Positions 1-64,000 of a stretch of DNA of 64,000 nucleotides are shown piece by piece; positions within the stretch are counted from its first letter, which is position 1, and the number at the start of each line of letters is the position of its first letter. The notes below the pieces were generated by a model. It was not told where the DNA came from. It made no database searches and worked only from the letters and a program-made list of their open reading frames with translations. A program made the translations under genes and the position numbers. The DNA comes from Candidatus Pacearchaeota archaeon (GTDB taxonomy: Archaea; Nanobdellota; Nanobdellia; Pacearchaeales; GW2011-AR1). Location of the stretch: the NCBI GenBank assembly GCA_050303855.1, contig JBNLCO010000006.1, positions 1,820 to 65,819 of the forward strand, in the 5' to 3' direction.

Positions 1-1495
1 CAATTTTACTATTCTTAGAATTATTCTTAGGTTTATTAGTTTTTTCCTCTTTCTTAACTTCAATTTTATTAAACAAAACAGTTCCTTTCTTTATTTTTAC
101 CTTATCGCTTAAAGGTTTGTTCAATTCTTTTAAATCAATCTTAAATCCAAATTGCCTTGCAATCTTCTCTGAAGTTTCTGGGATAAAAGGCCAAAGTAAT
201 ATTGCAATTGCTTTTATTGAATCCGCCAATTCATACAAAACCTTTCCATCTTTAGTTTCCCAAGGTTTTTTATTTTGAGTATACTCATTACAAATATCTA
301 CAAAGGCAAAAATCTCATTAAGAACTTTATCAAATTCACATCCAACAAACAATTTTTCAATTTCTTTTAATTTTAATTTGTCAGAAAGTTTATTTGAAGT
401 TTTTTCAAATCCATTCTTTTCAATTAAACCAGAAACTCTAGAAACTAAATTGCCTAATTTATTTGCCAATTCATTATTATGTCTATCAATCAAAACTTGT
501 TCTGAGAAATCACCATCATCTCCAAAAGCAGTATTTCTAAGCAAGAAGTATCTTGCAGAATCAACACCTGCAATACCTATAAGTTCGTCTACATTTATTA
601 CCTTTCCCCGAGACTTTGAAATCTTTTCGTTATCAAAAGTCCACCATCCATGTGCAAAAACTTTCTTAGGCAATTCAATTCCTGCACTAAGCAACATAGC
701 AGGCCAATAAACAGTGTGGAACCAAATAATATCTTTACCAATCAAATGAACATCTGCCGGCCAGAATTTTTCTTTTCCTTTCAATCTAGTAGCAGAATAA
801 TAATTCAAAAGAGCATCAAACCAAACATATGCTATGTGTTTCTTATCAAAAGGCAATTTTATACCCCAGTCAAAACTAGTCCTAGAAATACTCAAATCTT
901 TCAATCCTTCTTCAACTCTATTTATTATCTCCTTTGAACGGTTTTTAGGAGAAATAAATTCTGGATTCTTCTTATACAAATCTAAAAGCTTCTTCTGATA
1001 CTTACTCAATTTAAAGAAATAAGTTTCCTCTTTCAAAACCTCAACGGGTTTTTTATGTATCGGACAACTTCCATCTTCAAGATCTTTTTCTGTATAATAC
1101 GCCTCACATCCAGTACAATAAAACCCTTCATAATCTCCCAAGTAAATATCTCCTTTGTCATAAACTTTCTGGAGAACTTCTTGAACCACTTTTTCATGCG
1201 CTTTATCAGTAGTTCTTATAAAATAATCATAATCAATATTTAATTTCTTCCAAGCATCCTTAAATTTAGGAATTAACTTATCAATAAACTCTTTAGGTTT
1301 TTGACCTTTTTCTTTAGCAATACTCTCAATTTTCTTACCATGATCATCAGTTCCAGTTAAAAAGAAAACATCTTTTCCCAATAACCTATTCCATCTCGCA
1401 AGGACATCTGCCGCTATAGTTGTATATGCATGGCCTATATGGGGGATGTCATTTGGATAGTATATAGGGGTTGTAACGTAAAATCTATTTGTCAT
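1..1495 (-). CDS. metG: Methionyl-tRNA synthetase. Only the N-terminal part is in the window; the 3' end runs off the window start.
   Basis: Translating the minus strand from the ATG at 1495 gives MTNRFYVTTPIYYPNDIPHIGHAYTTIAADVLARWNRLLGKDVFFLTGTDDHG. This contains the class I HIGH motif and a MetRS-type N-terminus. A KISKS (KMSKS-like) motif occurs further down. The six-frame table splits this ORF because it is truncated. Confidence 0.85.
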   Translation of the reverse strand, partial: MTNRFYVTTPIYYPNDIPHIGHAYTTIAADVLARWNRLLGKDVFFLTGTDDHGKKIESIAKEKGQKPKEFIDKLIPKFKDAWKKLNIDYDYFIRTTDKAHEKVVQEVLQKVYDKGDIYLGDYEGFYCTGCEAYYTEKDLEDGSCPIHKKPVEVLKEETYFFKLSKYQKKLLDLYKKNPEFISPKNRSKEIINRVEEGLKDLSISRTSFDWGIKLPFDKKHIAYVWFDALLNYYSATRLKGKEKFWPADVHLIGKDIIWFHTVYWPAMLLSAGIELPKKVFAHGWWTFDNEKISKSRGKVINVDELIGIAGVDSARYFLLRNTAFGDDGDFSEQVLIDRHNNELANKLGNLVSRVSGLIEKNGFEKTSNKLSDKLKLKEIEKLFVGCEFDKVLNEIFAFVDICNEYTQNKKPWETKDGKVLYELADSIKAIAILLWPFIPETSEKIARQFGFKIDLKELNKPLSDKVKIKKGTVLFNKIEVKKEEKTNKPKNNSKNSKI

Positions 1496-1540
1496 AAAAA
1501 AATCAAAAGACAAAAGTATAAAAAACTAACTAAAAGGATT

Positions 1541-2017
1541 TTAATAGGCACTATGGCCTATCAAAATACTTCTCAAACCACTCTTTTCCTTCATGGTATC
1601 AGATATGTCTACTAGTGTTGGATAGAGTTCCCTAGCGTGAGTATCTGAAAGGCCAATATCTCTCATAACAGATATATACTCTTCATCACTAATTGAATCA
1701 TCTGATCTAATACCATAGTTCAAATACATCTCTCTAGACGCCCTATTAACAGAAATAAGTCTCTGCAAATGCCTTCCTTGGTTAGGGTATTTCGAACTAA
1801 ATTCATCTATAGCAGATCTCAATTCTCTAGACTTACCTTGATTTTCATAAACAACGTCCACAATTGAAGATCCAAAATCCTTACTTTTATCAAAACCACG
1901 CTCTATGTTAGACGCAAGATTCTTTGATTTTCTGTATGCACGTTTATGTAAAGCGCTTAGAGGCACATTAAGATCATTTAGTGCTACCAATTTCCTTACC
2001 TTATTTTCGTATTCCAT
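1541..2017 (-). CDS. Hypothetical protein, about 158 aa.
   Basis: Intact ORF. GGAGG lies 6-8 nt upstream of the ATG that starts MEYENK. Local GC is slightly higher than in neighbouring genes. I recognise no motifs. Confidence 0.5.
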   Translation of the reverse strand: MEYENKVRKLVALNDLNVPLSALHKRAYRKSKNLASNIERGFDKSKDFGSSIVDVVYENQGKSRELRSAIDEFSSKYPNQGRHLQRLISVNRASREMYLNYGIRSDDSISDEEYISVMRDIGLSDTHARELYPTLVDISDTMKEKSGLRSILIGHSAY

Positions 2018-2136
2018 TTTTTGTCCTCCCACAATTTAGTTATATCTAAGATAAAATATTTGTTAATTAATTTATGAGGTGATACAATTCACCACATATT
2101 AGAAGATTTTAAAAGCTAGATTTTCCAACAAACAAT

Positions 2137-2856
2137 ATGGAATCAAAGAGTCTAAAGGATCTTGGGCTAACCCAAAATGAATCTTCAATATATAAAGCAC
2201 TATTGGAAATTGGCCCAAGTTTAGCAGGACAAATTTCAAGAAAAACAGGATTACACAGGAGAACAGTTTACGACACAACAGAAATGCTAATCCAAAAAGG
2301 CCTAATAGGATATATAATCAAAAACAATAGAAGACATTTCCAAGCATCATCCCCAGAGAAATTTTTAGATATAATAAAAGAAAAAGAGAATCTTGTAAAT
2401 GAAATACTTCCAGAAATGATGTTGATGTATAAAAACACAAATGAAAAACAAGAAACAAATTTCTACAAAGGAAGGTCTGGAATAAGAACAATATTTGAAG
2501 ACCAACTAAAAGAAAATCCAAAGGAAATACTTATTCTTGGAGGATCTCATCTAGCACATGATATAATGAGTTTCTACTTAAAATGGTATAATATGGAAAG
2601 AACAAAGAAAAAAATAAAGATGAAGATCATATTTAATGAAAAACCAAGTAAAAGAAAAATACCTCATTCGGAAGTAAGATTTCTTCCAGAAAAATATTCT
2701 TCTCCAATGGCAATAAACATTTACGGAGATAAAATTGCAATAATTTTATGGTCTAAAGAAAATCCTATTGGCATATTGATAAAAAATAAAGAAATATCCG
2801 GAGGTTATAAAAAATATTTTGAACTTATGTGGAAAGTAGCAAAAAATGAAAAATAA
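2137..2856 (+). CDS. TrmB-family transcriptional regulator.
   Basis: N-terminal winged HTH (LGLTQNESSIYKALLEIGPSLAGQISRKTGLHRRTVYDTTEMLIQKGLI) is typical of TrmB/sugar-specific archaeal regulators. A C-terminal effector-like domain follows. Confidence 0.6.
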   Translation: MESKSLKDLGLTQNESSIYKALLEIGPSLAGQISRKTGLHRRTVYDTTEMLIQKGLIGYIIKNNRRHFQASSPEKFLDIIKEKENLVNEILPEMMLMYKNTNEKQETNFYKGRSGIRTIFEDQLKENPKEILILGGSHLAHDIMSFYLKWYNMERTKKKIKMKIIFNEKPSKRKIPHSEVRFLPEKYSSPMAINIYGDKIAIILWSKENPIGILIKNKEISGGYKKYFELMWKVAKNEK

Positions 2857-4258
2857 AAAACTAACAAAAAAAGAGGCAGAATTAATCGAAAAGAAAAGAA
2901 TGAAAACGATAAAACAAAAGGCCAGAAACCTCAGTATAAAAGAAGGAATATTTGCATCCGCGAATAATTCATTCGGTGTACAATACCTCTCTCCATTTGC
3001 CATTGCAATAAATTCAAGTAATTCGCTTGTTGCAATAATGAGTTCGATTACAGGATTATTGGGCCCGTTATCCCAAATATTTGGATCTAAACTTATAGAA
3101 AAGAAAACAAGAAAAAAGGTGGTAACAAAAGGAGTTCTACTTGAGTCTATAACCTGGTTATCTTTCATAATAATAAGCATCTTATTCATAAAGGATGTAC
3201 TAAAGGAAATACTCCCTGCAATGTTCATACTATTTTTCTCTGTATATACCATATTTTTTGGATTAATTGTTCCAGGATGGTTTTCCTGGACAGGAGATAT
3301 TGTAAGTGATAAATACAGAGGCAGATGGTTTGCAAAAAGAAACCTTCTAGTAGGATTTACTCTACTAGTTCTAACAATAGGCGCATCTTATTTCTTAGAG
3401 TATATGAAAGAAAATGAAATGGCAATGATCGGTTTCATAACACTATTTTCCCTAGCATTCATCACAAGAATTATCTGTTATAGCATATTTAAAAAAGAAT
3501 ACGAGCCCAAATTAAAAATAAAGCCAGGAAAGCATTTTTCATTTATTGAATTCATTATGAAAGCTCCAAAAACCAATTTTGGAAAGTTCTCAATATTTAG
3601 GTTATTCTTTTCGTTTACAGTTACAATTGCAAACTCACTATTAGCGGTTTATCTCTTAAGGACACTAAATATGAGTTATTCAAACTATATATTAATTCTG
3701 TTATCTGCAACATTCTTCTCGTTACTAGTAACAGAAATTTGGGGGAAAATTGCAGACAAATACGGAAATTATAAAGTCCTTGCAATAACAATGATATTAA
3801 TTCCAATAATTCCAATACTATGGATCCTAGACACTTCATTAATATATCTTATACTCGTCCCTGGACTCGTAAGGGGAATAGGTTGGGCAGGATTTAACCT
3901 TTCCTCAGGAAATTTCATATATGACAATGTATCTCAAGAAAAAAGAGGTGTTGCAGTATCATATTTCAATATGATGATGGGAATTGGAATCTTCCTTGGA
4001 GGAATAGTTGGGGCATTCCTTATAACATTCATAGATCCAACAATAGTATCTCCAATAAAGATAATATTCCTAATAAGTGCTATATCCAGCATAATGGTGG
4101 TTGCACTATTTATAGACAGAATAAAAGAAGTAAAAAACAAAAAGAAAGAAAAAGATCCAAAAGCATTTAGAAAATTCCTAATAAAAAAAATACGTCCAAC
4201 TCTTTCAGAAGAAGTACACCAAATAATGGAAATGAAGAGATATGTATGGAAAAAATAA
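2846..4258 (+). CDS. MFS-type membrane transporter.
   Basis: 470 aa with about 12 predicted hydrophobic helices arranged in two halves. Start overlaps the upstream gene by 11 nt. Confidence 0.6.
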   Translation: MKNKKLTKKEAELIEKKRMKTIKQKARNLSIKEGIFASANNSFGVQYLSPFAIAINSSNSLVAIMSSITGLLGPLSQIFGSKLIEKKTRKKVVTKGVLLESITWLSFIIISILFIKDVLKEILPAMFILFFSVYTIFFGLIVPGWFSWTGDIVSDKYRGRWFAKRNLLVGFTLLVLTIGASYFLEYMKENEMAMIGFITLFSLAFITRIICYSIFKKEYEPKLKIKPGKHFSFIEFIMKAPKTNFGKFSIFRLFFSFTVTIANSLLAVYLLRTLNMSYSNYILILLSATFFSLLVTEIWGKIADKYGNYKVLAITMILIPIIPILWILDTSLIYLILVPGLVRGIGWAGFNLSSGNFIYDNVSQEKRGVAVSYFNMMMGIGIFLGGIVGAFLITFIDPTIVSPIKIIFLISAISSIMVVALFIDRIKEVKNKKKEKDPKAFRKFLIKKIRPTLSEEVHQIMEMKRYVWKK

Positions 4259-4959
4259 ACAAAAACATATATAAAAACTCTCATCCTGAGAAAGAAATGT
4301 TCAACAAAAAAACTTGTTCTAAATGTGGAAGGAAAACGGGAAAAGATCACAATTTCTGCCATTCATGTGGAAGCATGCTAAATTCCAAAGAAAATAAGCA
4401 AGAATGGGGAATGATTGGAAAGAATGATCTAGAAGGAAGGCCTCCTCAAAATATACCTGGACTATTTGGAGGAATAAGTGGAAAGATCATTGATAAAATG
4501 ATAAATAGTACAATGAAAATGCTTGAAAAAGAAATGCAAAATAACACAAGAAATATGAACCCAAATCCAAACATAAATTCCAATTTTGAACTATATATAA
4601 ACGGAAAAAGAGTAAGTCCCGATAAAATAAAAGTGACAAATCATATGTCAAAAGAAATACCTGAAATACAGACCTCTCAAAACAAATTCTTCTCAACAGA
4701 AAAAACAAAGACTTTTGCAAATCTGCCAAAAGACGAACCAAAAACAAATCTTCGAAGACTTTCAGATAAAATAATTTATGAAATAGAACTACCGGGAGTA
4801 AAAAGTGTAGAAGATATCTCAATAGTAAAGCTTGAAAATAGCATAGAAATAAAGGCATTATCAAAAGAAAGGGCATATTCAAAAACAGTTCCTTTTGATT
4901 TAAAAATCTCAAAATACAATCTTTCTAAAGAAAAGCTTATTTTGGAGCTTTCAGAGTAA
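4246..4959 (+). CDS. Zinc-ribbon protein with a C-terminal Hsp20/alpha-crystallin-like domain.
   Basis: N-terminal CSKCG...CHSCG zinc ribbon. C-terminal IYEIELPGVKSVEDISIVKLENSIEIKALSKERAYSKTVPFDLKISKYNLSKEKLILEL resembles the archaeal sHSP ACD core (xxVDLPGVKKEDIKV...LTI...). Confidence 0.55.
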   Translation: MEKINKNIYKNSHPEKEMFNKKTCSKCGRKTGKDHNFCHSCGSMLNSKENKQEWGMIGKNDLEGRPPQNIPGLFGGISGKIIDKMINSTMKMLEKEMQNNTRNMNPNPNINSNFELYINGKRVSPDKIKVTNHMSKEIPEIQTSQNKFFSTEKTKTFANLPKDEPKTNLRRLSDKIIYEIELPGVKSVEDISIVKLENSIEIKALSKERAYSKTVPFDLKISKYNLSKEKLILELSE

Positions 4960-4968
4960 TTCATAAAT

Positions 4969-4976
4969 TTTATAAA
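4969..4976 (+). promoter_or_regulatory. Archaeal TATA box (TTTATAAA) about 28 bp upstream of tRNA-Ile.
   Basis: TTTATAAA is centred about 29 nt before the tRNA 5' end. This spacing is canonical for archaeal BRE/TATA promoters. Confidence 0.45.
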
Positions 4977-5000
4977 CAAATTAAATCTGGTTTTTACAAT

Positions 5001-5075
5001 GAGGCTATAGCTCAGTCTGGTCAGAGCATCGTCCTGATACGGCGGGGGTCCAAGGTTCAAATCCTTGTAGCCTCA
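5001..5075 (+). tRNA. tRNA-Ile (anticodon GAT).
   Basis: Hand-folded cloverleaf. Acceptor GAGGCTA/TAGCCTC. D-arm GCTC..GAGC. Anticodon stem TCGTC/GGCGG with two G-U pairs. Loop CTGATAC. T-arm CAAGG-TTCAAAT-CCTTG. Discriminator A. No encoded CCA. Confidence 0.85.
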
Positions 5076-5124
5076 TTTTCTTTCAAGAAGAAAGACTTTT
5101 AAGTATAAAGCACCTTTAGAAGAC

Positions 5125-5430
5125 ATGTCAAAAAAAGCCAAGGTGATTTGGGGCATAATAATGATTATCGTTGGAATTATTCTAATCGTTCTAGGTTTCA
5201 CAAAAATTTCAGGAGTCGTCTCGAACCTTGGAAGTGAAAGTATTGGAGGAGCTGGAATCGGAATGGCATTAATATTGATAGGTTTCGTACTTGCAGCAGC
5301 AGGAGGAATAATAATTTACTTTGCAAATATGAAGAAATTGGTTGAATATTCAACAAACATGACTACAAATCAATCCGAGAAAATGGGTGAAGCAAGGGGA
5401 AGAGGAATGGCCAAAAGAATGAAAAAGTAA
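5125..5430 (+). CDS. Small membrane protein, 101 aa, with two hydrophobic helices.
   Basis: The ORF carries two long hydrophobic stretches. Confidence 0.4.
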   Translation: MSKKAKVIWGIIMIIVGIILIVLGFTKISGVVSNLGSESIGGAGIGMALILIGFVLAAAGGIIIYFANMKKLVEYSTNMTTNQSEKMGEARGRGMAKRMKK

Positions 5431-5477
5431 ATTATCCAAATCTAAAGCTTTTTAAATCAATTTTTTCTACATAATCC

Positions 5478-6050
5478 ATGACAAAAGGTATGTACCACTT
5501 TATAAAACAGGCATGGAAAAAACCAGATACAAAAACTCTAAGAGAGAGAATGGTAGAATGGCGTGCATCAGAAGCTCAAGTCAAAGTTGATAAACCGCTT
5601 AGACTAGATAGAGCAAGAACGCTTGGATATAAAGACAAAAAAGGTTTCTCAATAATAAGAATAAGGGTTAAGAGAGGGGGACATAAAAGAGAAAGGCCCA
5701 ACAAAGGTAGAAGGGGTAAAAGACTACATACCAGAAAGAATCTGAAGATGTCCTACAAATGGATCGCAGAACAAAGAGTTCAAAACAAACACAAGAATCT
5801 TGAGGTATTAAATTCATATTTAATTGGAAAAGATGGTATCTATTATTTCTACGAAGTAATATGTATTGATCCTCAGAGACCAGAAATCAAAAACAACAAA
5901 GATACTTCTTGGGTAAAAAGAACTGCCAACAAAAAGAGAGTTCTTAGAGGCCTTACAAGCGCAGCAAAGAAGTCTAGAGGATTAAGAGATAAATCCCCTA
6001 CAAACAAAGCTAGACCAAGTGTAAGGACTGGAAAATCAAGAGGAAAGTAA
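5478..6050 (+). CDS. rpl15e: 50S ribosomal protein L15e.
   Basis: MTKGMYHFIKQAWKKPDTK...RIRVKRGGHKRERPNKGRRGKR matches the L15e family N-terminus and its basic core. Confidence 0.85.
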   Translation: MTKGMYHFIKQAWKKPDTKTLRERMVEWRASEAQVKVDKPLRLDRARTLGYKDKKGFSIIRIRVKRGGHKRERPNKGRRGKRLHTRKNLKMSYKWIAEQRVQNKHKNLEVLNSYLIGKDGIYYFYEVICIDPQRPEIKNNKDTSWVKRTANKKRVLRGLTSAAKKSRGLRDKSPTNKARPSVRTGKSRGK

Positions 6051-6087
6051 TCCAAAATTATATAAATAATTATGAATTAGCCCCTTT

Positions 6088-6372
6088 ATGCTATCAAAAT
6101 TTCCAATAGATTTAGACAAAGTTTCTCCAGAAAATATTGATAAAGAAATTCTCAGACTAGGATTAATTGCGGAATTAGATGCAATAAACCTTTACGAGCA
6201 ATTATCTGAGAAAGCCCAAAATCCAGACGTAAAGAAAATAATTCTTGCAGTTGCAAAAGAAGAAAAAGAACATGTGGGGGAATTTCAAGCACTACTTCTG
6301 AAATATGACCCTGAACAAGTAAAAGAACTAGAAGAAGGAAAAAAAGAAGTTGAAGAAATAACTAAAAAATAA
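6088..6372 (+). CDS. Ferritin-like/rubrerythrin-family small protein.
   Basis: Helical protein with EExEH-type motifs (AKEEKEHVGEF) typical of the ferritin-like diiron superfamily. It sits next to a zinc-ribbon protein and SOD. Confidence 0.45.
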   Translation: MLSKFPIDLDKVSPENIDKEILRLGLIAELDAINLYEQLSEKAQNPDVKKIILAVAKEEKEHVGEFQALLLKYDPEQVKELEEGKKEVEEITKK

Positions 6373-6373
6373 A

Positions 6374-6631
6374 ATGTCTATTCCTATATGTCAAAGTTGT
6401 GGTATGCCTTTAAACAAAGAAGAAAACCGTGGAACAAATTCCGATAATTCTAAATCAGAAGAATATTGCAAATTCTGTTTTCAAGAGGGGAAATTTACTG
6501 ATCCCGAAAGAACAATGGAAGAACAAATTAATTCAGGTATAGAAATGTCCAAGAAACTCTGGATACCTGAAGAAAAGGCAAGAGAGATTGCTTATAATAC
6601 AATACCCAAATTAAAGAGATGGTCAAAATGA
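6374..6631 (+). CDS. Zinc-ribbon domain protein.
   Basis: CQSCGMPL ... CKFCFQEG four-Cys motif. The start overlaps the previous stop (ATGA). Confidence 0.5.
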   Translation: MSIPICQSCGMPLNKEENRGTNSDNSKSEEYCKFCFQEGKFTDPERTMEEQINSGIEMSKKLWIPEEKAREIAYNTIPKLKRWSK

Positions 6632-6863
6632 AACTCAAACCAAGATATGATGCAATAATTCAAAAACTAAATGAACAAGACAAAGTTAGTTATGCGAAGA
6701 TTGAAAATACAGAATACTACAAATGAGCAAAGAAAATAAAGGATAACGAGAAATCTAATTTAAAAAGCAAAGGAATAGTAAGAAGAGTTTTAGTTGAAGA
6801 ATTTCCAAATAAATTTTATTAAAGAACCAAAAATCTTATATATGAAAACCTATTCATAAAAAC

Positions 6864-7481
6864 ATGGCACACGAATTTTCAGACTTACCTTATGCATATG
6901 ATTCTTTAGAACCCTATATAGACAAAGAAACTATGCAAATACACCACGATAAGCATCATAAAGCTTACTTCGATAAATTCTTAATAGCAATAAAAGACTA
7001 CCCCGAATTACAAGATAAACCTGTTAAAGATATTTTGGCAGATTTAGACAATATATCAGAACAAATAAAGCAAGCAGTAATAAACAACGGAGGAGGATAT
7101 TACAACCACGATTTCTTCTGGTCAATACTAAAGAAAGAAATTCCTTTCAAAGCAGATTCAGAAATAGGTCAAGCAATTGTAGAAAAATTTGGAGGATTCG
7201 AAGGGTTCAAAGAAGAATTTACAAAAGCGGCTACAACTCAATTTGGAAGTGGATGGGCTTGGTTAGTTATGGATAAACATTCAAAACAAATTGAAATAAT
7301 AAAAACCTCAAACCAAGATTGTCCTCTAAGCATAGATAAAACACCATTATTAGGAATTGATGTATGGGAACATAGTTATTATCTAAAGTACAAAAATGAC
7401 AGGAAATCTTATGTAGATGCATTTTGGAACGTCGTAAATTGGAATGAGATCGAAGAATTATACAAAAAAGCAAAAGAATAA
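6864..7481 (+). CDS. sod: Fe/Mn superoxide dismutase.
   Basis: LPYAYDSLEPYIDKETMQIHHDKHHKAYF and DVWEHSYYLKYKNDRKSYVDAFWNVVNW are signature Fe/Mn-SOD motifs. Confidence 0.9.
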   Translation: MAHEFSDLPYAYDSLEPYIDKETMQIHHDKHHKAYFDKFLIAIKDYPELQDKPVKDILADLDNISEQIKQAVINNGGGYYNHDFFWSILKKEIPFKADSEIGQAIVEKFGGFEGFKEEFTKAATTQFGSGWAWLVMDKHSKQIEIIKTSNQDCPLSIDKTPLLGIDVWEHSYYLKYKNDRKSYVDAFWNVVNWNEIEELYKKAKE

Positions 7482-7515
7482 GAAATTCTAAAAACCCCTA
7501 AACATTAATAATTCC

Positions 7516-7830
7516 ATGAAAGCCAAAAAATTCTCATTACCTGCAAAAATCGTCTCAATTTTATACATAATTCTAATCACAATGTTTGCCTTTGAAGTAC
7601 CCCTATTAAGTGCGGCATTCATAATTCATCTTATCCCAACAGTAATATTTACAGCAATACTAATTGCCGCTTGGATAAAACCCCAAATAGGTGGAATAGC
7701 ATTCATAATCGCAGGAATATTAACAATAATATTCTTCCATACTTACAGAGAGATAATAACCCTATTCTCAATATCCTTGATCCCAATAGTCGTAGGGATA
7801 TTATTCATATTATCGGATAAAAAGCATTAA
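7516..7830 (+). CDS. Small polytopic membrane protein, 104 aa.
   Basis: About three hydrophobic helices. Confidence 0.4.
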   Translation: MKAKKFSLPAKIVSILYIILITMFAFEVPLLSAAFIIHLIPTVIFTAILIAAWIKPQIGGIAFIIAGILTIIFFHTYREIITLFSISLIPIVVGILFILSDKKH

Positions 7831-7860
7831 TCTTTTATTCTCAATTTTACTTCCTAAAAA

Positions 7861-7986
7861 GGCAATAGTGCTGAATACCTGAGTTATTCTAGGTCTTAGC
7901 AAAACTCGTGAAATCCCATCCTAGACAATGGATCAGCAAGCAGCACTCCAGGAAATAAAGGTGTCATAATACCTGGCTCGATTGCC
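7861..7986 (+). rRNA. Candidate 5S rRNA (126 nt).
   Basis: A GC-rich island in an AT-rich intergenic region. Terminal helix GGCAAT/ATTGCC. Helix AGTGCTG/CAGCACT encloses a 5' arm (TCTAGG/CCTAGA). A 3' hairpin CCAGG...CCTGG follows. This three-way junction has 5S topology. The motifs CCCAUCC, GGAUCAGCAAGCAG and GGUGUC...AAUACC resemble conserved 5S rRNA loop C/helix II and the 3' arm (compare Xenopus GGAAGCCAAGCAG and GAAUACCAGGUGUC). A TATA-like CTTTTATT lies about 27 bp upstream. Confidence 0.5.
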
Positions 7987-8034
7987 AATAAGATTAAAAA
8001 CTATTTTCTCATTGAAATATAAAAGAGAAGAAAA

Positions 8035-9753
8035 ATGTTATACAAAAAACTAGCAGATTTGTATGAAGAACTGAATTCTACAACAAAACGTCTTGAAAAA
8101 ATAGAAATATTATCTAAATTCCTTAAAGAATTATCATTAGAAGATAAAGAATTAATGTATTTATTAGAAGGAGACATTTATCCCGAATATGATGAAAGAA
8201 GAATTGGGATATCAAACCAACTTGCAATAAAGGCAATTTCAAAGTCAACAGGAACAGATGCAAAAAAGGTAATGCAAGAATGGAAGAAAATAGGAGACAT
8301 AGGAAAAGTTGCAGAAAAACTAGCAAGCTCAAAAAAACAATCAACTTTAACCACTAGTTCAAAACTAACAGTAGAAAAAGTTTTAGAAAATCTAAGGAAA
8401 CTCCCTGAGCTTGAAGGGAAAGGAACGATAAACAAGAAATTATCCCTTATAACAGAATTACTTTCTTCTGCAAGTCCAATAGAATCATTATACCTTACAA
8501 GAACACTAATAGGAGATTTAAGAATAGGTACAAAAGAATCAACAATCCGGGAATCTCTAGCAAAAGCGTTTTTCTTAAAAGATCAAAAAGAGGCTGCACG
8601 GCAAATACAAGAAGCAATAGATAAATCCAATGATCTGGCTCTAGTATTTGAAGCATCCAAAAAAAAGGATTTCAAAGACCTAGACAAAATCTCTCTTCAA
8701 ATAGGAAAACCGATAAAAGCTATGCTTGCACAAAAAGCCAAATCTGTTGAAGGCGGTTTCAAATCAGTTGGAAAACCTTGTGCAATAGAGTACAAATATG
8801 ACGGGTTTAGATTAATAATTCACAAAGACAAAAAAAATGTAATTCTATTCACACGTAGACTAGAAAACGTAACAAAGCAGTTCCCAGAAGTTAAAGAATT
8901 TATATTAAAATATGTTAAAGCAGATTCAATAATTCTTGATTCAGAAGCAGTAGGATACAACAAAAAAACAAAAGTATATACTCCATTCCAAGCAATCTCT
9001 CAAAGAATTAGAAGAAAATATGATATAGAAAAAATGCAAAAAGAACTACCAGTAGAAGTAAACATATTTGATGTTTTGTACTACAATGGAAAGTCAATGT
9101 TAAATGAACCATTCAAAAAACGTTCCGAATTAATAAGAAAAATAATATCTCCTAACAAATACAAAATTGTTTATTCAAAACAGATAATAACTTCTGATGA
9201 AAACAAAGCAAAAGAATTCTATAAAAAAGCTCTAAAAGATAATCAAGAGGGTGTTATGTTCAAAAACCTAGAGGCAAGATATCAGCCAGGATCAAGAGTT
9301 GGACATATGTTAAAATTAAAACCTTCAGAAAGAGACTTGGATTTAGTAATAACCGGAGCAGAATACGGAACTGGAAAAAGATCTGGTTGGCTAAGTAGCT
9401 TCATCTTATCCTGTCGTGGAAAAAAACCTTCAGAATATCTAGAAATAGGAAAGGTAGGAACAGGGATAAAAGAAAAAGCTGAACAAGGAGAAGTAAACTT
9501 TGATAAGTTAAATGAATTATTGAAACCACTAATAATTTCTGAAAAAGGCAAAACTGCATCAATAAAGCCAAGAGTCATTGTATCAGTTACCTACCAAGAA
9601 ATCCAACACTCTCCGAACTACAATTCAGGATGGGCACTAAGATTCCCAAGAATAACTGCTCTAAGAAATGATAAGCCTTTGTCCGAAATTGCAGATCTAA
9701 AGGAAATAGAAAAAGACTTCCAAAATCAGAAAAGAAATTGGCAGTACGGATAA
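8035..9753 (+). CDS. lig: ATP-dependent DNA ligase.
   Basis: Motif I KxDG (AIEYKYDGFRLIIH), the EAVGY adenylation-domain motif and an OB-fold region. The 572-aa length is typical for archaeal Lig. Confidence 0.85.
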   Translation: MLYKKLADLYEELNSTTKRLEKIEILSKFLKELSLEDKELMYLLEGDIYPEYDERRIGISNQLAIKAISKSTGTDAKKVMQEWKKIGDIGKVAEKLASSKKQSTLTTSSKLTVEKVLENLRKLPELEGKGTINKKLSLITELLSSASPIESLYLTRTLIGDLRIGTKESTIRESLAKAFFLKDQKEAARQIQEAIDKSNDLALVFEASKKKDFKDLDKISLQIGKPIKAMLAQKAKSVEGGFKSVGKPCAIEYKYDGFRLIIHKDKKNVILFTRRLENVTKQFPEVKEFILKYVKADSIILDSEAVGYNKKTKVYTPFQAISQRIRRKYDIEKMQKELPVEVNIFDVLYYNGKSMLNEPFKKRSELIRKIISPNKYKIVYSKQIITSDENKAKEFYKKALKDNQEGVMFKNLEARYQPGSRVGHMLKLKPSERDLDLVITGAEYGTGKRSGWLSSFILSCRGKKPSEYLEIGKVGTGIKEKAEQGEVNFDKLNELLKPLIISEKGKTASIKPRVIVSVTYQEIQHSPNYNSGWALRFPRITALRNDKPLSEIADLKEIEKDFQNQKRNWQYG

Positions 9754-9783
9754 ATTTTTAAAATAGATTAGTTCGCTTTCTTA

Positions 9784-10155
9784 ATGAAAGACTTAGAAAT
9801 AAAGTTAACAAAAGGCAAAGGTAGAGGGGTCTTCACAAAAACAGGATTTGATTTAAACGAAACAATAGAAGTCTGCCCACTCATAATCTTACCTGAAGAA
9901 CAAAAAGAAGAGTTAGACAAAACCGAATTATACAATTACTATTTTGAACTTGAAGAAGGATCAGTTGCAATAGCATTAGGATATGGATCATTATACAATC
10001 ATTCGAATAGGAAACCTAATGCAAAATATATTTTAGATAAAGAAAACCAAAATTTGATAATAAAAAGTATAAGACGGGCAAAACCCGGAGAAGAAGTAAC
10101 AATTAATTACAACGGAAAACCAAAAGATAGCTCAAAAGTGTGGTTTGAATCGTAA
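9784..10155 (+). CDS. SET-domain protein (putative lysine methyltransferase).
   Basis: GKGRGVF N-terminal motif, GSLYNHSNRKPNA (NHS motif) and EEVTINY (the ELxFDY equivalent). The 123-aa size matches minimal archaeal SET proteins. Confidence 0.6.
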   Translation: MKDLEIKLTKGKGRGVFTKTGFDLNETIEVCPLIILPEEQKEELDKTELYNYYFELEEGSVAIALGYGSLYNHSNRKPNAKYILDKENQNLIIKSIRRAKPGEEVTINYNGKPKDSSKVWFES

Positions 10156-10219
10156 TAAAGTTCCGACGAACACCTTAAAAAGCTTTATAAAGGAAAAATT
10201 TCTCTATTTATAAAGGAAA

Positions 10220-10786
10220 ATGGCAGCAAAGAAATCAAAAGAGTCCTCATATAAAATTCAGAACATTGTTGCAACTGCTTCTTTAGGGAAACCAGTTCCA
10301 CTAACAAAACTTGCTAGAACTCAACCAAACACAGAATATAATCCGGAAACTTTCCCTGGGCTAGTATTAAGAGTTAAAGAGCCAAAATCAGCAGTATTGG
10401 TATTCTCTTCAGGAAACCTTGTTTGTACTGGAACTAAATCAACAACACAAGTCCGTCAAGTAATAGATGCAGTAATAAAACAGCTTAAGAAGATCAACAT
10501 AAACATTACAACAGTTCCAAAAATAACTGTTCAAAATATTGTAGCTTCTGGAACAATAGATCTCAAACTTAATCTAAACTTCCTAGCTCTAGAAATGGAA
10601 AACACAGAATACGAGCCAGAACAATTTCCCGGATTGGTTTACAAATTAATTGAGCCAACTGCAACATTCCTTTTATTCAGTAATGGTAAGCTTGTTTGTA
10701 CCGGGACAAAGAACAAACAACAGCTAGAAGATTCTATGGAACAGCTTCTTAAGAATGTTAAAGAAGCTCTAAAGAACTACAAGTAA
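10220..10786 (+). CDS. tbp: TATA-box binding protein.
   Basis: Two direct repeats, IQNIVATASLG...FPGLVLR...AVLVFSSGNLVCTGTKS and VQNIVASGTIDL...FPGLVYKL...TFLLFSNGKLVCTGTKN, are the classic TBP fold repeats. Confidence 0.9.
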   Translation: MAAKKSKESSYKIQNIVATASLGKPVPLTKLARTQPNTEYNPETFPGLVLRVKEPKSAVLVFSSGNLVCTGTKSTTQVRQVIDAVIKQLKKININITTVPKITVQNIVASGTIDLKLNLNFLALEMENTEYEPEQFPGLVYKLIEPTATFLLFSNGKLVCTGTKNKQQLEDSMEQLLKNVKEALKNYK

Positions 10787-10792
10787 ATTAAG

Positions 10793-11020
10793 ATGAAAAC
10801 AAGATATATAATATTAATAATTATATTGGGACTGTTGTTAATTTCCATACCTTTTTTAATTGGAGGGATTAAAATATACAAAAATATTGAAGAAAAAGCT
10901 AATTGTGCAAAGGAAGATCAATATTTCTCAATGAATTCAGATTTAGTTTGTTGTGGAGACACAAAAGAAGAAACAGTGACAATCTCCGGTCAACAAGTAA
11001 AGGTTTGCAGAAGCCCCTAG
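10793..11020 (+). CDS. Small secreted/membrane-anchored Cys-containing protein, 75 aa.
   Basis: N-terminal hydrophobic helix followed by a Cys-rich tail (CAKED...CCGD...C). Confidence 0.35.
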   Translation: MKTRYIILIIILGLLLISIPFLIGGIKIYKNIEEKANCAKEDQYFSMNSDLVCCGDTKEETVTISGQQVKVCRSP

Positions 11021-11086
11021 TATTTTTCCAAAAAGAGGTGATACCTCAATCAAAAACTATTTAACCAATTTTACCCCTAAATAAAT

Positions 11087-11602
11087 ATGATAAAGATAAT
11101 TGTTGACAAACTTGCAAGAATAACTAAAAACAGAAAAAAGTTAGAAGAACTCTTAGAAGTCAAAGTAACCAATAGAGGAACAGAAGTCTATCTCGAAGGA
11201 TCTCCTGAAAACGAATATATTGCAGAAAAAGTAATTATGGCCTTAGATTTTGGATTCCCCTATTCCACAGTATCAGAACTAAAAACAGAAGATTTAGTGT
11301 TCGAAACACTTAACATAAAAGAATATAGCAATCAAAAGAACCTCCAAAGAGTAAGAGGTAGAATCATTGGAAAGGGGGGAAAAGTCCTAAAAACAATCTC
11401 AGATTTATCTAATTGCTATCTAGAAATAAAAGATAACAACATAGGAATAATAGGAGAGCCAGAATTCATAAAGAACGCTCAAGAAGCAATAATCTCAATA
11501 GTAAAGGGTTCTAAAATAGGAAATGTATATGCCCACCTCGAAAAGCATCAACCAAAGCCCCTAGGAGACCTCGGATTAAAGAAAAAAGAAAAGAACGCCT
11601 AA
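11087..11602 (+). CDS. KH-domain RNA-binding protein (archaeal Dim2/Pno1-like).
   Basis: GRIIGKGGK is the GxxG KH motif. Two KH-like segments and the 171-aa size fit aDim2/Pno1 homologues. Confidence 0.6.
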   Translation: MIKIIVDKLARITKNRKKLEELLEVKVTNRGTEVYLEGSPENEYIAEKVIMALDFGFPYSTVSELKTEDLVFETLNIKEYSNQKNLQRVRGRIIGKGGKVLKTISDLSNCYLEIKDNNIGIIGEPEFIKNAQEAIISIVKGSKIGNVYAHLEKHQPKPLGDLGLKKKEKNA

Positions 11603-11648
11603 GAGTGGACATAGAAACTTATAAATACTTTATAGATATTAAAAATAA

Positions 11649-12710
11649 ATGATTTCTATAAAGAAAAAATGGAGAGAGTTGCCGAAAGAAGAAAGATTAA
11701 ATATTCCTGAAAAAGAATTCAAAATATCTTCATCAAAAATAGAAAACATTAGGAAAATAAAAGACCCAAAAACAAGATTAATTGAAGCTGCAAGAATACA
11801 ATATGAAAAGTTTAGACAAATAAATTCTTACATAACAACTTGGATTGCAGGATACGGGAGTGATGTAGTAATAAGACAAAAATTTGGATCTACAAAAAAT
11901 CTTTACAAAATCTTCTTTAAAGATATTGAACATCATTCAGAAGTACATCTTTCTTGGCCAGACATAAAGAGAAGAGTAAGAATACCAAAAGAAATAACAG
12001 GAGATCTAGCGGAAGAGGTAGGAATACATATAGGAGACGGAAATCTGCAAAATGCACCAAGAAAAGATGGAATAAAATATTATGTTTACACAATTACTGG
12101 AGATTTAAAAGATGAAGAAATATATCACAAAAAGCATCTCAAAGAATTATTACATAAGATTTATGGAATAAAACCAACAATTATAGAAAGACCATCAAAA
12201 AATTCCATTGAAACAAGAATTAAGTCCAGAGCCGTGACAGAATTTAAAAAGAATATTCTAAAATTAGATTCTGGAAACAAGAAAAAAATAAAAATTCCTG
12301 GAGAAATAATGAAAAACAAAGAGTTATCAAAAAGATGTGCTGCAGGGATTATTGATACCGATTTTAGTATAACAAGTTCGATAGCAATCACAGGAAAATT
12401 AGCAAGTTTTACTATTCTTGACCAACTAGCAGAAATATTCACAAAAAACAAAATCAAGTTTAAACTAACAAAATATAAAGGATACGGAAGATTCTACATC
12501 AACAAAAAAGGAGCAATAGAAATAATAAATAAATGGAAATTAAACAATATAAAACACCTTTCAAAATATGAATGTTACATAAAATTTAGAAATACTTTCC
12601 CAAATTCAAAAACAACAGAACGAATAGCATTAATTAAAGGAAAAATAGGTCATCAAGACCTACTAGAAATATGTAATAAAAGAAGGAAATACGCCCCAGG
12701 CAGGACTTGA
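11649..12710 (+). CDS. Free-standing two-motif LAGLIDADG-family homing-endonuclease-like protein.
   Basis: Two LAGLIDADG-type motifs: AEEVGIHIGDGNL and AAGIIDTDFSI. The 3' end overlaps tRNA-Asn on the opposite strand. It is paralogous to the ORFs at 43811-44650 and 53707-54444. Confidence 0.6.
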   Translation: MISIKKKWRELPKEERLNIPEKEFKISSSKIENIRKIKDPKTRLIEAARIQYEKFRQINSYITTWIAGYGSDVVIRQKFGSTKNLYKIFFKDIEHHSEVHLSWPDIKRRVRIPKEITGDLAEEVGIHIGDGNLQNAPRKDGIKYYVYTITGDLKDEEIYHKKHLKELLHKIYGIKPTIIERPSKNSIETRIKSRAVTEFKKNILKLDSGNKKKIKIPGEIMKNKELSKRCAAGIIDTDFSITSSIAITGKLASFTILDQLAEIFTKNKIKFKLTKYKGYGRFYINKKGAIEIINKWKLNNIKHLSKYECYIKFRNTFPNSKTTERIALIKGKIGHQDLLEICNKRRKYAPGRT

Positions 12711-12779
12711 ACCTGCGACCTAACGGTATCTGTTTGGGAAATAACAGCCGTTCGCTCTAACCAACTGAGCTACCAGGGC
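12692..12779 (-). tRNA. tRNA-Asn (anticodon GTT) with a 14-nt intron at the canonical 37/38 position.
   Basis: Minus strand. Acceptor GCCCTGG/CTGGGGC. D-arm GCTC-AGTTGGTTA-GAGC. Anticodon stem AACGG/CCGTT. Loop CTGTTA, then intron TTTCCCAAACAGAT, then A. T-arm GCAGG-TTCAAGT-CCTGC. The intron pairs with the anticodon (CTGTT/AACAG), consistent with a BHB motif. Confidence 0.8.
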
Positions 12780-12854
12780 ATTAAATCTGAAGATAATTTT
12801 CTTATTTAAAGGTTTTCCCCCAAACTTTTTAACTCAAATTTTACTAACAATTCT

Positions 12855-13979
12855 ATGAAATCTCAAACAAAAAAACAAAAAGTTCTTCTAGCAATGTCTG
12901 GAGGAGTAGATTCCTCAATAGCTGCGCTAATACTAAAAAAACAAGGGTATGAAGTTATAGGTGCATTCATGAAGAATTGGTCAGATACAAAAGACCCTCT
13001 AACTGGGATATGTGCCTGGCGTGGAGAGAGAAAAATGGCAATAAAAATCGCTTCTAAATTAAACATTCCCCTAATAACCCTTGATTTTGAAAAAATCTAC
13101 AGAAAAGACGTTATTGAAAAAATGTTTGAAAAATACAAAAAAGGAATTACACCAAATCCAGATATAGATTGTAACCAAAAAATAAAATTCCCTTTATTAC
13201 TAAAAGAAGCAAAGAAACGTAAAATAGATATTATTGCTACAGGGCATTATGCCCGAGTCAAACAAAATCCTAAGACGAAGAAATACGAATTATATAGAGG
13301 TTTGGATGAATCAAAAGATCAATCGTATTTCCTATATAGAACCAAAGAATCTGAATTAAGGCACACATTATTTCCAATAGGCAACTATACAAAAAAACAA
13401 ATCCGAGAAATAGCAGAAAAGAATCATTTTCCAAATTACAATAAAAAAGGAACAGTAGGAATTTGTTTCATAGGGAAAATAAATTTCAAAGATTTCCTTA
13501 GAAAAAAGATCCCCCCTAAACCAGGAAAAATATTAGATCCTGAAGGAAACATTATAGGAAAACATGATGGAATATTTTATTACACAATAGGTGAAAGACT
13601 TGGCCCAAGATACGGATTTGAAGTAGAAAGACAAAAGAATTCTCATGAAAAAATTGAAAGATGGTACGTAGCAAGGAAGGACATAAAGAAAAATACAATC
13701 ATTGCAGCACCAAAAGACCATCTTTTAAATTTCCGTAAAAATATAATTGTAAAGAATTTCTATTTAATATCCGATAAGAAAACAACTTTTGAGAAGAAAA
13801 AAACAAAAGTCTTATCTAGAATAAGGCATGTTGGAGAATTACTTCCAAGCATATTGGAATACAAAAATAAAAAATGGAAGATCACACTTAAAGAATCAAT
13901 AACAGGGGTATCTGAAGGACAAGCTGTTGTTTTATACCAAGGAGAGAAATGTATTGGTGGAGGAGAAATCTCCTTTTGA
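12855..13979 (+). CDS. mnmA: tRNA-specific 2-thiouridylase MnmA/TrmU family.
   Basis: PP-loop SGGVDSS near the N-terminus. Overall MnmA length and downstream conserved blocks (DxxxGHYAR). Confidence 0.75.
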   Translation: MKSQTKKQKVLLAMSGGVDSSIAALILKKQGYEVIGAFMKNWSDTKDPLTGICAWRGERKMAIKIASKLNIPLITLDFEKIYRKDVIEKMFEKYKKGITPNPDIDCNQKIKFPLLLKEAKKRKIDIIATGHYARVKQNPKTKKYELYRGLDESKDQSYFLYRTKESELRHTLFPIGNYTKKQIREIAEKNHFPNYNKKGTVGICFIGKINFKDFLRKKIPPKPGKILDPEGNIIGKHDGIFYYTIGERLGPRYGFEVERQKNSHEKIERWYVARKDIKKNTIIAAPKDHLLNFRKNIIVKNFYLISDKKTTFEKKKTKVLSRIRHVGELLPSILEYKNKKWKITLKESITGVSEGQAVVLYQGEKCIGGGEISF

Positions 13980-14013
13980 TTAAATTTAAATAAGTGCTTT
14001 TCTTAAAACAAAC

Positions 14014-14565
14014 ATGCTAGACAAACTAATCAAATCAAGAAGGTCCATAAAAAAATACAAATCAAAAACTCCTGATTGGAGGGTAATAATTGAATGTATT
14101 GATTCCATGAGGCATGCTCCAATGGCCGGTGGAAATTATTCCATAAAAACCATTTTAATTGACGATCCAGAAATAATAGAAGAAATTGCAAAACATTCAG
14201 AACAACAATTCATAAAAAATGCTCAATATGTTGTCGCGGTCTGTTCAAAAGAAGGAAGAACAAAAATATCTTTTGGAGATAGAGCAGAAAAATACCTAAG
14301 ACAACAAGCAGGAGCAGCAATACAAAATTTCTTATTAAGCCTTGAAAACTCAAAATTATCTACTTGTTGGGTCGGGCACTTCTATGACGACAAAATAAAA
14401 AGACTCCTTAAAATCCCTGAAGACACAGAATTAGAAGCAATTTTCCCAATTGGCTATGCGAATGAAAAACCAAAAAAGAAATCAATTCCAGATTTAGACT
14501 CAAACATTTTCTTCAACAAATATGGAAACACAAAAATGCAGTCTCCAGATAAATTAAGTGCATAA
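14014..14565 (+). CDS. Nitroreductase-family protein.
   Basis: RRSIKKY...HAPMAGGNYS and the 183-aa length are typical of the NADH/FMN nitroreductase fold. Confidence 0.6.
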   Translation: MLDKLIKSRRSIKKYKSKTPDWRVIIECIDSMRHAPMAGGNYSIKTILIDDPEIIEEIAKHSEQQFIKNAQYVVAVCSKEGRTKISFGDRAEKYLRQQAGAAIQNFLLSLENSKLSTCWVGHFYDDKIKRLLKIPEDTELEAIFPIGYANEKPKKKSIPDLDSNIFFNKYGNTKMQSPDKLSA

Positions 14566-14680
14566 AAATTCCCCTCAATTTCTCAAGGGGAATCAAAATA
14601 AAAAAATAAAAAATTCTTTGAAGCATTAGCCTTAAGCGTAACTTAAGGGAAGCTTAAAAAAGAAACCGTTAGGTGTCTTT

Positions 14681-15760
14681 TTATCTCCAAACTTCAATAC
14701 CTAAGTCGGACATTTCCTTTCCAACTGGTTTTGAATATTCTTCAACTTCTCTTCCAAGAACATATGGAGATTTAACACCTGTCATAATTGTAATAACTCT
14801 AACCTTTCCGGCAAAGTCTTTACTAATTCTAGCACCAATTATAACATTAGCTTCAGGACTTAAGTTTTCTGAAACAGTTCTACTTATAACATCAAACTCT
14901 TCTAATTTTAAGTCAGGTCCACAAGTAATATGTATAAGTGCACCGCTAGCTCCTTTATAATCCACATCAAGTAGAGGATTGGTAAGTGCTTGTTGTACAG
15001 CTTCTACAACTTTATTTTGTGTATCTGCCTCTCCAATACCTATAACTGAAACTCCGCCATTCTTCATAATAGCAGAAACGTCTGCATAGTCCAAATTAAT
15101 TAAACTAGGCAAAGTAATAGTTTCAACAATACCTTTTATCATAGTTGAAACTAATTCGTTAGCAACAGCAAAGGCTTGTTCGATAGGTAATTGTCCTGCA
15201 ATGTCAACCAACTTGTTGTTATCTAAAACAATACAAGTATCAGTTACTTCTCTAAGTTCTTGCAAACCAAACTCAGCTTTGTCTATTCTTGCTTTTTCGG
15301 ATTCAAAAGGCATTGTAACAACTCCGATTACAACAGCTCCTGATTCTTTAGCAACTTGTGCAACAACAGGAGCAGCACCTGTACCAGTTCCACCACCCAT
15401 ACCTGCAAGAACGAAAACCATATCAGCACCACCAACAGCTTTTTTAACATCAGTCAATGCTTCTTTTGCGGCTTCCCTTCCAACATTAGGTTTTCCACCA
15501 GCACCAAGACCTCTTGTATGTTCCTTACCAATAAGAATCTTCTCATCAGCTTTAGTAACACTCAAATGAAGAGCGTCTGTATTTGCAGCATAAACAGTAG
15601 CACCATTTATACCTTTATTGAAAAGCCAAGTTATCATATTAGCTCCACATCCACCACATCCTACAACTTTAATGTTAGCTTTTCCAGCTTTCAACTCATC
15701 AAAGTTAATACTATGGGATTCAGCGTTCTGTATTGCCTCTTTTGCAAAATCTAATACCAT
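14681..15760 (-). CDS. ftsZ: Cell division GTPase FtsZ.
   Basis: Tubulin signature GGGTGTGAAPVVA, N-terminal GCGGCGANM-type GTP-binding region and a C-terminal variable tail. Confidence 0.9.
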   Translation of the reverse strand: MVLDFAKEAIQNAESHSINFDELKAGKANIKVVGCGGCGANMITWLFNKGINGATVYAANTDALHLSVTKADEKILIGKEHTRGLGAGGKPNVGREAAKEALTDVKKAVGGADMVFVLAGMGGGTGTGAAPVVAQVAKESGAVVIGVVTMPFESEKARIDKAEFGLQELREVTDTCIVLDNNKLVDIAGQLPIEQAFAVANELVSTMIKGIVETITLPSLINLDYADVSAIMKNGGVSVIGIGEADTQNKVVEAVQQALTNPLLDVDYKGASGALIHITCGPDLKLEEFDVISRTVSENLSPEANVIIGARISKDFAGKVRVITIMTGVKSPYVLGREVEEYSKPVGKEMSDLGIEVWR

Positions 15761-15869
15761 CTCTTTTTACCTCCTTTCAAATTATATTTTTTATTTGCTA
15801 AGCAAATTCTCATAGAAAAAACAGCCCATCCTTATTTATAAGAATTATGTCGTTAGAAAATAGGGATTT

Positions 15870-16901
15870 TTACAATTCTTTAAGAAATCTCTCCTTAAAC
15901 TCTTCCAAATATTTCTTGGGAAAACTAGCTGCAGAGGCTTTTGGATGCCCCCCCGCAGATGCATCTTCAAAACCTTCAACACATTTCTTTAACAAAACAC
16001 CCAAATCGACATTCACAGACTGAACCCTCCCAGAAAGCTTCACAAATCCCTCCCTAGATGAATCTGCAGCCATAATAAAAACCTCATCGGGGTGTTCATG
16101 AGAAATCTTAGAGATTACTTTAGACAGCATACCAAACTTAGGGTTAATATAACCAAAATAAAGGTTCTTTTCAGGGAAATATTCTGCCTCCGAAAGGTAA
16201 GTAACTTCTGCATCAAGTGCAGCTTCTTCAACCTCTCCACTAACGGATTCTAAAGAAATTAAGTCCTTTTTAAGAACCAAGTCATAAACTTTCTTAAAAT
16301 CCGGCTTGTAATAAATTAGAGCATTATCAATTGTCAATCCATTCCTTCCAGGAATAGACTCATAAATGTCATCTTTATTTACCTCCGGATAAAAACTCTT
16401 CAAAAAACTCCACACCTCCTCGTTATTATAGGTATAATCCGTAATAACTGCCGAACAGACCAACCAAGACAATTCTTCAATATCAAAATAATCCTTAGCT
16501 AAATCAAAAAGGGCATGAGCAGAACAATACTGTCCTTCAGTTTTTATAATCAATTTTCTATCTTTCAGTTCTTCATTCAAAGGGTGATGATCAAAGACCA
16601 AGACTTCTCCCTTTTCCCTCAAAAGATTCAATATATCTAAATCCTCATCAACCTTCCAATCAGTAAAGAATAATTTATCATAATCTCTTCTAAAATAAAA
16701 TTCTTCCAAGACACCGGCGCCATAATTCAAAAATTCAATAAAATTAATTTCAATATTTCGGGATTCCAAAATCTTTTGTAAAAACAATCCTGAAACCAAA
16801 CCATCAACATCTGTGTGGGTAACAACCCCAACTTTATCTCCTTCTTTAATGGAATTAACAAAATTATGAAAGTCGTCAGGAGAGCCTAAGAGATATTTCA
16901 T
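15870..16901 (-). CDS. DHH/DHHA1-family phosphoesterase (NrnA/RecJ-like).
   Basis: Motifs HTDVDG, DHHP and a C-terminal GGGH (DHHA1). Confidence 0.65.
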   Translation of the reverse strand: MKYLLGSPDDFHNFVNSIKEGDKVGVVTHTDVDGLVSGLFLQKILESRNIEINFIEFLNYGAGVLEEFYFRRDYDKLFFTDWKVDEDLDILNLLREKGEVLVFDHHPLNEELKDRKLIIKTEGQYCSAHALFDLAKDYFDIEELSWLVCSAVITDYTYNNEEVWSFLKSFYPEVNKDDIYESIPGRNGLTIDNALIYYKPDFKKVYDLVLKKDLISLESVSGEVEEAALDAEVTYLSEAEYFPEKNLYFGYINPKFGMLSKVISKISHEHPDEVFIMAADSSREGFVKLSGRVQSVNVDLGVLLKKCVEGFEDASAGGHPKASAASFPKKYLEEFKERFLKEL

Positions 16902-17581
16902 TCTTTCCTCAAAATCTCACACTTTATATTATTCTCTTCACAAAGTTCCTTAAACTCTTTAGCATCATCCTCAGAGCCAATGATGCTCCCCCAATGCATA
17001 GGAATAGCAACACTAGGCTTAATCAATTTAGCGGCCTCAGCGGCCTCCTCTACGTTCATAGTAAACCTTCCTCCAATAGGAAGTAAAGCAATAAACTCCT
17101 TTCCAGGTTGTTTATGGCCAGTAAGTCTTTGCATCTCAGGTACAAGATCACTATCTCCAGAATGATAAATAATAACATTATTCATCTTAATAACATAACC
17201 TACCCAACCTTCATCTTTAGGGTGAAAATGTTTATCAGTATTATAAGAGGGAATAGTTGAGATAGAAATTCCTCCAAGGTCCATTTCCTGCATAGGCTCA
17301 ATAATTTCGATTTTTATTGGAACTTTAAACCTAACAATTTTACTCTGACAATCCGCAGTGATAATAATTTTAGTGCCTTCCTTAACAATCTTCTCCAAGT
17401 CCGCAAAACTACAATGGTCATAATGGCTATGGGTTATCAAAATTATGTCTGCCTTATCCAAACCTTCCTTTATGTTATAAGGATCAATATAAATTACCTT
17501 TGAATTTTTAATCAAAAATCCCGAGTGACCAAGCCACTTTATTTCAATATTTCCAAAATTCATATAACAAAAAAACAACAA
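16898..17581 (-). CDS. MBL-fold metallo-hydrolase.
   Basis: HSHYDH metal-binding motif, 227 aa. Overlaps the downstream DHH gene by 4 nt, suggesting an operon. Confidence 0.65.
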   Translation of the reverse strand: MLFFCYMNFGNIEIKWLGHSGFLIKNSKVIYIDPYNIKEGLDKADIILITHSHYDHCSFADLEKIVKEGTKIIITADCQSKIVRFKVPIKIEIIEPMQEMDLGGISISTIPSYNTDKHFHPKDEGWVGYVIKMNNVIIYHSGDSDLVPEMQRLTGHKQPGKEFIALLPIGGRFTMNVEEAAEAAKLIKPSVAIPMHWGSIIGSEDDAKEFKELCEENNIKCEILRKE

Positions 17582-17642
17582 AGGTTTTTAAGGATTTTTA
17601 TAAAAAAATCCCAAAAAAGAAAATAGAAAAAAATAATAAAAA

Positions 17643-17723
17643 TTATTCGTCGTCTTCATCATCAGACATGTCATCATCTTCTTCCATGTCCATATCGTCT
17701 TCTTCGTATTCGTCTTCAGCCAT
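17643..17723 (-). CDS. Micro-ORF encoding a 26-aa poly-acidic peptide (MAEDEYEEDDMDMEEDDDMSDDEDDE).
   Basis: Below the ORF-table threshold. ATG is preceded by GGAGGTC 7 nt upstream. 20 of 26 residues are Asp/Glu. Confidence 0.4.
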   Translation of the reverse strand: MAEDEYEEDDMDMEEDDDMSDDEDDE

Positions 17724-17844
17724 TATAAGACCTCCATTTTAGTTAAAACCCAATTTCCTTAATTGCTTTTAAAGATTGCGGTACACTCAAAAATAGATAA
17801 AAAAATAAGAAATATTTAAAAACCAAAAATACAAAATAGCAAAC

Positions 17845-19146
17845 CTAAGGACTAACTCTAGTCATAGTTCGAGGGAAAGGGATAGCATCTTTTATCGTCG
17901 TTAAACCACATATCCAAGATATAACTCTCTCAACACCCATACCAAAACCTCCATGAGGTACACTGCCATATCTTCTAGTATCCAAATAAAAACTATACTG
18001 TTCAGGATTCTCCCCCATTTCTGACAATTTTTCCTTTATTTTCTCAGGGTCAGCTTCCCTCTCACTACCTCCAATTATCTCACCATAGCCATCAGGAGCA
18101 ATAAAATCGCATCCATTAACAACTTTGGGGTTGCCTTCAGTCTCTTTCATGTAAAAGGCCTTAACAGCCTTGGGATACTCTGTAATAATTATTGGAGTGT
18201 CATATAACTTGCTTATTTTATCCTCTTCAATAGTTCTAAGATCTTTACCCCAAGGAACCTTCATTTTACATTTATCCTTAAGTATCTTCAAAGCTTCATC
18301 ATAGGTCATTCTTGGAAATTTCTTCTTAACCGTAGGTTCTAATTTCTTAACGTCCCTCTCCAATATTTTCAATTCAGGTTTATTCTTTTCAAGAACTTTC
18401 TTAACAATATGTTTCAACAAACCTTCTCCATGGTCCTGTATATCCTTAAATGAAGCCCAAGCCATTTCCATTTCATTCATCCAAAATTCAGTCAAATGTC
18501 TAGACGTCTTGCTTTCTTCTGCCCTAAAACAAGGAGCAATAGTGTAAATCTTTTCTAAAGCAAAAATGGCCGGCTCAGCATATAACTGCCAAGTCTGTGC
18601 CAAAAATACTCCTTTCTTTCCAAAATAATCTACATTAAACAAAGTACTTCCACCTTCTGCCTGAACTGCCTGGAAAATTGGACTCTGATACTCATAAAAT
18701 CCATTATCTCTAAAATATTCATGTATTGCTCCAAAGACAGTACTTCTAATTTTCAATATAGCAGTCATCTTCATACTTCTCAACCAAAGATGTCTTCTAT
18801 CTCCCAAAAGTTCTTCATTAAGATCTTTCTTTATTGGAAAATCTTCTGCAATTTGAACAATATTTATTTTTTTAACAGAAACTTCATATCCAGTAGGAGC
18901 TCGATCATCTTTCTTTATAATTCCAGTAATTTCTACAGAGCTCTCAACTTTCAACTTATCAATATCATCCCATTGCTTATCAAAATCCTCTTTCTTCAGA
19001 ACACATTGAATTATATTACTAGAATCCCTTACAACAAGAAATTTCATCTTATTACTTCCACGCTCTCTATAAACCCATCCTCGAATAGAAAGATCTCCTT
19101 TACCTTTCTTCATTGCATCCTGAATTGAAACAAACTTATCCACCAT
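17845..19146 (-). CDS. asnS: Asparaginyl-tRNA synthetase.
   Basis: FRAEESKTSRHLTEFWMNEMEMAW, KAFYMK, EIIGGSEREAD, YLDTRRYGSVPHGGFGMGVERV and IPFPRT match AsnRS class IIb motifs (E. coli: [36 protein letters not shown]). Confidence 0.85.
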   Translation of the reverse strand: MVDKFVSIQDAMKKGKGDLSIRGWVYRERGSNKMKFLVVRDSSNIIQCVLKKEDFDKQWDDIDKLKVESSVEITGIIKKDDRAPTGYEVSVKKINIVQIAEDFPIKKDLNEELLGDRRHLWLRSMKMTAILKIRSTVFGAIHEYFRDNGFYEYQSPIFQAVQAEGGSTLFNVDYFGKKGVFLAQTWQLYAEPAIFALEKIYTIAPCFRAEESKTSRHLTEFWMNEMEMAWASFKDIQDHGEGLLKHIVKKVLEKNKPELKILERDVKKLEPTVKKKFPRMTYDEALKILKDKCKMKVPWGKDLRTIEEDKISKLYDTPIIITEYPKAVKAFYMKETEGNPKVVNGCDFIAPDGYGEIIGGSEREADPEKIKEKLSEMGENPEQYSFYLDTRRYGSVPHGGFGMGVERVISWICGLTTIKDAIPFPRTMTRVSP

Positions 19147-19178
19147 AAGAGTAAAAACAATAAGCTATTTATAAAAAT

Positions 19179-20222
19179 TTAGCTAAAGGCCTTTCTAACC
19201 ATTTCTTCAAATTTTTCCAAATCCTCTTTCCTTATCTGGCCCCCAACCGCATTTTCATGCCCTCCTCCGGTTGCACTATCTAACTTGGATATAATCTTGA
19301 CAATTTTATCTCTAACTTTCAAACCTCTAACAGAAATGTTTACTCTAGGGCCCTTAGCATAAACCACAACAATAACCTTATCTGAAAACAGATAACTCAA
19401 ACCATTGGATATCTCAGAACTCATACTTATCTCTCCTGAATATTCAAAAAACAAAACTTTAGATTCATCAACTTTACTCCTAGCCTTACTCATTATTGAA
19501 GAATATTTTTTCTCAATATCTAAAAATCTCTTATAAAAGACCTTATTAAAATTATTCTCTTGTAGAACATCGTAAGGACCACTAGACTTAACTAAGAAAT
19601 TCATCATCCCAATTACATTAGTAGTTTTATCTTTTATTCCAAAGCCAAATATTCTAGCTACTTTCCCAATCTCAGACTTGTAAAGCAAATCAAAAGCCTT
19701 TGGCTTCTTATCATCTAAACACAATTCAGGATATTCTTTCTTAAAATTCTTATAAAAATCAGGAATAAACCTGTCAGATATACAACCTACCATCCCCAAC
19801 CACAAATCTTCCTTCTTACCTGAAATCTGATAACATAAGGCAGTAACAGGCTCGTTACTCTTCTTTCTATTGTATAAAGGATTATAATAAAAAATAAACT
19901 TCGGGATTGTTTTCCTATCATTTTCATGGTGATCTATCCAAACCAAAGGAATGTTGAATTTCTTAAGCTCTTCAAAGAATTCTGGAGAAATTCGTGGCTT
20001 ATCTAAAACAAAAATATAATCAGCTTCCAGCTCATGAATCTTCCTAAAATAGTCTATTGACAAATCATTTCCTTTTATTGGGAAACCTTTTCCTTTTCCA
20101 CAGAATCTTCTCAACAAAAGATAGCTACACAAACCATCCTGATCGTTGTCAAAAAGAAAAAGAGGATTTTGCGCCTTATCCAAGTGATCCTTAATTTCAG
20201 AAACTTGTTTCTTAGTTAACAT
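19179..20222 (-). CDS. DHH/DHHA1-family phosphoesterase (second copy).
   Basis: Motifs LFLFDNDQDGLCS, WIDHHEN and a C-terminal GGGHENAVGG (DHHA1 GGGH). Confidence 0.65.
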   Translation of the reverse strand: MLTKKQVSEIKDHLDKAQNPLFLFDNDQDGLCSYLLLRRFCGKGKGFPIKGNDLSIDYFRKIHELEADYIFVLDKPRISPEFFEELKKFNIPLVWIDHHENDRKTIPKFIFYYNPLYNRKKSNEPVTALCYQISGKKEDLWLGMVGCISDRFIPDFYKNFKKEYPELCLDDKKPKAFDLLYKSEIGKVARIFGFGIKDKTTNVIGMMNFLVKSSGPYDVLQENNFNKVFYKRFLDIEKKYSSIMSKARSKVDESKVLFFEYSGEISMSSEISNGLSYLFSDKVIVVVYAKGPRVNISVRGLKVRDKIVKIISKLDSATGGGHENAVGGQIRKEDLEKFEEMVRKAFS

Positions 20223-20273
20223 TATCTGAAAAAGACATTTTCTTTTATATATCTTATTAGGAAATAAAAATCT

Positions 20274-21554
20274 TTAAGGAGTTAATCTTGTCCTATCTCT
20301 AGGGAACAAAACTGCCTCTCTTATATTTTCTAGCCCTAAAATTAGCATAGTTAATCTTTCCAAACCAAGACCCCATCCAGCATGAGGCGGAGCACCATAT
20401 CTAAAGCTATCAATATAACCCTTAAAGTCCTTAGGATTCAAACCTTTAACTTTCAACCTCTTTTCAAGCAATTCTGGAATATGTACTCTCTGCCCACCCG
20501 AAGAAATTTCCATGCCTTGATAAATAGCATCAAATCCTCCGCTTAAACCATCTCCCTTAGGCATTATGTAAAAGGGTTTTCCCTCTATAGGCCAATCATG
20601 AACAAAAACAATTGTATCTGGAAATAATTCCCCTAATTTCTTCTCTCCATCTCCAGTCAAATCTAATTTCTCTGTATGTATCTTGTTTTTTCTCAATAAC
20701 TGATTTGTTTCTTCAAAAGTAAGATATTTAGTCTTAGGAATCTTCAAACTCAGACCCAAAATATCTAGTTCTCTTTTATTAGTGTCTATAACTTTCTGTA
20801 TAACAAACTGAACGCACCTAGCCAAAACATCCATAACCTTAAACTCATCGGCAAAACTCTGCTCATAATCCAGCTGCCTTGATTCATTTAAATGTCTAGG
20901 AGTATTATGCTTTTCTGCTCTCCAAACAGTAAAGATTGTAAAAACCTTCTCTAAAGAACAAGCAATCATTTGTTTATACAATTGGCAGCTCTGAGATAAA
21001 TAAGCATCTTTTTCAAAATATTTCAATTTGTATAATTCAGTACCGCCTTCAGAACTAGCTGCAATTATTGAAGGAAATACCGCTTCTAAAGCCCCTTCCT
21101 CTTTGATCATAAACTCTCTATACGCACTCATTATTGTTGATTGTATCTCAAAAACTGCCTGAACCTTTGGTTTTCTAATATCCAAAAACCTATAGTCAAG
21201 TCTATTCTGGAATGAAGCAGGTTTTTCATTTTTTTCATTAACATGTATAGGTAATTTACCCGCAATAGAGATAACTTCTAATCCCGTAACTTCAATTTCA
21301 ACATCATCTCTAGTAAATTCCGCCTTAACCTTAGCACTTTTAACTTTCCCAGTAATTTCAACTGCACTCTCTAAAGACAACCCCGAAATCTTAGCCATAA
21401 TATCTTCAGATTTAGCAACACATTGAACAATTCCAGTTCTATCTCGCAAAAGAACAAATCCAAGCTTAGCTAGATTTCTTATCTCATAAACCCAACCTTT
21501 CAACAAAACTTCCTTAGAAGAAGTCCTCAAATCTTTAACATAAGTCTGTTCCAT
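20274..21554 (-). CDS. aspS: Aspartyl-tRNA synthetase (archaeal type).
   Basis: VWRAEKHNTPRHLNESRQLDYEQSF matches the archaeal AspRS motif 2 (FRAEEHNTTRHLNE). N-terminal OB anticodon-binding domain. C-terminal GAPPHAGWGLGLERL (motif 3). Confidence 0.85.
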   Translation of the reverse strand: MEQTYVKDLRTSSKEVLLKGWVYEIRNLAKLGFVLLRDRTGIVQCVAKSEDIMAKISGLSLESAVEITGKVKSAKVKAEFTRDDVEIEVTGLEVISIAGKLPIHVNEKNEKPASFQNRLDYRFLDIRKPKVQAVFEIQSTIMSAYREFMIKEEGALEAVFPSIIAASSEGGTELYKLKYFEKDAYLSQSCQLYKQMIACSLEKVFTIFTVWRAEKHNTPRHLNESRQLDYEQSFADEFKVMDVLARCVQFVIQKVIDTNKRELDILGLSLKIPKTKYLTFEETNQLLRKNKIHTEKLDLTGDGEKKLGELFPDTIVFVHDWPIEGKPFYIMPKGDGLSGGFDAIYQGMEISSGGQRVHIPELLEKRLKVKGLNPKDFKGYIDSFRYGAPPHAGWGLGLERLTMLILGLENIREAVLFPRDRTRLTP

Positions 21555-21581
21555 GCATCTTAACCAATCAAGAAGTATTTA

Positions 21582-21935
21582 TTAAGATTTTGATTCCTTT
21601 TTAACAGATTCCTGTTCTTTGGTTGCTTGTTTTATTTGGTTCACTTTTTGATCAATCTTCTTTTTGAAAACATGACTCCCCACTAAAGAAACAACATAAA
21701 ATACAATAACTATTCCCAAAAAAGAAAACGCTATAGTAAAAATCTTCCCTACTGAAGTCTGAGGGGTTAAATCCCCGTAGCCAATAGTTGTAAAGGTGAT
21801 AACAGTAAAATAAATTGCATCAATAAAACTCCACCCTTCAAATTTCTGAAAAACTTTCGCAGAAACAAAAATTAAGGAAAAAAGCAAAGTCACAAGCAAA
21901 ACCGCTCTCCACACTCCTCTTTTCTCTGGGTCCAT
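21582..21935 (-). CDS. Minimal two-TM potassium channel (KcsA-like pore).
   Basis: Selectivity filter TTIGYGD is flanked by two hydrophobic helices. Only 117 aa. Confidence 0.7.
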   Translation of the reverse strand: MDPEKRGVWRAVLLVTLLFSLIFVSAKVFQKFEGWSFIDAIYFTVITFTTIGYGDLTPQTSVGKIFTIAFSFLGIVIVFYVVSLVGSHVFKKKIDQKVNQIKQATKEQESVKKESKS

Positions 21936-21961
21936 AAGTGTATAGAAGAAAAAACCATTTA

Positions 21962-22780
21962 TTAAGATTTTGATTTTGTCATTTCAATAACTTTATAAGA
22001 TGCAACACCCAAATTGTAGATCTCAGATTTCCCAATCTTTGCTTTTCCTTCTCCTTCATGAATGTGTCCACAAAAAACATATTTTGGATTGTATTTTTTT
22101 ATATAATTTAAAATAACTTTACTTCCAGCATGTTTTCCCACATAATTTTTCGGAGCTCCCCATTTCCCAGAAACCTTATCAAGGTATCCAAACGGAGGCT
22201 GGTGGCAAACAAGGATATCCAAACCACCAAAATTATTCAAAAACCTTTTTGCTTTTGCAGTTTCATTTTTCGCCTTTGAGATTTTCTTTTTATCTTTTGT
22301 TCCAAATTCTTTATTCCAACAGACATCATTAAAATATTCTAAAAAACCAATTCTTAGCCCATTGATATTTCTGACAACATTTCTTATGAAATAAAAATTA
22401 TCAATTTTATTCATTCCTTGTCTTAATGAAGGTAGTTTTATGTTGTATTTCTTTTCATCTTTTTTAACTTCTGAATCATAAATCATGCTCATTCCAACAT
22501 TCCCTAAGATGGAGTATGTTGGTGCAATCTTTGAAAGATATTTCCAAACATCTAAGGAAGAATCACAAATTTCTTTGTAAGATTTTTTTAAAGCCTCTCC
22601 GTCATATTCAAGTTCTTCTAGCCCTTGTTGTTTTCTTTTTATGTTTTCAAAGAAAAATTTTCTCGCGAAATCTGCTTTGCCAACATCACCAGTACATAAA
22701 ACTAAATCAATATCTTTATTCGGAACTTTCGAAAGTTTCTTCATATCTCCATGAGGATCTCCAACTACTAGAATTTTCAT
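21962..22780 (-). CDS. Calcineurin-like metallophosphoesterase.
   Basis: Motifs GDPHG, GDVG and GHIHEG. Confidence 0.7.
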   Translation of the reverse strand: MKILVVGDPHGDMKKLSKVPNKDIDLVLCTGDVGKADFARKFFFENIKRKQQGLEELEYDGEALKKSYKEICDSSLDVWKYLSKIAPTYSILGNVGMSMIYDSEVKKDEKKYNIKLPSLRQGMNKIDNFYFIRNVVRNINGLRIGFLEYFNDVCWNKEFGTKDKKKISKAKNETAKAKRFLNNFGGLDILVCHQPPFGYLDKVSGKWGAPKNYVGKHAGSKVILNYIKKYNPKYVFCGHIHEGEGKAKIGKSEIYNLGVASYKVIEMTKSKS

Positions 22781-22797
22781 AATAAAACCATCAAAAT

Positions 22798-24258
22798 CTA
22801 CTTTAAAAGTTTATTTACTATCTCCATAACTTCCTTCCCATTAATCTGTCCTTTAAACTCTTTCATAACTAATCCCATATATGCATTAGCATTCAATCCA
22901 GGTTTTTCTTTTATCAATTTCAATATCTTCTCCTCCACTTCAGAAGTATCTTTCTTTTCTACTTTTACAGCCTTATCAAATTCTTCGCCCTTAGTTAATT
23001 TGATCAATATGTCCTTCACATCACTTTCTAGAAGCTCTTTATCTCTTATTTTCTTAAGAATCTCCACATAATAATCACTCAAGATTTCTTCAACTTCTTC
23101 TAAACTCTTATTTTCTTTTGAAGAAATTTCTTTAGGGAAAAGTAACATCATTTTTGCAACAAAATTAACCTTGTCATAAACATTAAGCAAATCCTTAAAT
23201 TCATTAATTCTATCCATCTTCAATAAGAGTTTAATCATTTCTTCACTCAAACCTTTTTCTTTCAATTCTCCTGCAATATCACTTCTTAGCTTAGGAAGAT
23301 CTTTCTTACATTCGTTTATGAAATCTCTAGAAATTTTCAATAAAGGCAAATCAGTCTCAGGATACATTCTATCTGCTCCAGGCATAGGCCTAAGAAATTC
23401 TGTCCCAAAATCCTTGTCATTCAATGCATTTCTTACTTCTGCAGGAGTAGGATTTTTTTTATCAGATAATTCTTTCTGTCTAAGAACTTCATTATCAATT
23501 GTATTCAAAAAAGTCTTCATATCCTGCATACCTTTCAACTCAACCCGATTCTCTCCACGTATAGAAATATTGACATCCTGTCTTATAGTTCCAAGACCTC
23601 TCTTAACTTTGCAACTTCTTAATACCTCTCCAATATACAAAGCAACTTCCTTAGCCTGTTCAGGAGTTTTAATATCGGGAGATGTAGCAATTTCAATTAA
23701 AGGTATTCCCAATCTGTCCAAAGTATAATGAACCTCCTCTTTCTCAGATTTAATTTTTCTAGCAGAATCTTCTTCGATACATACGGTGTCAATTCCTACT
23801 TTTCCAGAAGACGTTTCAACATAACCGTCCCTTGCAATTAAAACGGTTCTCTGAAATCCAGAAGTATTTGACCCGTCAACAACAGTCTTCCTCATTATTT
23901 GAGCAACAGGAATAATATTACAATTCAAAAGCAAAGCAATCTGAACTCCAATTTTCAAAGCCTCTGGATTAATTTCATGCGGAGGTTCTTCATCAAAATC
24001 AATTAAACAAGAGTTCTCTTTATGACCTTTGTAAACAAATGTTTTGTTTAAAGAAGCCTGATATTTTGCAGCAACATCAACTTCCCCACTCTCTCCTGCA
24101 ACAGCATGAAGTCTTCTCTTGACAGAAGAATCAGGCTCATCACTCCTAAGAACAGCAGGACAATCACAAAATAATTTCTTTCCATTAGCATCTAACTGCT
24201 GATGAATCTCTAAACCAGACTTAAATTTTAATTTAGCATAATCAATTAATTCTGACAT
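22798..24258 (-). CDS. gatE: Glu-tRNA(Gln) amidotransferase subunit E (GatB/E family). Shorter than typical GatE.
   Basis: N-terminal GLEIHQQLDANGKKLFCDCP is the GatE signature (GatB has GLEVHVQL). 486 aa versus about 620 for canonical GatE. gatD lies nearby. Confidence 0.7.
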   Translation of the reverse strand: MSELIDYAKLKFKSGLEIHQQLDANGKKLFCDCPAVLRSDEPDSSVKRRLHAVAGESGEVDVAAKYQASLNKTFVYKGHKENSCLIDFDEEPPHEINPEALKIGVQIALLLNCNIIPVAQIMRKTVVDGSNTSGFQRTVLIARDGYVETSSGKVGIDTVCIEEDSARKIKSEKEEVHYTLDRLGIPLIEIATSPDIKTPEQAKEVALYIGEVLRSCKVKRGLGTIRQDVNISIRGENRVELKGMQDMKTFLNTIDNEVLRQKELSDKKNPTPAEVRNALNDKDFGTEFLRPMPGADRMYPETDLPLLKISRDFINECKKDLPKLRSDIAGELKEKGLSEEMIKLLLKMDRINEFKDLLNVYDKVNFVAKMMLLFPKEISSKENKSLEEVEEILSDYYVEILKKIRDKELLESDVKDILIKLTKGEEFDKAVKVEKKDTSEVEEKILKLIKEKPGLNANAYMGLVMKEFKGQINGKEVMEIVNKLLK

Positions 24259-24337
24259 AAAAACAACAATTTTAAGAATTATTTAAAGCTTCCCAAAAAA
24301 ACAATAAATTTATAACCAATTTTACACAAGAAATAAT

Positions 24338-24769
24338 ATGGCAGAAAAAGAGGATAGAATATCTCTAAAGAAAAATAAAAAAGGAGTTATAGAAATGATA
24401 ACTCACCCAAACATACTCCCAAGAACATTCGGAGAGAAATCTGCAGATGCGTTAACAAAAGTTGCGGGTAGTTGGGGATTTATAATCGGATTTCTAGTAG
24501 TTTTAGTTCTATGGATAATAGTAAATAGTTCATGGATACTTTTCGGAAAAACATGGGACCCCTATCCATTCATATTACTAAACCTTGCATTATCTTGCTT
24601 AGCGGCAATACAAGCTCCGATAATACTTATGAGTCAAAATAGGGAAGCTCAAAAAGACAGGCAAAGAGCCGAATACGATTACGCAGTTAATAGAAAAGCT
24701 GAAAGAGAAATACAAGATCTAAAGAAAGTTCTAGATAGAATAGATAGAAAAATAGGCGGAAAAAAATAA
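24338..24769 (+). CDS. DUF1003-like membrane protein.
   Basis: Two TM helices followed by a charged coiled C-terminus (QNREAQKDRQRAEYDYAVNRKAEREIQDL), typical of DUF1003. Confidence 0.45.
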   Translation: MAEKEDRISLKKNKKGVIEMITHPNILPRTFGEKSADALTKVAGSWGFIIGFLVVLVLWIIVNSSWILFGKTWDPYPFILLNLALSCLAAIQAPIILMSQNREAQKDRQRAEYDYAVNRKAEREIQDLKKVLDRIDRKIGGKK

Positions 24770-24770
24770 A

Positions 24771-26087
24771 TTAATTCTCAAATTCCAAACGATCATTAAA
24801 TTCCCTGGAAATATTTTCTAACATTTTTTCCTTCACAAGTTTCTTATCTTTAGCCCAAGCTTCATGTCCTAAAACCCATCCCAATTTAGTCAAAGCCGTC
24901 TCAGACAACATATCTTTCAAGAATATAACTCCCGCATCTAACACTTCCCTTCCATTAGAATAAACATAAGGGTCTAACCTTCCGTTGATTGTCTGAGCAG
25001 TTGCACAAACAACAATCCCCTTAGAAATTATTTCTTTCAATTTTTTAGTCCATCCTGTTCTAGACCTCATTGTTGGAACATGGGCCAAACCAGAGACCTC
25101 TAAAATAATTCCTTTATACTTGTTCTTAACATACCAGTCAAGTATTCCCGGATCCTGCCCAGGATAAATCTTAACCAGAGCAATTTTATCTTCAAACTTC
25201 AAATCAGATTTAACCTTCCCTTTTTTTCTTTTATTGTAATTATCCAAAACTTCCAAGTTCCCATCAGAAAACACTTTTGCAATAGGAGTATCATTAATAA
25301 CATGAAAAGCATCTCTTCTTGAAGTATGCATCTTCTTAACTTTGGTACCAGGCATAACATAACAATAATCATCATTGGAACTACTATGTCCTACCAAAAC
25401 AACCTCAGCAATCTCACTCAAACCCGCAATCTCTGCAGAACAAACCAGATTCAAATTTGCATCACTCGAAGCACGATCAATACTCCTCTGGGAATATGTT
25501 AAAACAATTGGTTTAGTTAATTTATCAGAAAAGAAAAAACTTAAAGCACTAGCAGTATAATGCAAAAAATCAGTCCCATGAGTAATTACAACACCCTGTA
25601 CATTTGAATCATTGAGTAATTTCTCACAAGATCTAGCTATCTTCTGCCAATCCCTATAATCCATATCTTCTGAAGCTTTCATAAAAGGAATTTCAACTTT
25701 TGAAACGTTAACTTTCTCAAAAATTTCCGGATAAAATCTAAATAAACTCTCTGGAGTATCCAACCAATCAACCCCTCCTTTCTTAGGATTAAGTCTAGCT
25801 GCAATTGTACCTCCAGTAATTATCATCCCAATATTTGGTTTAGAAGGATTTTTCTTAATTTCAATTTTTTCTTCAACAGATTTAGATTTCTTAAGAACTT
25901 TTGTCTTCATAACGTCTTTCTTATTAAAACCAATATTATACCCATTATCTAACTTTAACAAAACAACCCCTTTATCCGACTCGGGACTTTCAATCAAAGT
26001 ACCTTCATAAATAGTCTTCATAAAATGCAGTTCTACTCTATCTCCAGGATAAGCATTAATTTTTACCATGACTAGAAAAAGAACCAA
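24771..26087 (-). CDS. gatD: Glu-tRNA(Gln) amidotransferase subunit D (asparaginase-like).
   Basis: Asparaginase-family threonine motif IITGGTIAARL. The 438-aa length fits. An alternative start MVKINAYPGD lies 6 codons downstream. Confidence 0.75.
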   Translation of the reverse strand: MVLFLVMVKINAYPGDRVELHFMKTIYEGTLIESPESDKGVVLLKLDNGYNIGFNKKDVMKTKVLKKSKSVEEKIEIKKNPSKPNIGMIITGGTIAARLNPKKGGVDWLDTPESLFRFYPEIFEKVNVSKVEIPFMKASEDMDYRDWQKIARSCEKLLNDSNVQGVVITHGTDFLHYTASALSFFFSDKLTKPIVLTYSQRSIDRASSDANLNLVCSAEIAGLSEIAEVVLVGHSSSNDDYCYVMPGTKVKKMHTSRRDAFHVINDTPIAKVFSDGNLEVLDNYNKRKKGKVKSDLKFEDKIALVKIYPGQDPGILDWYVKNKYKGIILEVSGLAHVPTMRSRTGWTKKLKEIISKGIVVCATAQTINGRLDPYVYSNGREVLDAGVIFLKDMLSETALTKLGWVLGHEAWAKDKKLVKEKMLENISREFNDRLEFEN

Positions 26088-26106
26088 CTAATTAAAAATC
26101 TGTTGG

Positions 26107-27246
26107 TTACCTCAAAGCAAGAAATACTTCCCTTACAACTCCAAATGCAAAAATCAACACAAACAAGATTATAACAACCCAGCTCAAAGGCACACTATAT
26201 TCTGGTTTTCTATCTCCCTGAATCTTAGCTTTTTTTGTCATAAGCAAACTTAAAACAGCAATTATCCCTCCCGAGACAACCCCTCCTATAGACAATATCT
26301 TGGTAAAAGAAAAGAAATCAAAGAAACTAACAACAAGATACAAAAAGATTGGAACAACTGCCGAAAGAACCCAAGATTTCCTCCTCAAGAAATGATCATC
26401 AAAAATAAAATCTTCCTGAAGTGCATTACCTAAAGCAAGATAAGAGGTAAACATTGTCAATATACCCAAAACAACAAAAATACTTCCCAAAGCAAGAGTT
26501 GCAATTTGAGGAGTATCAAATCCTTTAAACCCAACAACAACTAAAGTAAACAAGATGTAGAAAATTATAGAGATTATCGTTCCCCAGAATAAAACTTTCT
26601 TAAGTTTAGCCTTTCCATTACCCAAAACCAAAGAAACCTCCGGGATAGCATGGAAACTCATCAAAGCAAATAAGACAACCCCAAAAGGCAGAAGAAAATT
26701 AAACTTATCTAAGTAAGCAAGGTTTGCAAGATTTACATCTCCAATAAAAATAAAGAATATTATCAACATCAAAATAAGAATAAAGAAAACTCCTGCTCTC
26801 TCAAACTGCTTAAGGGAACCAAGACCATTCCAAATAATAAGAGACATCAAACCCCCAAATAAAACCCCCAAAAGAACAGAATAATCCATATTCCCAAATA
26901 TAAGGAAACTCAAACTATCTCCAACTCCCACTAAATAAGCAATTATTGCAGCATAAATACCAAAGATTGTTGCAAATTCCATCCACCTCCTACCTCTCAT
27001 GCCCAGATACTTTTCAGCATATCCTACAAGCTGATGGTCATCTCTTGTCCTCAAAGAAACCTCGCCAATACAAAGATTGGTAAAAAGCATAACCGCTCCC
27101 AAGACAACAATATAAATCAATGCGATAAGAAAACCAGATTTCGATGCAACATAAGGTATACCTAAAACCCCTGCACCAATACATGCCCCAACCAAAACAG
27201 AAATTGCAGTTATTGAATTCTTACCCCTCATACAATGAAAAAGCAA
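26107..27246 (-). CDS. Amino-acid permease (APC/aromatic amino acid permease-like).
   Basis: About 11 TM helices. N-terminal GAGVLGIPY is a motif typical of amino-acid transporters. Confidence 0.5.
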   Translation of the reverse strand: MLFHCMRGKNSITAISVLVGACIGAGVLGIPYVASKSGFLIALIYIVVLGAVMLFTNLCIGEVSLRTRDDHQLVGYAEKYLGMRGRRWMEFATIFGIYAAIIAYLVGVGDSLSFLIFGNMDYSVLLGVLFGGLMSLIIWNGLGSLKQFERAGVFFILILMLIIFFIFIGDVNLANLAYLDKFNFLLPFGVVLFALMSFHAIPEVSLVLGNGKAKLKKVLFWGTIISIIFYILFTLVVVGFKGFDTPQIATLALGSIFVVLGILTMFTSYLALGNALQEDFIFDDHFLRRKSWVLSAVVPIFLYLVVSFFDFFSFTKILSIGGVVSGGIIAVLSLLMTKKAKIQGDRKPEYSVPLSWVVIILFVLIFAFGVVREVFLALR

Positions 27247-27274
27247 ATAAACATATAAAAAAGTTTTGAATAAA

Positions 27275-27346
27275 TGAGCGCAGGAGGAATCGAACCTCCA
27301 TCGCCAGGGCCGAAACCTAGCGTTCTATCCGTTGAACTATGCGCCC
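27275..27346 (-). tRNA. tRNA-Arg (anticodon TCG).
   Basis: Minus strand. Acceptor GGGCGCA/TGCGCTC. D-arm GTTC-AACGGATA-GAAC. Anticodon stem CTAGG/CCTGG. Loop TTTCGGC. T-arm GGAGG-TTCGATT-CCTCC. Discriminator A. Confidence 0.8.
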
Positions 27347-27408
27347 TACAAAAATACTACAATTACACCATTTAAAAAATTATCAATCAAATATTTTAAA
27401 TAACCTTC

Positions 27409-28872
27409 TTGCCTTATTTCCTAATGGCAGGCAAAAAGTCCCAAGAAGGATTAACAATAAAAAAAGAAGAAAGTTTCACAGAATGGTTCACTCAATTAAT
27501 GATTAAATCTGAATTGGCAGATTATTCCTCTGTTTCGGGATGTATTATATTTAGACCTCTATCCTACCAACTATGGGAAAAAATAAAAGCCTCTTGTGAC
27601 GAAGAATTCAAAAAAATAGGATTAAAAAATTGTTACTTCCCACTATTTATACCAGAAAAATCTTTCGAGAAAGAAGCAGAACATGTAGAAGGTTTCGCTC
27701 CAGAAGTAGCTTGGGTTACCCAAGCAGGAAACACAAAATTAAGTGAAAAACTTGCAATCCGTCCAACATCAGAATCAATCATGTACGAATCGTATTCCAA
27801 ATGGATAAGAAGCTGGAGAGATCTACCTTTATTACTAAACCAATGGTGTAATGTAGTTCGTTGGGAATTTAACAACCCCGTACCTTTCTTTAGAACAAGG
27901 GAATTTTTATGGAACGAAATACATACTGCATTTGCAACTGAAAAAGAAGCTATAGAACATGGAAATAAAGTAATGAAAGCATACAACAAAATAACTCAAG
28001 ATCTAATGGCTCTGCCCGGAATCCAAGGAAGGAAAACAGATAATGAGAAATTTGCCGGAGCAGTATTCACAGAAAAGGTCCACCACTATCTTGAAAACGG
28101 GAGAATAATTGAAGGAACTTGTTTCCACTATGACGGACAAAATTTTGCAAAAGCCTATGACATAAAATTCAAAGACAAAAATGAAAAAGATCAATTAGTA
28201 CACCAAAATACCCATGCAATTACAACAAGAATGCTTGGAACAATGTTAGCAATGCATTCTGATGATAAAGGGTTAGTCATCCCCCCAAGAATTGCAGAAA
28301 ATAAAATCGTAATAGTTCCAATAATTATCAAAGGAAAAGAAAAACAAGTCATAAAGAAATCTGAAGAAATAAATAAGGTCTTAAAGAAATTCAACCCAAT
28401 CTTAGACTCAAGAGAAGAATATTCTCCAGGAAGAAAGTTCTCAGAATGGGAGTTAAAAGGGGTGCCCATAAGAATTGAAATTGGACCAAAAGACCTAGAA
28501 AAGAATTCAGTAACACTTGTAAAAAGAAACACTCTTGAAAAAAACCAAATAAAAATATCCAACCTATCAAAAAAAATACCAGAAATACTAGAAGAAATGC
28601 AAAGGGAACTTTATTCCAAAGCAGAAGAAATCTTAAAAAATTCAATTGAGAAAACAGAAAATAAAAAAGAACTCATAAAACTCATAAAAAATAAAAAGAT
28701 GGTAAAAATACCAATGTGTGATTCAGAAAAATGTGAATCAAAATTAAAAGAAGAAACCAATGGTGCAAAAACATTATTCTTGGATCCAAAAAACGAGCCC
28801 TTAAAGAATTCCAAATGTATGTTCTGTGACAGCAAACCTTCTTATTGGGTCTACGTAGGTAAAACATACTAA
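27409..28872 (+). CDS. proS: Prolyl-tRNA synthetase (archaeal/eukaryotic type).
   Basis: Class II motifs and a C-terminal zinc-binding tail ending CMFCDSKPSYWVYVGKTY (terminal Tyr). Archaeal-type ProRS length. Confidence 0.85.
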   Translation: MPYFLMAGKKSQEGLTIKKEESFTEWFTQLMIKSELADYSSVSGCIIFRPLSYQLWEKIKASCDEEFKKIGLKNCYFPLFIPEKSFEKEAEHVEGFAPEVAWVTQAGNTKLSEKLAIRPTSESIMYESYSKWIRSWRDLPLLLNQWCNVVRWEFNNPVPFFRTREFLWNEIHTAFATEKEAIEHGNKVMKAYNKITQDLMALPGIQGRKTDNEKFAGAVFTEKVHHYLENGRIIEGTCFHYDGQNFAKAYDIKFKDKNEKDQLVHQNTHAITTRMLGTMLAMHSDDKGLVIPPRIAENKIVIVPIIIKGKEKQVIKKSEEINKVLKKFNPILDSREEYSPGRKFSEWELKGVPIRIEIGPKDLEKNSVTLVKRNTLEKNQIKISNLSKKIPEILEEMQRELYSKAEEILKNSIEKTENKKELIKLIKNKKMVKIPMCDSEKCESKLKEETNGAKTLFLDPKNEPLKNSKCMFCDSKPSYWVYVGKTY

Positions 28873-29201
28873 AAACTACCTAAGAATAAGCGCGTTAAGC
28901 TCATCTTCCAACCGAAGAGTTGATTCTAGCAATTTGCTCAACTCACCTTCTACATATTCTTTTTCCATTCTTTGTTTCGAGGCCATTTTAATTGATAACC
29001 CAAAACCAACAATGAATTACTTTTCAAGCTTAAGAAGAAACCGATACTCTCATTCAACTCAAGCCTTAAAGCCGAATTACATTGAGAGTCTTAGTTTAAT
29101 AAATGAAGTGCAGACTAAGTAATTCATAGGATTCCATGCCTTACAATGTCCGAAATTCATATAAAATCTAAGAGCCTCAACCTTATAAATATTTCTAAAA
29201 A

Positions 29202-30314
29202 TCAAAGTTTTCTTCCAAAACTAATTTTCTCTCTTAAATTATAAAGTTCTTCTTTAAAGAAGTCAACCATGCCCTCACTCTGGAAAATTCTAAGCAAATC
29301 TTCATAACGAGCAGATAAAATTTTACCAAGAGTTCCAAAATGAGCAACAAGAGAATCAATATAACGTTCAGGGATATTGGTCTTCTTAAGTATTCTTAAT
29401 CCCCTAGGAAAAATTTTCATATCGTAAACTTCATCAAAAAGTATATCCGAAATATCCTGAGTTTCTAAAAGAGAATCAAGATCCATTTCCCCCAAAAGTT
29501 GCTCTATTTTAGAATGATTTGAAGCAAAATAATCTCTTAAAACAAGGTCTTCTTCACGATCTAATCCCTGAGTAAGATTTCTTAATCTAGAACTAACAAT
29601 AACTCCCTCTTTACCAAGTTCAATAAGATACTTCTTTATCACAGAAGAGATTCTCTTAAGAATTTCAAAATTTTGAATCACCTTAGAAACATCGTTAACA
29701 GTAACCATCTTCTGCAATTCTAAAACGTTAAGATCTAAAACAGATTCGTTAAGACTTTCTCTCTGTTTCTCAAGTATTTGCATATTTTCTGAAGCTCTTC
29801 TTAAAACCTCTGAAGATTTTCTAAGTTCATGCCTTTTATCTCCATAATAAAGTGTAATCTTTCTCTTCCTTTCGGATATTGCAACAATTATTGAACCTGT
29901 TTGTTTTGAAGTTCTTTCAGCAGCCTTATGCCTAGTTCCAGTCTCACGAGTTGGAATTTGAGGATCAGGAGCAAGAAGAGTGTTTGCGTAAAGGATCTTT
30001 TTAACATCTCCAGATAAAACAATTGCACCATCCATTTTAGCAAGCTCAACAAGTTTCTGAGGGGAAAACTTAGAATAAATCTTGAAACCCTTTTCAACCA
30101 CAGAAGAAACCCTTCCATTATCAATAACAATCAAAGCTCCCATCTCTGCATTAAGTAAATCATCTAATGCCGCTCGAATAGATGTGCCCGGAGCAACCAT
30201 CTTCAAAACATCAAAAAAATCCTTCTGATCAAAATCTATTTTAATTGAATCCTTATTAGGAACAAAAAGATCCTCAACATTCTCTTTTTTCTCTTCAGGT
30301 TCGGCCATGCACAA
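29202..30314 (-). CDS. dacZ: Diadenylate cyclase (c-di-AMP synthase), DacZ/DisA_N-like.
   Basis: DAC-domain motifs GALIVID, DGAIVL, TGTRHKAAERTSKQTG (RHR-like) and IVAISERK, plus a C-terminal helical region. Confidence 0.7.
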   Translation of the reverse strand: MCMAEPEEKKENVEDLFVPNKDSIKIDFDQKDFFDVLKMVAPGTSIRAALDDLLNAEMGALIVIDNGRVSSVVEKGFKIYSKFSPQKLVELAKMDGAIVLSGDVKKILYANTLLAPDPQIPTRETGTRHKAAERTSKQTGSIIVAISERKRKITLYYGDKRHELRKSSEVLRRASENMQILEKQRESLNESVLDLNVLELQKMVTVNDVSKVIQNFEILKRISSVIKKYLIELGKEGVIVSSRLRNLTQGLDREEDLVLRDYFASNHSKIEQLLGEMDLDSLLETQDISDILFDEVYDMKIFPRGLRILKKTNIPERYIDSLVAHFGTLGKILSARYEDLLRIFQSEGMVDFFKEELYNLREKISFGRKL

Positions 30315-30362
30315 TCCATAAAGAAGAAATATTTAAGCTTTTATGAGAAATATAACAATTAC

Positions 30363-31391
30363 TCAACAAAAACACTTTGCAACCAACAAAGGAAACAAAA
30401 TCGTCGCATCCCCATAAACCTTTACTCTCTTAGATTCAGGAGTTAATTTACCCCAAGAAACAGCCTCTTCAGGAACAGCACCTGCATCACTACCGTCAAA
30501 CTCCTGAGCATTATTTATATAAACAGCATAATCTGCACCATTTCTATATAAATGTGCATTAAGTATAGCATGTTTAATTATTCCTGCTCCCAAAATTAAA
30601 ACCCCTGATTTTTTTAAACCAGAAGTAGATTCATTAAGCATCTTTGTCTCTTCCGCAATATCAATCTTGAAGTCCGGATGTTTATATTTAAAGAAATAAA
30701 CCATATCTCCAAAACTTCCATCAAGAATAGCCGGACAATAAATAGGAAGTTTATTCTTCCAAGCCCAGTATGAAATACTTTTCTCGTCGTTTATTTTCTC
30801 CCCAAATTTCCAGATTATTTCATAAGGTGTGTAGACTTTTCCAGTTTCTTTTTGTTCAGCATAAATTTCTTCAAGAACAGGCATAGTAAATTCCTCAAAT
30901 TTAATGTAATTGTTATTTGGAACAAGAAGATTTCCAATCCTATTTATTGCCTTTTCTCTCAATTCCTTACCCGGAAGCCTAAAATCACCCAAAACAGTAT
31001 CTCCCAAGCATTTTATTATATCTTCCTCAAATCCTCCCCCACTTGTAACACAAACATTAATTTTCTTATTCTGTACAAGATAACGAATAACCTCTCTCAA
31101 ACCAGAACTAACCATATTTGATGTATATCCCAAGTAAATATTTGATTTTGATTCCACCATTTCTTTAACAATCTCTATAGCCTTAGATAGGTGAGATGCC
31201 TGGAAACCCATATTTGAAAAGTTATCAATTAACTTATCATAATCAACACCTTCGTTAAAGTCATAACCTTCTATAATTGCTCCTCCTATCTTATCACTTT
31301 CCTTAAGTATACTATCTCTAGCAATATCATCTGTAGCCATATTTTCCCGACATAAGGTACGTATATAAGGTTTTCTAAATATATGTTCCAA
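30363..31391 (-). CDS. dys: Deoxyhypusine synthase.
   Basis: Family-typical blocks (GGAIIEGYDFNEGVDYDKLI ... SGLREVIRYLVQNKKINVCVTSGGGFEEDIIK ... GDSDAGA). Confidence 0.8.
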   Translation of the reverse strand: MEHIFRKPYIRTLCRENMATDDIARDSILKESDKIGGAIIEGYDFNEGVDYDKLIDNFSNMGFQASHLSKAIEIVKEMVESKSNIYLGYTSNMVSSGLREVIRYLVQNKKINVCVTSGGGFEEDIIKCLGDTVLGDFRLPGKELREKAINRIGNLLVPNNNYIKFEEFTMPVLEEIYAEQKETGKVYTPYEIIWKFGEKINDEKSISYWAWKNKLPIYCPAILDGSFGDMVYFFKYKHPDFKIDIAEETKMLNESTSGLKKSGVLILGAGIIKHAILNAHLYRNGADYAVYINNAQEFDGSDAGAVPEEAVSWGKLTPESKRVKVYGDATILFPLLVAKCFC

Positions 31392-31430
31392 AACAAAAAT
31401 CTTTTAAAATGAAGAAACCAAAAGATTAGT

Positions 31431-31616
31431 ATGAATAAACTACTACAAATATTAATCGGACTAATTCTCCTTCTAGGAGGAATTTACGTCTGGGGACTGA
31501 ATTTCTTTAGTTTCGGAGAAGCCGCATTAAATTTCCTTAAGGGAGGAATAATGTGGATAGTTCTATTGATCGGATTAGTTCTAGTTGTTGTAGGAATAAG
31601 TGGACTTAGAGAGTAA
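31431..31616 (+). CDS. Small two-helix membrane protein, 61 aa.
   Basis: Two hydrophobic segments. Confidence 0.35.
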   Translation: MNKLLQILIGLILLLGGIYVWGLNFFSFGEAALNFLKGGIMWIVLLIGLVLVVVGISGLRE

Positions 31617-31619
31617 AAA

Positions 31620-32234
31620 TTATTTTAAAGAAATAAAAAATCCTTCTATTAACGCAGCTATTATTAAAAGCGGCAAAACAATAAAGACAAAAACTCTCAA
31701 ACCTTCCCAAAGATATCTCCTAAAAGATTCTGATTTATTCTTCTGAAGAACAAAACTACCCAACCTCAGACCCAATCCCATCGAAATAAAAACTGCTGGA
31801 AGTTCAAAAATTCCATGTGGGACAAGACTCAATAAAGAAGAAATCCCAGATTGATCAACAGCTAGGGAAGCCACAAAACCTAAAACATAACCATTAAGGA
31901 GAGCTACAAAAAAAGGAAAAATCCCAAATAAAAATCCAAAAAACAAGGAAAAGAAACTGCTCCTAAGATTATTCCAGAAAATAAAATTAGACATACGTAA
32001 AAAACCGTAACCAGAAGTCATCTCTATTAAGTCTTTAAAATAATTTAATATTTTATCTGAAATTTCATCAGGCGTCTTAACAAAAAATCCAATAAAAGCA
32101 AAAACAAAAAAGATTACAAGAATAGCATAAACAAAATTCTTAGATTCCTTCAAATAATTCCAACTCTTAATGTATTGATCCTTAAAAGAGAATTCCCCTC
32201 TTTTTTTGTCTACCTTTGTTTTAACCATTATCAA
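31620..32234 (-). CDS. SpoIIM/DUF95-family membrane protein.
   Basis: Topology and motifs (FIFWNNLRSSF...NGYVLGF...HGIFELPAV) resemble the stage II sporulation protein M family. Confidence 0.5.
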   Translation of the reverse strand: MIMVKTKVDKKRGEFSFKDQYIKSWNYLKESKNFVYAILVIFFVFAFIGFFVKTPDEISDKILNYFKDLIEMTSGYGFLRMSNFIFWNNLRSSFFSLFFGFLFGIFPFFVALLNGYVLGFVASLAVDQSGISSLLSLVPHGIFELPAVFISMGLGLRLGSFVLQKNKSESFRRYLWEGLRVFVFIVLPLLIIAALIEGFFISLK

Positions 32235-32905
32235 ACAAAGTGCTTCCTAATATAAGAAGTTTTCCTCTTGAATTTATTTCTTAAGTATAATCCATAAACT
32301 AGTCCCGCAATAAGTCCTCCAAGATGAGCAACATTTCCAATAGGAACATTACCCAAGATAGAAATAATCCAAAGCAAAGCCAACAAACCAGGGGCAGCAT
32401 ATTTCAACTTAATAGGTATTGGTACAAACATAACATAAACAGGGAGGTTAGGCGTAAGCAAAACTAACAAACCAACCAGACCAAATAACGCCCCTGAAGC
32501 CCCAACTGCATAAGTATTCAAATCAATACCAAAGAACAAAGCAGTCAAAACAAACAACAAACCTGCAAAAATACCCGAAATAAAATAAAACCAAAGGTAT
32601 CTCTTTTTTCCTATAAGCTTCTCTACAAGGGATCCGACAAAGAATAAAGAAAGCATATTAACAAACAAATGGAAAAAACCACCATGCATAAACATACTAG
32701 TAATAAAAGTCCAAAGATATTTTCCAGTAAGAATATTTGAAGGCTTAATTGCTATCGAATCAATCGATAAAACTTTTAAAGAAAGAAGAGAAGTAAAAAT
32801 AATAAATGCTAAAACATTGATAAAAATAATCCAAGTGTTTAAACTAAAATTAAATTTCTTTTTCCTCTCAGGAGCATTAATCGTATATACATAAGCCATA
32901 ATCAA
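32231..32905 (-). CDS. Rhomboid-family intramembrane serine protease.
   Basis: GASGALFGL (catalytic Ser) and a downstream HLGGLIAG (catalytic His). Six TM helices. Confidence 0.8.
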   Translation of the reverse strand: MIMAYVYTINAPERKKKFNFSLNTWIIFINVLAFIIFTSLLSLKVLSIDSIAIKPSNILTGKYLWTFITSMFMHGGFFHLFVNMLSLFFVGSLVEKLIGKKRYLWFYFISGIFAGLLFVLTALFFGIDLNTYAVGASGALFGLVGLLVLLTPNLPVYVMFVPIPIKLKYAAPGLLALLWIISILGNVPIGNVAHLGGLIAGLVYGLYLRNKFKRKTSYIRKHFV

Positions 32906-32931
32906 TTAAAAACAAACAATTGTTATAAAGT

Positions 32932-33708
32932 TTACTTAGACTTCTTCTTTATAGTCTTTTTCTTAACTGCCTTTTTCTTAACGGTTTTTTTAGGAGTTTT
33001 CTTCTTAGTAGATTTCTTTTTTACAGTCTTTTTCTTAACTGTTTTTTTTGCCGCATCTCTAATTGCCTTCTTAACAGCTTTCTTCTTAGCCAACTCCTTC
33101 TCAACTTTTTTCCTCTGCCTTTCTCTCTCTTTTCCGATTTTCTGATTTTCAATTTCAATTTCAGCATCAATTAAATCCATCTTTTCATTAAGTTTGTCCA
33201 TATTTCTCCTGAAATCCTTAACCAACTTAGAGTTATCTTTAAGAGAGAGAATATCCCCACATTCTGGGCAGGTAAATTCTATATTCATTGCATTATCCTC
33301 GTTAAACTCTAAATTACACCTCTCACAAATGTAGAATGTTTTTGTCTCCCTACTATTAACCTGGTTCTCAAATTGGTCCAGTCTCTTTTGAGTATAAGAT
33401 TTCAAAAACTCCAAAGCTTTCAAAACTTCAATTTTCCAAAAATAAGTATACCATCCTTTCTTCTTATCTTTCTTCCTAATAGAACTAACAAATCCAAAAT
33501 CAGAAATCTTATACAAAATGTTTCTAGTTTGATTGATGGTCAAGTCAAGTTTCTTTGCTATAACAAACTCATTAACATGCTTAGAACTATGAAGTAAATC
33601 TACAATAGGTTCAGCGGGTTTTCCGGCGGTGATAACAACGACTTCTCTTAGAAAATCTTTAAGCATTTTAAATCCAATTTTAACCGAAATAAATACTTTT
33701 CGGTCCAA
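32932..33708 (-). CDS. tfe: Transcription factor E (TFIIE-alpha homologue) with a lysine-rich repeat tail.
   Basis: N-terminal winged helix. Zn ribbon CERC...CPECG. C-terminal (A/T)VKKK repeats (KKAVKKAIRDAAKKTVKKKTVKKKSTKKKTPKKTVKKKAVKKKTIKKKSK) that resemble the histone H1 C-tail. Confidence 0.75.
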   Translation of the reverse strand: MDRKVFISVKIGFKMLKDFLREVVVITAGKPAEPIVDLLHSSKHVNEFVIAKKLDLTINQTRNILYKISDFGFVSSIRKKDKKKGWYTYFWKIEVLKALEFLKSYTQKRLDQFENQVNSRETKTFYICERCNLEFNEDNAMNIEFTCPECGDILSLKDNSKLVKDFRRNMDKLNEKMDLIDAEIEIENQKIGKERERQRKKVEKELAKKKAVKKAIRDAAKKTVKKKTVKKKSTKKKTPKKTVKKKAVKKKTIKKKSK

Positions 33709-33782
33709 AAGAAAAATAAATAAAGTTTTTAAACCTATATTCTTTCATATATACATTAAAAAGAATATTTAAAAGAGGTCAA

Positions 33783-34388
33783 ATGGGATTGTTTAAGAAA
33801 AAAGAGGACAAAAAACCGTCGGCGAATGCCAGACAAGATTCTGCTCCAAGGTTACCAGAGTTGCCAAAATTACCTTCTCTTCCCGAGATGGGAGAAGAGT
33901 TAGATGAAAACATGGAACTTCCAAAGTTACCCAGTTTCCCAAATAGTTCTACAGGGGACAAATTTTCTCAGAACACGATCAAGGAAGCCGTTGCTGGGGA
34001 AAAAGAGGTGACAGAGGAATACGCAGATGACTCCATGAATATGGAAGAAGATCAAATGATGCCAAATACTCTGCAAGAAGAACCAGAAATGCGGGCTCCT
34101 TCAAAAAGAGAGATGCCTTCAAGGATAAATAACCCTATTCAAGTAAGATCACAGTACACTCAAAACAAAACACAAGGTCCCGTTTTCATAAGACTAGATA
34201 AATTTGAAGACAGCCTTGAAATATTTAAAGAAGCAAAAGAACAAATATCAGAAATACAAGACCTTCTTAACGACATAAAAGAATTAAAACAAAAAGAAGA
34301 GTCTGAATTAAATGATTGGGAAAACCAAATCCAGGAAATTAAAAATCAAATAGACAAAGTAGACCAGGATATTTTCTCAAAAATATAA
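33783..34388 (+). CDS. Hypothetical protein with LP(E/K)LPS proline repeats and a C-terminal coiled coil.
   Basis: RLPELPKLPSLPE and ELPKLPSFP repeats. Acidic middle region. C-terminal heptad-rich segment. Confidence 0.4.
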   Translation: MGLFKKKEDKKPSANARQDSAPRLPELPKLPSLPEMGEELDENMELPKLPSFPNSSTGDKFSQNTIKEAVAGEKEVTEEYADDSMNMEEDQMMPNTLQEEPEMRAPSKREMPSRINNPIQVRSQYTQNKTQGPVFIRLDKFEDSLEIFKEAKEQISEIQDLLNDIKELKQKEESELNDWENQIQEIKNQIDKVDQDIFSKI

Positions 34389-34390
34389 TA

Positions 34391-34780
34391 ATGAAAAAAG
34401 AAAAAAAACCGGCAAACGACGAGATAATACATATAAAATTAAATTATCAGGAAGCAATTAAATCTAAGAAAGATATTCTTGAAACACAGAGAAATTTGAT
34501 TCAGCTTCTAAGAACAGTTAAAAGATTCCATTTAATAAGAATAGAGGAACTAAAATTTAAATTAATGCTTCTAAAAAGAATAAAAGAAACAAAAACAAAT
34601 ATATCTAAACTGAACAAGACTCTTCCAAAAATAAAGATACCAGACATAATTAAAGAAAACGTTGAAGAACTACATAAAAAGAAGGAAAAGAAAGAGGATA
34701 TCTTTGGACAAGATATGACTCAAAGCGATATTGAAAAAGAACTTATGGAATTACAGATAAAGCTAAAACAGCTTGAATAG
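34391..34780 (+). CDS. Hypothetical coiled-coil protein, 129 aa.
   Basis: Lys/Glu-rich helical sequence. Start is 3 nt after the upstream stop. Confidence 0.4.
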   Translation: MKKEKKPANDEIIHIKLNYQEAIKSKKDILETQRNLIQLLRTVKRFHLIRIEELKFKLMLLKRIKETKTNISKLNKTLPKIKIPDIIKENVEELHKKKEKKEDIFGQDMTQSDIEKELMELQIKLKQLE

Positions 34781-34823
34781 TTCTTTACACAAATCTTTTT
34801 ATACATGAAAATTATAGATAATC

Positions 34824-35039
34824 ATGAGCAATGAATATAGTCTAGAATATTTAAGAGAAAAACATAAAGACGTGATTGAAAATCCAGCAATAAAAAAAGT
34901 TCTAAAGTATAAAATATATGATCCAAATCAAGAAGAAACAAATTTCAAAGAATGTATAGAAAATGCGACAAAGAATGCAAAATCCCATCTTGATGCTTTG
35001 CTAAGGAAGATCCCAAACTCTCAAGAAAACAATTTTTAA
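34824..35039 (+). CDS. Hypothetical small protein, 71 aa.
   Basis: The ORF alone. Confidence 0.3.
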   Translation: MSNEYSLEYLREKHKDVIENPAIKKVLKYKIYDPNQEETNFKECIENATKNAKSHLDALLRKIPNSQENNF

Positions 35040-35063
35040 AAACTCTCTAGCTCTTGAATAATC

Positions 35064-36797
35064 ATGGTTACACGATCAGAATTAATAAAAAAGTATATAG
35101 AATTCTTCAAAAAGAAAAAACATCAACATATTCCTAGCGCAAGCCTAATACCCGAAAATGATCCCACTGTGCTATTTACTACAGCAGGAATGCACCCTTT
35201 AGTACCATTTCTTTTAGGCCAAAAACACCCTCTAGGTAAGAGATTAGTTTCTGTACAGAAATGCATCCGTACAGGAGACATAGAGGAAGTAGGAGACACA
35301 ACGCACCATACTTTCTTTGAGATGCTTGGAAATTGGTCTTTAGGAGATTACTTTAAAGAGGAGTCAATAAAATATTCATTTGAATTCCTTACAGAAGAAC
35401 TAAACATATCTCCCAAAGAAATTTATGTAACGTGTTTTAAAGGAGACAAAGACGCTCCAAAGGACACTCTATCAGAAAAAACATGGAAATCACTCGGGAT
35501 AAAGAATATCAAGTTCTTAGGAAAAAAAGATAACTGGTGGGGCCCTGCAGGGCAAACAGGACCATGTGGGCCAGACACAGAGATTTTTGTAAACAAGGTA
35601 GAAATATGGAATAATGTATTCATGGAATACAATAAGAATTCCCAGGGAAAATTCACACAATTACAACAAAAAAATGTTGACACTGGAATGGGGGTAGAAA
35701 GAACATTAGCAATTTTAAATAATCTAAATGATAACTACCTTACAGATATGTTCAAACCAATAATAAGCGAAATAGAAAAGATATCCAAAAAAGACTACTC
35801 CAAATCAAACCAAGAAGAAAAAAGGTATATGAGGATTATTGCAGATCATATAAGAACAGCCACATTTATTTTGGGAGATGATAAACAAATAGTGCCTTCA
35901 AACGCAGATCAAGGATACGTATTAAGAAGATTAATACGTAGAGCAATAAGGTATGGGAAAAAATTAAACATCCGAGAAAAGAACTTCCTCTCAAAAATAG
36001 CAAAAATAATAATAAGAGAATACACAGATCACCAAGAATTAAAAAGAAACCATAAAAGGATAATAAAAGAATTAGATCAAGAAGAGGAAAAATTTTTACA
36101 AACACTCGAAAAAGGTCTTAAAAAATTCGAACAGATGTCTAAAGATAATTTAATATCAGGAAAAGAAGCATTTTTACTATTCCAGTCTTACGGATTCCCA
36201 ATTGAAATGACCGAAGAACTAACAAATGAAAAAGGAATAAAAATAGACTTAGAAGAATACAATATTGAATTCAAAAAACACCAGGATTTATCAAGGACAG
36301 CATCAGAAGGGAAGTTTAAATCAGGCCTAGCAGATAATTCAGAACAAACAAGAAAGCTCCATACAGCAACACATTTACTTAATGAAACCCTAAGGTTCGT
36401 ACTCAAAGATAAAAACATAAAACAACGTGGATCAAACATAACTCCCGAAAGATTAAGATTTGACTTCACCTTTCCCCGAAAAATAACCCCCGAAGAAATA
36501 ACTGAAATTGAAGAAAAGATGAACGAAATAATCCAATCAGGATTAGAAATAACAAGAGAAGAAATCCCTTTGGAAGAGGCAGTTAAATCTGGAGCACAAT
36601 CCGAATTTGGAACAAAATATCCTGAAATGGTATCTGTATACACAATACACAAACCAAATAATTCAAAAGACTGGTATTCAAAAGAGATTTGCACAGGGCC
36701 CCACGTAAACAACACTAAAGAACTAGGAAAATTCAAAATAAAAAAAGAAGAATCTTCAAGTGCAGGAATAAGAAGAATAAAAGCTATTTTAGAATAA
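35064..36797 (+). CDS. alaS: Alanyl-tRNA synthetase, compact form with catalytic and editing domains and no C-Ala domain.
   Basis: FTTAGMHP, QKCIRTGD and HHTFFEMLGNWSLGDYFK are bacterial/eukaryotic-type AlaRS catalytic motifs. Editing-domain zinc motifs HTATHLL (HxxxH) and CTGPHV (CxxxH). Terminal GIRRI. Only 577 aa. Confidence 0.8.
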   Translation: MVTRSELIKKYIEFFKKKKHQHIPSASLIPENDPTVLFTTAGMHPLVPFLLGQKHPLGKRLVSVQKCIRTGDIEEVGDTTHHTFFEMLGNWSLGDYFKEESIKYSFEFLTEELNISPKEIYVTCFKGDKDAPKDTLSEKTWKSLGIKNIKFLGKKDNWWGPAGQTGPCGPDTEIFVNKVEIWNNVFMEYNKNSQGKFTQLQQKNVDTGMGVERTLAILNNLNDNYLTDMFKPIISEIEKISKKDYSKSNQEEKRYMRIIADHIRTATFILGDDKQIVPSNADQGYVLRRLIRRAIRYGKKLNIREKNFLSKIAKIIIREYTDHQELKRNHKRIIKELDQEEEKFLQTLEKGLKKFEQMSKDNLISGKEAFLLFQSYGFPIEMTEELTNEKGIKIDLEEYNIEFKKHQDLSRTASEGKFKSGLADNSEQTRKLHTATHLLNETLRFVLKDKNIKQRGSNITPERLRFDFTFPRKITPEEITEIEEKMNEIIQSGLEITREEIPLEEAVKSGAQSEFGTKYPEMVSVYTIHKPNNSKDWYSKEICTGPHVNNTKELGKFKIKKEESSSAGIRRIKAILE

Positions 36798-36799
36798 AA

Positions 36800-37903
36800 T
36801 TATTCTCCATAATATTCGTCAACCAACTTATACTTAATTTTAAGTCTATCGTAAAGATTCCTTCTCAAAGGACCGATCCAACCATAATTATCAATAAAAC
36901 TCCTTATTCTATTTAGCCTCTTTGCATCCCGAACCTCATAAAAATTATCCTCTCCAAAAGTCAAACCTTCCGAGATAAAAAACAATTCAGGGTCTGAATA
37001 AAGATTTCCTAAATCAACATAATTAATACCGCTATCACCAATTATAGAAGGGGCAGTTGTTTCAATAAAACAATATCCTGTATTTGAAAAACTTTCATAA
37101 ACAGGGCATTTAATACCTAAAGCCTCATGATTCTCATCCAAATAATAAAAGAATGAAACGCCATAACCAATTTCTCTCAATAAAAAGGAAAGCAATTCTG
37201 TTTTCTCACCACATATTCCTTCATTATCATATAAAACCTGGTAAGGGTATCTCGAATAAGGAACCTCCTGTCCTGCAAAAGAATAAGTCTTATCTGACTG
37301 TCCATAAGGAATATTCTGAACAAGACTAATCGCAATTCTAGCTTGATCATCTTTATTGTCAGGAGCTCTATTCTGTATTTCCACCACTAATGGCATCAAA
37401 AATTCTCTCTGAACATCTTCATTAATTTTATCTAATTTGAAATCTGCCCTAGAAGAAATCTCCGAAGCCTGGTACTTTATCGACTGGTCAAGAGAAGAAA
37501 GATAATTATCCAATCCCCCATAAACACTAAAAGAAAAAGAGTTTTCTTTCCCATCTAAAAGATATCTAAGGTTAATTTCTTTAGCCGCAACAGAATAAGA
37601 ACTATAACAATCTCCATTTACTTTAGAAGAATTAAAGGGGCAACCACAAAAATTTGAGTTCCTTACCAATTGTCCATCCGAACTACAATAATAAGGTTTA
37701 TTTATAGAACAAGTTCCAACAAAACCCCCATCCCCACAAGTTTCAACAGAGCTCATTGTATTTATCCGACTGACATTCACAAGGTAGGAAACAAAAATTA
37801 ATACAAATAGTAATACTATAAGAACTATAAAAGAATAAACTAAATTTTTCCTTAAAGAAAAACTCCAAAATCTCCCCTCCCCATAACCAACCTCTTCAGA
37901 CAT
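36800..37903 (-). CDS. Membrane-anchored, Cys-rich extracellular protein with a transglutaminase-like core.
   Basis: N-terminal TM anchor. Cys-rich region. C-terminal GICGEKTELLSFLLREIGYGVSFFYYLDENHEALGIK resembles the transglutaminase-like Cys...His core (C-x-x-x-A-x-L-F-x-x-LLR-x-GIPAR ... HAW). Confidence 0.45.
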   Translation of the reverse strand: MSEEVGYGEGRFWSFSLRKNLVYSFIVLIVLLFVLIFVSYLVNVSRINTMSSVETCGDGGFVGTCSINKPYYCSSDGQLVRNSNFCGCPFNSSKVNGDCYSSYSVAAKEINLRYLLDGKENSFSFSVYGGLDNYLSSLDQSIKYQASEISSRADFKLDKINEDVQREFLMPLVVEIQNRAPDNKDDQARIAISLVQNIPYGQSDKTYSFAGQEVPYSRYPYQVLYDNEGICGEKTELLSFLLREIGYGVSFFYYLDENHEALGIKCPVYESFSNTGYCFIETTAPSIIGDSGINYVDLGNLYSDPELFFISEGLTFGEDNFYEVRDAKRLNRIRSFIDNYGWIGPLRRNLYDRLKIKYKLVDEYYGE

Positions 37904-37967
37904 AATCTAAGAAACATAAATGGATTATAAAAAGTTAATTATTCAAAATAAATTCAATTCAAGAAAT

Positions 37968-38594
37968 CTACTTTTTGACAAAAACAAATTTCTCAGAACC
38001 TCTCCCAGGAACCCAACTTCTTTCCTCAATTTCTTTCGGGGTTCTACATGCAACACCTAAAGAAGAATTGTCTTGATCATACATAGAAACATTTGCTAAA
38101 AAGGGCAACCACAAATCATGCTTATAATTAAAAGCAGGCAACAAACTCCACAAACCCCCAGTGTCTTTTTTTATATGGGGAAAAACTTTACTAGCTTCTA
38201 ACATTTGGTGCAAATCTACAGGAACATAACCTAATTTGCTAAATTCTGAAACCAAATTATCTGTAGTTGCACTGGATTCCAATTTAATATTTTTGAAAAA
38301 ATATTCCTTGTTTTGTTTTTTAGAAACAAAAGAATCATTAAGGGAAATATCATCTAAAAATCTTTTAGGCATCGATTGAATTCTAGATTCAATCTTTTCT
38401 GAATGCTCCTTAAATTTATCAAGAACAACTTTATACAAACCATTAATTTCACTAAAGTTTTCACGTTCGATTTTTGCAATTAGAGAATCATTATAATCTA
38501 CAAAAGAAGTAAAATTAAATTCTCTATAACTAAAAGAATCATTTTCTTTCACAAGCGACCAGGCTTTATCCATTCCCATAATAAGTAGTGTCAA
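37968..38594 (-). CDS. Hypothetical protein, 208 aa.
   Basis: The ORF alone. Confidence 0.35.
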   Translation of the reverse strand: MTLLIMGMDKAWSLVKENDSFSYREFNFTSFVDYNDSLIAKIERENFSEINGLYKVVLDKFKEHSEKIESRIQSMPKRFLDDISLNDSFVSKKQNKEYFFKNIKLESSATTDNLVSEFSKLGYVPVDLHQMLEASKVFPHIKKDTGGLWSLLPAFNYKHDLWLPFLANVSMYDQDNSSLGVACRTPKEIEERSWVPGRGSEKFVFVKK

Positions 38595-38658
38595 AGAAGG
38601 ATTTATAAATTTTCCTACAACTTACCTTTTAGAAATCAAAATAAAAAAGAGATAACCT

Positions 38659-41160
38659 TTATTCAAAATAAATACCTGGCTTATGAGGTTTAGCCTTCTT
38701 AGAAATATTATTTGGATCATATTTATCTTTATCGTTAACAGCATAAACCTTAACTGGTTTTCCAATCCTCTTACTAATCTCCTCATCTGAAAAGAAATCT
38801 AATTCATTTGGAAGAACATAGACATAAACATTTTCTTTAGATTCTCCCTTACTTTCAACAATTTTATTTATGTTAATTATATCTCCAACTAGTTTCTCAA
38901 CAGCTTCATCCTGCTTCTCAAAACGTTCATCTATTTTGTTATCTTCTGGCTTAGGCCACTCACTGAGACTAATGAAACCTTTGCCCTTAATCTTTTCCCA
39001 AAGCTCTTCTGAAACATGTGGGCAGAAAGGACTCAATAATTTCAAACTCTTCTCAAGAACATCTTTTGAAACTTCCCCTCCATCAAACAAAGTATTAAAC
39101 AGTTCCCTTACTTTTATGATTGCAAGATTGTATTTGAAACTCTCAATCTGATTTGTAACTTCTTTTATTATTTTATTCAACTTACTTTCAATCTTAGGGC
39201 TTGATTTCTTAGTTAACTCAACTCTTGAAAAAAAATCAAATAATTTATTTATAAATTTCAAACTTCCGTCAATACCTTTCTCACTCCAATCAATATCTTT
39301 ATCTGGAGACGCTACAGAAATCAAAAACATTCTTGCTGTATCAATTCCATACTTCTCAGAAACAGTTTCAGGCAAAACAACATTTCCTTTAGATTTACTC
39401 ATTTTATCTCCATCCTCGCCGTGCAACATACCCTGATGAAATAATTTAATTGCAGGTTCATCAAATTTCAACAAACCTAAATCTCTCAAGAATTTAGTAT
39501 AAAATCGGAAATAAATCAGATGCATACAAGCATGTTCAGCCCCCCCAATATATTGATCGATCGGACACCAATAATCTACCTTTTTAGGATCAAAAATTTT
39601 CTTATCATTTTTGCTATCTGCATATCTCAAAAAATACCACGAGGAATTAACAAAAGTATCCATAGTATCAGTTTCTCTTTTAGAATCTTTATTTCCACAA
39701 TTAGGGCATTTTGTTTTAACCCATTTATCATTAGTCAACAAAGGATTTCCTTCCCCAAATTTAACCTCTTTAGGAAGCTTAACTGGAAGATCTTTCTCCT
39801 TAACCGCAACAACACCACAATCATTGCAATACACAACGGGTATCGGAGTTCCCCAATATCTCTGCCTAGAAATTAACCAATCTCTTAACTTAAACTGAAC
39901 TTTGTTTCTCCCAATTTTCTTCCTTTCTAAAAATGCAACAATCTTTTTCTTTGCATCAGAATTCTCCAAACCACTAAATTCCCCAGAATTAATTAGGTTG
40001 CCTTTTTCAGTATAAGCATGAGTCATTTTCTCAGGCTTTTCAATTTCCTGACCAACAGGATCAATTACAACTTTTATAGGAATTTCATATTTCTTAGCAA
40101 ATTCGAAATCCCTTTGATCATGCGCGGGAACAGCCATCACCATCCCAGAACCGTAATCAGCCACAACAAAATTTCCTGCATAAACTGGAACTTTCTCATT
40201 AGTTACAGGATTAATTGCATAACTTCCAGTAAAAATTCCTTCTTTCTCCATATCCTCCATCTGCTTCTCTGAAACACCTTTAACTCTCTTCAAAAACGCT
40301 TCAACTTTCTTTTTCTCAGAGTTTGCAACAATATCCATCAATTTAGGATGCTGTGCAGAAATTACCATAAATGTAACTCCATAAATAGTATCTGGTCTTG
40401 TTGTAAATACTGGAAACTTTCCAAAACTCTCTATCTCAAAATCAATCTCAGCACCATAGCTCTTTCCTATCCAATTTTTCTGCATTGCTTTGGTTCTCGA
40501 AGGCCAATCCAAATCATCAATCTTATCTAAAAGTTCTTCAGCGTAATCTGTAATCTTAAAAAACCACTGTCTCAAAGTCTTCAATTCCACTTTTGTCCCG
40601 CATCTTTCACAATTACCAGTTTGGGCCTGTTCATTTGCCAAAACAGTCTTACAAGAAGGGCACCAATTAACAGAAGCTTCTTTTTGATAAGCCAAACCCT
40701 TTTCTAACATCTTAAGGAAAATCCATTGATCCCACTTATAATAATCCGGACTTGAAGTATTAATTATTCTAGACCAATCATAACTCAATCCAAGCATCTT
40801 CTGTTGCTTCATAAAATGTTTCATAGATTTCTTAGTATAATCTTCAGGATGAGTCCCATCTTTAATAGCAGCATTCTCTGCAGGAAGCCCTAAAGCATCA
40901 TAACCCATAGGATGGAGAACATTAAACCCTTGCATTAATTTAAATCTTGCAAAAACATCTCCAATTGAATAATTCCAGGCATGTCCCATATGCAAACCAC
41001 TACCTGAAGGATAAGGAAACATTTCAAGAACATAAAATTTAGGTTTCTTCGTGCCCGCCGGCGTTCGAGGCTCTTTAACTTCAAAAGCTTTCTTATCAGC
41101 CCAACGTTTCTGCCACTTTTGTTCTATTTTTGCAAAATTAATTTTATTAGACTCTGGCAT
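38659..41160 (-). CDS. leuS: Leucyl-tRNA synthetase (bacterial-type).
   Basis: MFPYPSGSGLHMGHAWNY is the HIGH region of bacterial-like LeuRS. KMSKSKGN. CP1 editing insert. 833-aa length is typical of bacterial LeuRS, not the roughly 950-aa archaeal type. Confidence 0.85.
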   Translation of the reverse strand: MPESNKINFAKIEQKWQKRWADKKAFEVKEPRTPAGTKKPKFYVLEMFPYPSGSGLHMGHAWNYSIGDVFARFKLMQGFNVLHPMGYDALGLPAENAAIKDGTHPEDYTKKSMKHFMKQQKMLGLSYDWSRIINTSSPDYYKWDQWIFLKMLEKGLAYQKEASVNWCPSCKTVLANEQAQTGNCERCGTKVELKTLRQWFFKITDYAEELLDKIDDLDWPSRTKAMQKNWIGKSYGAEIDFEIESFGKFPVFTTRPDTIYGVTFMVISAQHPKLMDIVANSEKKKVEAFLKRVKGVSEKQMEDMEKEGIFTGSYAINPVTNEKVPVYAGNFVVADYGSGMVMAVPAHDQRDFEFAKKYEIPIKVVIDPVGQEIEKPEKMTHAYTEKGNLINSGEFSGLENSDAKKKIVAFLERKKIGRNKVQFKLRDWLISRQRYWGTPIPVVYCNDCGVVAVKEKDLPVKLPKEVKFGEGNPLLTNDKWVKTKCPNCGNKDSKRETDTMDTFVNSSWYFLRYADSKNDKKIFDPKKVDYWCPIDQYIGGAEHACMHLIYFRFYTKFLRDLGLLKFDEPAIKLFHQGMLHGEDGDKMSKSKGNVVLPETVSEKYGIDTARMFLISVASPDKDIDWSEKGIDGSLKFINKLFDFFSRVELTKKSSPKIESKLNKIIKEVTNQIESFKYNLAIIKVRELFNTLFDGGEVSKDVLEKSLKLLSPFCPHVSEELWEKIKGKGFISLSEWPKPEDNKIDERFEKQDEAVEKLVGDIININKIVESKGESKENVYVYVLPNELDFFSDEEISKRIGKPVKVYAVNDKDKYDPNNISKKAKPHKPGIYFE

Positions 41161-41205
41161 GTATATAGGATAGAATTAATGATTTAATAAATTATTGTTC
41201 AGAGA

Positions 41206-41523
41206 TTATTTTGCTTTACTTATCTCTGTTCTATCCAAAAAGATATAATTTGTGTCAAGATAAGTGAACCGAAATTCATTATATTTACCTTCCGGAGAAT
41301 TTTTACGATAAAACCTATTCTTAGTAGAAAGTTTCGGAAACTTCATGCTATCAAAAGCCTCATTCATAAAAACAACAACTTCTGATAAATCTTTAGAATA
41401 TCTTGCATTACCTGCAACAAATTCGCCAATAGTAGAATCTGGCAATACTTCTAAAGCCTTCTTAACATCTTCATCTTCACACACAATATTATAAAGTTTC
41501 ATAATTTTTCCACAAACCTCCAA
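41206..41523 (-). CDS. Hypothetical protein, 105 aa.
   Basis: The ORF alone. Confidence 0.3.
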   Translation of the reverse strand: MEVCGKIMKLYNIVCEDEDVKKALEVLPDSTIGEFVAGNARYSKDLSEVVVFMNEAFDSMKFPKLSTKNRFYRKNSPEGKYNEFRFTYLDTNYIFLDRTEISKAK

Positions 41524-41596
41524 TTTAAAAAACTTCCTAAAAGAAGTAATAACTTCACTTCACAACTTTTAAATATTCTCCTAATATATACTATAT

Positions 41597-42121
41597 ATGA
41601 AAAAGATTCAAGCACACTTAATTGGAGAAACAATCTCCACAAACGAATCAGAAGCATTCACGTTACAAAAGAAATCTCAATTCGGAGAACAATCTGGACA
41701 AAAAATACAATATACTTTATCAGAAGCATTATATCTTTTAGAAAAAAATAAAATTGAGGTGTTACAAAAAAATAAAGTGCTAAGTCACAACGAATTGTTC
41801 AACAAAATAAAAAGAATAGATTCAAGAATTCAACTAAAATATCCTGTATTCAAGGATTTAAGAGAAAAAGGATATGTAGTAAAAACAGCATTAAAATTTG
41901 GAGCAGATTTCAGAGTGTATCCAAAAGGCGTGAAAGTAGGACAAAAAAACCAACATTCAAAGTGGATTGTTTTCTGCGAACACGAATCAAAGAAATTTTC
42001 ATGGCATGAATTCTCTGCAAAAAACCGTGTAGCGCATAGCACAAAAAAGAACTTACTAATTGCAATAGTTGATGAAGAATCCGATATTTCTTATTACGAA
42101 ATTAGGTGGATTAGAACCTAG
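41597..42121 (+). CDS. endA: tRNA-splicing endonuclease (alpha4-type catalytic subunit).
   Basis: C-terminal catalytic domain FGADFRVYPKG...HSKWIVFC...RVAHSTKKNLLIAIV matches the EndA Tyr/His/Lys catalytic triad region. 174 aa fits the homotetrameric type. Confidence 0.75.
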   Translation: MKKIQAHLIGETISTNESEAFTLQKKSQFGEQSGQKIQYTLSEALYLLEKNKIEVLQKNKVLSHNELFNKIKRIDSRIQLKYPVFKDLREKGYVVKTALKFGADFRVYPKGVKVGQKNQHSKWIVFCEHESKKFSWHEFSAKNRVAHSTKKNLLIAIVDEESDISYYEIRWIRT

Positions 42122-42513
42122 CTCTCAAGTCTCTGCAAAGCAATCTCCGCACTCTCTGACATCTCCTTCTCTGGAGCATCTAAAAATTTCTTAACAAACG
42201 GAATGAAATCTTTATCTCCTAAAGTAGATAAGGCCAATATTGCCTCATGCCTCACAAACAAATTATAATCTTCTTCAACAGATTTCATCAAATATTTCCC
42301 AATAAGATCTCCTCTACCCGTTTCACCCAAAGAAAAGGCAAATTCATGCCGAACAATAGGAGAAGGATCAGTAAATAAACCTTTAACCAATTTCATAAGA
42401 TTCTCTTCTTTTTTAGCATTTTCAAGCTGAAAAGCGCCCTGAATTCTTTCCTCCATACTTCGATTTAAATCCAAGATCAAATCCCCGTAATAATCTTCAT
42501 CTTTTACATCCAT
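42118..42513 (-). CDS. Small HEAT/PBS-lyase-like repeat protein with two His-Glu motifs.
   Basis: Two repeats containing RHEFAFSLG and RHEAILALSTLG, 131 aa. Confidence 0.4.
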   Translation of the reverse strand: MDVKDEDYYGDLILDLNRSMEERIQGAFQLENAKKEENLMKLVKGLFTDPSPIVRHEFAFSLGETGRGDLIGKYLMKSVEEDYNLFVRHEAILALSTLGDKDFIPFVKKFLDAPEKEMSESAEIALQRLES

Positions 42514-42583
42514 AAAATCCAGAAATAAGAACTATTTATAAAATTAACCAAATATTTATAACACAGAATAATTTTTCTAGATT

Positions 42584-43486
42584 ATGCTTGATACAAACAA
42601 AATAAAAGAGAGGATAATTTCAATTCTGAACGCAAAAGGCCCAGGTTTTCCATCGCCCATAGCCAGCGAAATACAAACAAGCATTCTATTCACTTCCGCA
42701 TTCCTCTCAGAACTACTCTCAGAAAAGCAAATTAAAATAACTAATATGAAAGTAGGAAGTTCTCCCATATACTACATTCCAGGACAAGAGTCTCAATTAG
42801 AAAGTTTTGCAATAAAATACCTAAAAAGCAAAGAAAAAGAAGCTTTCATAAAACTCCAAGAAAATAAAATTCTAAAGGATACTGAACAAGAACCAGCAAT
42901 ACGTGTTGCGTTGCGAGAAATAAGAGATTTTGCAATACCTCAAGAGAAGAATAATGAATTGTATTGGAAGTATTTTATAGCATCGGAAGAAGAAGTAAGG
43001 ATCCCAGATAAGAATCCCGAAGAAAAAAGAGAAGAAATCCAAAAACCTAAAGAAACTCAAGAACCAAAAATAAAAGAAAATCCCTCTCAAGAAAGCAAAA
43101 AAGAGGAATTAGACATATTTGAGAAAGAAGAACCCAAAGAAAAAAAGGATAAACCAAAAAAAACCTCTAAAAAGAAAACCGCAAGCAAACAAGATGATAA
43201 ATTCTTTAATATGGTAAAAGAATACCTTTCGCAAAATAACATAGAAATTATAGACCTAGTTTCAATAGGGAAATCTGAATTAACATTTAAAGTAAGAAAA
43301 AACCAAGAAGAACAATTACTCGTGGCCTACAAAAAGAAAGCAGGAGAAAAAGAGATAATTGCAGCAAACAAAAAAGCACAGGACTTAAACCTAAAGTACG
43401 CAATACTAAGCACTGCAGAACCTCTAAAAAAGACAATAAACCTAATTGAGGCACTAAAAAACATGTCAGATATACAAAAAATTTGA
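42584..43486 (+). CDS. Hypothetical protein with an N-terminal winged-helix-like domain, charged linker and C-terminal domain.
   Basis: N-terminal about 90 aa predicted wH (IASEIQTSILFTSAFLSELL...SSPIYYIPGQE). Lys/Glu-rich low-complexity middle. Conserved-looking C-terminus. Confidence 0.35.
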   Translation: MLDTNKIKERIISILNAKGPGFPSPIASEIQTSILFTSAFLSELLSEKQIKITNMKVGSSPIYYIPGQESQLESFAIKYLKSKEKEAFIKLQENKILKDTEQEPAIRVALREIRDFAIPQEKNNELYWKYFIASEEEVRIPDKNPEEKREEIQKPKETQEPKIKENPSQESKKEELDIFEKEEPKEKKDKPKKTSKKKTASKQDDKFFNMVKEYLSQNNIEIIDLVSIGKSELTFKVRKNQEEQLLVAYKKKAGEKEIIAANKKAQDLNLKYAILSTAEPLKKTINLIEALKNMSDIQKI

Positions 43487-43524
43487 TAAGAAAGCTTTAA
43501 AAACGAAATAGTTTAGAATTAATC

Positions 43525-43731
43525 ATGGGAAAGATAAAATCAAAGATGATGAGAAGTACTTCAGAGACTCTAATAAAAGAAGGACTACCATTTACAGAAG
43601 ATTTTGAAACTAACAAAAAGATACTTGGAGATACAATGCCAAGTAAGAAGCTTAGAAACAAAACAGCAGGATTAATTTCTAGAATGAAAAGGCAAGAAGC
43701 CATAAAAAAGGCAGAGCTTGAAGTTAAATAA
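43525..43731 (+). CDS. rps17e: 30S ribosomal protein S17e.
   Basis: MGKIKSKMMRSTSETLIKEGLPFTEDFETNKKILGDTMPSKKLRNKTAGLISRM matches the S17e family. Confidence 0.85.
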   Translation: MGKIKSKMMRSTSETLIKEGLPFTEDFETNKKILGDTMPSKKLRNKTAGLISRMKRQEAIKKAELEVK

Positions 43732-43778
43732 TTCTAAAACCTTAAACTTTTAAAGGTAGGTAGATCTCTATAAATTAA

Positions 43779-43851
43779 GGCTGCATAGCTCAGTTGGTAG
43801 AGCGCAAGTCTCATGAGCTTGAGGTCCTGAGTTCGAATCTCAGTGCAGCCA
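43779..43851 (+). tRNA. tRNA with CAT anticodon (elongator Met or Ile2-type).
   Basis: Acceptor GGCTGCA/TGCAGCC. D-arm GCTC-AGTTGGTA-GAGC. Anticodon stem CAAGT/GCTTG. Loop CTCATGA. T-arm CTGAG-TTCGAAT-CTCAG. Lacks the three G-C pairs of initiator tRNA. Confidence 0.85.
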
Positions 43852-44650
43852 TATCTTTCAAAATTACCCGATTAAACAGTTCCTTTTTAGAAGAAAGATA
43901 TTTCCGATCATATCTCATAAATGCCTGGAATTTTTTCAGTTGTTTAGGATTAACAAATCCGATATTTTTATAAAACAATATCAAATTCTTTTTCCCATTA
44001 AACTGCACACGAAACTTTTTGAAGATTTTAATAAATCCCCTCTCATCCTTATTCCTTTTGCATTCATACATGTTACCATTAAAACCATTCTCGATCAAGA
44101 ATTCATGAATTTGTCTTATCAAATCATGAGCAATCATATGGACCTCCAATCTTGGATAAAATTTGTTAGGATTTTTTGTTAAAACCAAACTACCATCCGT
44201 AGCAAAAATTCCTTGAATAACATATTTGACAAGATCTCTCCTATGGAATTCTCCAGGAATAATTATCTTTGTTCCTTTCTTACCAATAGGAAATCCTAAA
44301 GAATTAATTTTGCAAAAAAGACTTTTATCAGAGAAGAACAATTCAACAGTTCCTTTTTCAGGCCTTCTAATAATTCTCAAAGGTTTCATCCCAGATCGCA
44401 AAGAATTTATTATTGGAGCTACAAATTCTTTAATAAAAGGAATATCATCGTAGTAATTACAAACGATTGATATGCCAAATATCGTTCTTTTTTGTTTTGT
44501 AACATATTTTGACAAACATCCATCTCCCAACATTATTCCATAAAGTAGAGCAAATCTTTCATCATGAGACAACTTATTGATATCAAACATCACAACAAAT
44601 ACAAAACAAAAAATAATATAATATTTTAGAACTATTCTATAATTAAACAC
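43811..44650 (-). CDS. Free-standing two-motif LAGLIDADG-family protein (paralogue 2).
   Basis: Motifs LLYGIMLGDGCL and IQGIFATDGSL. The 3' end overlaps tRNA-CAT on the opposite strand by about 40 nt. Confidence 0.6.
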   Translation of the reverse strand: MFNYRIVLKYYIIFCFVFVVMFDINKLSHDERFALLYGIMLGDGCLSKYVTKQKRTIFGISIVCNYYDDIPFIKEFVAPIINSLRSGMKPLRIIRRPEKGTVELFFSDKSLFCKINSLGFPIGKKGTKIIIPGEFHRRDLVKYVIQGIFATDGSLVLTKNPNKFYPRLEVHMIAHDLIRQIHEFLIENGFNGNMYECKRNKDERGFIKIFKKFRVQFNGKKNLILFYKNIGFVNPKQLKKFQAFMRYDRKYLSSKKELFNRVILKDMAALRFELRTSSS

Positions 44651-44655
44651 AAAAA

Positions 44656-45018
44656 TCAGTAAACTCTTGGAACTTTTCCACCTTTCTTTCTAGGGAGTAT
44701 ATGAAAATGAACATGGTTGACCACCTGTCCTGCAGATTCAAAGTTATTCTGAACAAGATTAAATCCATCGGCCTTCTCAGAGTCTAAAACTTTCAAAGCA
44801 GTTTGTTTAACACAATCCAACAACTCCGTACCAACAGTCGAAGGCATATCTAAAGTAGTCTTAAAGTGTCTTTTTGATATAACCAAACTATGCCCTTCTA
44901 TCTGTTGATTTTTATCTGGCATAGAAAAAAAGCTATCATTTTCATAGATTTTATCTGAGGTAACTTCACCAGAAGCTATCTTACAAAAAATGCAATCTTC
45001 CATAAAACCAAAAAACAA
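44656..45018 (-). CDS. HIT-family (histidine triad) hydrolase.
   Basis: HVHFHILPR histidine-triad motif. 120 aa. Confidence 0.85.
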   Translation of the reverse strand: MFFGFMEDCIFCKIASGEVTSDKIYENDSFFSMPDKNQQIEGHSLVISKRHFKTTLDMPSTVGTELLDCVKQTALKVLDSEKADGFNLVQNNFESAGQVVNHVHFHILPRKKGGKVPRVY

Positions 45019-45033
45019 AACAAGTTTAAAAAA

Positions 45034-45531
45034 TTATATATTGTTACCTTTCCAAACAGTTTTCTCACCATTAATTTTTCTATCAAGAATGACCAATTCA
45101 TCATAAATTCCTTCAATTAAATCGTAATTTTTAGCCTCTTCCAAGCTCACCCAAGCATATTCAATTAAAGCATTACACAGATTAACATTTGTTTCTTTAA
45201 GGAGTTCAGCAAATAAACTAACAATCAAACAAGGAACCTTGTCTGGACGAATATAAACCATGCTAGTAACATAATCTATGTTTTGAATCTCAAGTCCAAC
45301 CTCTTCCTTAACTTCCTTTTTTAACAAATCTTCCAAAACATTATACCAATGGTGAGGAGTATCTTTATTTCTAAGAACATAATCTAAAACTTCTAACTTA
45401 CCTCCTGGAACAGTCCACCTCCCAGGGAAAGCTTTTTCCCAATCAGCACGTTTAACAACCAAAAATTTACCTTCTTGATTAACAATTATTCCTGTAACAA
45501 CAACAAAATGAGTAAGATTTTTATTGGACAT
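45034..45531 (-). CDS. NUDIX hydrolase.
   Basis: Nudix box GGKLEVLDY...EDLLKKEVKEEVGLEI (GX5EX7REUXEEXGU pattern). Confidence 0.8.
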   Translation of the reverse strand: MSNKNLTHFVVVTGIIVNQEGKFLVVKRADWEKAFPGRWTVPGGKLEVLDYVLRNKDTPHHWYNVLEDLLKKEVKEEVGLEIQNIDYVTSMVYIRPDKVPCLIVSLFAELLKETNVNLCNALIEYAWVSLEEAKNYDLIEGIYDELVILDRKINGEKTVWKGNNI

Positions 45532-45590
45532 AGAAAAATTTTATCACAATAATATTTAAATAATTCCTCAAAAAAATTGACTTAAGGATA

Positions 45591-46205
45591 ATGGAAAAAG
45601 AAATACTAAAACTCTTTCTTACAGAGAATAAATTAAAATTCAGCGAAATCGAAAAATATCTAAAAGTAAGATCAAACAAGCTAGACTATCACCTAAAAAA
45701 ACTCTTAAAAAAAGGAATAATCACTAAACAAAAAGAATTTTACCAGTTAAGCGAAGGGTCTGAAAATATAATACCTTATCTATCTGAAAAGAATTCAACC
45801 TTACCTGTAATACTTATATTAATTGGGAACAAAAACGAAGCATTCCTCCAAAAAAGAGAAAAAAGACCATACAAAAATCTACTAAGTCTTCCTGGAGGAA
45901 GATTATTACAAGGAGAGGAAATTGAAACAGCAGCAAAAAGGATAATGAAAGAAAAACACAATGTTGACATATCACTTAAAAAAATAAATTCAATATCACT
46001 AGAACACTTAGTAAAAAACAAAAAAATAATTAATTCCTTCATATTAATTCTTATAACAGCTACAACAAAAAATAATATAAAATTAACAGAAATAAACAAG
46101 AACAAATCAAAGATAATACCTAGCGATTACAAATTAATAAAAAAAGAATCAAAAAACAATACTATAATAAAAACAATAAAATCAACCCTGAAACAGGGTG
46201 ACTAA
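45591..46205 (+). CDS. Winged-HTH fused to a Nudix-like domain (putative regulator).
   Basis: N-terminal wHTH (FSEIEKYLKVRSNKLDYHLKKLLKKGII). Nudix-like box LPGGRLLQGEEIETAAKRIMKEK. Low-complexity Asn/Lys C-tail. Confidence 0.5.
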   Translation: MEKEILKLFLTENKLKFSEIEKYLKVRSNKLDYHLKKLLKKGIITKQKEFYQLSEGSENIIPYLSEKNSTLPVILILIGNKNEAFLQKREKRPYKNLLSLPGGRLLQGEEIETAAKRIMKEKHNVDISLKKINSISLEHLVKNKKIINSFILILITATTKNNIKLTEINKNKSKIIPSDYKLIKKESKNNTIIKTIKSTLKQGD

Positions 46206-46273
46206 AAACCAAAATCATTGCAACCAAATCGCTCATTTGCATATTAAACTAATAAAATAAAAAATAAAACAAA

Positions 46274-46435
46274 TTATCTCTTTTTCTTTTTAACAGTCTT
46301 TTTCTTTGCAGCTTTCTTTTTTACAGCCTTTTTCTTAACAGCTTTTTTCTTAACGGCTTTCTTTTTCACCATCTTCTTCTTAGCCATTTTTTTCTTAGGC
46401 ATCTTTTTCTTCACTGCTTTCTTTTTCATAGCCAT
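46274..46435 (-). CDS. Small lysine-rich (A/M)VKKK-repeat protein, about 53 aa.
   Basis: MAMKKKAVKKKMPKKKMAKKKMVKKKAVKKKAVKKKAVKKKAAKKKTVKKKKR. GAGGTGG Shine-Dalgarno 5-6 nt upstream of the MAM start. Same repeat unit as the TFE tail. Confidence 0.55.
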   Translation of the reverse strand: MAMKKKAVKKKMPKKKMAKKKMVKKKAVKKKAVKKKAVKKKAAKKKTVKKKKR

Positions 46436-46559
46436 GACGACCACCTCTTTTTTAATTACTAGAATCAAGTATTAATTCTTTAAAAACTTTTTGTAAAATT
46501 ATTTTTTGTAAAAAAATTTATAATAAAAAAATTAGTTTTTACCGTCGGAGATAAAATAA

Positions 46560-48227
46560 TTACAAATCTGAGAAATTTTTCTCTCCATCAAGCAAATCTC
46601 TTAAAATATTTCTTAAATCCTTGATCAAAATTCTTTTTTGTTCTTTTGTATCTCTAAATCTTAAAGTTACATCTTTATTTTTTAGTGAATCCTCGTCGAT
46701 AGTTATACAAAAAGGTGTACCCACTTCATCATTTCTTGCATATCTTCTTCCAATACTTCCCGACTTGTCATAAACAACATTAAATTCTTTTTTCAAATTT
46801 CTAACAATATCTTTCGATAAAACATCAAAGTCTTCTCTTTTAATCAAAGGAAAAACTGCAGCTTTTATAGGCGAAAGCCTAAACGGAAGTTTCAAAACAG
46901 TATTATCTTTATCATCAACGCAATAAGATTTGGTCAAAACAGCCAAAAATATTCTTTCAATACCAAAGGTAGGCTCTATAACTCTCGGAATAACCTTTTT
47001 GCCAGTTCTCTCGTCGAAAATTTCCATTTTTTCCTTACTTTCTTTTTGATGTTGTGTTAAATCATACTGGCCACGGTTAGCATTTCCTGCAACTTCTTTT
47101 GAACCAAAAGGATATTCGTAGTCAATATCAAAAGTTGCAGAGCTATAATGACTCAATTCATCTTTTGTATGCTCTCTAATTTTAATTTCGTCTAAATTTA
47201 ATCTTCTAAACCAAATTATTTGTTCAGCAAGCCAATAAGCGTGCCATTCACCCAACTTTTTTTTCTCAATTAATTCTTTTATTGTTGCCTTCTCAAGAGA
47301 GTTAGAATCATTCTTTTGATTCTCTTCAGATAAGAAACTAAATTTAACATTCAAATGTTCTTCATCAAGTAAATCACACTTCTCATCTTCAGGGTTAATA
47401 AAAAATTCAAATTCTCCTATATGAAATTCCCTACTTCTAAACAAAAAGTCTCTCGGAGCAATCTCATTCCTAAAACATCTTCCAATCTGTGCAACACCAA
47501 AAGGCAATTGTTGCCTAGTAGTTTGAGAGATCAATTTAAAATCCAAAAACATTCCTTGAGCAGTTTCTCCTCTAAGATAAGCTTTCTGTGTGCTTTCTCC
47601 AACACCCACATCAGTTCCAAACATTAAATTAAATTTACCTTGAGATTCATACTCTCCTCCGCAATCAGGACAATTAACTTTACCAACTTCATTTTCATCT
47701 AACTTTCCAGTCTTTCCGCATTTCTTACATTTAACAAAAACATCAGCAAAATTGTCTAAATGACCCGAAGCCTTCCAAGTTCTAGGGTGGGAAATTATAG
47801 ACCCCTCCATACCCACCATGTTGTCTTTATCATGAACAAAGAAATTCCACCATTCCTTCTTTATATTATTAAACAACTCAACACCTAAAGGACCATAGTC
47901 CCAAAAACCAGCAAAACCTCCATAAATATCGCTTGATCTATAAACAAAACCCTTCTCCTTACAAAACTTAGCAAGTTCTTCAACAGAAACATCTTTTCTC
48001 TTCAAAACATCTTGATTTTCTTCTTGAATCGTTTCCATATCTTGATTAGCATCATTTCTATTTTTAAGAATTTCTGTCATCTTTTTTTCAGCCTCATCAC
48101 GAGTTTTCCCCAAATAAGCCATGTGTTTACTTACAACTTTTCCATTTTCACGAACAGCTTTCCTAAGATAAAAATAATCTTTTCCATTAATTTTCTGTTT
48201 TGCTATGTACATACTAAAAATAAACAA
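46560..48227 (-). CDS. glyS: Glycyl-tRNA synthetase (archaeal/eukaryotic alpha2 type) with an N-terminal extension of about 70 aa.
   Basis: GGFAGFWDYGPLGVELFNNIK, class II motifs and a C-terminal anticodon-binding domain. The N-terminal extension (YIAKQKINGKDYFYLRKAVRENGKV...) has unknown function and the true start is uncertain. Confidence 0.8.
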   Translation of the reverse strand: MFIFSMYIAKQKINGKDYFYLRKAVRENGKVVSKHMAYLGKTRDEAEKKMTEILKNRNDANQDMETIQEENQDVLKRKDVSVEELAKFCKEKGFVYRSSDIYGGFAGFWDYGPLGVELFNNIKKEWWNFFVHDKDNMVGMEGSIISHPRTWKASGHLDNFADVFVKCKKCGKTGKLDENEVGKVNCPDCGGEYESQGKFNLMFGTDVGVGESTQKAYLRGETAQGMFLDFKLISQTTRQQLPFGVAQIGRCFRNEIAPRDFLFRSREFHIGEFEFFINPEDEKCDLLDEEHLNVKFSFLSEENQKNDSNSLEKATIKELIEKKKLGEWHAYWLAEQIIWFRRLNLDEIKIREHTKDELSHYSSATFDIDYEYPFGSKEVAGNANRGQYDLTQHQKESKEKMEIFDERTGKKVIPRVIEPTFGIERIFLAVLTKSYCVDDKDNTVLKLPFRLSPIKAAVFPLIKREDFDVLSKDIVRNLKKEFNVVYDKSGSIGRRYARNDEVGTPFCITIDEDSLKNKDVTLRFRDTKEQKRILIKDLRNILRDLLDGEKNFSDL

Positions 48228-48242
48228 GTAGTGTATAAAAAG

Positions 48243-48656
48243 TTATTCACCAATAATTTTAACTAAAATTTTTTTATCTCTCTGACCATCAAACTCTCCA
48301 TAGAAAATTTCTTCCCAAGGACCAAAATCTAATTTATAATCCGTGAGGGAAATAACGACTTCTCTCCCCATGATTGTTCTCCACAAATGAGCAAAACCAT
48401 TATCTTCTCCTGTCTGATGATGATTATAATCAAACTTCTGAGGTGCGAGTTTCTCCAACCATATCTTAAAATCTCTTAACAAACCTCCTTCATTATCATT
48501 GATAAAAACCGAGGCGGTAATATGCATTGGATTAACTAAAACCAAACCATCTTGAATTCCAGATTCCTTAACAACTTGCAAAACTTTATCAGTAATATTA
48601 ACAAATTCTATTTTTTCTTCCGTGTTAATCAAAATCTTTTTTGTATAAGTGTGCAT
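48243..48656 (-). CDS. YjbQ/UPF0047-family protein.
   Basis: Family-typical blocks ([23 protein letters not shown]...[13 protein letters not shown]). Confidence 0.7.
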
Positions 48657-48657
48657 T

Positions 48658-49509
48658 TTAATCTAATAGTATTTTCTTCAGTCTATAAAACTTTTTGGTA
48701 AATTTTCTATTTTCAATCATTGAATAAATCTTCCAAACTGACCAACAAAAAGCATAAAATTTAATTTCTTCTAAGTCATAATTCCGATAGCCTTCTAGAA
48801 GCTTTTCAAACTTATAATCTTCGCTGTGATCAATATACATCCTTGCAAAATCTTGCATAGGAGGACCAACAGATAAATCGGCAAAATCCATTATCCCCTC
48901 AATCTTTCTATTATTAATTCGAATATTATAATCGGCAAAATCCGAATGAAGCATCACTGATTTCTTTGTATTCAAATAGTGTTTATTATTCTCATATTTT
49001 TCAAATATTCTAGACAATTCTTCTTTAGAAAAATAATCCAATTTTACTAACTTCTGCAAATCATTCTTAAACCAAGACTCAATAGCTTTCTTCTGAGTAG
49101 AAAAATTCCCAATTAATTTATTGGAAACCACGTCTCCAAAATTCTCCCCTTTTATTGTATGTATCTTTCTAAGAATTTCACCTAGTTCAAAGTATATTTG
49201 TTCAAAATCCTTTCTATCAAAGACAACATCATCTAAATCTTCTCCTTCCAAATAACTTTCAACAAGAAATTTCTTATCCAAAAGGATGATCTTAGGAACA
49301 GGTATCTTTTTGCTAGAACTTTTATTAATACCCAGTTCTTGCTTAGAAATCTTATTTTCTTCTCTAAGAGGAATTTTTAGAACAAATTTGCCTTTAGAAG
49401 TCTCAACAATATCAACTTTTTGATCAACACCTTTCGAAGAATCTGTTATGCTAATAATCGATGCCCCAAGACGATTCTGGAAGATATCCCGAATTTCTTT
49501 TTTATTCAT
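48658..49509 (-). CDS. APH/choline-kinase-like phosphotransferase.
   Basis: Brenner motif HSDFADYN and DFA(D) metal-binding motif (IMDFADLS). N-terminal lysine-containing lobe. Confidence 0.55.
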
Positions 49510-50072
49510 TTTAATATCTCAAGCATCTCAGGAATTTCCTTAGTTTCATTGAAATGCTCTTCGTTATGTTTAATCAAAGTCTTAGCTCCAAGTTTTTCTT
49601 TAAAAAATTCTTCATTACTCAAGGGAACATAAGGGTCATCATCTGAAAGAATACATAAGAAATTATCTGTATGGTCTCTAACTTTCTCAAAATCTATTGG
49701 GGTTTCCATCCAAGGTTTAGCAATTTCAACACTTTCTGGACCTTCTTCTTCAATAGTATTTTGATCTAATTCCATCCAAGGAGCAATAAAAACCGCACCC
49801 GCAATTTTAACATCTTTATCAAGAGTTTCCAAATATCTCAAAACTGCCTGACATCCAATGCTGTGTCCAATAAAATAAGTTTCTTCATCTAAACCAACAA
49901 CATTTTCCTTAAGAAAACCAATCCATTCTTCAATTTTAGGCTCTTCGGTATTTGGCATATCAAAAGAAATTAACTCTACGCCCTTCTTATCCAATTCACT
50001 TTTTAACCAACCAGACCAAGCTTCACTAGCACTACTTCCACCCCAACCATGAACAAAATAAACTCTTTTCAT
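49506..50072 (-). CDS. Alpha/beta-hydrolase serine esterase (YdeN/RBBP9-like).
   Basis: Nucleophile elbow GHSIG, 188 aa. HGWGGS oxyanion region. Confidence 0.65.
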   Translation of the reverse strand: MKRVYFVHGWGGSSASEAWSGWLKSELDKKGVELISFDMPNTEEPKIEEWIGFLKENVVGLDEETYFIGHSIGCQAVLRYLETLDKDVKIAGAVFIAPWMELDQNTIEEEGPESVEIAKPWMETPIDFEKVRDHTDNFLCILSDDDPYVPLSNEEFFKEKLGAKTLIKHNEEHFNETKEIPEMLEILK

Positions 50073-50079
50073 CTTAAAA

Positions 50080-50163
50080 TGCGGATATTAGGATTCGAAC
50101 CTAAGTAAGCACTAAGCTACAACGCCCTAAACGTCGCCCGTTTGACCACTCCGGCATATCCGC
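50080..50163 (-). tRNA. tRNA-Leu (anticodon TAG), class II with a long variable arm.
   Basis: Minus strand. Acceptor GCGGATA/TATCCGC. Anticodon stem CGACG/CGTTG with loop TTTAGGG. Variable stem-loop AGC-TTAGT-GCT. T-arm TTAGG-TTCGAAT-CCTAA. Discriminator A. Confidence 0.75.
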
Positions 50164-50268
50164 TTAATAATTTATCATAAAACCAGTATAAAAACCTTAG
50201 GTTATCCAAAATTGTTATCCAAAATCTGGGTAAATCACCTTTAAATAGACATTCAACACAAAAACAAA

Positions 50269-50517
50269 ATGGACGATGAAGCAATGCCCTTTGAATTATC
50301 AAAAAAGATATTCTGGATCCTGTTATTTTGTGTTGTGCAACTCTTTATATTTATGTACTTCAAAGCATACGGATCACTACTTGTATTAGGAGTATTCATA
50401 TTTATGCTCGTGTTCATTTCAAAGGATATAAAACTAAAGAAAGAACATGAAAACAAAGTTCTTAAAAAAATTGACTGGTACAAATCAAAATACACTTTAT
50501 CAAAAGAAATTCCTTAA
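50269..50517 (+). CDS. Small membrane protein, 82 aa.
   Basis: Two hydrophobic helices. Confidence 0.35.
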   Translation: MDDEAMPFELSKKIFWILLFCVVQLFIFMYFKAYGSLLVLGVFIFMLVFISKDIKLKKEHENKVLKKIDWYKSKYTLSKEIP

Positions 50518-50519
50518 AA

Positions 50520-51452
50520 TTACTCAGATTTCTTTTTCTTAGACTCAGCTTCTTTCTGCTTTATCTTTTCCTCTAAATCTAATTTCTCTATTAATTCCTT
50601 ATATCTATTTCTAATTGTAACTTCAGTAATACCTGCAATATCTGCAACCTCTCTTTGAGTTTTCTTCTCATCATTCATTAGTGCAGCAACATATAAAGCT
50701 GCAGCAGCAATACCCGCTGGACCTCTTCCTGAAGTCAACTCAACACTTTCTGCCTGCTTCAAAACCTTCAAAGCATCATTCTGAGTCTTAGGGCTAAGCT
50801 TCAACACCGAAGAGAATCTTGAAATATAATCTTTGGGTGAGCTCTGAGCAACCTTAATTCCCAATTTTCTTATAATAAATCTATATGTTCTACCAATTTC
50901 TTTTCTTTCAACATCTGAAGCAGTAGCCATCTCATCCAAGGTTCTTGGGATATTATAACTTCTACAAGCAGCATACAAACAAGCAGCAATAACTGACTCC
51001 ATGCTCCTACCTCTTACCAAACCCCTCTGTAAAACATAATTATAGATTCTTGAAGCTTCATCTCTTACCACATTAGGTAAATTCAAATAAGAAGCAATAA
51101 CCCTCAATTCAGCCATAGCCAATCTCAAATTTCTTTCAATACTTGTACTAACTCTTTCTTGCCATTTTTTTAATCTTAAGAATTTCCTAGTATGTTTTGG
51201 ATCCAATCTATAGATATCTGAAATTTCTCCAACATTTGTAGTTAAACCCTTATCAAATTTCTGCATAGAAATAGGAGCTCCACCCCTACCCTTTTTCTCA
51301 GATTTATCAAACTTACCAGATAAGTCTACTCCAGTATCAACCATCTTATCCTCAACAACAAGACCACAATCATTACAGATAACTTCCCCCAAATGAGAGT
51401 CATACGTTAAATTAACACTTCCACACTCAGGACATCTTCTTATATTCGCCAT
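50520..51452 (-). CDS. tfb: Transcription initiation factor IIB.
   Basis: N-terminal Zn ribbon CPECGS...CNDCG, B-finger/linker and two cyclin-fold repeats (...GRSMESVIAACLYAACR..., ...GRGPAGIAAAALYVAAL...). The first ATG gives MANIRRCPECG. The table ORF extends to an upstream TTG. Confidence 0.9.
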   Translation of the reverse strand: MANIRRCPECGSVNLTYDSHLGEVICNDCGLVVEDKMVDTGVDLSGKFDKSEKKGRGGAPISMQKFDKGLTTNVGEISDIYRLDPKHTRKFLRLKKWQERVSTSIERNLRLAMAELRVIASYLNLPNVVRDEASRIYNYVLQRGLVRGRSMESVIAACLYAACRSYNIPRTLDEMATASDVERKEIGRTYRFIIRKLGIKVAQSSPKDYISRFSSVLKLSPKTQNDALKVLKQAESVELTSGRGPAGIAAAALYVAALMNDEKKTQREVADIAGITEVTIRNRYKELIEKLDLEEKIKQKEAESKKKKSE

Positions 51453-51548
51453 TTTTAGAATTTTACTATTCAAAAGTTTAAGTAAGGTTTATAAACCTTT
51501 TCCATTTATAAAGCTTTCGGTAGATGTCGTCGTAAAAAATAGTAAAAG

Positions 51549-51917
51549 TTATTCTACAAGAATTCCGTTCAAAGTTCCTTCTTGGGTAGGTCTACTAGTA
51601 ATTCTAACCTTTCCTTTAGAGGTCTCAACAATTGTCCCCTTTGTAATAACATTCTGTCTTGCAAGGAATCTATTTGAAGGAGTTTCAAGAACATTACTTA
51701 TCTCTGCTTTGATAGTCTTTCCTTTATCTTGAATATTAACTGACTTAGCCCTAAGCAAAATAGTCTTCTTATTTCCCCCTAAAACTTTAGAAGATTTTCT
51801 CTTATCAGACTCAGAAAGCTTGACCAGCTTCTTCTGACCAGTTCTTTCATTTTTCTTCTTCTTTCTCTGTTTAATGTACTTCCCACCGGAAATCTTTTTA
51901 CCTTTCTTCGTTGTCAT
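51549..51917 (-). CDS. Hypothetical basic (Lys-rich) protein, about 122 aa. Possible SH3-like/KOW beta-barrel RNA-binding or ribosomal-type protein.
   Basis: Starts MTTKKGKKISGGKYIKQRKKKKNER. The longer table ORF (to 52232) overlaps the Sm gene antisense and is likely spurious upstream of this ATG. Confidence 0.4.
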   Translation of the reverse strand: MTTKKGKKISGGKYIKQRKKKKNERTGQKKLVKLSESDKRKSSKVLGGNKKTILLRAKSVNIQDKGKTIKAEISNVLETPSNRFLARQNVITKGTIVETSKGKVRITSRPTQEGTLNGILVE

Positions 51918-51927
51918 GTTAATCTGA

Positions 51928-52266
51928 TTGAAATTTGATTTAAAAACCTTACTAAAGCGACCCAGATTCAAACAAAGAGAAATGTTTAAAAACAAATTTC
52001 TCAATAATCCCATTATGGTTAACGGATACGAAAGACCTCTTGACCTTTTGAACAACTCAAAGGGAAAGGAAGTTTTAGTGCATTTGAAAGGCGACAAACA
52101 GTTCGTAGGAACTTTGCTAGCTTTTGACATCCACATAAATCTTGTGTTGGATAACGTCAAAGAAATGCAAAACGGAGAATTAAAGAAAAGTTTAGGATTG
52201 ACTTTCCTTCGAGGAGATACAATCATATACATTTCTCCAGCTTCAACAGCACTAAAGAAAGAGTAA
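51928..52266 (+). CDS. Sm-like archaeal protein (LSm/SmAP).
   Basis: Sm1/Sm2 motifs: RPLDLLNNSKGKEVLVHLKGDKQFVGTLLAFDIHINLVLDNVKE...FLRGDTIIYI. The true start is probably downstream (MFKNK... or MVNGYE...). Confidence 0.75.
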   Translation: MKFDLKTLLKRPRFKQREMFKNKFLNNPIMVNGYERPLDLLNNSKGKEVLVHLKGDKQFVGTLLAFDIHINLVLDNVKEMQNGELKKSLGLTFLRGDTIIYISPASTALKKE

Positions 52267-52370
52267 ATTGCGATTATGCCTAATTAATTTTCGCGAGGCC
52301 GATTTCTGGCTTATTATTGATAGTGTGAGCTTTAGGAAATTTTATTAAGTATCATTTACTAAAAAAAACA

Positions 52371-52592
52371 ATGACAAAAGAAAAAATTCAAACAGACAAA
52401 AATTGGCAATATGAAACTGGGTGGGCTATGGCTTTCTTTGCGATATGCCTATTTATTTTAACCTTTTTTGAATTTGGGACAAATTTATGGAAAGTTAGTT
52501 TTTCAATGGGTTTTGTATTCTCAATAGTTTCTTATATATTGATTTTTATAGGTCAATTGAGAGAGAAATGGAAACACATTAAATGGTTATGA
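52371..52592 (+). CDS. Small two-helix membrane protein, 73 aa.
   Basis: Hydrophobic segments. Confidence 0.3.
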   Translation: MTKEKIQTDKNWQYETGWAMAFFAICLFILTFFEFGTNLWKVSFSMGFVFSIVSYILIFIGQLREKWKHIKWL

Positions 52593-52630
52593 ATCACTAA
52601 TTATAAAAATCCTTTTTCTTTGTATATTCC

Positions 52631-53539
52631 ATGACAGAGAAAATAAAAATAACATTTCTAGGAACATCTGCAAGCATTCCTACTTTGAAGCGAAATCACA
52701 CCGCAATACTTCTTCAATACAAAAAAGAGAATATTCTAATAGATTGTGGAGAAGGAACTCAGAGACAATTCCGTAAAGCTAAACTAAACCCTGGAAAATT
52801 AACAAAAATTCTAATAACTCACTGGCATGGAGATCATGTCCTAGGTCTCCCCGGATTATTCCAAACCCTAGCTCTAAGCGAATATAATAAAGAACTAAGA
52901 ATATTTGGTCCAAAGAATACAAAAGAATATCTAAAAAACTTCATAAGAATATTCGTTCCCGTTTTTAGATTTAAAGCAAAAATAGAAGAAGTAACAAAAA
53001 AACAAAAATTCTTTGAGGACTCTGAGCTATACTTAGAATCTGAAATAATGGAACATGGAATTCCCACAAACGCATATAATTTTGTAATAAAAGATAAACT
53101 TAGAATTGACAAAAACAAACTAAAGAAAGCAAAAATTCCTCACGGAAAGCATTTATCCGAATTAAAGAATGGAAAGAACATAAAAGTCAAGGGAAAAACT
53201 TACAAGGCAAAAGATTTCACCTATTTAGAAAAGGGAAAGAAAATCTCATTCATAATTGATACGGTTTTCAACAAGAAAATTGAAAAATTTGTAGAAGACT
53301 CTGATCTATTAATTTGCGAAAGTAGCTTCGATGACACTGAATCAGAAACTGCAAAGGAACACAAACACATGACTTCAGGACAAGCAGGACAAATTGCAAA
53401 ACGTGCCAATGTCCAAAAACTTATTCTAACTCATATTTCACAACGTTACGAAACAAGACTTGATGAATTATTAAAAAATGCAAAGAAACATTTCAAGAAT
53501 TCTTCTATAGTAAATGATTTTGACACAATTGAGATATAA
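52631..53539 (+). CDS. rnz: Ribonuclease Z (tRNA 3' endonuclease).
   Basis: MBL motif HWHGDH. N-terminal FLGTSASIPT. 302 aa, short-form RNase Z. Confidence 0.85.
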   Translation: MTEKIKITFLGTSASIPTLKRNHTAILLQYKKENILIDCGEGTQRQFRKAKLNPGKLTKILITHWHGDHVLGLPGLFQTLALSEYNKELRIFGPKNTKEYLKNFIRIFVPVFRFKAKIEEVTKKQKFFEDSELYLESEIMEHGIPTNAYNFVIKDKLRIDKNKLKKAKIPHGKHLSELKNGKNIKVKGKTYKAKDFTYLEKGKKISFIIDTVFNKKIEKFVEDSDLLICESSFDDTESETAKEHKHMTSGQAGQIAKRANVQKLILTHISQRYETRLDELLKNAKKHFKNSSIVNDFDTIEI

Positions 53540-53546
53540 AGATAAA

Positions 53547-53672
53547 TGCCCCGGACAGGATTCGAACCTGCGACTTCCAGCTTACTTTCCAGACTTAACT
53601 GGATAGAAGGTTTGCCTAAATCTCATTTTATTCAATTTATCTGGCACTCTATCCAGGCTGAGTTACCGGAGC
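53547..53672 (-). tRNA. tRNA gene with an unusually long (about 40-46 nt) non-canonical insertion in the anticodon region. Isotype unresolved.
   Basis: Minus strand. Acceptor GCTCCGG/CCGGGGC. D-arm ACTC-AGCCTGGATA-GAGT. T-arm GCAGG-TTCGAAT-CCTGT. Discriminator A. Between the D-arm and T-arm there are about 73 nt containing CCAGA...TCTGG and a duplicated CCAG. No 7-nt loop with U33 can be formed by a single canonical 37/38 intron, so the intron is either non-canonical or multiple. Confidence 0.55.
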
Positions 53673-53706
53673 ATATTATAATCATATAAAATAGGGTTTA
53701 AAAGTT

Positions 53707-54444
53707 TTACATTTCATAAAGACTTTCTGGAATTAATTCATTTTGCAAGATCAATTCTCTTTGTTTAAGAGAAGAAGGGGTTGGACAAAAACCATGTTTT
53801 TTCCAGACAAGATATTTCGTAAATTTAGAGTAATTATTGAAACCTATAGAATCCATCCATTTATTTATTCTTTCTGGACCCCTAACAGCAATCCGATAAA
53901 CATCTGCCTCATTAACCTTCTTCTTTGAAGAAAAGTGAACAGAATGGCCAATGTTCAAGAAATCCAACAAAAAACTCAAATCAAAAATAATTTGCTTAGA
54001 AACAACACCAATAAAAATCCTCGGATAAGTATGATATTTTCTCTTAAAAGAAGAATATCCTTTTTCATAACGTTTCATAAAATTTAAACAACCATCACAA
54101 TCAGCAAAACCCCTTATAAAAGCCGAAATTATGTTCTTGTCTTTAGAAAATAAAATTTCATGTGGAATTTTTACCGAATAGGTCTTTCTACGAGTAAAAC
54201 CAAAATCCTTGAAAATCTTAATTATCTCCTTCCTACAGATGTAAAACCCATAAACAGAATTGCTTTCTTTCTCATGTGCATTTACATTTATTCCAAATAC
54301 TTTAGAAAACAAAGGGCAAACAACCCTATCATAGTATTCCTTATCTTCATGAATATTGCCCCACATACTAATATGATTCTCCTGCAAATTCCCATCTGCT
54401 GCAAACATTCCAAATATTTCCGAAAGACCTTCTGTAATCTCCAT
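53707..54444 (-). CDS. Free-standing two-motif LAGLIDADG-family protein (paralogue 3).
   Basis: Motifs LSEIFGMFAADGNL and FIRGFADCDGCL. It lies immediately upstream, on the same strand, of the unusual intron-containing tRNA. Confidence 0.6.
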   Translation of the reverse strand: MEITEGLSEIFGMFAADGNLQENHISMWGNIHEDKEYYDRVVCPLFSKVFGINVNAHEKESNSVYGFYICRKEIIKIFKDFGFTRRKTYSVKIPHEILFSKDKNIISAFIRGFADCDGCLNFMKRYEKGYSSFKRKYHTYPRIFIGVVSKQIIFDLSFLLDFLNIGHSVHFSSKKKVNEADVYRIAVRGPERINKWMDSIGFNNYSKFTKYLVWKKHGFCPTPSSLKQRELILQNELIPESLYEM

Positions 54445-54514
54445 TTCCTAAGAAATAAATAAACAGAAAAATAAATAAAAATTTAGCTAAACCCCAAAGT
54501 AACAACCAAGAAAA

Positions 54515-54925
54515 CTATATAGAAACAAGAATCAATCCAACTATAACTAAGTTGATTAACCAATAAACAGCATTAAAACAAAATAACGCCCAAGGCTTCA
54601 TATCCCACAATACACTTCCTAAAAGAGTTGTACTAACAAAGAATCCTAACCATATCCAAAGTGCAAGTGTTAAAACTCCACTAACCGTAATCATCCCTGT
54701 AGCTAAAATCAATAAACCAAATACACAAACCATAATAAAGGTCCCAAGAATATTCAATATCATAGCCTTAGCCATAACACCTTTCTTAGGCTTCTTCCCC
54801 TTCATATTCATACCATTTAGCCTCATCCAAGTCTTGCTAAAGATAACTCCATACCAAAGCCACCCAAATACAAAGCTAGCTACAAGAGCTACAACAACAG
54901 ACAAATAGTTTAAATCACCTAACAT
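54515..54925 (-). CDS. Polytopic membrane protein, 136 aa.
   Basis: Four hydrophobic helices. Confidence 0.4.
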   Translation of the reverse strand: MLGDLNYLSVVVALVASFVFGWLWYGVIFSKTWMRLNGMNMKGKKPKKGVMAKAMILNILGTFIMVCVFGLLILATGMITVSGVLTLALWIWLGFFVSTTLLGSVLWDMKPWALFCFNAVYWLINLVIVGLILVSI

Positions 54926-54972
54926 AAAAGAATGAAATGAAATTCATTTTAAATACTTTTCTAAATCATAGA

Positions 54973-54981
54973 TTTTAAAAA
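54973..54981 (+). promoter_or_regulatory. TATA-like box (TTTTAAAAA) about 28 bp upstream of tRNA-Cys.
   Basis: The spacing to the tRNA 5' end is about 28 nt. Confidence 0.4.
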
Positions 54982-55004
54982 CTTAAAACTAGTCCAATAA
55001 TTAT

Positions 55005-55077
55005 GCGGAGGTGGCACAGCGGCTACTGCGGTCGGCTGCAACCCGGCTTTTCGTGGGTTCGAGTCCCACCCTCCGCT
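55005..55077 (+). tRNA. tRNA-Cys (anticodon GCA).
   Basis: Acceptor GCGGAGG/CCTCCGC. D-stem of 3 bp. Anticodon stem GTCGG/CCGGC (one G-U). Loop CTGCAAC. T-arm GTGGG-TTCGAGT-CCCAC. Discriminator T. Confidence 0.75.
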
Positions 55078-55125
55078 TTCAAAATTCTATAAATCTTTAT
55101 AAAATACTTATCCCAAAAAAAATAC

Positions 55126-55836
55126 ATGAACAAAGCTACAATTTTAGGAGGATTAGCAACAATCTTAGCTCTAACAAGTTGTTCGATAGAAAATAAAATA
55201 CAAGAAAATCCAAAACCAAGAGCAACTTATCAAGAAAACGGACTTGCAAACATCTCAATACCAAAATATGAAAAGATTGGAGAGATAGGCGAACTAAAAA
55301 TTCAAGGTTTTAACAAATATTTTATACAAAAGATAGAAATAAGTGATACTGCAAATAATGAAGAAATGCTCCCTTTCATAATATATGATTTCAACAAGGA
55401 AAACAAAAAACTAGTCAAACAAAACATTAATCCAGACAACGAATACATTTTCTTAAAAGCAAGGGCAGAAACACCTTCCAAAAACAACCTTATTCAAGAA
55501 CTAGAAATACTGGGATATCGTTCAAAAAATCCTAGCCTCCAATCAGATTCAACAATAAGGGTTTACACCATAGACAATATCCAAAGGGCCTTAAAACCGT
55601 TCAGCCTATTAAAAACAGATTACATATATCCTTTAGTAACAACCAGCGATGAAAAAGCAGAAGGAAAAACACCCTTTTATGTAATCCCTGCTAACAACAA
55701 CATAGAAATCTCTGAAGAAAACGAAAGTGCACTAATAAAAACTCCTGGAGAAATATACAGAGGGATCAATCCAAAAATAGCAACTCCCTTTGAAAATATA
55801 AGAAAATCGGTTATAGATTTAAGAGATTTCTTCTAA
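55126..55836 (+). CDS. Putative secreted lipoprotein, 236 aa.
   Basis: N-terminal signal with lipobox-like LALTSC. Confidence 0.45.
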   Translation: MNKATILGGLATILALTSCSIENKIQENPKPRATYQENGLANISIPKYEKIGEIGELKIQGFNKYFIQKIEISDTANNEEMLPFIIYDFNKENKKLVKQNINPDNEYIFLKARAETPSKNNLIQELEILGYRSKNPSLQSDSTIRVYTIDNIQRALKPFSLLKTDYIYPLVTTSDEKAEGKTPFYVIPANNNIEISEENESALIKTPGEIYRGINPKIATPFENIRKSVIDLRDFF

Positions 55837-58800
55837 AGTTCACTCCCAGATTTAGCACCTTTAGATTGCAAATAACTAACAACATCAACATTATTAAGTT
55901 GAACAGCTCGATCTAACGCTGTTTCTCCAGAATCACTTTGGGTATTAACCTCTGCACCATTTTCAACAAGATATTTTACAATGTCAACATCTCCCTTAAT
56001 AGAGGCATGTATAAGAGCGGTCCAACCTTCTATACCATCTTTAACACTAACATCTGCACCATTTTCAACAAGATATTTTACAAGGTCAAGATGTCCAAGA
56101 CGAGATGCATAAATCAAAGGAGTCCATCCATCATCATCTTTAACATTGATATCAGCTCCTTGTTCAATCAAGGACATTATCTCAGCCCTATTATTGTCAT
56201 CCAGACCTCTATAAAGAGCATCAACTAACTGTTGATCAAGATTATCTAAACCAATTCCCTCAATACAAGTTTTAGTCAAGCCTGGTTCCTGAACACAATT
56301 CTTGCCTAATTTGTAACCAATTGATGCGCAAAGATTAGCATCGCAATAATTAGAAGTGCCACTTGTAGAACTTATACTTGTTATACAATCACTACACTGT
56401 GTTGCACTAGAATAAACGTCCCTTTGTTCAGCAGAAAGAGTATTCCAATTCGGAATATCAGAAGTGTCGTCTTGAGCAGGTTGTGCTTCTTTACAACTCA
56501 AGAACCCATATTCACAAGTCTTACCAATTCTTTCCCCAATATCTAAGCATTCAGTCTCACCACAGAAGTTACCCAAACCAGACCCACAATCATTACACTG
56601 AGTTGCTTCATATATTGATCTTAATTCTCTATCTGTGTACCCTTCTCCTGCACGACAATTGTATATAGGAGTATCACTTATATCTGCACCCTTTGCATAA
56701 TACTGACAAGAAGCGCCTAATTTTTTACCAATAACTGCACATAAATTACTATCACAATCATCAGGATAACTCTCACAATAAACGCAACTAGGAGCATCAT
56801 AAAGTATTGAAATTTGTTTTGAAGTAAACCTGCCCAAATCGGTGCTTCCTAAATTCTCACTCTCCCAAGAATCCAATTTTTGAGAATCAACATCCTGTGT
56901 AGACTCAATTATTGAATTATCCGACAAATCATAAAGCAGGGCAGCCCCCTCAAAATAAGTCTTATCAACAAGGCTCACGGTAACAGATTGTATTGGATCT
57001 GAAGGAATTGAACCTACAACCTTAGCTTCACCTGAAACCAAAACCTGACTAGCAGCTTTATTAAATGAAACGTCCGAAACATCAAACCAATAACGTGGAT
57101 CAATACCCCTAGTAGGATTAAATTCCCATACACCTTCTTTAAATCTAAAGTAATAAGGCTGTTCATTAAAAGAAAGATCTACCTTAAAGATACCTTCACT
57201 ATTCAAATTAACATTCTCTGTTTTCAAATCCGGACTAGAACTAATGAAATTAATTCTACCAAACAAAACACCCCCACTGAAACTAAGAACATTATTTATA
57301 ATAACTCCAAGACCCTCTATGTAGTTGCCATTACGTTCTTGAAGAGAAGTAATTATTTGTCTATTCACCTCCAATGAAACTGCCTTACCTTCAATACTAT
57401 CGCTAACAGAATACCAAAAATTATCTTTGGGATTAAACCAATACCAACCTCCCTCTTGGAACTTATAGTGAACATTTCTATAACTAGTTCCATCTTGGAA
57501 TTCAATATCAGGAGAAGAATATCCTGAAGAAAACTTGGCTAAAACACTACTAACTCCCGTACCACCAGTACCCGTAGAAATAGTTGTGCCACTTAATTGA
57601 GGAGATCTATATAGATAAACAGGATGAACATCAGAAGTTAAATACAAATTCGTGTATCTGTAAGTATTACAATATTGTTCCTCATTAACTTTACCCTTAT
57701 TAAGAGTTCTAACATACTTATTATCTTCTCCACAAACAAGCCCATTTTCATCTTTCTCATCGATCTTCAAATCTGCACCATTCCAATCAAAGATTCTAGC
57801 ATATCCAGTAACAGAAGTAGTTTCTTCATTTGTGGCAGGATTAATCCAAGAAATAAATATAACCGAGTGAGGCAATTTAGAGGCCCAAACAATATCCAAC
57901 TGGTCTCCAGGTTGAAGAGATGCTAGTTTAGTATCATAGTTATCTTCTCCGATCTTATTATAACCTGTTCCAACTTGGAAAATAACACTTCCTTGAGAAG
58001 TTTTATCTACGCCAATTGTAACTTTTGAATTTGAATCCTTTAAGGTATAGGTGGCCCCAGATTTATCTGCATAAGAAGGAACAGCAGAAACCCCTGCATA
58101 TTGGTATACATAAACAGCAGCACTATAGCACGCATAATCTCCAGAGAAAGCCAAACCCCCATCTAATTTTTCTGCAGCTTTCAATACTCTTTGCCGAGCA
58201 TCATCAATTGAAGAAATATCACTAGGAACTTGAGGCAAGATGCAAACGTTTCCTTGGTCATCAACAATTGTTCCAAGGTCCACACTATTTGTTTTTATTT
58301 GTTCAATCTTACCAAATTCCAAACCAGAAAGATCTCCATAAGCCAAACCTCTCAAGAAATAAAGTTCAGCTTTTTGATTACTAAAGAATACCTTATCCAA
58401 AATATTATTTATTATTTCTATCTTCTTAGAAGAATCAGATTCTTTCTTAACGTCTCTTAAAGTCTGACTATAATTCTGATTGTTAACATAATCTCCAGAA
58501 TTTACCAAATCATCAAGATAACTCTGAGCGGTGTCATTTAAAACAGAATTCTCAACATCTAAGGATTTAATAGCATCTTTAACGGAATCAGTATCTAGCC
58601 AACAACCAACGTTTGTATCTGTACAGTAACCCACTTTTCTCCATCTTGCATTTTCAGTCCCATCCTTAGCATCCGTTCCAATACCAGGGCTGTTTGTAGC
58701 ACAAACTCTTGTAATACCTTTTTGGTACAGCTCAGGGTTGATTAAACCTTCAGCCACATCTTGAAGGTTAGGATTCAATAAGCTATACAAACTAGCACTT

Positions 58801-61800
58801 CCAGAAACACATTCTTCTTCTGTTGTAACCCCCGAAGTAGTTTGTTCCTGCAAATACAAATCATTAACATAATTAACTGCAAAAGAAGTTGACACTTTTC
58901 CGAAACCACACTCTTCCTGATTATTTACAACAATACATAATTGGGTATATCCTGAAGGTGCAGTAAAGTCAACTGTATCTGAAGCATAATCTCCTACTGA
59001 AACGTAACCGGAATCAACTACTCTATTAAGCGCGCTATCTTGATAGAAACTCCCACTTCCACCCTTAAGATAAACTCTGTAATAAGCTCCAGAATCTTGT
59101 CCAGAATAAATGTGGTAATAAACCTTATACTGTGAGGTGGGAGGATTTGTTGCGGTAGTAAATGGAATCTCATCAAAGCTTCCTGTAAATTGCGGAGGCG
59201 AACGTGGAGTAGTTAAACTATCTAATAATTCAGCACTAGAAGGGTAAACCGTAGATACATAACTTTTACAAACCGCAGTTCCAGCTTCATCAACACTTCT
59301 AACTTTGAAAGCATTATAAGATTCAGAAGCATAATATTGTTTAAAGTAGTCTAAAGAATCTTTTGCATTATCCCATGCACTCTGTAATCCCAGATATTCT
59401 CCTCCACCACGGGTGTTCTCTCCTGAAATTAATCCAATTAATTTTGGAACAGCTACTTTAGCCAAAGGTATTGATTGTCTCCAAAAGAATTCACAAGCAT
59501 AAACACTATGTATCTCGTCACAAACACCAATAGTTTCTCCACTCTCCAAATTTTCCTGCAAACAATCCCTATATGATTCCTGGACACTTATCCATGAATC
59601 CAAACCAGCTTGAACACCTGTTGTACAAACCGGAACCTTTATCCCCTCTTTATAATTTGGTGCACAGAGAGCAATACTTCCAACTATTCCTGTCTGAACA
59701 ACATCCTTAACAGGGTAAGCCCCTCCAAAATCACATCTTGAGCTAGGACAAACAACAGGATCACAAACATTAAACAATAAATTACATTCTTTAGGAGACA
59801 TGAAATCTTGACACTGAACTGCGGGAGTTTCTACCGCAGGTTCTCCAACTTTGTAATTCTGACCGTTGATTCTAACAGAATTAACTCCATTCTTATAAGC
59901 TCTCTGAGCCTTCTCAATCGAATCAACAGCATCAGTTACAAGCCTTGTAGTTTTACTTTCACTCAATCCAGCAAATTGATTATAAACAGTTCCAGGAACC
60001 CCCACATTAATTTGTTGGCAAATATCATCTCCTAAACCAGAACTAGAAAATTCTTCCAAACCATTAGATCCAACGTTACATAACCAGAAACTATTCAATC
60101 TACCTGAAGCATCATAAGCAGTAATCTGACTTCCAACAGGAAGCTTAGGTTTAGTTGCAGCATACCAACCATCATTTGTATCTAAAGGAACAATCGCAGG
60201 ATAACCTTTGTAAGGGTCTTCCTCATAATACCTTACTTCTGGATTCTTATAACTATTCTCATATGAACCTTCATCATATTTATCAAAAGCTAAACTCAGA
60301 GGGTTTACTTTATCATTAACCATAACCAACTGACCATTCAAAGGATTTAACTGGAATGTTCTAGTAACAATATAATCATCATTCAAAACCAAAAGATATT
60401 CCCTATTAGTAGCTATATCAACAACCGGATAAACCAATTCATTATCCGCAATAAGATAATCTGCAGGGTTTCCAGGGAAGATAATCGAATTTGGAAGTAA
60501 AACAACACTCATCCCTCCAGGATATGAACTTTCAACATCTGCCCAAGTCTTTAAATCAGAAACCTGAATTCTCTTTATCTTATCATCTGAAGAAATAAAT
60601 CCTCCCTGGTGACCCTCTAGAGAATACTTGTCAAAGAAAGAAGTTCTTTCTACAAAATTCCCTGCGTTATTTTGAACGTCATAAAGCAAAGAGTAAAGTG
60701 TTTGGCTGTAAGACTTCTTGCTCTCAGCATCATTTGTACTCTTAACTAAAGTTGCATAAAGCTCTATATCTTTAAGATCATCTATGCTATAGATACCACT
60801 TTCCCAACCCTGGTAACTTAACAAATTCTTAATTTCATCAATCTCAAGAGGTTCATTTTTACCAGTAGGATCGACGAAAGTATTACCCAAGCCCACTAAA
60901 GAATCAGATCCAATCTGAGAATAATCCTTCATAAATTCCTGTTGATCAACAACCTTATTTGTTAAAGTTCCTGTTTGCAAAGAATCAGCTTCAAGTTGTT
61001 TTATTCTTTCATTCTGAGTTTGTATTGTATTGAAAACTTCATCAACTTGAGAATCTATCTCATCAGAATTCTCAAGGAAACAATCATCTAGAGAAATATA
61101 ATTCCCTTTACTTACTTCACTAGCACAAAAATCATTCCACCCTCCAGAACTACGCATGACCTTCTGTCTCGCTATAGATTTACCATCCGAGTTAGCCAAG
61201 AAATTCTTAGCAGTTAAAACAGCTCCTGTTGCTAAACAAACCTTAGCACTAGCTTCATTAAACGTATTGAGAGCATTTGAAGCCTTTTCAAGATCAGAAA
61301 TTGCATTACTTAAACTATCAACCCTATTCTCAATCTGTTCGTCAGAAAGTTGTATTGAACGTTTCTCTATGCCAATATTAAATCCAAATTCAGATTCAGA
61401 ATTCTGATAATTAAAACTTGGAACCACTGAAACCCTTGCAACCTTTTCTATGTTAGTATCAGTAAGGGTTAAACTATACCCTCCTCCAATACCTCTTGTT
61501 TCATCAATATCAAAAGTATAGCTATTCAAAGAAAATAATTGATTTGCAAGATTTTCTCCAGAAACATAAACCGTAACCCTTGCAGAATCTTCATCCACCG
61601 AATCTAGTTTAATATATTCTGAACCAGAAGCATTATCTTTTAAATTCAAATATACAACTTTATCCTTTCTTAATTGATAAGTCTGGATCTTACCGTCCGA
61701 ACTTCTTATCAAAACTTCTGCACCGTATTCTTGGTAAGTAGGCTCTTTTATACCTTCAAAGGAAATTGTTTTTATCTCTCCGTTAACTAAAACATCTCTA

Positions 61801-63908
61801 TTAGAAATACCCGAGTTAGATAAAGAATAGTCATCTTCACACATATCTAAAGGTTTAATTGAATCAGGATAGCTCTCAATAAATTCTTGACAAAGTTGTT
61901 TCAAAGCCTTATTTTGATTGATCCTTTTAGAAAGATTAATAGCCTGATACAAAGCTCTCTCACCATAAGTATCATCTGCCCCATCAATACTTAACCCTCC
62001 AAAACTATTCAAAACAGTTTCAAAATCAGTTATAGCTTTATCATAATATTGTTTATACAACTCGTTTGAATTTGAATTAAATACAAGTTTGTTTAAAACA
62101 AGTTTATTCTCATTAACTAAAACACTTCCTGAAACAACTCCTTCAAAAAAGTCTCCTGAAACGCTGTTATCTACCTTTGATAAAATATACTCAGAACAAG
62201 ACTGATGTAAAGAACAATCCTTTCCATAAAATTCTCCCACACCTAAAATCTCCGTCACAGTGTTCTTTCTCAAAATAAATTTAGGAGATCCACTCTCACT
62301 AGCAGTAAAATAATAACCTGTATCTTCTCCATCCTTGTAAACTTTGTAAACTTGTTTAGGCAAAATCCCTCCAACATCTAAATTAGCTTTCTGTAAATCA
62401 TAAGATTCCGGAACAACCTCAACAACCCCATTATCTTCTCCTTCAGAAAAACCACTTAAGGAAACTTTTTCTCCTTCAAAATCATATTGAGGGGAAACAA
62501 CATTTGTCTTAAAATCAACTTTTTGTATATTTTGTCCGCTAACAGTCCATTTGGCAAGAGTAACTGAAGCCCCTGAGAATTTCTTTAGAATTTCGGCCCC
62601 AATATCAAAAACCGCTGCTCCTGAACCTTCAGTATCCGAAAACAACAGATTCATTTGTATTGCAATACTTGAAATTTCATCCTCTGTTAACTTAGTTTTC
62701 TCTTCAGGTAAAGAAACCAAAACGGCATATAAATTTTCAACATCTGTTGATCCACCCTTAGAACTAATATAACCCAAATAAACACCTCTTCCATTGTTAG
62801 AATAAAGATAATCTCCAACAGAATAATCTTTAGCAATTCCATCAATAGAGATTCTCACTCTAGGGGACAAAAATAAATTAAAACTAGAACTGCCATCATC
62901 TTCCTTACACCTAATACTAACTTTCTGATTCAAACCATTCTTGTCCAAATCTGTTACAGTACACTTACTTTCTAAGAAATCACCATTATCATTAATTTCA
63001 ACATGATCTGTATTAATCAACAACTCTGCTCTAGTATCTGGATCTTCAACACCATTAAGTTTCAACTTCATTGAAGCCAAACAAGGGCTAAAACCAGGAA
63101 TATAAATCGAACCAGAAGTTTCACCTCCATTCAATCTAACTTGAGTAACTCTTTGCTTTCCAGAGTTTCCAAAACTAGCAGATCCAGAAGAAACATCAGA
63201 ATAAAGAGATATACTGGCATCATCCGTGCCAACACTATCAGCCCTAAGGTACCCTCTACCTTCCCAAAAACTATACTGATTTATATTGTTAAAATAATCC
63301 TCATCATTCAAAACAGGAAGATAAAATTCAGCCTGACCAACGCCAAATGCATTCTTAACATCATAATTAATCTTGGCTGTTAGATTTCCAGAAACAAAAT
63401 CAGGCATAGAACTTTCATTAGGGTTTTGTCTAAGGGTTATAGCAACATAACCCAAATTATTCAAAGCAGGATCAGTAAGAGTTTCATCAAAATCATAATA
63501 ACCCAAAGCAGACTGGGAAGGGAAATAACCAATACTCTTTATTTCTCTAGGATACTCCCCAACAATGTTTAGAGTGTTTATAGCTTGAACATCAATCAAA
63601 GGATTTATTTGTGTAGCTCCAATTTTACACAAAACAGTAACATCTTGTTCTTCAAGAAGATCACTCCTCACAACTGCAGGCTCACATTCAAAAGGTTGTA
63701 TTTGTAAAAGAAAATCTGTTCCAGCAGAACATAATTCGCTATCAAAACCTTGCTGAGTAAAACTTGCAAAACTTCCCCCAACACCTCCAGCATTGTTATA
63801 CAAAGAATAACTAGGAGTAGAAACGCTATAAGCCTCTATCCCTCCCAAAAGAAGAGTCCCCAATATCAAAACAAAAATACCTACAACAAAAAACTTATTC
63901 TTAATCAT
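55833..63908 (-). CDS. Giant secreted/surface protein (2691 aa) with a Cys-rich triple module and C-terminal ankyrin repeats.
   Basis: GGAGG lies 10 nt upstream of the ATG. N-terminal signal peptide MIKNKFFVVGIFVLILGTLLLGG. Long Ser/Gly/Asn/Asp-rich beta-like body. Three tandem Cys-rich units near the C-terminus (CVYCESYPDDCDSNLCAVIGKKLGASC..., CNDCGSGLGNFCGETECLDIGERIGKTC..., CSDCITSIS...YCDANLCASIGYKLGKNC...). Then about three or four ankyrin repeats (DGWTPLIYASRLGHLDLVKYLVENGADV...). Confidence 0.8.
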   Translation of the reverse strand: MIKNKFFVVGIFVLILGTLLLGGIEAYSVSTPSYSLYNNAGGVGGSFASFTQQGFDSELCSAGTDFLLQIQPFECEPAVVRSDLLEEQDVTVLCKIGATQINPLIDVQAINTLNIVGEYPREIKSIGYFPSQSALGYYDFDETLTDPALNNLGYVAITLRQNPNESSMPDFVSGNLTAKINYDVKNAFGVGQAEFYLPVLNDEDYFNNINQYSFWEGRGYLRADSVGTDDASISLYSDVSSGSASFGNSGKQRVTQVRLNGGETSGSIYIPGFSPCLASMKLKLNGVEDPDTRAELLINTDHVEINDNGDFLESKCTVTDLDKNGLNQKVSIRCKEDDGSSSFNLFLSPRVRISIDGIAKDYSVGDYLYSNNGRGVYLGYISSKGGSTDVENLYAVLVSLPEEKTKLTEDEISSIAIQMNLLFSDTEGSGAAVFDIGAEILKKFSGASVTLAKWTVSGQNIQKVDFKTNVVSPQYDFEGEKVSLSGFSEGEDNGVVEVVPESYDLQKANLDVGGILPKQVYKVYKDGEDTGYYFTASESGSPKFILRKNTVTEILGVGEFYGKDCSLHQSCSEYILSKVDNSVSGDFFEGVVSGSVLVNENKLVLNKLVFNSNSNELYKQYYDKAITDFETVLNSFGGLSIDGADDTYGERALYQAINLSKRINQNKALKQLCQEFIESYPDSIKPLDMCEDDYSLSNSGISNRDVLVNGEIKTISFEGIKEPTYQEYGAEVLIRSSDGKIQTYQLRKDKVVYLNLKDNASGSEYIKLDSVDEDSARVTVYVSGENLANQLFSLNSYTFDIDETRGIGGGYSLTLTDTNIEKVARVSVVPSFNYQNSESEFGFNIGIEKRSIQLSDEQIENRVDSLSNAISDLEKASNALNTFNEASAKVCLATGAVLTAKNFLANSDGKSIARQKVMRSSGGWNDFCASEVSKGNYISLDDCFLENSDEIDSQVDEVFNTIQTQNERIKQLEADSLQTGTLTNKVVDQQEFMKDYSQIGSDSLVGLGNTFVDPTGKNEPLEIDEIKNLLSYQGWESGIYSIDDLKDIELYATLVKSTNDAESKKSYSQTLYSLLYDVQNNAGNFVERTSFFDKYSLEGHQGGFISSDDKIKRIQVSDLKTWADVESSYPGGMSVVLLPNSIIFPGNPADYLIADNELVYPVVDIATNREYLLVLNDDYIVTRTFQLNPLNGQLVMVNDKVNPLSLAFDKYDEGSYENSYKNPEVRYYEEDPYKGYPAIVPLDTNDGWYAATKPKLPVGSQITAYDASGRLNSFWLCNVGSNGLEEFSSSGLGDDICQQINVGVPGTVYNQFAGLSESKTTRLVTDAVDSIEKAQRAYKNGVNSVRINGQNYKVGEPAVETPAVQCQDFMSPKECNLLFNVCDPVVCPSSRCDFGGAYPVKDVVQTGIVGSIALCAPNYKEGIKVPVCTTGVQAGLDSWISVQESYRDCLQENLESGETIGVCDEIHSVYACEFFWRQSIPLAKVAVPKLIGLISGENTRGGGEYLGLQSAWDNAKDSLDYFKQYYASESYNAFKVRSVDEAGTAVCKSYVSTVYPSSAELLDSLTTPRSPPQFTGSFDEIPFTTATNPPTSQYKVYYHIYSGQDSGAYYRVYLKGGSGSFYQDSALNRVVDSGYVSVGDYASDTVDFTAPSGYTQLCIVVNNQEECGFGKVSTSFAVNYVNDLYLQEQTTSGVTTEEECVSGSASLYSLLNPNLQDVAEGLINPELYQKGITRVCATNSPGIGTDAKDGTENARWRKVGYCTDTNVGCWLDTDSVKDAIKSLDVENSVLNDTAQSYLDDLVNSGDYVNNQNYSQTLRDVKKESDSSKKIEIINNILDKVFFSNQKAELYFLRGLAYGDLSGLEFGKIEQIKTNSVDLGTIVDDQGNVCILPQVPSDISSIDDARQRVLKAAEKLDGGLAFSGDYACYSAAVYVYQYAGVSAVPSYADKSGATYTLKDSNSKVTIGVDKTSQGSVIFQVGTGYNKIGEDNYDTKLASLQPGDQLDIVWASKLPHSVIFISWINPATNEETTSVTGYARIFDWNGADLKIDEKDENGLVCGEDNKYVRTLNKGKVNEEQYCNTYRYTNLYLTSDVHPVYLYRSPQLSGTTISTGTGGTGVSSVLAKFSSGYSSPDIEFQDGTSYRNVHYKFQEGGWYWFNPKDNFWYSVSDSIEGKAVSLEVNRQIITSLQERNGNYIEGLGVIINNVLSFSGGVLFGRINFISSSPDLKTENVNLNSEGIFKVDLSFNEQPYYFRFKEGVWEFNPTRGIDPRYWFDVSDVSFNKAASQVLVSGEAKVVGSIPSDPIQSVTVSLVDKTYFEGAALLYDLSDNSIIESTQDVDSQKLDSWESENLGSTDLGRFTSKQISILYDAPSCVYCESYPDDCDSNLCAVIGKKLGASCQYYAKGADISDTPIYNCRAGEGYTDRELRSIYEATQCNDCGSGLGNFCGETECLDIGERIGKTCEYGFLSCKEAQPAQDDTSDIPNWNTLSAEQRDVYSSATQCSDCITSISSTSGTSNYCDANLCASIGYKLGKNCVQEPGLTKTCIEGIGLDNLDQQLVDALYRGLDDNNRAEIMSLIEQGADINVKDDDGWTPLIYASRLGHLDLVKYLVENGADVSVKDGIEGWTALIHASIKGDVDIVKYLVENGAEVNTQSDSGETALDRAVQLNNVDVVSYLQSKGAKSGSEL
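55951..56085. repeat. Direct DNA repeat (about 31 bp, near-identical, period 99-103 bp) inside the ankyrin-repeat coding region.
   Basis: TCTGCACCATTTTCAACAAGATATTTTACAA(T/G) occurs at 55951-55982 and 56054-56085. The period equals one 33-aa ANK repeat. Confidence 0.7.
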
Positions 63909-64000
63909 CTAAGTAAAACCTCCAAACTTTTACTATCAAATAAAACATAGTTTTGCTGAAGTTGATTAAGTGAATTTGGCTCTGGAAGGCTAGTTGCACC

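Follow-up and report, generated by a model that had tools for sequence, protein, structure and literature searches.

Free-standing LAGLIDADG genes fused to the ends of tRNA genes in DPANN archaea: a candidate radiation of tRNA-specific homing endonucleases

Most known free-standing homing endonucleases come from phages and organelles, and the LAGLIDADG enzymes of archaea are known from rRNA introns and inteins. SegB of phage T4, a free-standing GIY-YIG homing endonuclease encoded between tRNA genes, has its target in the tRNA region of relatives without the enzyme and biases inheritance towards the tRNA genes linked to it (PMC2988022). In collaborative, or trans, homing, described for cyanophage F-CphI at psbA and for T4 mobE with the nrdB intron, a free-standing endonuclease cuts the intron-less form of a neighbouring gene, while an intron in the resident copy protects that copy and is inherited along with the endonuclease; endonucleases have been suggested to gain access to introns in this way (PMC6083498, PMC2790892, PMC2988022). 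Homing endonucleases go unmentioned in a review of tRNA introns from 2014, and neither LAGLIDADG nor homing appears in a 2026 survey covering 208 complete Nanobdellota genomes (bioRxiv 10.64898/2026.05.13.725050). A tRNA-landing radiation of selfish endonucleases is apparently undescribed in the searchable literature.

Here we analysed a 64,000-nucleotide stretch of DNA from a Candidatus Pacearchaeota archaeon (the window), in which three ORFs each adjoin a tRNA gene (Table 1). ORF1, ORF2 and ORF3 are, in our judgement, probably free-standing LAGLIDADG homing-endonuclease genes belonging to a tRNA-resident radiation in DPANN archaea, with one tRNA per family. A first-pass annotation had favoured free-standing homing endonucleases as well: the fold, the free-standing state, the tRNA-specific placement and the tRNA-derived ORF ends bear this out in part, and homing itself is supported indirectly, by invariant catalytic Asp residues, relatives within tRNA introns, sporadic presence at some tRNAs and at least one ORF-tRNA block that looks much younger than its flanks.

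Three ORF-tRNA pairs in the window

The ORF coordinates of the first-pass annotation were confirmed; those given for ORF2 mark the open frame (43811-44650, minus strand), within which the ATG at 44590 is likely the true start and matches a 259-aa database protein. ARAGORN with introns allowed counted exactly seven tRNA genes, the number previously given, and corrected its default run, in which tRNA-Asn was miscalled as Thr and tRNA-Arg(UCU) was overlooked. When three ORFs of the same lengths were placed at random, all abutted a tRNA gene in 7 of 2,000,000 trials (3.5e-6), in agreement with the earlier view that the pairings are unlikely to be due to chance. The three proteins are as divergent from one another as had been stated (phmmer E about 1e-6 to 0.5 within the window), and phmmer searches with them found no fourth LAGLIDADG paralogue in the window. 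They can be called paralogous as distant members of one superfamily, but each belongs to its own orthologous family with its own tRNA.

Table 1. Features of the window that are discussed in the text.
Feature	Position	Strand	Description
ORF1	11649-12710	+	353 aa, free-standing LAGLIDADG protein: N-terminal helical domain and double-motif core
ORF1 N-terminal domain, about 115 aa	11649-11993	+	all-helical, family-specific
ORF1 LAGLIDADG motif 1, AEEVGIHIGDGNL	12009-12047	+	catalytic D130
ORF1 LAGLIDADG motif 2, CAAGIIDTDFS	12336-12368	+	catalytic D238
ORF1/tRNA-Asn overlap zone	12691-12710		last 6 ORF1 codons and TGA stop; read from sequence
tRNA-Asn(GUU)	12691-12780	-	14-nt intron, convergent with ORF1; ARAGORN -i; Rfam tRNA 59.2 bits
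tRNA-Asn intron, 14 nt, canonical 37/38 position	12728-12741	-	ARAGORN intron tttcccaaacagat
ORF2	43811-44590	-	259 aa, free-standing LAGLIDADG protein
ORF2 LAGLIDADG motifs	44513-44551 and 44186-44221	-	catalytic D23, D132
tRNA(CAU)	43779-43851	+	ARAGORN Met(CAT), intron-less, convergent with ORF2; ARAGORN, Rfam
ORF3	53707-54444	-	245 aa, free-standing LAGLIDADG protein
ORF3 LAGLIDADG motifs	54385-54420 and 54085-54123	-	catalytic D17, D117
tRNA-Arg(UCU)	53547-53672 (53546-53673 by ARAGORN)	-	two introns; ARAGORN -i; Rfam 42.5 bits
tRNA-Arg(UCU) intron, anticodon stem	about 53611-53640	-	
tRNA-Arg(UCU) intron, canonical 37/38	about 53583-53603	-	
tRNA-Ile	5000-5076		ARAGORN with introns allowed
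tRNA-Arg(TCG), tRNA-Leu(TAG), tRNA-Cys			remaining three window tRNAs; ARAGORN with introns allowed

Both LAGLIDADG motifs were located in all three ORFs, and structure prediction returned the LAGLIDADG endonuclease fold, a pseudo-symmetric alpha-beta-beta-alpha-beta-beta-alpha double domain with two central LAGLIDADG helices. In the alignments, both helices carry an acidic residue at their C-terminal end. In profile searches ORF2 (29.3 bits) and ORF3 (26.3 bits) exceeded the 22.5-bit cut-off of Pfam PF14528 (LAGLIDADG_3), but ORF1 had no Pfam or NCBIfam match and its family profile no match among PDB sequences; ORF1 is tied to ORF2 (E 2e-6) and ORF3 (1e-3) by phmmer within the window and by structure only. 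The ORF3 family profile matched the TliVMA intein endonuclease (E 1e-12), and PHROGs gave a generic 'endonuclease' match for ORF3 only. The catalytic Asp pairs are invariant in 30/30 aligned homologues both of ORF2 (378 homologues in a database search) and of ORF3 (107 homologues, 46-71% identity). Across 27/27 sequences of the ORF1 family, A121, E122, E123, G125, I126, H127, G129, D130 and G131 of motif 1 and C230, G233, D236, T237, D238 and F239 of motif 2 are invariant.

ORF1 and the intron-containing tRNA-Asn overlap tail to tail at the tRNA 3' end, as first described, by 19-20 nt. The ORF1 codons in this zone are the complement of the tRNA acceptor, T-stem and T-loop, with the TGA stop complementary to the T-loop TTCAA, and the tRNA-derived residues 351-353 are predicted with a pLDDT of about 50. 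The anticodon of tRNA-Asn base-pairs with the intron in the fold, and the spliced model is accepted as tRNA-Asn. A TATA-like box is visible by eye upstream of this tRNA gene; a sigma-70 promoter and terminator scan of the window is uninformative for an archaeon, and such boxes are by-eye readings only. The N-terminal domain of ORF1 is possibly an extra DNA-binding module.

Homologues of ORF1 occur in Woesearchaeota, Pacearchaeota and Nanoarchaeota MAGs. The orthologues are uniform in length (42-60% identity), with a strongly conserved N-terminal domain, and retain in part the KH/MnmA neighbourhood; in the window, 46 nt separate ORF1 from the end of the KH-domain gene upstream. Since orthologue identity (45-53%) tracks that of the housekeeping neighbour MnmA (about 50%), since the protein carries the extra N-terminal domain, and since no empty tRNA-Asn allele was found among the loci, all of which were ascertained through the ORF, ORF1 looks from its sequence like an old, mostly vertically inherited resident, possibly a domesticated one. 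These features suit a host-retained gene just as well, and the domesticated, tRNA-associated function that had been offered as the alternative is thus possible for locus 1. The partner is tRNA-Asn in 14/14 loci of the family, and 13/14 of these tRNA genes have introns, including group I introns in L003 and L004; the exception, L007, has an intact ORF1-family ORF beside an intron-less tRNA-Asn.

The tail-to-tail overlap of ORF2 with the 3' part of tRNA(CAU), likewise proposed earlier, measures 41 nt (43811-43851). Its stop codon is complementary to positions 33-35 of the tRNA, in the anticodon loop (TCATGA; the loop reads CTCATGA, with G37), so that here, as at ORF1, the end of the ORF does consist of tRNA sequence. 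The AF2 model of ORF2 has a pLDDT of 88.5, falling below 50 in the tRNA-encoded tail (residues 249-259). A HIT gene lies 5 nt from ORF2. In this family the partner is tRNA(CAU) at 73/80 loci, the others being mostly at contig ends, and the linkage is present in 74/75 evaluable loci; no empty tRNA(CAU) allele was available among the loci, all ascertained through the ORF.

ORF3 ends 34 nt upstream of tRNA-Arg(UCU) on the same strand, the immediate adjacency noted before. The single 'long aberrant intron' once ascribed to this tRNA is in fact a pair: one intron interrupts the anticodon stem, the other lies at the canonical site, and with both spliced out the model is accepted as tRNA-Arg(TCT). 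An RNase Z gene adjoins the tRNA gene in the window. tRNA-Arg(UCU) is the partner in 7/7 loci of the family. Its orthologues in L154, L155 and L083 have no intron, and that of L083 is possibly ORF-less, but the site ends 3 nt from a contig end.

tRNA linkage, introns and exchange across DPANN loci

Our comparison set comprised 153 DPANN loci and the window, with 163 LAGLIDADG ORFs. The enrichment beside tRNA genes that the first-pass annotation implied holds in this set, with 131/163 ORFs lying within 100 nt of a tRNA gene against 7% expected (P about 1e-113). In 126 of 135 ORF-tRNA pairs the 3' end of the ORF faces the tRNA, and the stop codon almost always lies inside the tRNA sequence. There are at least 8 ORF families, each with its own tRNA, the further partners including Arg(GCG), His(GUG), Cys, Ala(CGC) and more. 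In all three window families the pair is kept through orientation flips relative to conserved neighbours, and in about 130 loci the unit consists of one gene. About 1,000 clusters (50% identity) in public data match a family profile at E <= 1e-10. Where ARAGORN reported intron-containing Tyr(gta), Ser(aga) and Asn(att) genes beside relatives of ORF1 and ORF2, the tRNAs proved to be Asn(GTT) and CAT. The C-terminal tails are translations of antisense tRNA (MAALGVEPRTSSS and similar); a function for them was rejected, as they are dictated by the tRNA sequence, vary with the reading frame and are predicted to be disordered.

Introns were called by ARAGORN in 47/135 ORF-linked tRNAs and 12/55 others, a weak overall enrichment with a biased baseline, since tRNAs whose introns are non-canonical go undetected; we claim enrichment for tRNA-Asn only. 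Several such introns in DPANN tRNAs adjoining ORFs escaped both ARAGORN and Rfam. In some relatives the ORF itself lies within a tRNA intron, a location in which the first-pass annotation had advised looking for such proteins. In L055, an intron of tRNA-Asn(GUU) is occupied by a close relative bearing the LAEETGIHIGDG motif, which spans from a junction ATG to a stop within the anticodon loop, and ORFs likewise occupy introns of tRNA-Thr in L025 and of tRNA-Lys in L039. No group I intron was detected in these three ORF-bearing introns at E <= 0.01, and they are therefore probably protein-spliced.

The presence of ORFs is variable at some tRNA genes. At tRNA-Cys, L154 has an ORF and the window, L155 and L083 have none; at tRNA-Ala(CGC), L103 has one and L109, L134 and L085 have none. 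The ORF-less alleles that the first-pass annotation had advised looking for were thus found at these two genes, which belong to sister families, and none was found at tRNA-Asn, where loci were ascertained through the ORF. In L078 and L079 (ORF2 family), the ORF-tRNA block shares 91.7% DNA identity against 75.3% for a colinear flank gene (pS 0.20 and 0.54, respectively), and on this sequence comparison the block looks clearly younger than its flanks. Between L137 and L139, pS is 0.45 for the ORF and 0.65 for the flank. Among 82 locus pairs, ORF pS lies below that of the flanks by >0.1 in 21 and above it by >0.1 in 1, although most pairs are near saturation and non-independent, the clearest cases were noticed as outliers, and ORF1-family pairs are too divergent for the comparison. 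Frameshifted ORF copies, a further sign of gain and loss, were found in L006, L013 and L030. Pseudogenes are few, whereas a classic invasion-decay cycle predicts more. A scan of 2.9 million viral contigs with the family alignments found no relatives of the three families, and there is therefore no obvious vehicle for horizontal spread.

Proposed homing and its alternatives

On the reading that we propose, the element is essentially the ORF alone, with its 3' end set against the tRNA boundary and its stop codon therefore taken from tRNA sequence. Two arrangements occur, either convergent on the tRNA 3' end or in the same orientation at the tRNA 5' end, and in some relatives the ORF instead occupies a tRNA intron. 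The enzyme would recognise a long site, part of it conserved tRNA sequence, and cut there in ORF-less alleles of its cognate tRNA locus, and double-strand-break repair off the ORF-bearing allele would copy the ORF together with the linked tRNA allele by co-conversion. The resident allele could be immune through interruption of the site by the insertion itself, by tRNA introns, or by both; L007 pairs an intact ORF with an intron-less tRNA-Asn, and intron-based immunity is therefore not general. That ORF1 is mobile at the present day is something we infer.

A rival with some weight, though we consider it unlikely, is that these are domesticated LAGLIDADG proteins retained for a host function tied to the adjoining tRNA gene rather than as selfish genes. 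They could possibly serve as a sequence-specific DNA-binding factor or a roadblock where the tRNA gene ends, as a chaperone (maturase) for pre-tRNAs with many intron interruptions, or as a guard nuclease against integrating elements, tRNA genes being classic integration sites. LAGLIDADG maturases are a known precedent for group I introns, and introns are present in nearly all ORF1-linked tRNA-Asn genes, two of them group I. The uniform length, conserved N-terminal domain and housekeeping-like divergence of the ORF1 orthologues would also suit a host function, as would the near-universal ORF2-tRNA(CAU) linkage, a dN/dS of about 0.1-0.2 and the lack of viral carriers. However, the catalytic Asp residues have been lost from LAGLIDADG proteins that were domesticated, among them WhiA and several maturases, whereas both are invariant in the three families here, and a trans-acting host factor needs no physical fusion to the gene of its substrate. 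Many ORF2- and ORF3-linked tRNAs have no intron at all, and a maturase role is therefore not general; PADLOC models of known defence families gave no match for any of the three ORFs at E <= 0.01; and the ORFs are patchy at tRNA-Cys and tRNA-Ala, with intron-borne relatives known.

Those relatives, together with the introns overlooked by ARAGORN and Rfam, could also suggest that the window ORFs are still intron-encoded, either in unrecognised odd introns or between split or permuted tRNA halves. We regard this as very improbable, as the three window tRNAs are complete and lie beside, not around, the ORFs, without exon remnants, and ORF1 and ORF2 are antisense to their tRNAs. No tRNA-half repeats were found upstream of any window ORF, and the cassettes have no bounding inverted repeats, so an origin as intron remnants was rejected as well; a 1419-nt 'intron' called by ARAGORN in L066 is false, the ORF there running into a complete tRNA-Asn. 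It is more improbable still that the ORFs are cargo of a mobile element or provirus whose integrase chemistry produced the adjacency. Integrating elements of archaea commonly attach at tRNA genes, and their integrase genes of SSV type come to overlap tRNA sequence upon integration; tRNA genes have been described as attB sites (PMC4090602). Yet housekeeping genes (KH-domain, HIT and RNase Z) directly flank the ORF-tRNA units, no integrase or direct repeat of the tRNA 3' part is present, the unit is a single gene, and nothing was found on viral contigs. Least credible of all is chance or plainly inherited gene order, with ORF and tRNA mechanistically unlinked: many ORF1 loci do come from related Woesearchaeota with partly shared neighbours, but the random placements within the window, 80% adjacency over phylum-level diversity, the number of families each with its own tRNA, and the survival of the pair through inversions and neighbour changes speak against it.

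Implications and comparison with known systems

If the enzymes of the favoured homing reading are active, they would provide a natural series from flank-borne to intron-borne genes, the path along which mobile introns have been proposed to arise; a concrete source of selection behind the puzzling abundance of archaeal tRNA introns; and compact monomeric meganucleases directed at tRNA genes. More tentatively, and with the balance of our judgement against it, LAGLIDADG endonucleases that target tRNA genes could be a main cause of the fragmentation of these genes in DPANN archaea. Pressure from the enzymes would select introns at many tRNA positions as immunity, and flank-borne endonuclease genes would repeatedly enter introns by collaborative homing, giving rise to mobile protein-spliced tRNA introns. 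If this were true, ORF1 and tRNA-Asn would show every stage, from the flank-borne ORF (window, L066) to the intron-borne ORF (L055), then short leftover introns of the anticodon stem, T-loop and D-loop, and group I introns at 35/36, and the old question of why archaeal tRNA genes have so many interruptions would become directly testable. Some tRNAs 'missing' from DPANN genome surveys may reflect interrupted ORF-linked genes, because the linked tRNA genes are often too interrupted for standard tools.

Like T4 SegB, the window ORFs are free-standing and placed at tRNA genes, but they are LAGLIDADG rather than GIY-YIG proteins and reside in a cellular chromosome rather than a phage. SegB is also a single case without a described ORF-tRNA boundary fusion, whereas here there is a radiation of tRNA-specific families. 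The likeness to collaborative homing lies in tRNA-Asn, where flank-borne (ORF1 family, L066) and intron-borne (L055) ORFs have closely similar motifs and introns accompany nearly every ORF1-linked gene. That process involves phage genes, group I introns and HNH/EndoVII-type enzymes, while the present systems involve archaeal chromosomes, LAGLIDADG enzymes and mostly protein-spliced (BHB-type) tRNA introns, with many linked tRNAs having no intron. I-DmoI, I-Tsp061I, PI-PfuI and the TliVMA intein endonuclease are encoded inside rRNA introns or inteins; the window ORFs lie outside both, beside tRNA genes, and ORF1 adds an N-terminal domain. Finally, WhiA is a domesticated bacterial transcription factor of LAGLIDADG fold that has no catalytic acidic residues and carries its HTH domain at the C-terminus, whereas every member described here keeps both Asp residues, and the extra domain of ORF1 is N-terminal.

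LAGLIDADG ORFs at tRNA genes in the window

The three LAGLIDADG ORFs reported by the first-pass annotation were found in their places, and each lies directly against a tRNA gene, as had been claimed (see table of features). The claim that tRNA sequence makes up the ORF ends also held, since the TGA stop codon of ORF1 is the complement of the tRNA-Asn T-loop TTCAA and the stop of ORF2 falls on the complement of the tRNA(CAU) anticodon loop. The window has a G+C content of ~32% and is archaeal in character, with intron-containing tRNAs and TATA-like boxes upstream of tRNA genes; homologues of its genes come from metagenome-assembled genomes (MAGs) of Woesearchaeota, Pacearchaeota and Nanoarchaeota. 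With introns allowed, ARAGORN gives the seven tRNA genes counted earlier, of which Rfam supports six, the interrupted tRNA beside ORF3 among them. When ORFs of the same lengths were placed at random, all three abutted a tRNA gene in 7 of 2,000,000 trials, in agreement with the view that such pairings are unlikely to be chance. The tRNA beside ORF3, described as having one long aberrant intron, is indeed interrupted, but by two introns, and is a tRNA-Arg(UCU) gene that default ARAGORN misses; its orthologues in three related loci (L154, L155 and L083) are intron-less. Its first intron is partly complementary to the D-loop region. No LAGLIDADG copy beyond these three was found in the window, and the proteins are no more than distant relatives of one another, consistent with the divergence noted before.

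Several neighbouring features were also observed. A distance of 8 nt separates the 3' end of tRNA-Arg(UCU) from the end of an RNase Z-type metallo-beta-lactamase gene, of a kind that processes tRNA 3' ends; this neighbourhood is also found in L154-L157. Past tRNA-Asn, the next gene encodes a bacterial-type MnmA-like tRNA 2-thiouridylase, and L002-L005 and L007 keep this gene beside their own ORF1-tRNA-Asn pair. A single 8-kb ORF of 2691 aa probably encodes a DPANN surface protein; in L157, the ORF3 orthologue is followed by an ORF of similarly giant size that has Laminin_G/Big domains.

Coordinates of the ORFs, tRNA genes and neighbouring features in the window and related loci
Feature	Position	Strand	Remarks
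ORF1	11649-12710	+	3' end enters convergent tRNA-Asn(GUU) 3' end by 19-20 nt
tRNA-Asn(GUU)	12691-12780	-	14-nt canonical intron; convergent with ORF1
MnmA-like gene	12855-13979	+	
ORF2	43811-44590 (start probably at 44590)	-	259 aa; 41-nt overlap with 3' part of convergent tRNA(CAU)
tRNA(CAU)	43779-43851	+	linked to ORF2
RNase Z-type gene	52631-53539	+	
tRNA-Arg(UCU)	53547-53672	-	introns of ~30 nt (anticodon stem) and ~21 nt (37/38)
ORF3			at 53707-54444 on the minus strand; stops 34 nt upstream of same-strand tRNA-Arg(UCU)
Giant ORF	55833-63908	-	
L003 tRNA-Asn(GUU)	5124-5315	-	group I intron of ~200 nt at ~35/36 (Rfam RF00028, 81 bits)
L004 tRNA-Asn(GUU)	5093-5291	-	as in L003
L154 LAGLIDADG ORF	84-944	+	reads through entire antisense tRNA-Cys c[858-930]
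L103 LAGLIDADG ORF	4242-4973	-	enters 5' end of tRNA-Ala(CGC) 4191-4264
Flipped ORF-tRNA units	window 11087-13979; L002-L005, L007; L154-L157		

Family-specific pairing across related loci

The ORF-tRNA observation is confirmed and greatly extended beyond the window. An HMM built from these proteins was searched against the six-frame ORFs of 153 loci plus the window and recovered 163 LAGLIDADG ORFs. A tRNA lies within 100 nt of 131 of them, where 7% would be expected given how densely other tRNAs occur in these loci (binomial P ~1e-113); the remainder are mostly ORFs at contig ends, inteins within other genes or neighbours of tRNAs that the tool missed. The 3' end of the ORF meets the tRNA 3' end in 93 pairs and the tRNA 5' end in 33, the ORF 5' end is nearest in only 6, and ARAGORN places the ORF inside a tRNA intron in 3. 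When 1.84 billion representative proteins were searched with a profile, 979 clusters were recovered at E <= 1e-10, mostly of 240-280 aa.

On clustering, each family matches its own tRNA: Asn(GUU) in 14/14, CAU in 73/80 and Arg(UCU) in 7/7. In the ORF1 family (~77 full-length homologues, 42-60% identity), the ORF 3' end meets a convergent tRNA-Asn(GUU) in all 14 loci, namely 13 species-representative genomes and the window; nine of these tRNAs came from ARAGORN (two miscalled Tyr) and five were recognized by eye because each has several non-canonical introns. For the ORF2 family (at least 378 homologues), a convergent tRNA, essentially always CAU, lies at the ORF end in 74 of 75 evaluable cases among 80 metagenomic loci. 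The overlap is 0-1, 8, 20, 42 or ~60 nt, varying with the reading frame that enters the tRNA, and the C-terminal tails, for example MAALGVEPRTSSS and MATPRVELGTSCS, are translated antisense tRNA. The ORF3 family (107 homologues, 46-71% identity) has tRNA-Arg(UCU) at the ORF 3' end in all six contexts retrieved; the tRNA is same-strand in five and convergent in L156. A further large cluster goes mainly with Arg(GCG) and His(GUG); its ORFs share the strand of the tRNA and overlap the tRNA 5' part. Single cases occur at Cys(GCA) in L154 and Ala(CGC) in L103.

As a separate observation, the CAU tRNA linked to ORF2 in the window has G37 and a loop, CTCATGA, with the perfect palindrome CTCATGAG. The tRNA would be either an elongator Met or an Ile2 tRNA. 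G37 beside U36 is unusual in a tRNA for A-starting codons; among 60 intron-less ORF2-linked CAU tRNAs (L074-L153), G37 is found in 34 and the usual A37 in 24.

Introns of the linked tRNAs

The first-pass annotation had proposed looking for the same proteins inside rRNA or tRNA introns, and relatives were verified inside tRNA introns in three loci. In L055, an intron in the anticodon stem of tRNA-Asn(GUU) is taken up by the ORF, which starts with ATG where exon meets intron and stops with TAA within the anticodon loop CTGTTAA; the ORF motif RTLAEETGIHIGDG is close to the ORF1 motif LAEEVGIHIGDG. L025 (tRNA-Thr) and L039 (tRNA-Lys) share this build, including a closing helix around the intron, and all three spliced models pass ARAGORN as canonical tRNAs. 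L055 was not among the loci that ARAGORN had scored as having an in-intron ORF. No group I signature was found in these three introns. The ARAGORN call of an in-intron ORF in L066 proved false on inspection: a related same-strand ORF there has its stop in the D-loop of a three-intron tRNA-Asn. Related ORFs thus occupy the 3' flank (ORF1 family), the 5' flank (L066) and an intron (L055) of tRNA-Asn.

Introns interrupt 13 of the 14 tRNA-Asn genes linked to ORF1 and its orthologues, and seven of these genes have more than one. The sites are position 37/38, the anticodon stem, the T-loop and the D-loop; in L003 and L004, a group I intron is present at 35/36. In these two Nanoarchaeota/Woesearchaeota MAGs, the affected gene neighbours an ORF1 orthologue. 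From archaea, group I introns have so far been reported in rRNA genes only (PMC6125680), and tRNA-Asn of Patescibacteria has group I introns at 35/36 (PMC13011429); the shared site hints at exchange between the two episymbiont groups. In L001, L006, L008, L011 and L013, the tRNA-Asn lies 300-400 nt downstream of the ORF1 orthologue and is split by two to about five introns, which lie in the D-loop, the T-loop, the anticodon stem, at 37/38 and perhaps in the acceptor stem. These genes escape both ARAGORN and Rfam, and such many-intron genes could explain tRNAs reported missing in DPANN surveys (e.g. bioRxiv 10.64898/2026.05.13.725050). The intron pattern of tRNA-Asn is compatible with an arms race or with collaborative homing. 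The link to introns is not general, as introns are absent from most CAU tRNAs and from some Arg(UCU) tRNAs, and in L007 an intact ORF adjoins a tRNA-Asn that has none.

Homing endonucleases or host genes

The best-supported reading, which we consider probable on indirect evidence, is the one first proposed, that ORF1, ORF2 and ORF3 are free-standing homing endonuclease genes. Within each of the three families, both LAGLIDADG helices end in an invariant acidic residue. With regard to ORF-less tRNA loci, suggested earlier as a check, filled and empty alleles were found for sister families: at tRNA-Cys an ORF is present in L154 and absent from the window, L155 and L083, and at tRNA-Ala(CGC) the ORF of L103 is replaced in L109 by a tRNA-Ala(GGC) 3 nt upstream. 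Counterparts of both tRNAs without a LAGLIDADG ORF were seen in the window and several related loci. In L083, tRNA-Arg(UCU) lacks introns and no ORF separates it from tRNA-Cys; this locus shares with the window a promoter block, AAAACTTTTAAAC, which in the window comes immediately after the stop codon of ORF3. This empty case is weak because the contig ends 3 nt past the tRNA. Since loci were found through the ORF, ORF-less alleles of tRNA-Asn and tRNA(CAU) lie outside the sample. In all three families the ORF-tRNA pair stays joined yet flips orientation relative to conserved neighbours (KH and MnmA for ORF1; HIT for ORF2 and ORF2-like; RNase Z, LSm, S8e and TFIIB for ORF3), and no inverted repeats flanking the pair were found to explain this. 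Between L078 and L079, the ORF-tRNA block has 91.7% DNA identity and a proportion of synonymous differences of 0.20, compared with 75.3% and 0.54 for the adjoining colinear gene. Over 82 locus pairs, most near saturation and not independent, ORF synonymous divergence was more than 0.1 below that of the flanks in 21 and more than 0.1 above in 1. Frameshifted ORF copies occur in L006, L013 and L030.

The homing-endonuclease reading is weakest for ORF1 itself, for which a domesticated, tRNA-linked host function is a less likely but live alternative. The ORF1 orthologues show about the same divergence as adjacent genes (45-53%, compared with ~50% for MnmA) and keep an extra N-terminal domain, a family-specific helical region of ~115 residues with weak HTH-like similarity; pseudogenes are few, and no copy was found on viral contigs. 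However, domestication has to be set against the catalytic residues kept in all families. The tRNA-encoded C-terminal tail is variable and predicted to be disordered.

If these are homing endonucleases, each gene would be stripped to a bare ORF that has inserted right at a tRNA gene boundary. The enzyme would recognize a long site, conserved tRNA sequence included, in ORF-less alleles, and break repair would copy the ORF together with the linked tRNA allele; the resident allele would be made immune by the insertion itself and, in some lineages, also by introns. Position at the tRNA edge explains why tRNA sequence supplies the stop codon: TGA from the T-loop TTCAA or the anticodon TCATGA, and TAG from the D-loop in the same-strand class.

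No description of such an arrangement was found in literature searches on DPANN LAGLIDADG proteins and on free-standing LAGLIDADG at tRNA genes. The idea that tRNA introns shield tRNA genes against integrating elements is credited to Randau and Soll in a review that nowhere mentions homing endonucleases (PMC4090602). Archaeal intron and intein LAGLIDADG enzymes are the predicted structural kin of the window proteins. By analogy, the nearest functional counterpart would be T4 SegB, a free-standing GIY-YIG endonuclease that lies between tRNA genes and targets the tRNA region (PMC2988022), and the collaborative or trans-homing systems F-CphI at psbA and mobE at nrdB are also close (PMC6083498, PMC2790892).

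Follow-up and report, generated by a model that had tools for sequence, protein, structure and literature searches.

A predicted tRNA-Arg(UCU) gene with two overlapping BHB introns beside a free-standing LAGLIDADG endonuclease gene in an AT-rich DPANN genome

The window, which is the whole stretch of 64,000 nucleotides analysed here, belongs to an AT-rich (GC content 32%), mesophile-type, Woesearchaeota/Pacearchaeota-like genome. On its minus strand, positions 53547-53672 hold a pre-tRNA-Arg(UCU) gene of 126 nt without an encoded CCA, recognized by Rfam (RF00005) and by ARAGORN on the spliced sequence. A free-standing two-motif LAGLIDADG endonuclease gene of 245 aa (53707-54444, minus strand; Pfam LAGLIDADG_3) precedes it, and an RNase Z gene (52631-53539, plus strand; TIGR02651, 336 bits) converges on it, ending 7 nt from the tRNA 3' end. 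The 34-nt spacer between the LAGLIDADG stop codon and the tRNA contains a TATA-like box, CTTTTAAA (53697-53704, minus strand), read from the sequence and located 25-32 nt upstream of the tRNA 5' end. The box, a putative promoter, recurs as the same motif in the spacers of four related loci (L027, L032, L033 and L035).

The sequence-only reading of this DNA had described a 126-nt minus-strand tRNA with perfect acceptor, D and T arms, and RF00005 bears this out with a score of 42.5 bits (gathering score 29), the three arms being fully paired when the wobbles U3-G70 and G49-U65 are counted. The alignment also covers an anticodon stem CCAG...[60 nt]...CUGG and, after it, a 5-nt variable loop (AAGUC); the D-arm is of type I with a 4-bp stem. 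The motif CCAGA...46 nt...TCTGG noted earlier is present as well, with its second CCAG copy at pre-tRNA bases 71-74. Default ARAGORN reports no tRNA at 53547-53672. With two introns removed, a 75-nt product is obtained that ARAGORN calls tRNA-Arg(tct), while removal of the first intron alone lets the intron mode of the same program detect a 21-nt intron in the anticodon loop. The spliced anticodon arm reads CCAGC CUUCUAA GCUGG, a 5-bp stem with a 7-nt loop that carries U33 and a purine at position 37. The gene is a tRNA-Arg(UCU) with a type I cloverleaf. AGA makes up 64% of the arginine codons in 8 sampled ORFs of the window, so that such a tRNA is needed; a second, intronless copy may exist in the genome outside the visible 64 kb.

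From 5' to 3' on the minus strand, the pre-tRNA is made up of three exons and two introns. The 5' exon (53641-53672; tRNA positions 1-30, pre-tRNA bases 1-32), of which bases 12-32 match a 21-mer present in 12 archaeal loci, is followed by intron 1 (53611-53640), AUAAAUUGAAUAAAAUGAGAUUUAGGCAAA, a 30-nt non-canonical intron at 30/31 that lies in the 5' strand of the anticodon stem. The middle exon CCUUCUA (53604-53610; positions 31-37) is identical to intronless orthologs and includes the anticodon UCU at 53605-53607. Intron 2 (53583-53603), UCCAGUUAAGUCUGGAAAGUA, is a 21-nt intron at the canonical 37/38 position found by ARAGORN in intron mode, and the 3' exon (53547-53582; positions 38-73) is supported by Rfam and ARAGORN. 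An unbiased BHB scan gave its top rank to pre-tRNA bases 33-62, that is, to intron 1. Its BHB has a fully paired central helix UGCC/GGCA (4/4), the bulges read AG|A and AA|C, and the outer and inner helices span 3 bp and 6 bp, which amounts to a strict hBHBh' motif. In intron 2, the central helix CUUC/AAAG has 3/4 pairs, with a C35.A mismatch, and the inner helix CCAG/CUGG has 4 bp; positions 32-35 pair with the intron and 36-37 plus 38 are bulged, as in a canonical 37/38 intron. Its outer helix attains 5 bp only once intron 1 is out. The corresponding central helix is complete (4/4) in L019, L022, L007, L010 and L032. A C/D-box guide RNA was also considered for intron 1, and inspection found no C or D boxes in it; the conserved ends of the intron are due to the BHB central helix. 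Both intron boundaries are established by BHB geometry and by the fact that the spliced product matches intronless orthologs.

The two BHB motifs overlap, and the folding of the precursor indicates how each could be presented. In the minimum-free-energy fold, the D-loop/D-stem segment CCUGGAUAGA-G (53647-53656, minus strand) pairs with 53599-53608, which comprises U33-A37 and the first 5 nt of intron 2, and this pairing is an extended outer helix that presents the BHB of intron 1. A conformer constrained to present intron 1 has an energy of -40.0 kcal/mol, as compared with -40.4 for the minimum-free-energy fold and -36.7 for the cloverleaf. The presenting helix, 9-10 bp long, is found in all five two-intron genes with a 30/31 intron and is missing in controls. 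The most stable presenting conformer carries a 4-nt 3' bulge, the strict 3/3 form being 4 kcal/mol less stable, and in the unconstrained fold of a mini-substrate the 5' bulge bases are paired.

Because the two BHBs overlap and the presenting conformer is as stable as the minimum-free-energy fold, we infer ordered splicing. In the primary transcript, the cloverleaf would not be preferred and the D-arm would unwind; U25-C28 would pair with the intron sequence GGCA as the 4-bp central helix, and G22-G24 plus the D-loop would base-pair to the anticodon loop and to the start of intron 2. Both splice sites of intron 1 would thereby lie in bulges accessible to the EndA encoded at 41597-42121. Ligation after removal of intron 1 would allow the 5-bp anticodon stem CCAGC/GCUGG to form and the D-arm to refold, whereupon the canonical BHB of intron 2 would appear, be cut and be ligated to yield the 75-nt tRNA. 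That the transcript is actually spliced, in this order and with the help of a ligase, is presumed. The locus is very probably a functional tRNA-Arg(UCU) gene split by two archaeal BHB introns and spliced by EndA.

Comparison with relatives, which had been proposed as a check, supports the exon assignment and shows that the pattern goes beyond coincidence. Spliced bases 8-65 are identical to those of the intronless tRNA-Arg(UCU) of a DPANN relative (L016), and the anticodon arm CCAGC CTTCTAA GCTGG is exact in 10/10 intronless DPANN tRNA-Arg(UCU) genes. The combination of 30/31 and 37/38 introns was also found in four other lineages (L019, L022, L031 and L038), with differing acceptor stems and with lengths of 13-38 nt for the first intron and 12-31 nt for the second; these relatives probably share ancestry and are therefore not fully independent. 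The central helix of intron 1 is U-A G-C C-G C-G in three genes (the present one and those of L019 and L022), C-G A-U C-G U-A in L031 and C-G G-C C-G U.G in L038. Three of its four pairs thus change on both sides, in a small sample of five genes with three helix types, which suggests that the intron-1 BHB has been maintained by compensatory change within that small set. Among related genes, L030 has a BHB intron at 29/30 and L036 one at 28/29, both with all central-helix pairs (4/4) formed at their own positions, and L029 has one at 27/28, where only 2/4 pairs form under the strict rule. Non-canonical introns cluster at 27/28-30/31 among the loci analysed. A T-arm BHB intron was considered for the duplicated tRNA 3' ends of L006, L013 and L015, where no convincing BHB was seen at any offset.

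The EndA gene (41597-42121, plus strand), already located in the earlier reading and confirmed by Pfam PF02778 and PF01974 and by TIGR00324, encodes a single alpha-type unit of 174 aa. Full-length alignments are obtained with M. jannaschii EndA (1a79) and the N. equitans alpha subunit (3iey_A), and inspection of the M. jannaschii alignment suggests that the catalytic Tyr/His/Lys residues are present. Its size, with about 170-180 aa expected, its N-terminal plus catalytic domains and its apparent triad agree with the single-subunit definition of an alpha4 enzyme. In DPANN archaea, loop-bearing alpha4 EndAs have been linked to disrupted tRNA genes, and their extra "L3" loop to broad specificity (PMC5829648). 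Between Tyr and His, the present enzyme has the loop PKGVKVGQKNQ, which exceeds that of M. jannaschii by 2 aa, falls 4 aa short of that in the N. equitans alpha subunit and may correspond to L3. Since a strict hBHBh' is available to intron 1, relaxed EndA specificity may not be needed, although the energetically favoured conformer has a 3' bulge of 4 nt. As for RNase Z, its synteny with the tRNA is common to intronless relatives, and it is therefore not connected to the introns. A rearrangement of the tRNA/RNase Z neighbourhood specific to endonuclease-bearing loci was likewise rejected, as the orientation varies in endonuclease-negative loci too.

Other readings of the tRNA itself were weighed against two BHB introns. 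Its omission by default ARAGORN and its Rfam score, the lowest among the 7 tRNAs of the window, would both suit a decaying pseudogene with two insertions. We regard this as very improbable, given that the exon bases form a perfect cloverleaf matching an intronless ortholog, each insertion lies in a BHB motif that shows compensatory changes between lineages, AGA is the dominant arginine codon and the promoter-like box is conserved. The sequence-only reading had left a choice between a non-canonical intron, two introns and an unusual variable arm, with Leu(UAA) as a possible isotype. Its observation that a canonical 37/38 intron alone yields no 7-nt loop with U33 was reproduced both by hand and by exhaustive search. 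The first two options turn out to hold in combination, at 30/31 and 37/38, and the third falls away with the ordinary 5-nt variable loop. A UUAAG does occur in the hairpin loop of intron 2, yet Leu(UAA) disagrees with that variable loop, with the type I D-arm and its 4-bp stem, with orthologs that are Arg(UCU) and with the ARAGORN call on the spliced sequence. No excision of a single intron gives a 5-bp stem plus a 7-nt loop with U33: enumeration by hand of every split of the 60-nt insert returned none with U33, and every solution that the exhaustive search gave for the window had two introns, although one-intron solutions exist for other loci. One non-canonical intron or an odd variable arm in a tRNA-Leu(UAA) is hence refuted.

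The unexpected aspect of the locus is the LAGLIDADG gene, whose family accompanies tRNA-Arg(UCU) in every relative examined. It adjoins that tRNA in 14/14 loci, in tandem or convergently and always with its 3' end toward the tRNA, while the remaining neighbourhood varies; the gap, 34 nt in the window, is 3-50 nt elsewhere, or the genes overlap. We found 107 homologs; the family has more than 100 intact members, which are uniform in length and share many invariant positions apart from the catalytic motifs. The catalytic Asp residues, FAADG (D17) and DCDG (D117), are invariant in 40/40 sequences. An AlphaFold2 model (pLDDT 94.6) matched 7qsu, 2dch and 2vs7 in Foldseek with probability 1.00, resembling the TliVMA intein endonuclease domain, I-Tsp061I and I-DmoI (E 6e-13 to 1e-7), and the sequence matches a VMA intein endonuclease domain at E 2e-9. 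By sequence the protein has the two helices ending in a catalytic Asp, and by its model the alpha-beta-beta-alpha-beta-beta-alpha double-domain fold with a DNA-binding saddle, that define LAGLIDADG enzymes, and it is likely to be catalytically active. The ORF stands free at each of the 14 loci, in contrast to classical encoding within an intron or intein. It may once have been intron-encoded, as the sequence-only reading suggested, and in its predicted fold it is similar to the archaeal intron-encoded enzymes I-Tsp061I and I-DmoI. At L030, where Rfam sees a 3' half-tRNA, the ORF was suspected to lie inside a tRNA intron; a complete gene with a 29/30 intron sits downstream of it instead, and no locus has a partial tRNA copy on the far side of the ORF. 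The C-terminal extensions of six further family members read, upon inspection of alignments, as antisense tRNA T-arm or acceptor (GFEP, GPDRI). The distribution is patchy: the gene is missing beside tRNA-Arg(UCU) in many close relatives, such as L002 and L011 (TFB 92% identical). No viral relatives of the family were found in IMG/VR, so a viral origin is rejected. Identities are 52-80% for the LAGLIDADG protein and 51-70% for RNase Z, with a weak and uninformative concordance (rho 0.31, p 0.11).

Two explanations of this linkage go beyond the identity of the tRNA. The protein could be a free-standing homing endonuclease with its target in or beside tRNA-Arg(UCU), the introns being resistant alleles that travel along as in collaborative homing, an idea that addresses why the introns exist and is compatible with a gene carrying two BHB introns. 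The invariable adjacency and orientation, the antisense tRNA extensions, the invariant catalytic Asp pair on a fold shared with active archaeal homing endonucleases, the absence of the gene from close relatives, the clustering of introns at 27/28-30/31 and the phage precedent of F-CphI and the psbA intron all speak for it. Of the endonuclease-positive loci, 8/12 have introns and 6/12 have non-canonical ones, as against 1/11 (p=0.009) and 0/11 (p=0.014) of the endonuclease-negative loci; these counts leave out intron-ascertained loci, ignore kinship and draw the negative sample with a 21-mer. Against it stand five endonuclease-positive loci with intronless tRNAs, introns at L022 and L007 without an endonuclease gene in the DNA examined, the choice of the endonuclease-negative sample by a 21-mer, the uncorrected phylogeny, the lack of a relative in viral contigs and of an identified target site, and LAGLIDADG identities that are similar to those of RNase Z and therefore fit long vertical persistence. 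At one of the five, L034, the anticodon arm does not differ from that of endonuclease-negative relatives, which weakens an obligatory role of the introns in immunity. We thus consider homing of this kind a doubtful explanation, and the specific form in which a clade-wide, catalytically intact enzyme family, tied to the tRNA-Arg(UCU) gene of Woesearchaeota/Pacearchaeota-type DPANN archaea, cuts endonuclease-free tRNA-Arg alleles while BHB introns at 27-31 and 37/38 spread along as resistant alleles is somewhat harder still to credit. Domestication of the protein for a host role at the tRNA-Arg(UCU) locus (e.g., as a regulator or DNA-binding factor), not causally tied to the introns, appears rather improbable too. 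It would agree with more than 100 intact members of uniform length, with a divergence like that of the housekeeping neighbour and with the presence of WhiA and the bI3 maturase, both domesticated LAGLIDADG proteins, among the fold matches, although these are far weaker than the matches to intein and intron endonucleases. Catalytic acidic residues are usually lost in domesticated LAGLIDADG proteins, whereas both are invariant here, and the gene is missing beside the tRNA in many close relatives.

Incomplete tRNA sets have been reported for DPANN genomes. The Arg(UCU) call fills one such apparent gap, and that standard ARAGORN skips the gene although AGA dominates arginine codons calls for caution in DPANN genome annotation. 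With two very probable introns, the gene is a compact example of overlapping BHB motifs implying ordered splicing, and its strict LAGLIDADG linkage, combined with the statistical association of introns, offers a lead on the origin of non-canonical archaeal tRNA introns. If collaborative homing were true, it would be the first case to couple a homing endonuclease with archaeal tRNA introns of the protein-spliced type, and would supply a concrete mechanism for non-canonical intron gain.

Collaborative homing is described for cyanophage S-PM2 F-CphI with psbA and for T4 mobE with I-TevIII (PMC6083498; PMC2790892). As in those cases, a free-standing endonuclease gene lies directly beside a gene with ORF-less introns; their introns are self-splicing group I elements in phage protein-coding genes, whereas those described here interrupt a cellular tRNA gene and are of the protein-spliced BHB type, and five of the loci with an endonuclease gene have no intron. 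With I-DmoI, I-Tsp061I, TliVMA and PI-SceI, the LAGLIDADG protein shares a predicted monomeric two-domain fold and both catalytic acidic residues, but its gene is free-standing rather than in an intron or intein, and its family has a conserved C-terminal extension of ~45 aa. The tRNA gene itself, with two short protein-spliced introns, belongs to an already known kind. Multiple-intron tRNA genes with non-canonical BHB introns have been described in Thermoproteales, other Crenarchaeota, Methanopyrus, ARMAN and other DPANN archaea (PMC4090602; PMC4033280), including a DPANN survey (PMC5829648). Like them, the present gene has two introns, both short, without ORFs and set by BHB motifs, one of them outside the anticodon loop and requiring an alternative pre-tRNA fold, with a splicing endonuclease in the genome. 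It differs from them in its AT-rich (32% GC), mesophile-type host, in non-canonical introns clustered at 27/28 to 30/31 of one isoacceptor across a clade, in the contribution of the first intron-2 bases to the helix presenting intron 1, and in the tight linkage of the tRNA to a LAGLIDADG gene.

The gene at 53547-53672 (-), 126 nt long, scores 42.5 bits with the Rfam tRNA model (gathering score 29), in an alignment that covers the acceptor, D and T arms, gives an ordinary 5-nt variable loop (AAGUC) and leaves 60 nt between the CCAG and CUGG strands of the anticodon stem. ARAGORN at default settings did not report it. CCAGA followed by 46 nt, TCTGG and a second CCAG, as described in the sequence-only reading, are all present, and no single intron in the 60-nt insert yields a 7-nt loop with U33, either by hand check or by exhaustive search. 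The pre-tRNA was scanned for the archaeal bulge-helix-bulge (BHB) geometry, a 4-bp helix that has a 3-nt bulge at either end, each bulge being cut after its second base. The top motif of the entire pre-tRNA defines intron 1 (53611-53640 (-); 30 nt, pre-tRNA bases 33-62) at position 30/31, with central helix UGCC/GGCA, bulges AGA and AAC each cut after the second base, an outer helix of 3 bp and an inner helix of 6 bp; its excision puts G30 next to C31. Once intron 1 is removed, ARAGORN in intron mode detects an anticodon-loop intron of 21 nt, intron 2 (53583-53603 (-)), which BHB geometry places at 37/38, with the intron pairing with C32-U34 and an inner helix CCAG/CUGG. Excision of both leaves a 75-nt RNA called tRNA-Arg(tct) by ARAGORN, with the anticodon arm CCAGC CUUCUAA GCUGG. 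Two introns and a non-canonical position, both options of the sequence-only reading, proved right, and its suggested isotype Leu(UAA) was wrong, the spliced product being tRNA-Arg(UCU), as in intronless orthologs. AGA accounts for 64% of Arg codons in eight sampled ORFs, and AGA plus AGG for 85%.

The window has a G+C content of 30-37% and carries archaeal genes for TFB, Sm protein, RNase Z and EndA; the nearest relatives found are MAGs of Woesearchaeota, Pacearchaeota and Nanoarchaeota. A search with 21 bases of the 5' exon, taking one genome per species, returned 12 archaeal loci, 10 of which hold an intronless tRNA-Arg(UCU) reading ...GAGTGCCAGCCTTCTAAGCTGGAAGTCG..., exactly the predicted spliced sequence of the window gene. 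Compared by eye with the relative's locus L016, the window product matches at 71/75 positions and is identical over bases 8-65. The genes of L007 and L010 have the canonical intron only. A metagenome scan demanding an insertion ahead of CTTCTA gave L019 and L022, with a two-intron architecture identical to the window's, and loci fetched via the LAGLIDADG protein added two more such genes (L031 and L038). Intron 1 lies at 30/31 in all five two-intron genes, is 13-38 nt long, and shows compensatory changes in its central helix: U-A G-C C-G C-G in three genes, C-G A-U C-G U-A in L031 and C-G G-C C-G U.G in L038. BHB introns also occur at 29/30 (L030) and 28/29 (L036), each with 4/4 central-helix pairs, and L029 has a relaxed motif at 27/28 with just 2/4 by the strict rule. 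Judged from the shared architecture and helix covariation in relatives, the non-canonical intron is a real, selected RNA structure; a decaying insertion is contradicted by those compensatory changes and by the relatives' BHB introns. A TATA-like CTTTTAAA, 25-32 nt upstream of the tRNA gene, recurs in relatives.

The D-arm does not form in the unconstrained minimum-energy fold of the pre-tRNA, where bases 17-26 (D-loop and 3' D-stem strand) are taken up in pairing with U33-A37 and with the five 5'-most bases of intron 2, and GGCA of intron 1 pairs with U25-C28. With the 5' bulge forced open for comparison, conformer energies were -40.4 kcal/mol for the unconstrained minimum, -40.0 kcal/mol for an intron-1-presenting fold with a 4-nt 3' bulge, -36.7 kcal/mol for the cloverleaf-constrained fold and -36.0 kcal/mol for the strict 3/3-bulge BHB form. 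The 9-10 bp helix joining the D-arm to intron 2 persists, by way of wobble changes, in 5/5 two-intron genes with a 30/31 intron, and is absent from genes with a canonical or a non-canonical intron only. The BHBs of the two introns are mutually exclusive because both use C32-U34, and intron 2 gains its 5-bp outer helix only once intron 1 is gone; from these modelled structures we infer that splicing is ordered. Intron 1 would be excised first, the remaining RNA would refold to the cloverleaf, and intron 2 would then be removed.

The window EndA (41597-42121; 174 aa, both Pfam domains) aligns to that of M. jannaschii over its full length, and its Tyr-to-His loop exceeds that of M. jannaschii by 2 aa and falls 4 aa short of the one in the N. 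equitans alpha subunit. The earlier proposal, of an alpha4 EndA that could process relaxed BHB motifs, is reasonable as a hypothesis. DPANN alpha4-type EndAs with an extra loop are reported to accompany more disrupted tRNA genes, including multi-intron ones in one Pacearchaeota and one Woesearchaeota genome (Kaneta et al., PMC5829648), so the window gene belongs to a known class, multi-intron archaeal tRNAs with a non-canonical BHB intron.

The RNase Z gene (52631-53539) and tRNA-Arg(UCU) converge; because relatives with an intronless gene have the same RNase Z/Sm/TFB synteny, this adjacency has, on gene order, no link to the introns. Elsewhere in the window, a 90-nt gene at 12691-12780 (-), tRNA-Thr(tgt) per ARAGORN, reads by hand as tRNA-Asn(GUU) interrupted at 37/38 by a canonical intron of 14 nt (loop CUGUUA, intron UUUCCCAAACAGAU, then A; central helix CUGU/ACAG, 4/4 pairs). 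Many loci also have a tRNA-Cys(GCA) gene no more than ~2 kb from the LAGLIDADG/tRNA-Arg pair. The window copy has no intron (55005-55077 (+)), and the gene is found at L019 1344-1416, L027 1359-1430, L030 4027-4098, L032 3986-4057, L033 2784-2931 (148 nt, ~75 nt inserted), L037 31-156 (126 nt) and L029 3898-3982 (85 nt). In L006 (JAIORZ010000011.1) and L013 (DAIENA010000008.1), the final 17 nt of tRNA-Arg(UCU), AAATCCTG...CG, are duplicated 114 and 144 nt downstream, flanking related inserts that both end ...TTGTGAGTA. Since no convincing BHB fits, the arrangement has the appearance of an att-type duplication, or of a small mobile element that makes use of the 3' end of the tRNA; the short T-arm repeat of L015 is a different one. 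A 2691-aa ORF (55833-63908 (-)) has a hydrophobic N-terminal segment, Cys-rich repeats and apparent C-terminal ankyrin-type repeats.

The LAGLIDADG ORF (53707-54444 (-); Pfam LAGLIDADG_3) has 107 homologues of ~245 aa and 43-71% identity. Both catalytic Asp residues and many further columns are invariant in a 40-sequence alignment, and the protein is likely active as an endonuclease. Its gene is free-standing in every locus examined, never intron-encoded there, and the family was not found in the viral contigs searched; a past as an intron-encoded endonuclease, which the sequence-only reading suggested, is a possible origin. In 14/14 loci with visible surroundings its 3' end adjoins tRNA-Arg(UCU), in tandem in nine (window, L010, L027, L029, L030, L032, L033, L035, L036) and convergently in five (L019, L031, L034, L037, L038), and the wider neighbourhood varies. 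Its distribution is patchy: close relatives, L002 and L011 among them (TFB 92% identical), lack the gene beside the tRNA. Six further family members carry C-terminal read-through peptides (GFEP..., GPDRI), read from the alignment as antisense translations of a tRNA T-arm or acceptor end, arising where the frame runs on through a convergent tRNA. In L029 (3733-3756) and L036 (2739-2753) the frame enters the 5' part of the tRNA-Arg gene by 24 and 15 nt, ending at TAG within the D-arm. An AbrB/MazE-like ORF of 45-47 aa overlaps the gene start in L031 (2867-3004), L034 (1862-1999) and L038 (1861-2004), with similar upstream sequence in L037; these loci belong to the convergent subgroup, the window has no counterpart of the ORF, and the overlap suggests a two-gene cassette.

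Endonuclease-positive loci comprise five with two introns, two with the non-canonical only, two with the canonical only and five with none; the negative ones, picked by a fixed 21-mer, comprise ten without intron, L007 (canonical) and L022 (two). Omitting three loci found through their introns, any intron occurs in 8/12 positive versus 1/11 negative loci (p=0.009) and the non-canonical one in 6/12 versus 0/11 (p=0.014), p values that treat lineages as independent, which they are not. This association fits collaborative homing, in which the endonuclease would cut intronless alleles and the introns would travel with its gene as resistant alleles. We nevertheless consider that explanation unlikely, given how the negative set was selected, the shared ancestry of lineages, the endonuclease-positive yet intronless L034 with an unchanged anticodon arm, and an endonuclease divergence similar to that of RNase Z.

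A strict linkage of a LAGLIDADG gene to tRNA-Arg(UCU) is apparently undescribed in the literature searched, and is the part of the locus worth pursuing. The AlphaFold2 model of the protein (pLDDT 94.6) has a fold resembling the TliVMA intein endonuclease domain, the archaeal intron-encoded I-Tsp061I and I-DmoI.

Follow-up and report, generated by a model that had tools for sequence, protein, structure and literature searches.

A giant protein of a Pacearchaeota archaeon with a conserved body and a tail of interchangeable modules is a candidate cell-contact protein

A single open reading frame takes up 8 kb of a 64,000-nucleotide stretch of DNA (the window) from a Candidatus Pacearchaeota archaeon, and its product ends in cysteine-rich modules and ankyrin repeats. 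What kind of protein is this, and what does such an end do? The gene (55833..63908, minus strand) starts with ATG, encodes 2691 amino acids plus a stop, and is uninterrupted over its whole length, as the original prediction had it. An identical NCBI protein (P0001) is encoded on a 268-kb contig; the protein is on record from two contigs, and intact homologues of 1900-3600 aa are found in more than 100 independent assemblies. Because of the identical protein and these homologues, a frameshift or assembly artefact is excluded for the open reading frame. The window also contains the archaeal markers TFIIB, S8e and intron-bearing tRNAs. With the labels of the relatives, these support the predicted setting, an exported giant protein in a small-genome, AT-rich archaeon.

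We found that the giant protein has the hallmarks of an exported protein. Residues 1-26 (63831..63908, minus strand) form a candidate Sec-type signal peptide, judged by hydropathy and the N-termini of the family. Its n-, h- and c-regions are MIKNK, an 18-residue hydrophobic core, and IEA/Y (the slash marks the candidate cleavage position). Hydropathy analysis identified aa 1-25 as the sole strongly hydrophobic segment, with no C-terminal anchor and no further transmembrane segment in the giant protein. An N-terminal hydrophobic segment is present in 114 of the 120 listed family members and a C-terminal transmembrane segment in 1 of 120, in line with the predicted signal peptide without a C-terminal anchor. 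The family consensus (...S-x-A/Y) is compatible with a signal-peptidase I site, and the signal peptide of the giant protein is probably cleaved. The protein contains 54 cysteines, nearly all invariant. N-glycosylation sequons are 4.5-fold depleted (6 observed versus 26.9 expected, z=-4.4); the depletion is family-wide and extends to the product of the partner gene described below, and the ratio for the remaining 45 open reading frames in the window is 1.02. The N-terminal segment, the lack of any other transmembrane segment, the invariant cysteine pairs and the sequon depletion point to export.

The combination of domains, which was not recognised in the original prediction, does not make the protein an orphan. 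As judged by sequence homology, it belongs to 'fam00969', a family of giant proteins from Pacearchaeota/Woesearchaeota, namely the large extracellular lytic-transglycosylase proteins of Castelle et al. 2021 (PMC8204110). Rinke 2013 and Castelle 2015 had already mentioned these proteins (cited in PMC8204110), and they are named 'large lytic murein transglycosylase' in Vigneron et al. 2022 (PMC9723730). A function in binding bacterial walls and breaking them down has been proposed (PMC8204110; PMC9723730). The 119 listed relatives are 38-58% identical over aa 1-1860 (bit scores 1429-2393). The family comprises 1207 clusters/representatives at 50% identity, with 967 representatives at E<=1e-30, and has 506 matches in GTDB species representatives. 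The best 80 of these 506 loci are titled Woesearchaeota, Pacearchaeota, Nanoarchaeota or Nanoarchaeia, apart from three generic or odd labels, and record titles place the relatives in groundwater, sediment and lake metagenomes. The window member shares with fam00969 a full-length homologous body of ~1860 aa, lineage, size and, probably, export. However, fam00969 is defined in the literature by an SLT (GH23) domain, which only 16 of the 120 listed members possess and which the window member lacks: a Pfam profile search of the giant protein gave no SLT match at E<=1. What this member has past its body is an NlpC/P60-CHAP-like fold along with two beta modules, three Cys modules and ankyrin repeats. 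Neither PMC8204110 nor PMC9723730 describes the conserved body, the modular make-up of the tail or the partner gene.

The conserved body (aa 27-1860; 58329..63830, minus strand) has a variable insert at aa ~481-620. It consists of beta-sandwich domains and long helices, with 206 near-invariant residues that include nearly all of the cysteines. This disulfide-rich, conserved part (aa 1-1860) makes up two thirds of the protein, and it matches no known sequence family. The most conserved stretch in the family is aa 1359-1570 (59199..59834, minus strand), with 12 invariant cysteines and the motifs CDPVxCPSSRC and GGGEY; it is predicted to be helical, with pLDDT below 50 in the AF2 model. Some motifs in aa 1350-1575 look SLT-like, and an SLT identity was rejected (hhalign probability 0.3%).

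We found that the protein changes character past the body. Coverage by relatives is 100% over the body and then at most 50% beyond aa ~1860. The region past ~1860 is a shuffled tail of interchangeable modules, and the body is vertically inherited. Among the 120 listed members, module A (below) occurs in 55, a type-2 CHAP-like module in 27, module B in 35, the Cys module in 34 and ankyrin repeats in 5. Module order varies between members, and Amidase_3, DUF1615 and LRR are found in some others. Since no hydrolase module is recognisable in 42 of 120 listed members, wall cutting is not a universal function of the family.

Tail module A (aa 1891-2105; 57594..58238, minus strand), which is missing from the original domain inventory, is a cryptic NlpC/P60-CHAP-like domain. 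We are confident that it has a papain-like alpha+beta fold of this type. Its putative nucleophile Cys1927 (nt 58128-58130, minus strand) and His2014 (nt 57867-57869, minus strand) are invariant in 19 diverse copies, and the second CHAP-like module has its Cys and His at the corresponding alignment positions. In the model the two residues of module A lie where expected, with the nucleophile at a helix N-terminus and the general-base His in a beta strand. Candidates for a third catalytic residue are D2041 (FDW motif; G in 2 of 19 copies) and H2095 (HPVY). Pfam gave no match for the query module and only sub-threshold matches among the 19 copies, to NLPC_P60 (4/19, best E=0.056), Amidase_6 (2/19, E=0.0045) and CHAP (1/19, E=0.036), and a PDB profile search with module A found nothing. 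The closest enzymes are the phage endolysins PlyGRCS (8h1i), LysIME-EF1 (6ist) and LysGH15 (4olk) and the hydrolases CwlO (8wt3), MepS (8xud), LytE (8i2f) and SagA (6b8c). Module A differs from NlpC/P60-CHAP hydrolases in its large insertions (~215 aa versus ~110) and in having no above-threshold profile match. Papain-fold relatives of NlpC/P60 include acyltransferases and peptidases that do not act on walls. Module B (aa 2106-2345; 56874..57593, minus strand) follows, with two beta-rich repeats of ~115 aa and a WYWFNP / WEFNP motif; it could be assigned to no family.

Three Cys modules and an ankyrin block complete the tail. The predicted triplication is real, with copies at aa 2366-2425 (56634..56813), aa 2429-2480 (56469..56624) and aa 2495-2556 (56241..56426), all on the minus strand. 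The predicted spacing was slightly off: each module has six cysteines, in the pattern C-x2-C-x(6-13)-C-x4-C-x2-IG-x-[KR]-x-G-x2-C with the sixth 6-16 residues on. The ankyrin block (aa ~2560-2691; 55836..56231, minus strand) has a degenerate N-cap and three canonical repeats and runs to the C-terminus. Profile searches agree with the three or four repeats predicted (Ank_2, 89 bits against a cut-off of 27.3, E=3e-25; Ank_4, 85.5 bits; Ank, 77.9 bits in three stretches), and phmmer against the PDB found ankyrin at E=3e-67. The repeats are patchily placed on the core tree; they are absent from the nearest relatives, whose core identity is 72-73%, and one relative (L011) has the triple Cys module without them. 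The ankyrin and Cys-rich end is one rare combination among the interchangeable tail modules.

We found that the giant gene does not stand alone. It comes second in an operon of two genes that is strictly conserved, and the first gene, which the original account of the locus missed, lies at the edge of the window. The last 31 codons of this partner gene (63905..64000, minus strand; ending in SLPEPNSLNQLQQNYVLFDSKSLEVLLR and a stop) are inside the window and the remainder is outside. Its stop overlaps the ATG of the giant gene (ATGA), so that the two genes are translationally coupled. A homologous partner gene of ~615 aa is upstream in 64 of 64 loci, with the 4-nt overlap in 42, and the partner family has at least 2068 proteins. 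The N-terminus reads [KR][GAS]/Q[VIL]T in 87 of 120 partners, with a hydrophobic run after it; among these 87, Q+1, T+3 and F+5 are each 100% conserved, and IIIAIIIV follows. A short basic N-terminus, the [KR]-[GAS] motif and a hydrophobic helix of ~20 residues match the layout of class III signals. Pfam and NCBIfam gave no match for full-length partners or for their N-terminal 60 aa; such short motifs score poorly. On the basis of this motif, the partner appears to be a pilin-like exported protein, resembling archaeal type IV pilins.

The pair occupies a fixed housekeeping locus, with the giant gene between S3Ae/GINS and TFIIB-S8e-LSM-RNase Z. A fixed setting of this kind speaks for a function at the core of the cell and against a mobile effector. 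On the other side, a convergent 236-aa open reading frame (55126..55836, plus strand) overlaps the giant stop by 4 nt. It is the small lipoprotein gene of the original prediction and does have a lipobox-like motif (LALTSC). A convergent gene is also found in loci L001, L003 and L004, and its position is conserved between genomes but its sequence is not. It is probably outside the giant-partner system.

Our results are most consistent with a protein that acts in contacts between the archaeon and a partner cell, as had been suggested. We consider it somewhat likely that the giant protein is displayed at the cell surface and that its tail binds and locally cuts the wall of a partner cell, probably a bacterium. 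The protein would first be exported by Sec and its signal peptide cleaved. Since the giant protein lacks an anchor, its body would most likely be held at the surface via the partner protein. The Cys modules, beta modules and ankyrin repeats would bind structures on the partner cell, and module A would cut peptide links in its wall; in sister proteins, SLT and Amidase_3 would cut glycan and amide links. An extracellular setting is unusual for ankyrin repeats, which speaks against this reading. The tiny archaeon would thereby attach and gain access. Lineages would fit the protein to different partners by shuffling the tail modules; these partners are probably bacterial, given that murein-directed enzyme folds of three kinds recur across the family.

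Giant, mostly extracytoplasmic proteins with adhesion and degradative domains are known from other ultrasmall symbionts or predators, and have likewise been proposed to attach to and breach another cell. They include the SPEARE proteins of Nanohaloarchaeota, which have a transmembrane anchor and a cytoplasmic restriction-enzyme part (PMC6642349), and the giant 'archaeovorins' of Omnitrophota, which exceed 10,000 aa (bioRxiv 10.1101/2023.11.21.568195). We found no sequence relationship of either to the giant protein, and both are without its body or partner gene.

Our results might also indicate that the archaeon uses the body as the main protein of its own envelope, similar to an S-layer, with the tail serving assembly, remodelling of its own wall, or stickiness. 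Stickiness here means to surfaces and minerals, with no attack on a partner cell. A near-universal gene in the lineage, its fixed locus and vertical inheritance, a product that is probably exported, Cys-rich and full of beta-sandwiches, and the members without a hydrolase-like module all fit, and the window shows no other candidate for an S-layer protein. However, archaeal S-layer proteins usually bear many N-glycans, and sequons are strongly depleted here. There is no membrane anchor and no known S-layer fold was found, rapid tail shuffling is unexpected for a lattice protein, and SLT, Amidase_3 and NlpC/P60-like folds have no substrate in a murein-free archaeal envelope. We regard this explanation as unlikely.

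A polymorphic toxin in the sense of CdiA, Rhs or MafB is less probable again. A large conserved body would deliver variable C-terminal toxins against neighbouring microbes, by contact or after release, and the hypervariable end exchanged between lineages is indeed alike. Unlike those systems, the giant gene is archaeal and its product probably Sec-exported, with no immunity gene and no T5, T6 or T7 context. No co-directional downstream immunity gene is present, the neighbour being convergent and unrelated between genomes, and no orphan tail/immunity cassettes were seen in the loci inspected. The tails combine several modules, for binding and for catalysis, instead of a single toxin, and the gene lies in a housekeeping locus and not on an island.

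The ankyrin repeats, a eukaryote-type interaction module in the original prediction, might instead be the mark of an effector or adhesin for a eukaryotic host, or of eukaryote-like mimicry. Intracellular bacteria typically have such repeats in their effectors, and the top NCBIfam matches to the region are Legionella Dot/Icm Ank effectors (NF043029 etc.). However, the best score was 53.5 bits against a cut-off of 600, from the repeat region only. Ankyrin repeats are all that is shared with Legionella AnkY/AnkH and other bacterial ankyrin-repeat effectors, at 10-fold below the cut-offs; the architecture is otherwise different, as are the organism and the route of export. No secretion system for injection into a eukaryote is evident, and the relatives' sources are environmental metagenomes. 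A eukaryotic target is unwarranted because the repeats are an interchangeable module, in few listed members and patchy on the core tree, and they stand alongside murein-type hydrolase folds in the same tails. We consider a eukaryotic host very improbable; the best reading of the repeats is a binding module. An assembly chimera or decaying pseudogene extension, which would fit the rarity of the repeats and their absence from the closest relatives, can be set aside, since the frame is uninterrupted, the identical protein is on two contigs, four other members independently have ankyrin tails, and the giant stop abuts the next gene just as in other genomes.

A surface-displayed cell-contact protein is thus the reading that we favour. 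More tentatively, the partner and giant proteins might together form an undescribed, lineage-defining cell-contact organelle of Pacearchaeota/Woesearchaeota. The pilin-like partner would tether or present the ~2000-aa body, and exchangeable lytic and binding heads in the tail would be matched to particular partner cells. If so, aa 1359-1570 would be a new oligomerisation or membrane-engagement element; this stretch combines invariant cysteines and hydrophobic helices with no known fold, and AF2 does not model it. The ankyrin/Cys tail of the window member would then be a variant that recognises protein, not glycan, on the surface of its partner.

The giant protein is encoded by a single uninterrupted ORF of 2691 codons with an ATG start (55833-63908, minus strand), as originally predicted. 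Hydropathy analysis also agreed with the claim that the protein has a signal peptide and no C-terminal anchor: the sole strong hydrophobic segment, resembling a signal peptide, lies at aa 1-25, and the C-terminus has none. The protein contains 54 cysteines. A C-terminal transmembrane segment was found in 1 of 120 family members, so any retention at the surface must depend on another protein. The one member is the relative P0005 (2342 aa), whose last 50 residues form two hydrophobic segments, a possible membrane anchor that the other 119 lack.

We found that the family is near-universal in the Pacearchaeota/Woesearchaeota lineage. Among 5.8 billion proteins searched were an identical NCBI protein and at least 119 relatives (1874-3621 aa; bit scores of 1429-2393) which, where named, come from MAGs of Nanoarchaeota, Pacearchaeota or "archaeon". 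An exhaustive HMMER search with aa 661-1860 gave, at the 50% identity level, 1207 representatives (967 at E<=1e-30), and scanning a single genome for each GTDB species turned up 506 encoding stretches. The titles of the best 80 of these 506 name Woesearchaeota, Pacearchaeota, Nanoarchaeota or Nanoarchaeia, apart from a few that are evidently mislabeled. Some public records that contain this archaeal gene and its operon partner (loci L069 and L078, protein P0211) are labelled "bacterium", "Candidatus Diapherotrites" or "Patescibacteria group bacterium", probably through binning or labelling errors. The domain combination had at first gone unrecognised; the protein belongs to a large family already noted (PMC8204110). 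[quoted passage not shown] Several relatives carry a lytic transglycosylase (SLT) domain, e.g., P0077 at residues 2139-2284. Given this homology and these SLT domains, our protein is a member of a family noted but never dissected.

The family shares a conserved body of about 1860 residues. The 119 listed relatives cover aa 1-1860 of the query at ~100% in BLAST, except for a variable insert at ~481-620, and 206 residues of the body are near-invariant, almost every cysteine among them. Neither the body (searched against Pfam, NCBIfam, PHROGs and PDB sequences) nor a full-length family profile (against PDB sequences) gave a match. An AlphaFold2 model of aa 26-1160 (pLDDT 70.6, pTM 0.51) contained beta-rich domains at aa ~65-400, 460-610 and 703-848, a helical bundle at 616-696, and very long helices at 856-1094. 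Modeling of aa 1161-2360 from a 32-sequence family alignment (mean pLDDT 64.8) gave confident domains at ~1210-1358, 1571-1705 (a beta sandwich), 1730-1860, 1891-2105 (pLDDT ~90) and 2135-2330.

The most conserved stretch of the family is aa 1359-1570 (59199-59834, minus strand), with 12 invariant cysteines, the motifs CDPVxCPSSRC and GGGEY, and two moderately hydrophobic helices. It was the worst-modeled part of the protein, predicted as long helices with pLDDT <50, and gave no fold or profile match. To fold, this stretch may depend on the partner protein described below or on oligomerization. We also considered it as a cryptic SLT/GH23 domain because of its motif series CDEIHS...GGGEYLGLQS...SYNAF. 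An hhalign comparison with the family's SLT domains, whose alignment held only 2 sequences, gave a probability of 0.3%, and on this comparison we regard the likeness as spurious.

Beyond the body, the tails are strings of modules whose order varies between members. In BLAST, the 119 listed relatives covered the query at ~50% over aa 1861-2100, 25% over 2100-2350, 5-12% over the cysteine-rich region and 2-3% over the ankyrin block. Among 120 members, module A (counted as aa 1875-2095 of the query) was present in 55, a second CHAP-like type in 27, SLT in 16, the beta-rich module B in 35, the Cys module in 34 and the ankyrin block in 5. Tails of other members also matched LRR, Amidase_3, DUF1615, TPM and APP_N-like domains. 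One or more of three murein-type enzyme folds occur in at least 78 of the 120 members (at least 65% of tails).

One of these folds appears to be hidden in module A. Fold matches to the model of aa 1891-2105 (listed with unlabelled values) were Trichomonas NlpC1 (9.0), LysIME-EF1 (8.9), autolysin Acd24020 and a Clostridium NlpC/P60 protein (8.6), CwlO (8.0), and MepS and the LysGH15 CHAP domain (7.8), followed by SagA and LytE. Across 19 diverse aligned copies, Cys1927 and His2014 were invariant; in the model, Cys1927 begins a helix and His2014 lies within a strand, a papain-like arrangement. Single copies gave sub-threshold matches only, all to the papain-like clan (NLPC_P60, Amidase_6, CHAP, DUF1287), and a module A profile had no match among PDB sequences. 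Profile-profile comparison related module A to the second CHAP-like tail module, with the Cys and His aligned (E=5e-5). On the strength of the fold and the predicted catalytic dyad, we treat aa 1891-2105 as a putative NlpC/P60-CHAP-like domain, though it fell short of sequence-profile thresholds. We found no NlpC reported in the literature on Pacearchaeota/Woesearchaeota. Without the name-giving SLT, our protein instead combines this putative NlpC/P60-like fold with Cys modules and ankyrin repeats.

The giant gene is coupled to an upstream partner gene. This gene lies directly upstream and encodes a ~615-aa protein that Pfam does not match, and its stop overlaps the giant gene's start codon (ATGA). 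The last 96 bases of the window encode its end (63905-64000, minus strand), SLPEPNSLNQLQQNYVLFDSKSLEVLLR followed by the stop, which aligns with the C-termini of other partners. In all 64 GTDB-representative loci with enough flank, a homologue precedes the giant gene on the same strand, with the 4-nt overlap in 42 of them. The partner family has at least 2068 proteins of 600-634 aa that are ~50% identical. In 87 of 120, the N-terminus reads [KR][GAS]-QVTxF ahead of a hydrophobic run, and among those Q at +1, T at +3 and F at +5 are invariant. We read this pattern as that of class III (type IV pilin-like) signal peptides of archaea, as in PibD/EppA substrates; curated models gave no match, so this is a motif-level reading. 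The co-translated partner would be the obvious candidate for holding the giant protein at the surface.

The locus itself is fixed. A comparison with related DPANN genomes, suggested earlier, placed the giant gene between S3Ae/GINS and TFIIB-S8e-LSM-RNase Z in three divergent genomes, and within the window TFIIB, S8e and RNase Z follow that order too. Downstream, the convergent putative lipoprotein gene of the original prediction is present (55126-55836; 236 aa, lipobox-like LALTSC); it overlaps the giant gene's stop by 4 nt. As a conserved partner it was rejected (BLAST E ~0.1 between genomes). At locus L001, in the genome of the ankyrin-bearing relative P0065, the convergent downstream gene (16183-17190, minus strand) has a peptidoglycan-binding LysM domain (24.8 bits; cut-off 20.9), and the window equivalent is the unrelated lipobox protein.

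The surrounding DNA is archaeal and AT-rich (GC 0.30-0.37), with TFIIB, S8e and GatD/GatE-type genes and two over-long tRNA genes, apparently of the archaeal, intron-bearing kind: a 90-nt tRNA-Thr (12691-12780, minus strand) and a 126-nt tRNA seen by Rfam only (53547-53672, minus strand). The latter adjoins a LAGLIDADG-type ORF (53707-54444, minus strand), and the syntenic region of another genome (L003) has three (15622-16314, 19909-20640 and 22197-23057). Free-standing homing-endonuclease-like genes seem to accumulate around this locus. The S8e ORF (51549-52232, minus strand) has 227 aa with a Pfam match to residues 109-226 only, and its orthologues at L001, L003 and L004 have 120-121 aa; the true start probably lies downstream of the mechanically called one. 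Two paralogous class II Asp/Asn/Lys-type tRNA synthetase genes (17845-19146 and 20274-21554, minus strand) lie close together, near GatE-like (22798-24258) and GatD (24771-26087) genes.

Both proteins of the pair are depleted of N-x-S/T sequons. The giant protein has 6, compared to 26.9 +/- 4.8 expected from shuffles (z=-4.4, ~4.5-fold). Homologues P0002-P0060 and P0122-P0181 were surveyed beyond the window; the median observed/expected ratio was 0.29 for the giant family, and the partner family had a ratio of 0.25. The other 45 window ORFs had 78 sequons compared to 76.4 expected (ratio 1.02). One kept sequon, N164-E-S, is nearly invariant. Like the N-terminal segment and the invariant cysteines, this depletion points to export: it would suit proteins which encounter the oligosaccharyltransferase beyond the membrane and have been selected to stay mostly unglycosylated.

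We lean toward the view that the giant protein is a cell-contact protein displayed at the surface, with a tail that binds the wall of a partner cell and cuts it locally. The body and the partner protein would form a platform, the Cys modules and ankyrin repeats would be the binding parts in our protein, and tail shuffling would allow adaptation to different partner cells. The partner cell is probably bacterial, since murein is the target of SLT, Amidase_3 and NlpC/P60-like folds alike. The nearest functional analogues, the giant archaeovorins of Omnitrophota and the SPEARE proteins of Nanohaloarchaeota (PMC6642349), have no sequence relationship to it. Universality and the fixed locus would also suit an S-layer-like envelope protein, a reading made rather unlikely by the sequon depletion, the murein-type enzymes and the shuffled tails. 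A polymorphic toxin would have the same kind of architecture; however, there is no immunity gene, and we think this reading improbable.

Three tandem Cys modules were found as predicted (aa 2366-2425, 2429-2480 and 2495-2556, minus strand), and the motif was right with spacings slightly off: the pattern is C-x2-C-x(6-13)-C-x4-C-x2-IG-x-[KR]-x-G-x2-C plus a sixth Cys. Carriers have one to three copies, often as the very last residues. A local HMM found none in other window ORFs or at loci L001-L005. A word-indexed protein search with aa 2350-2560 (211 aa; 56229-56861, minus strand) returned no match and missed even the identical parent, so for this short query of odd composition the negative is not evidence of absence and says nothing on spread outside the family. 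The ankyrin repeats held up: Ank_2 scored 89 bits (cut-off 27.3) with three Ank stretches, and a PDB search matched ankyrin (E=3e-67). The block comprises three canonical repeats and a degenerate cap reaching the last residue, and was the only match of the whole and split protein in Pfam, NCBIfam and PHROGs. In a neighbor-joining tree built from the conserved C-terminal part of the body, its 5 carriers among the 120 are scattered. The query's nearest relatives, P0002 and P0003 (72-73% identity in that part), lack it, as does the closest GTDB representative (L011; 60% body identity), whose tail combines a CHAP-like and a B-like module with three Cys modules. From this we conclude that the tripled Cys module is common to a small clade and that the ankyrin block is a terminal addition in the query's lineage. 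The ankyrin/Cys tail is a rare variant and no new class. We consider an effector directed at eukaryotes very improbable: the ankyrin block is one rare, swappable module, and the Legionella effectors that it matches align with the repeat alone. We give almost no credence to an artefact.

We found no description in the literature of the conserved body, modular tail, cryptic hydrolase, partner operon or sequon depletion; an earlier one elsewhere is possible. Few uncultured archaea are as abundant as Pacearchaeota and Woesearchaeota. To our knowledge, the sole molecular clue in the literature to the organisms on which they live is the lytic-transglycosylase domain in some giant proteins. The fixed ~1860-aa body, the recombining modular tail, the coupling to the partner and the near-universality turn a vague idea into testable predictions: that tail type tracks the taxon of the partner cell, that module A cuts wall peptides, and that the partner protein and the giant protein form a surface complex.
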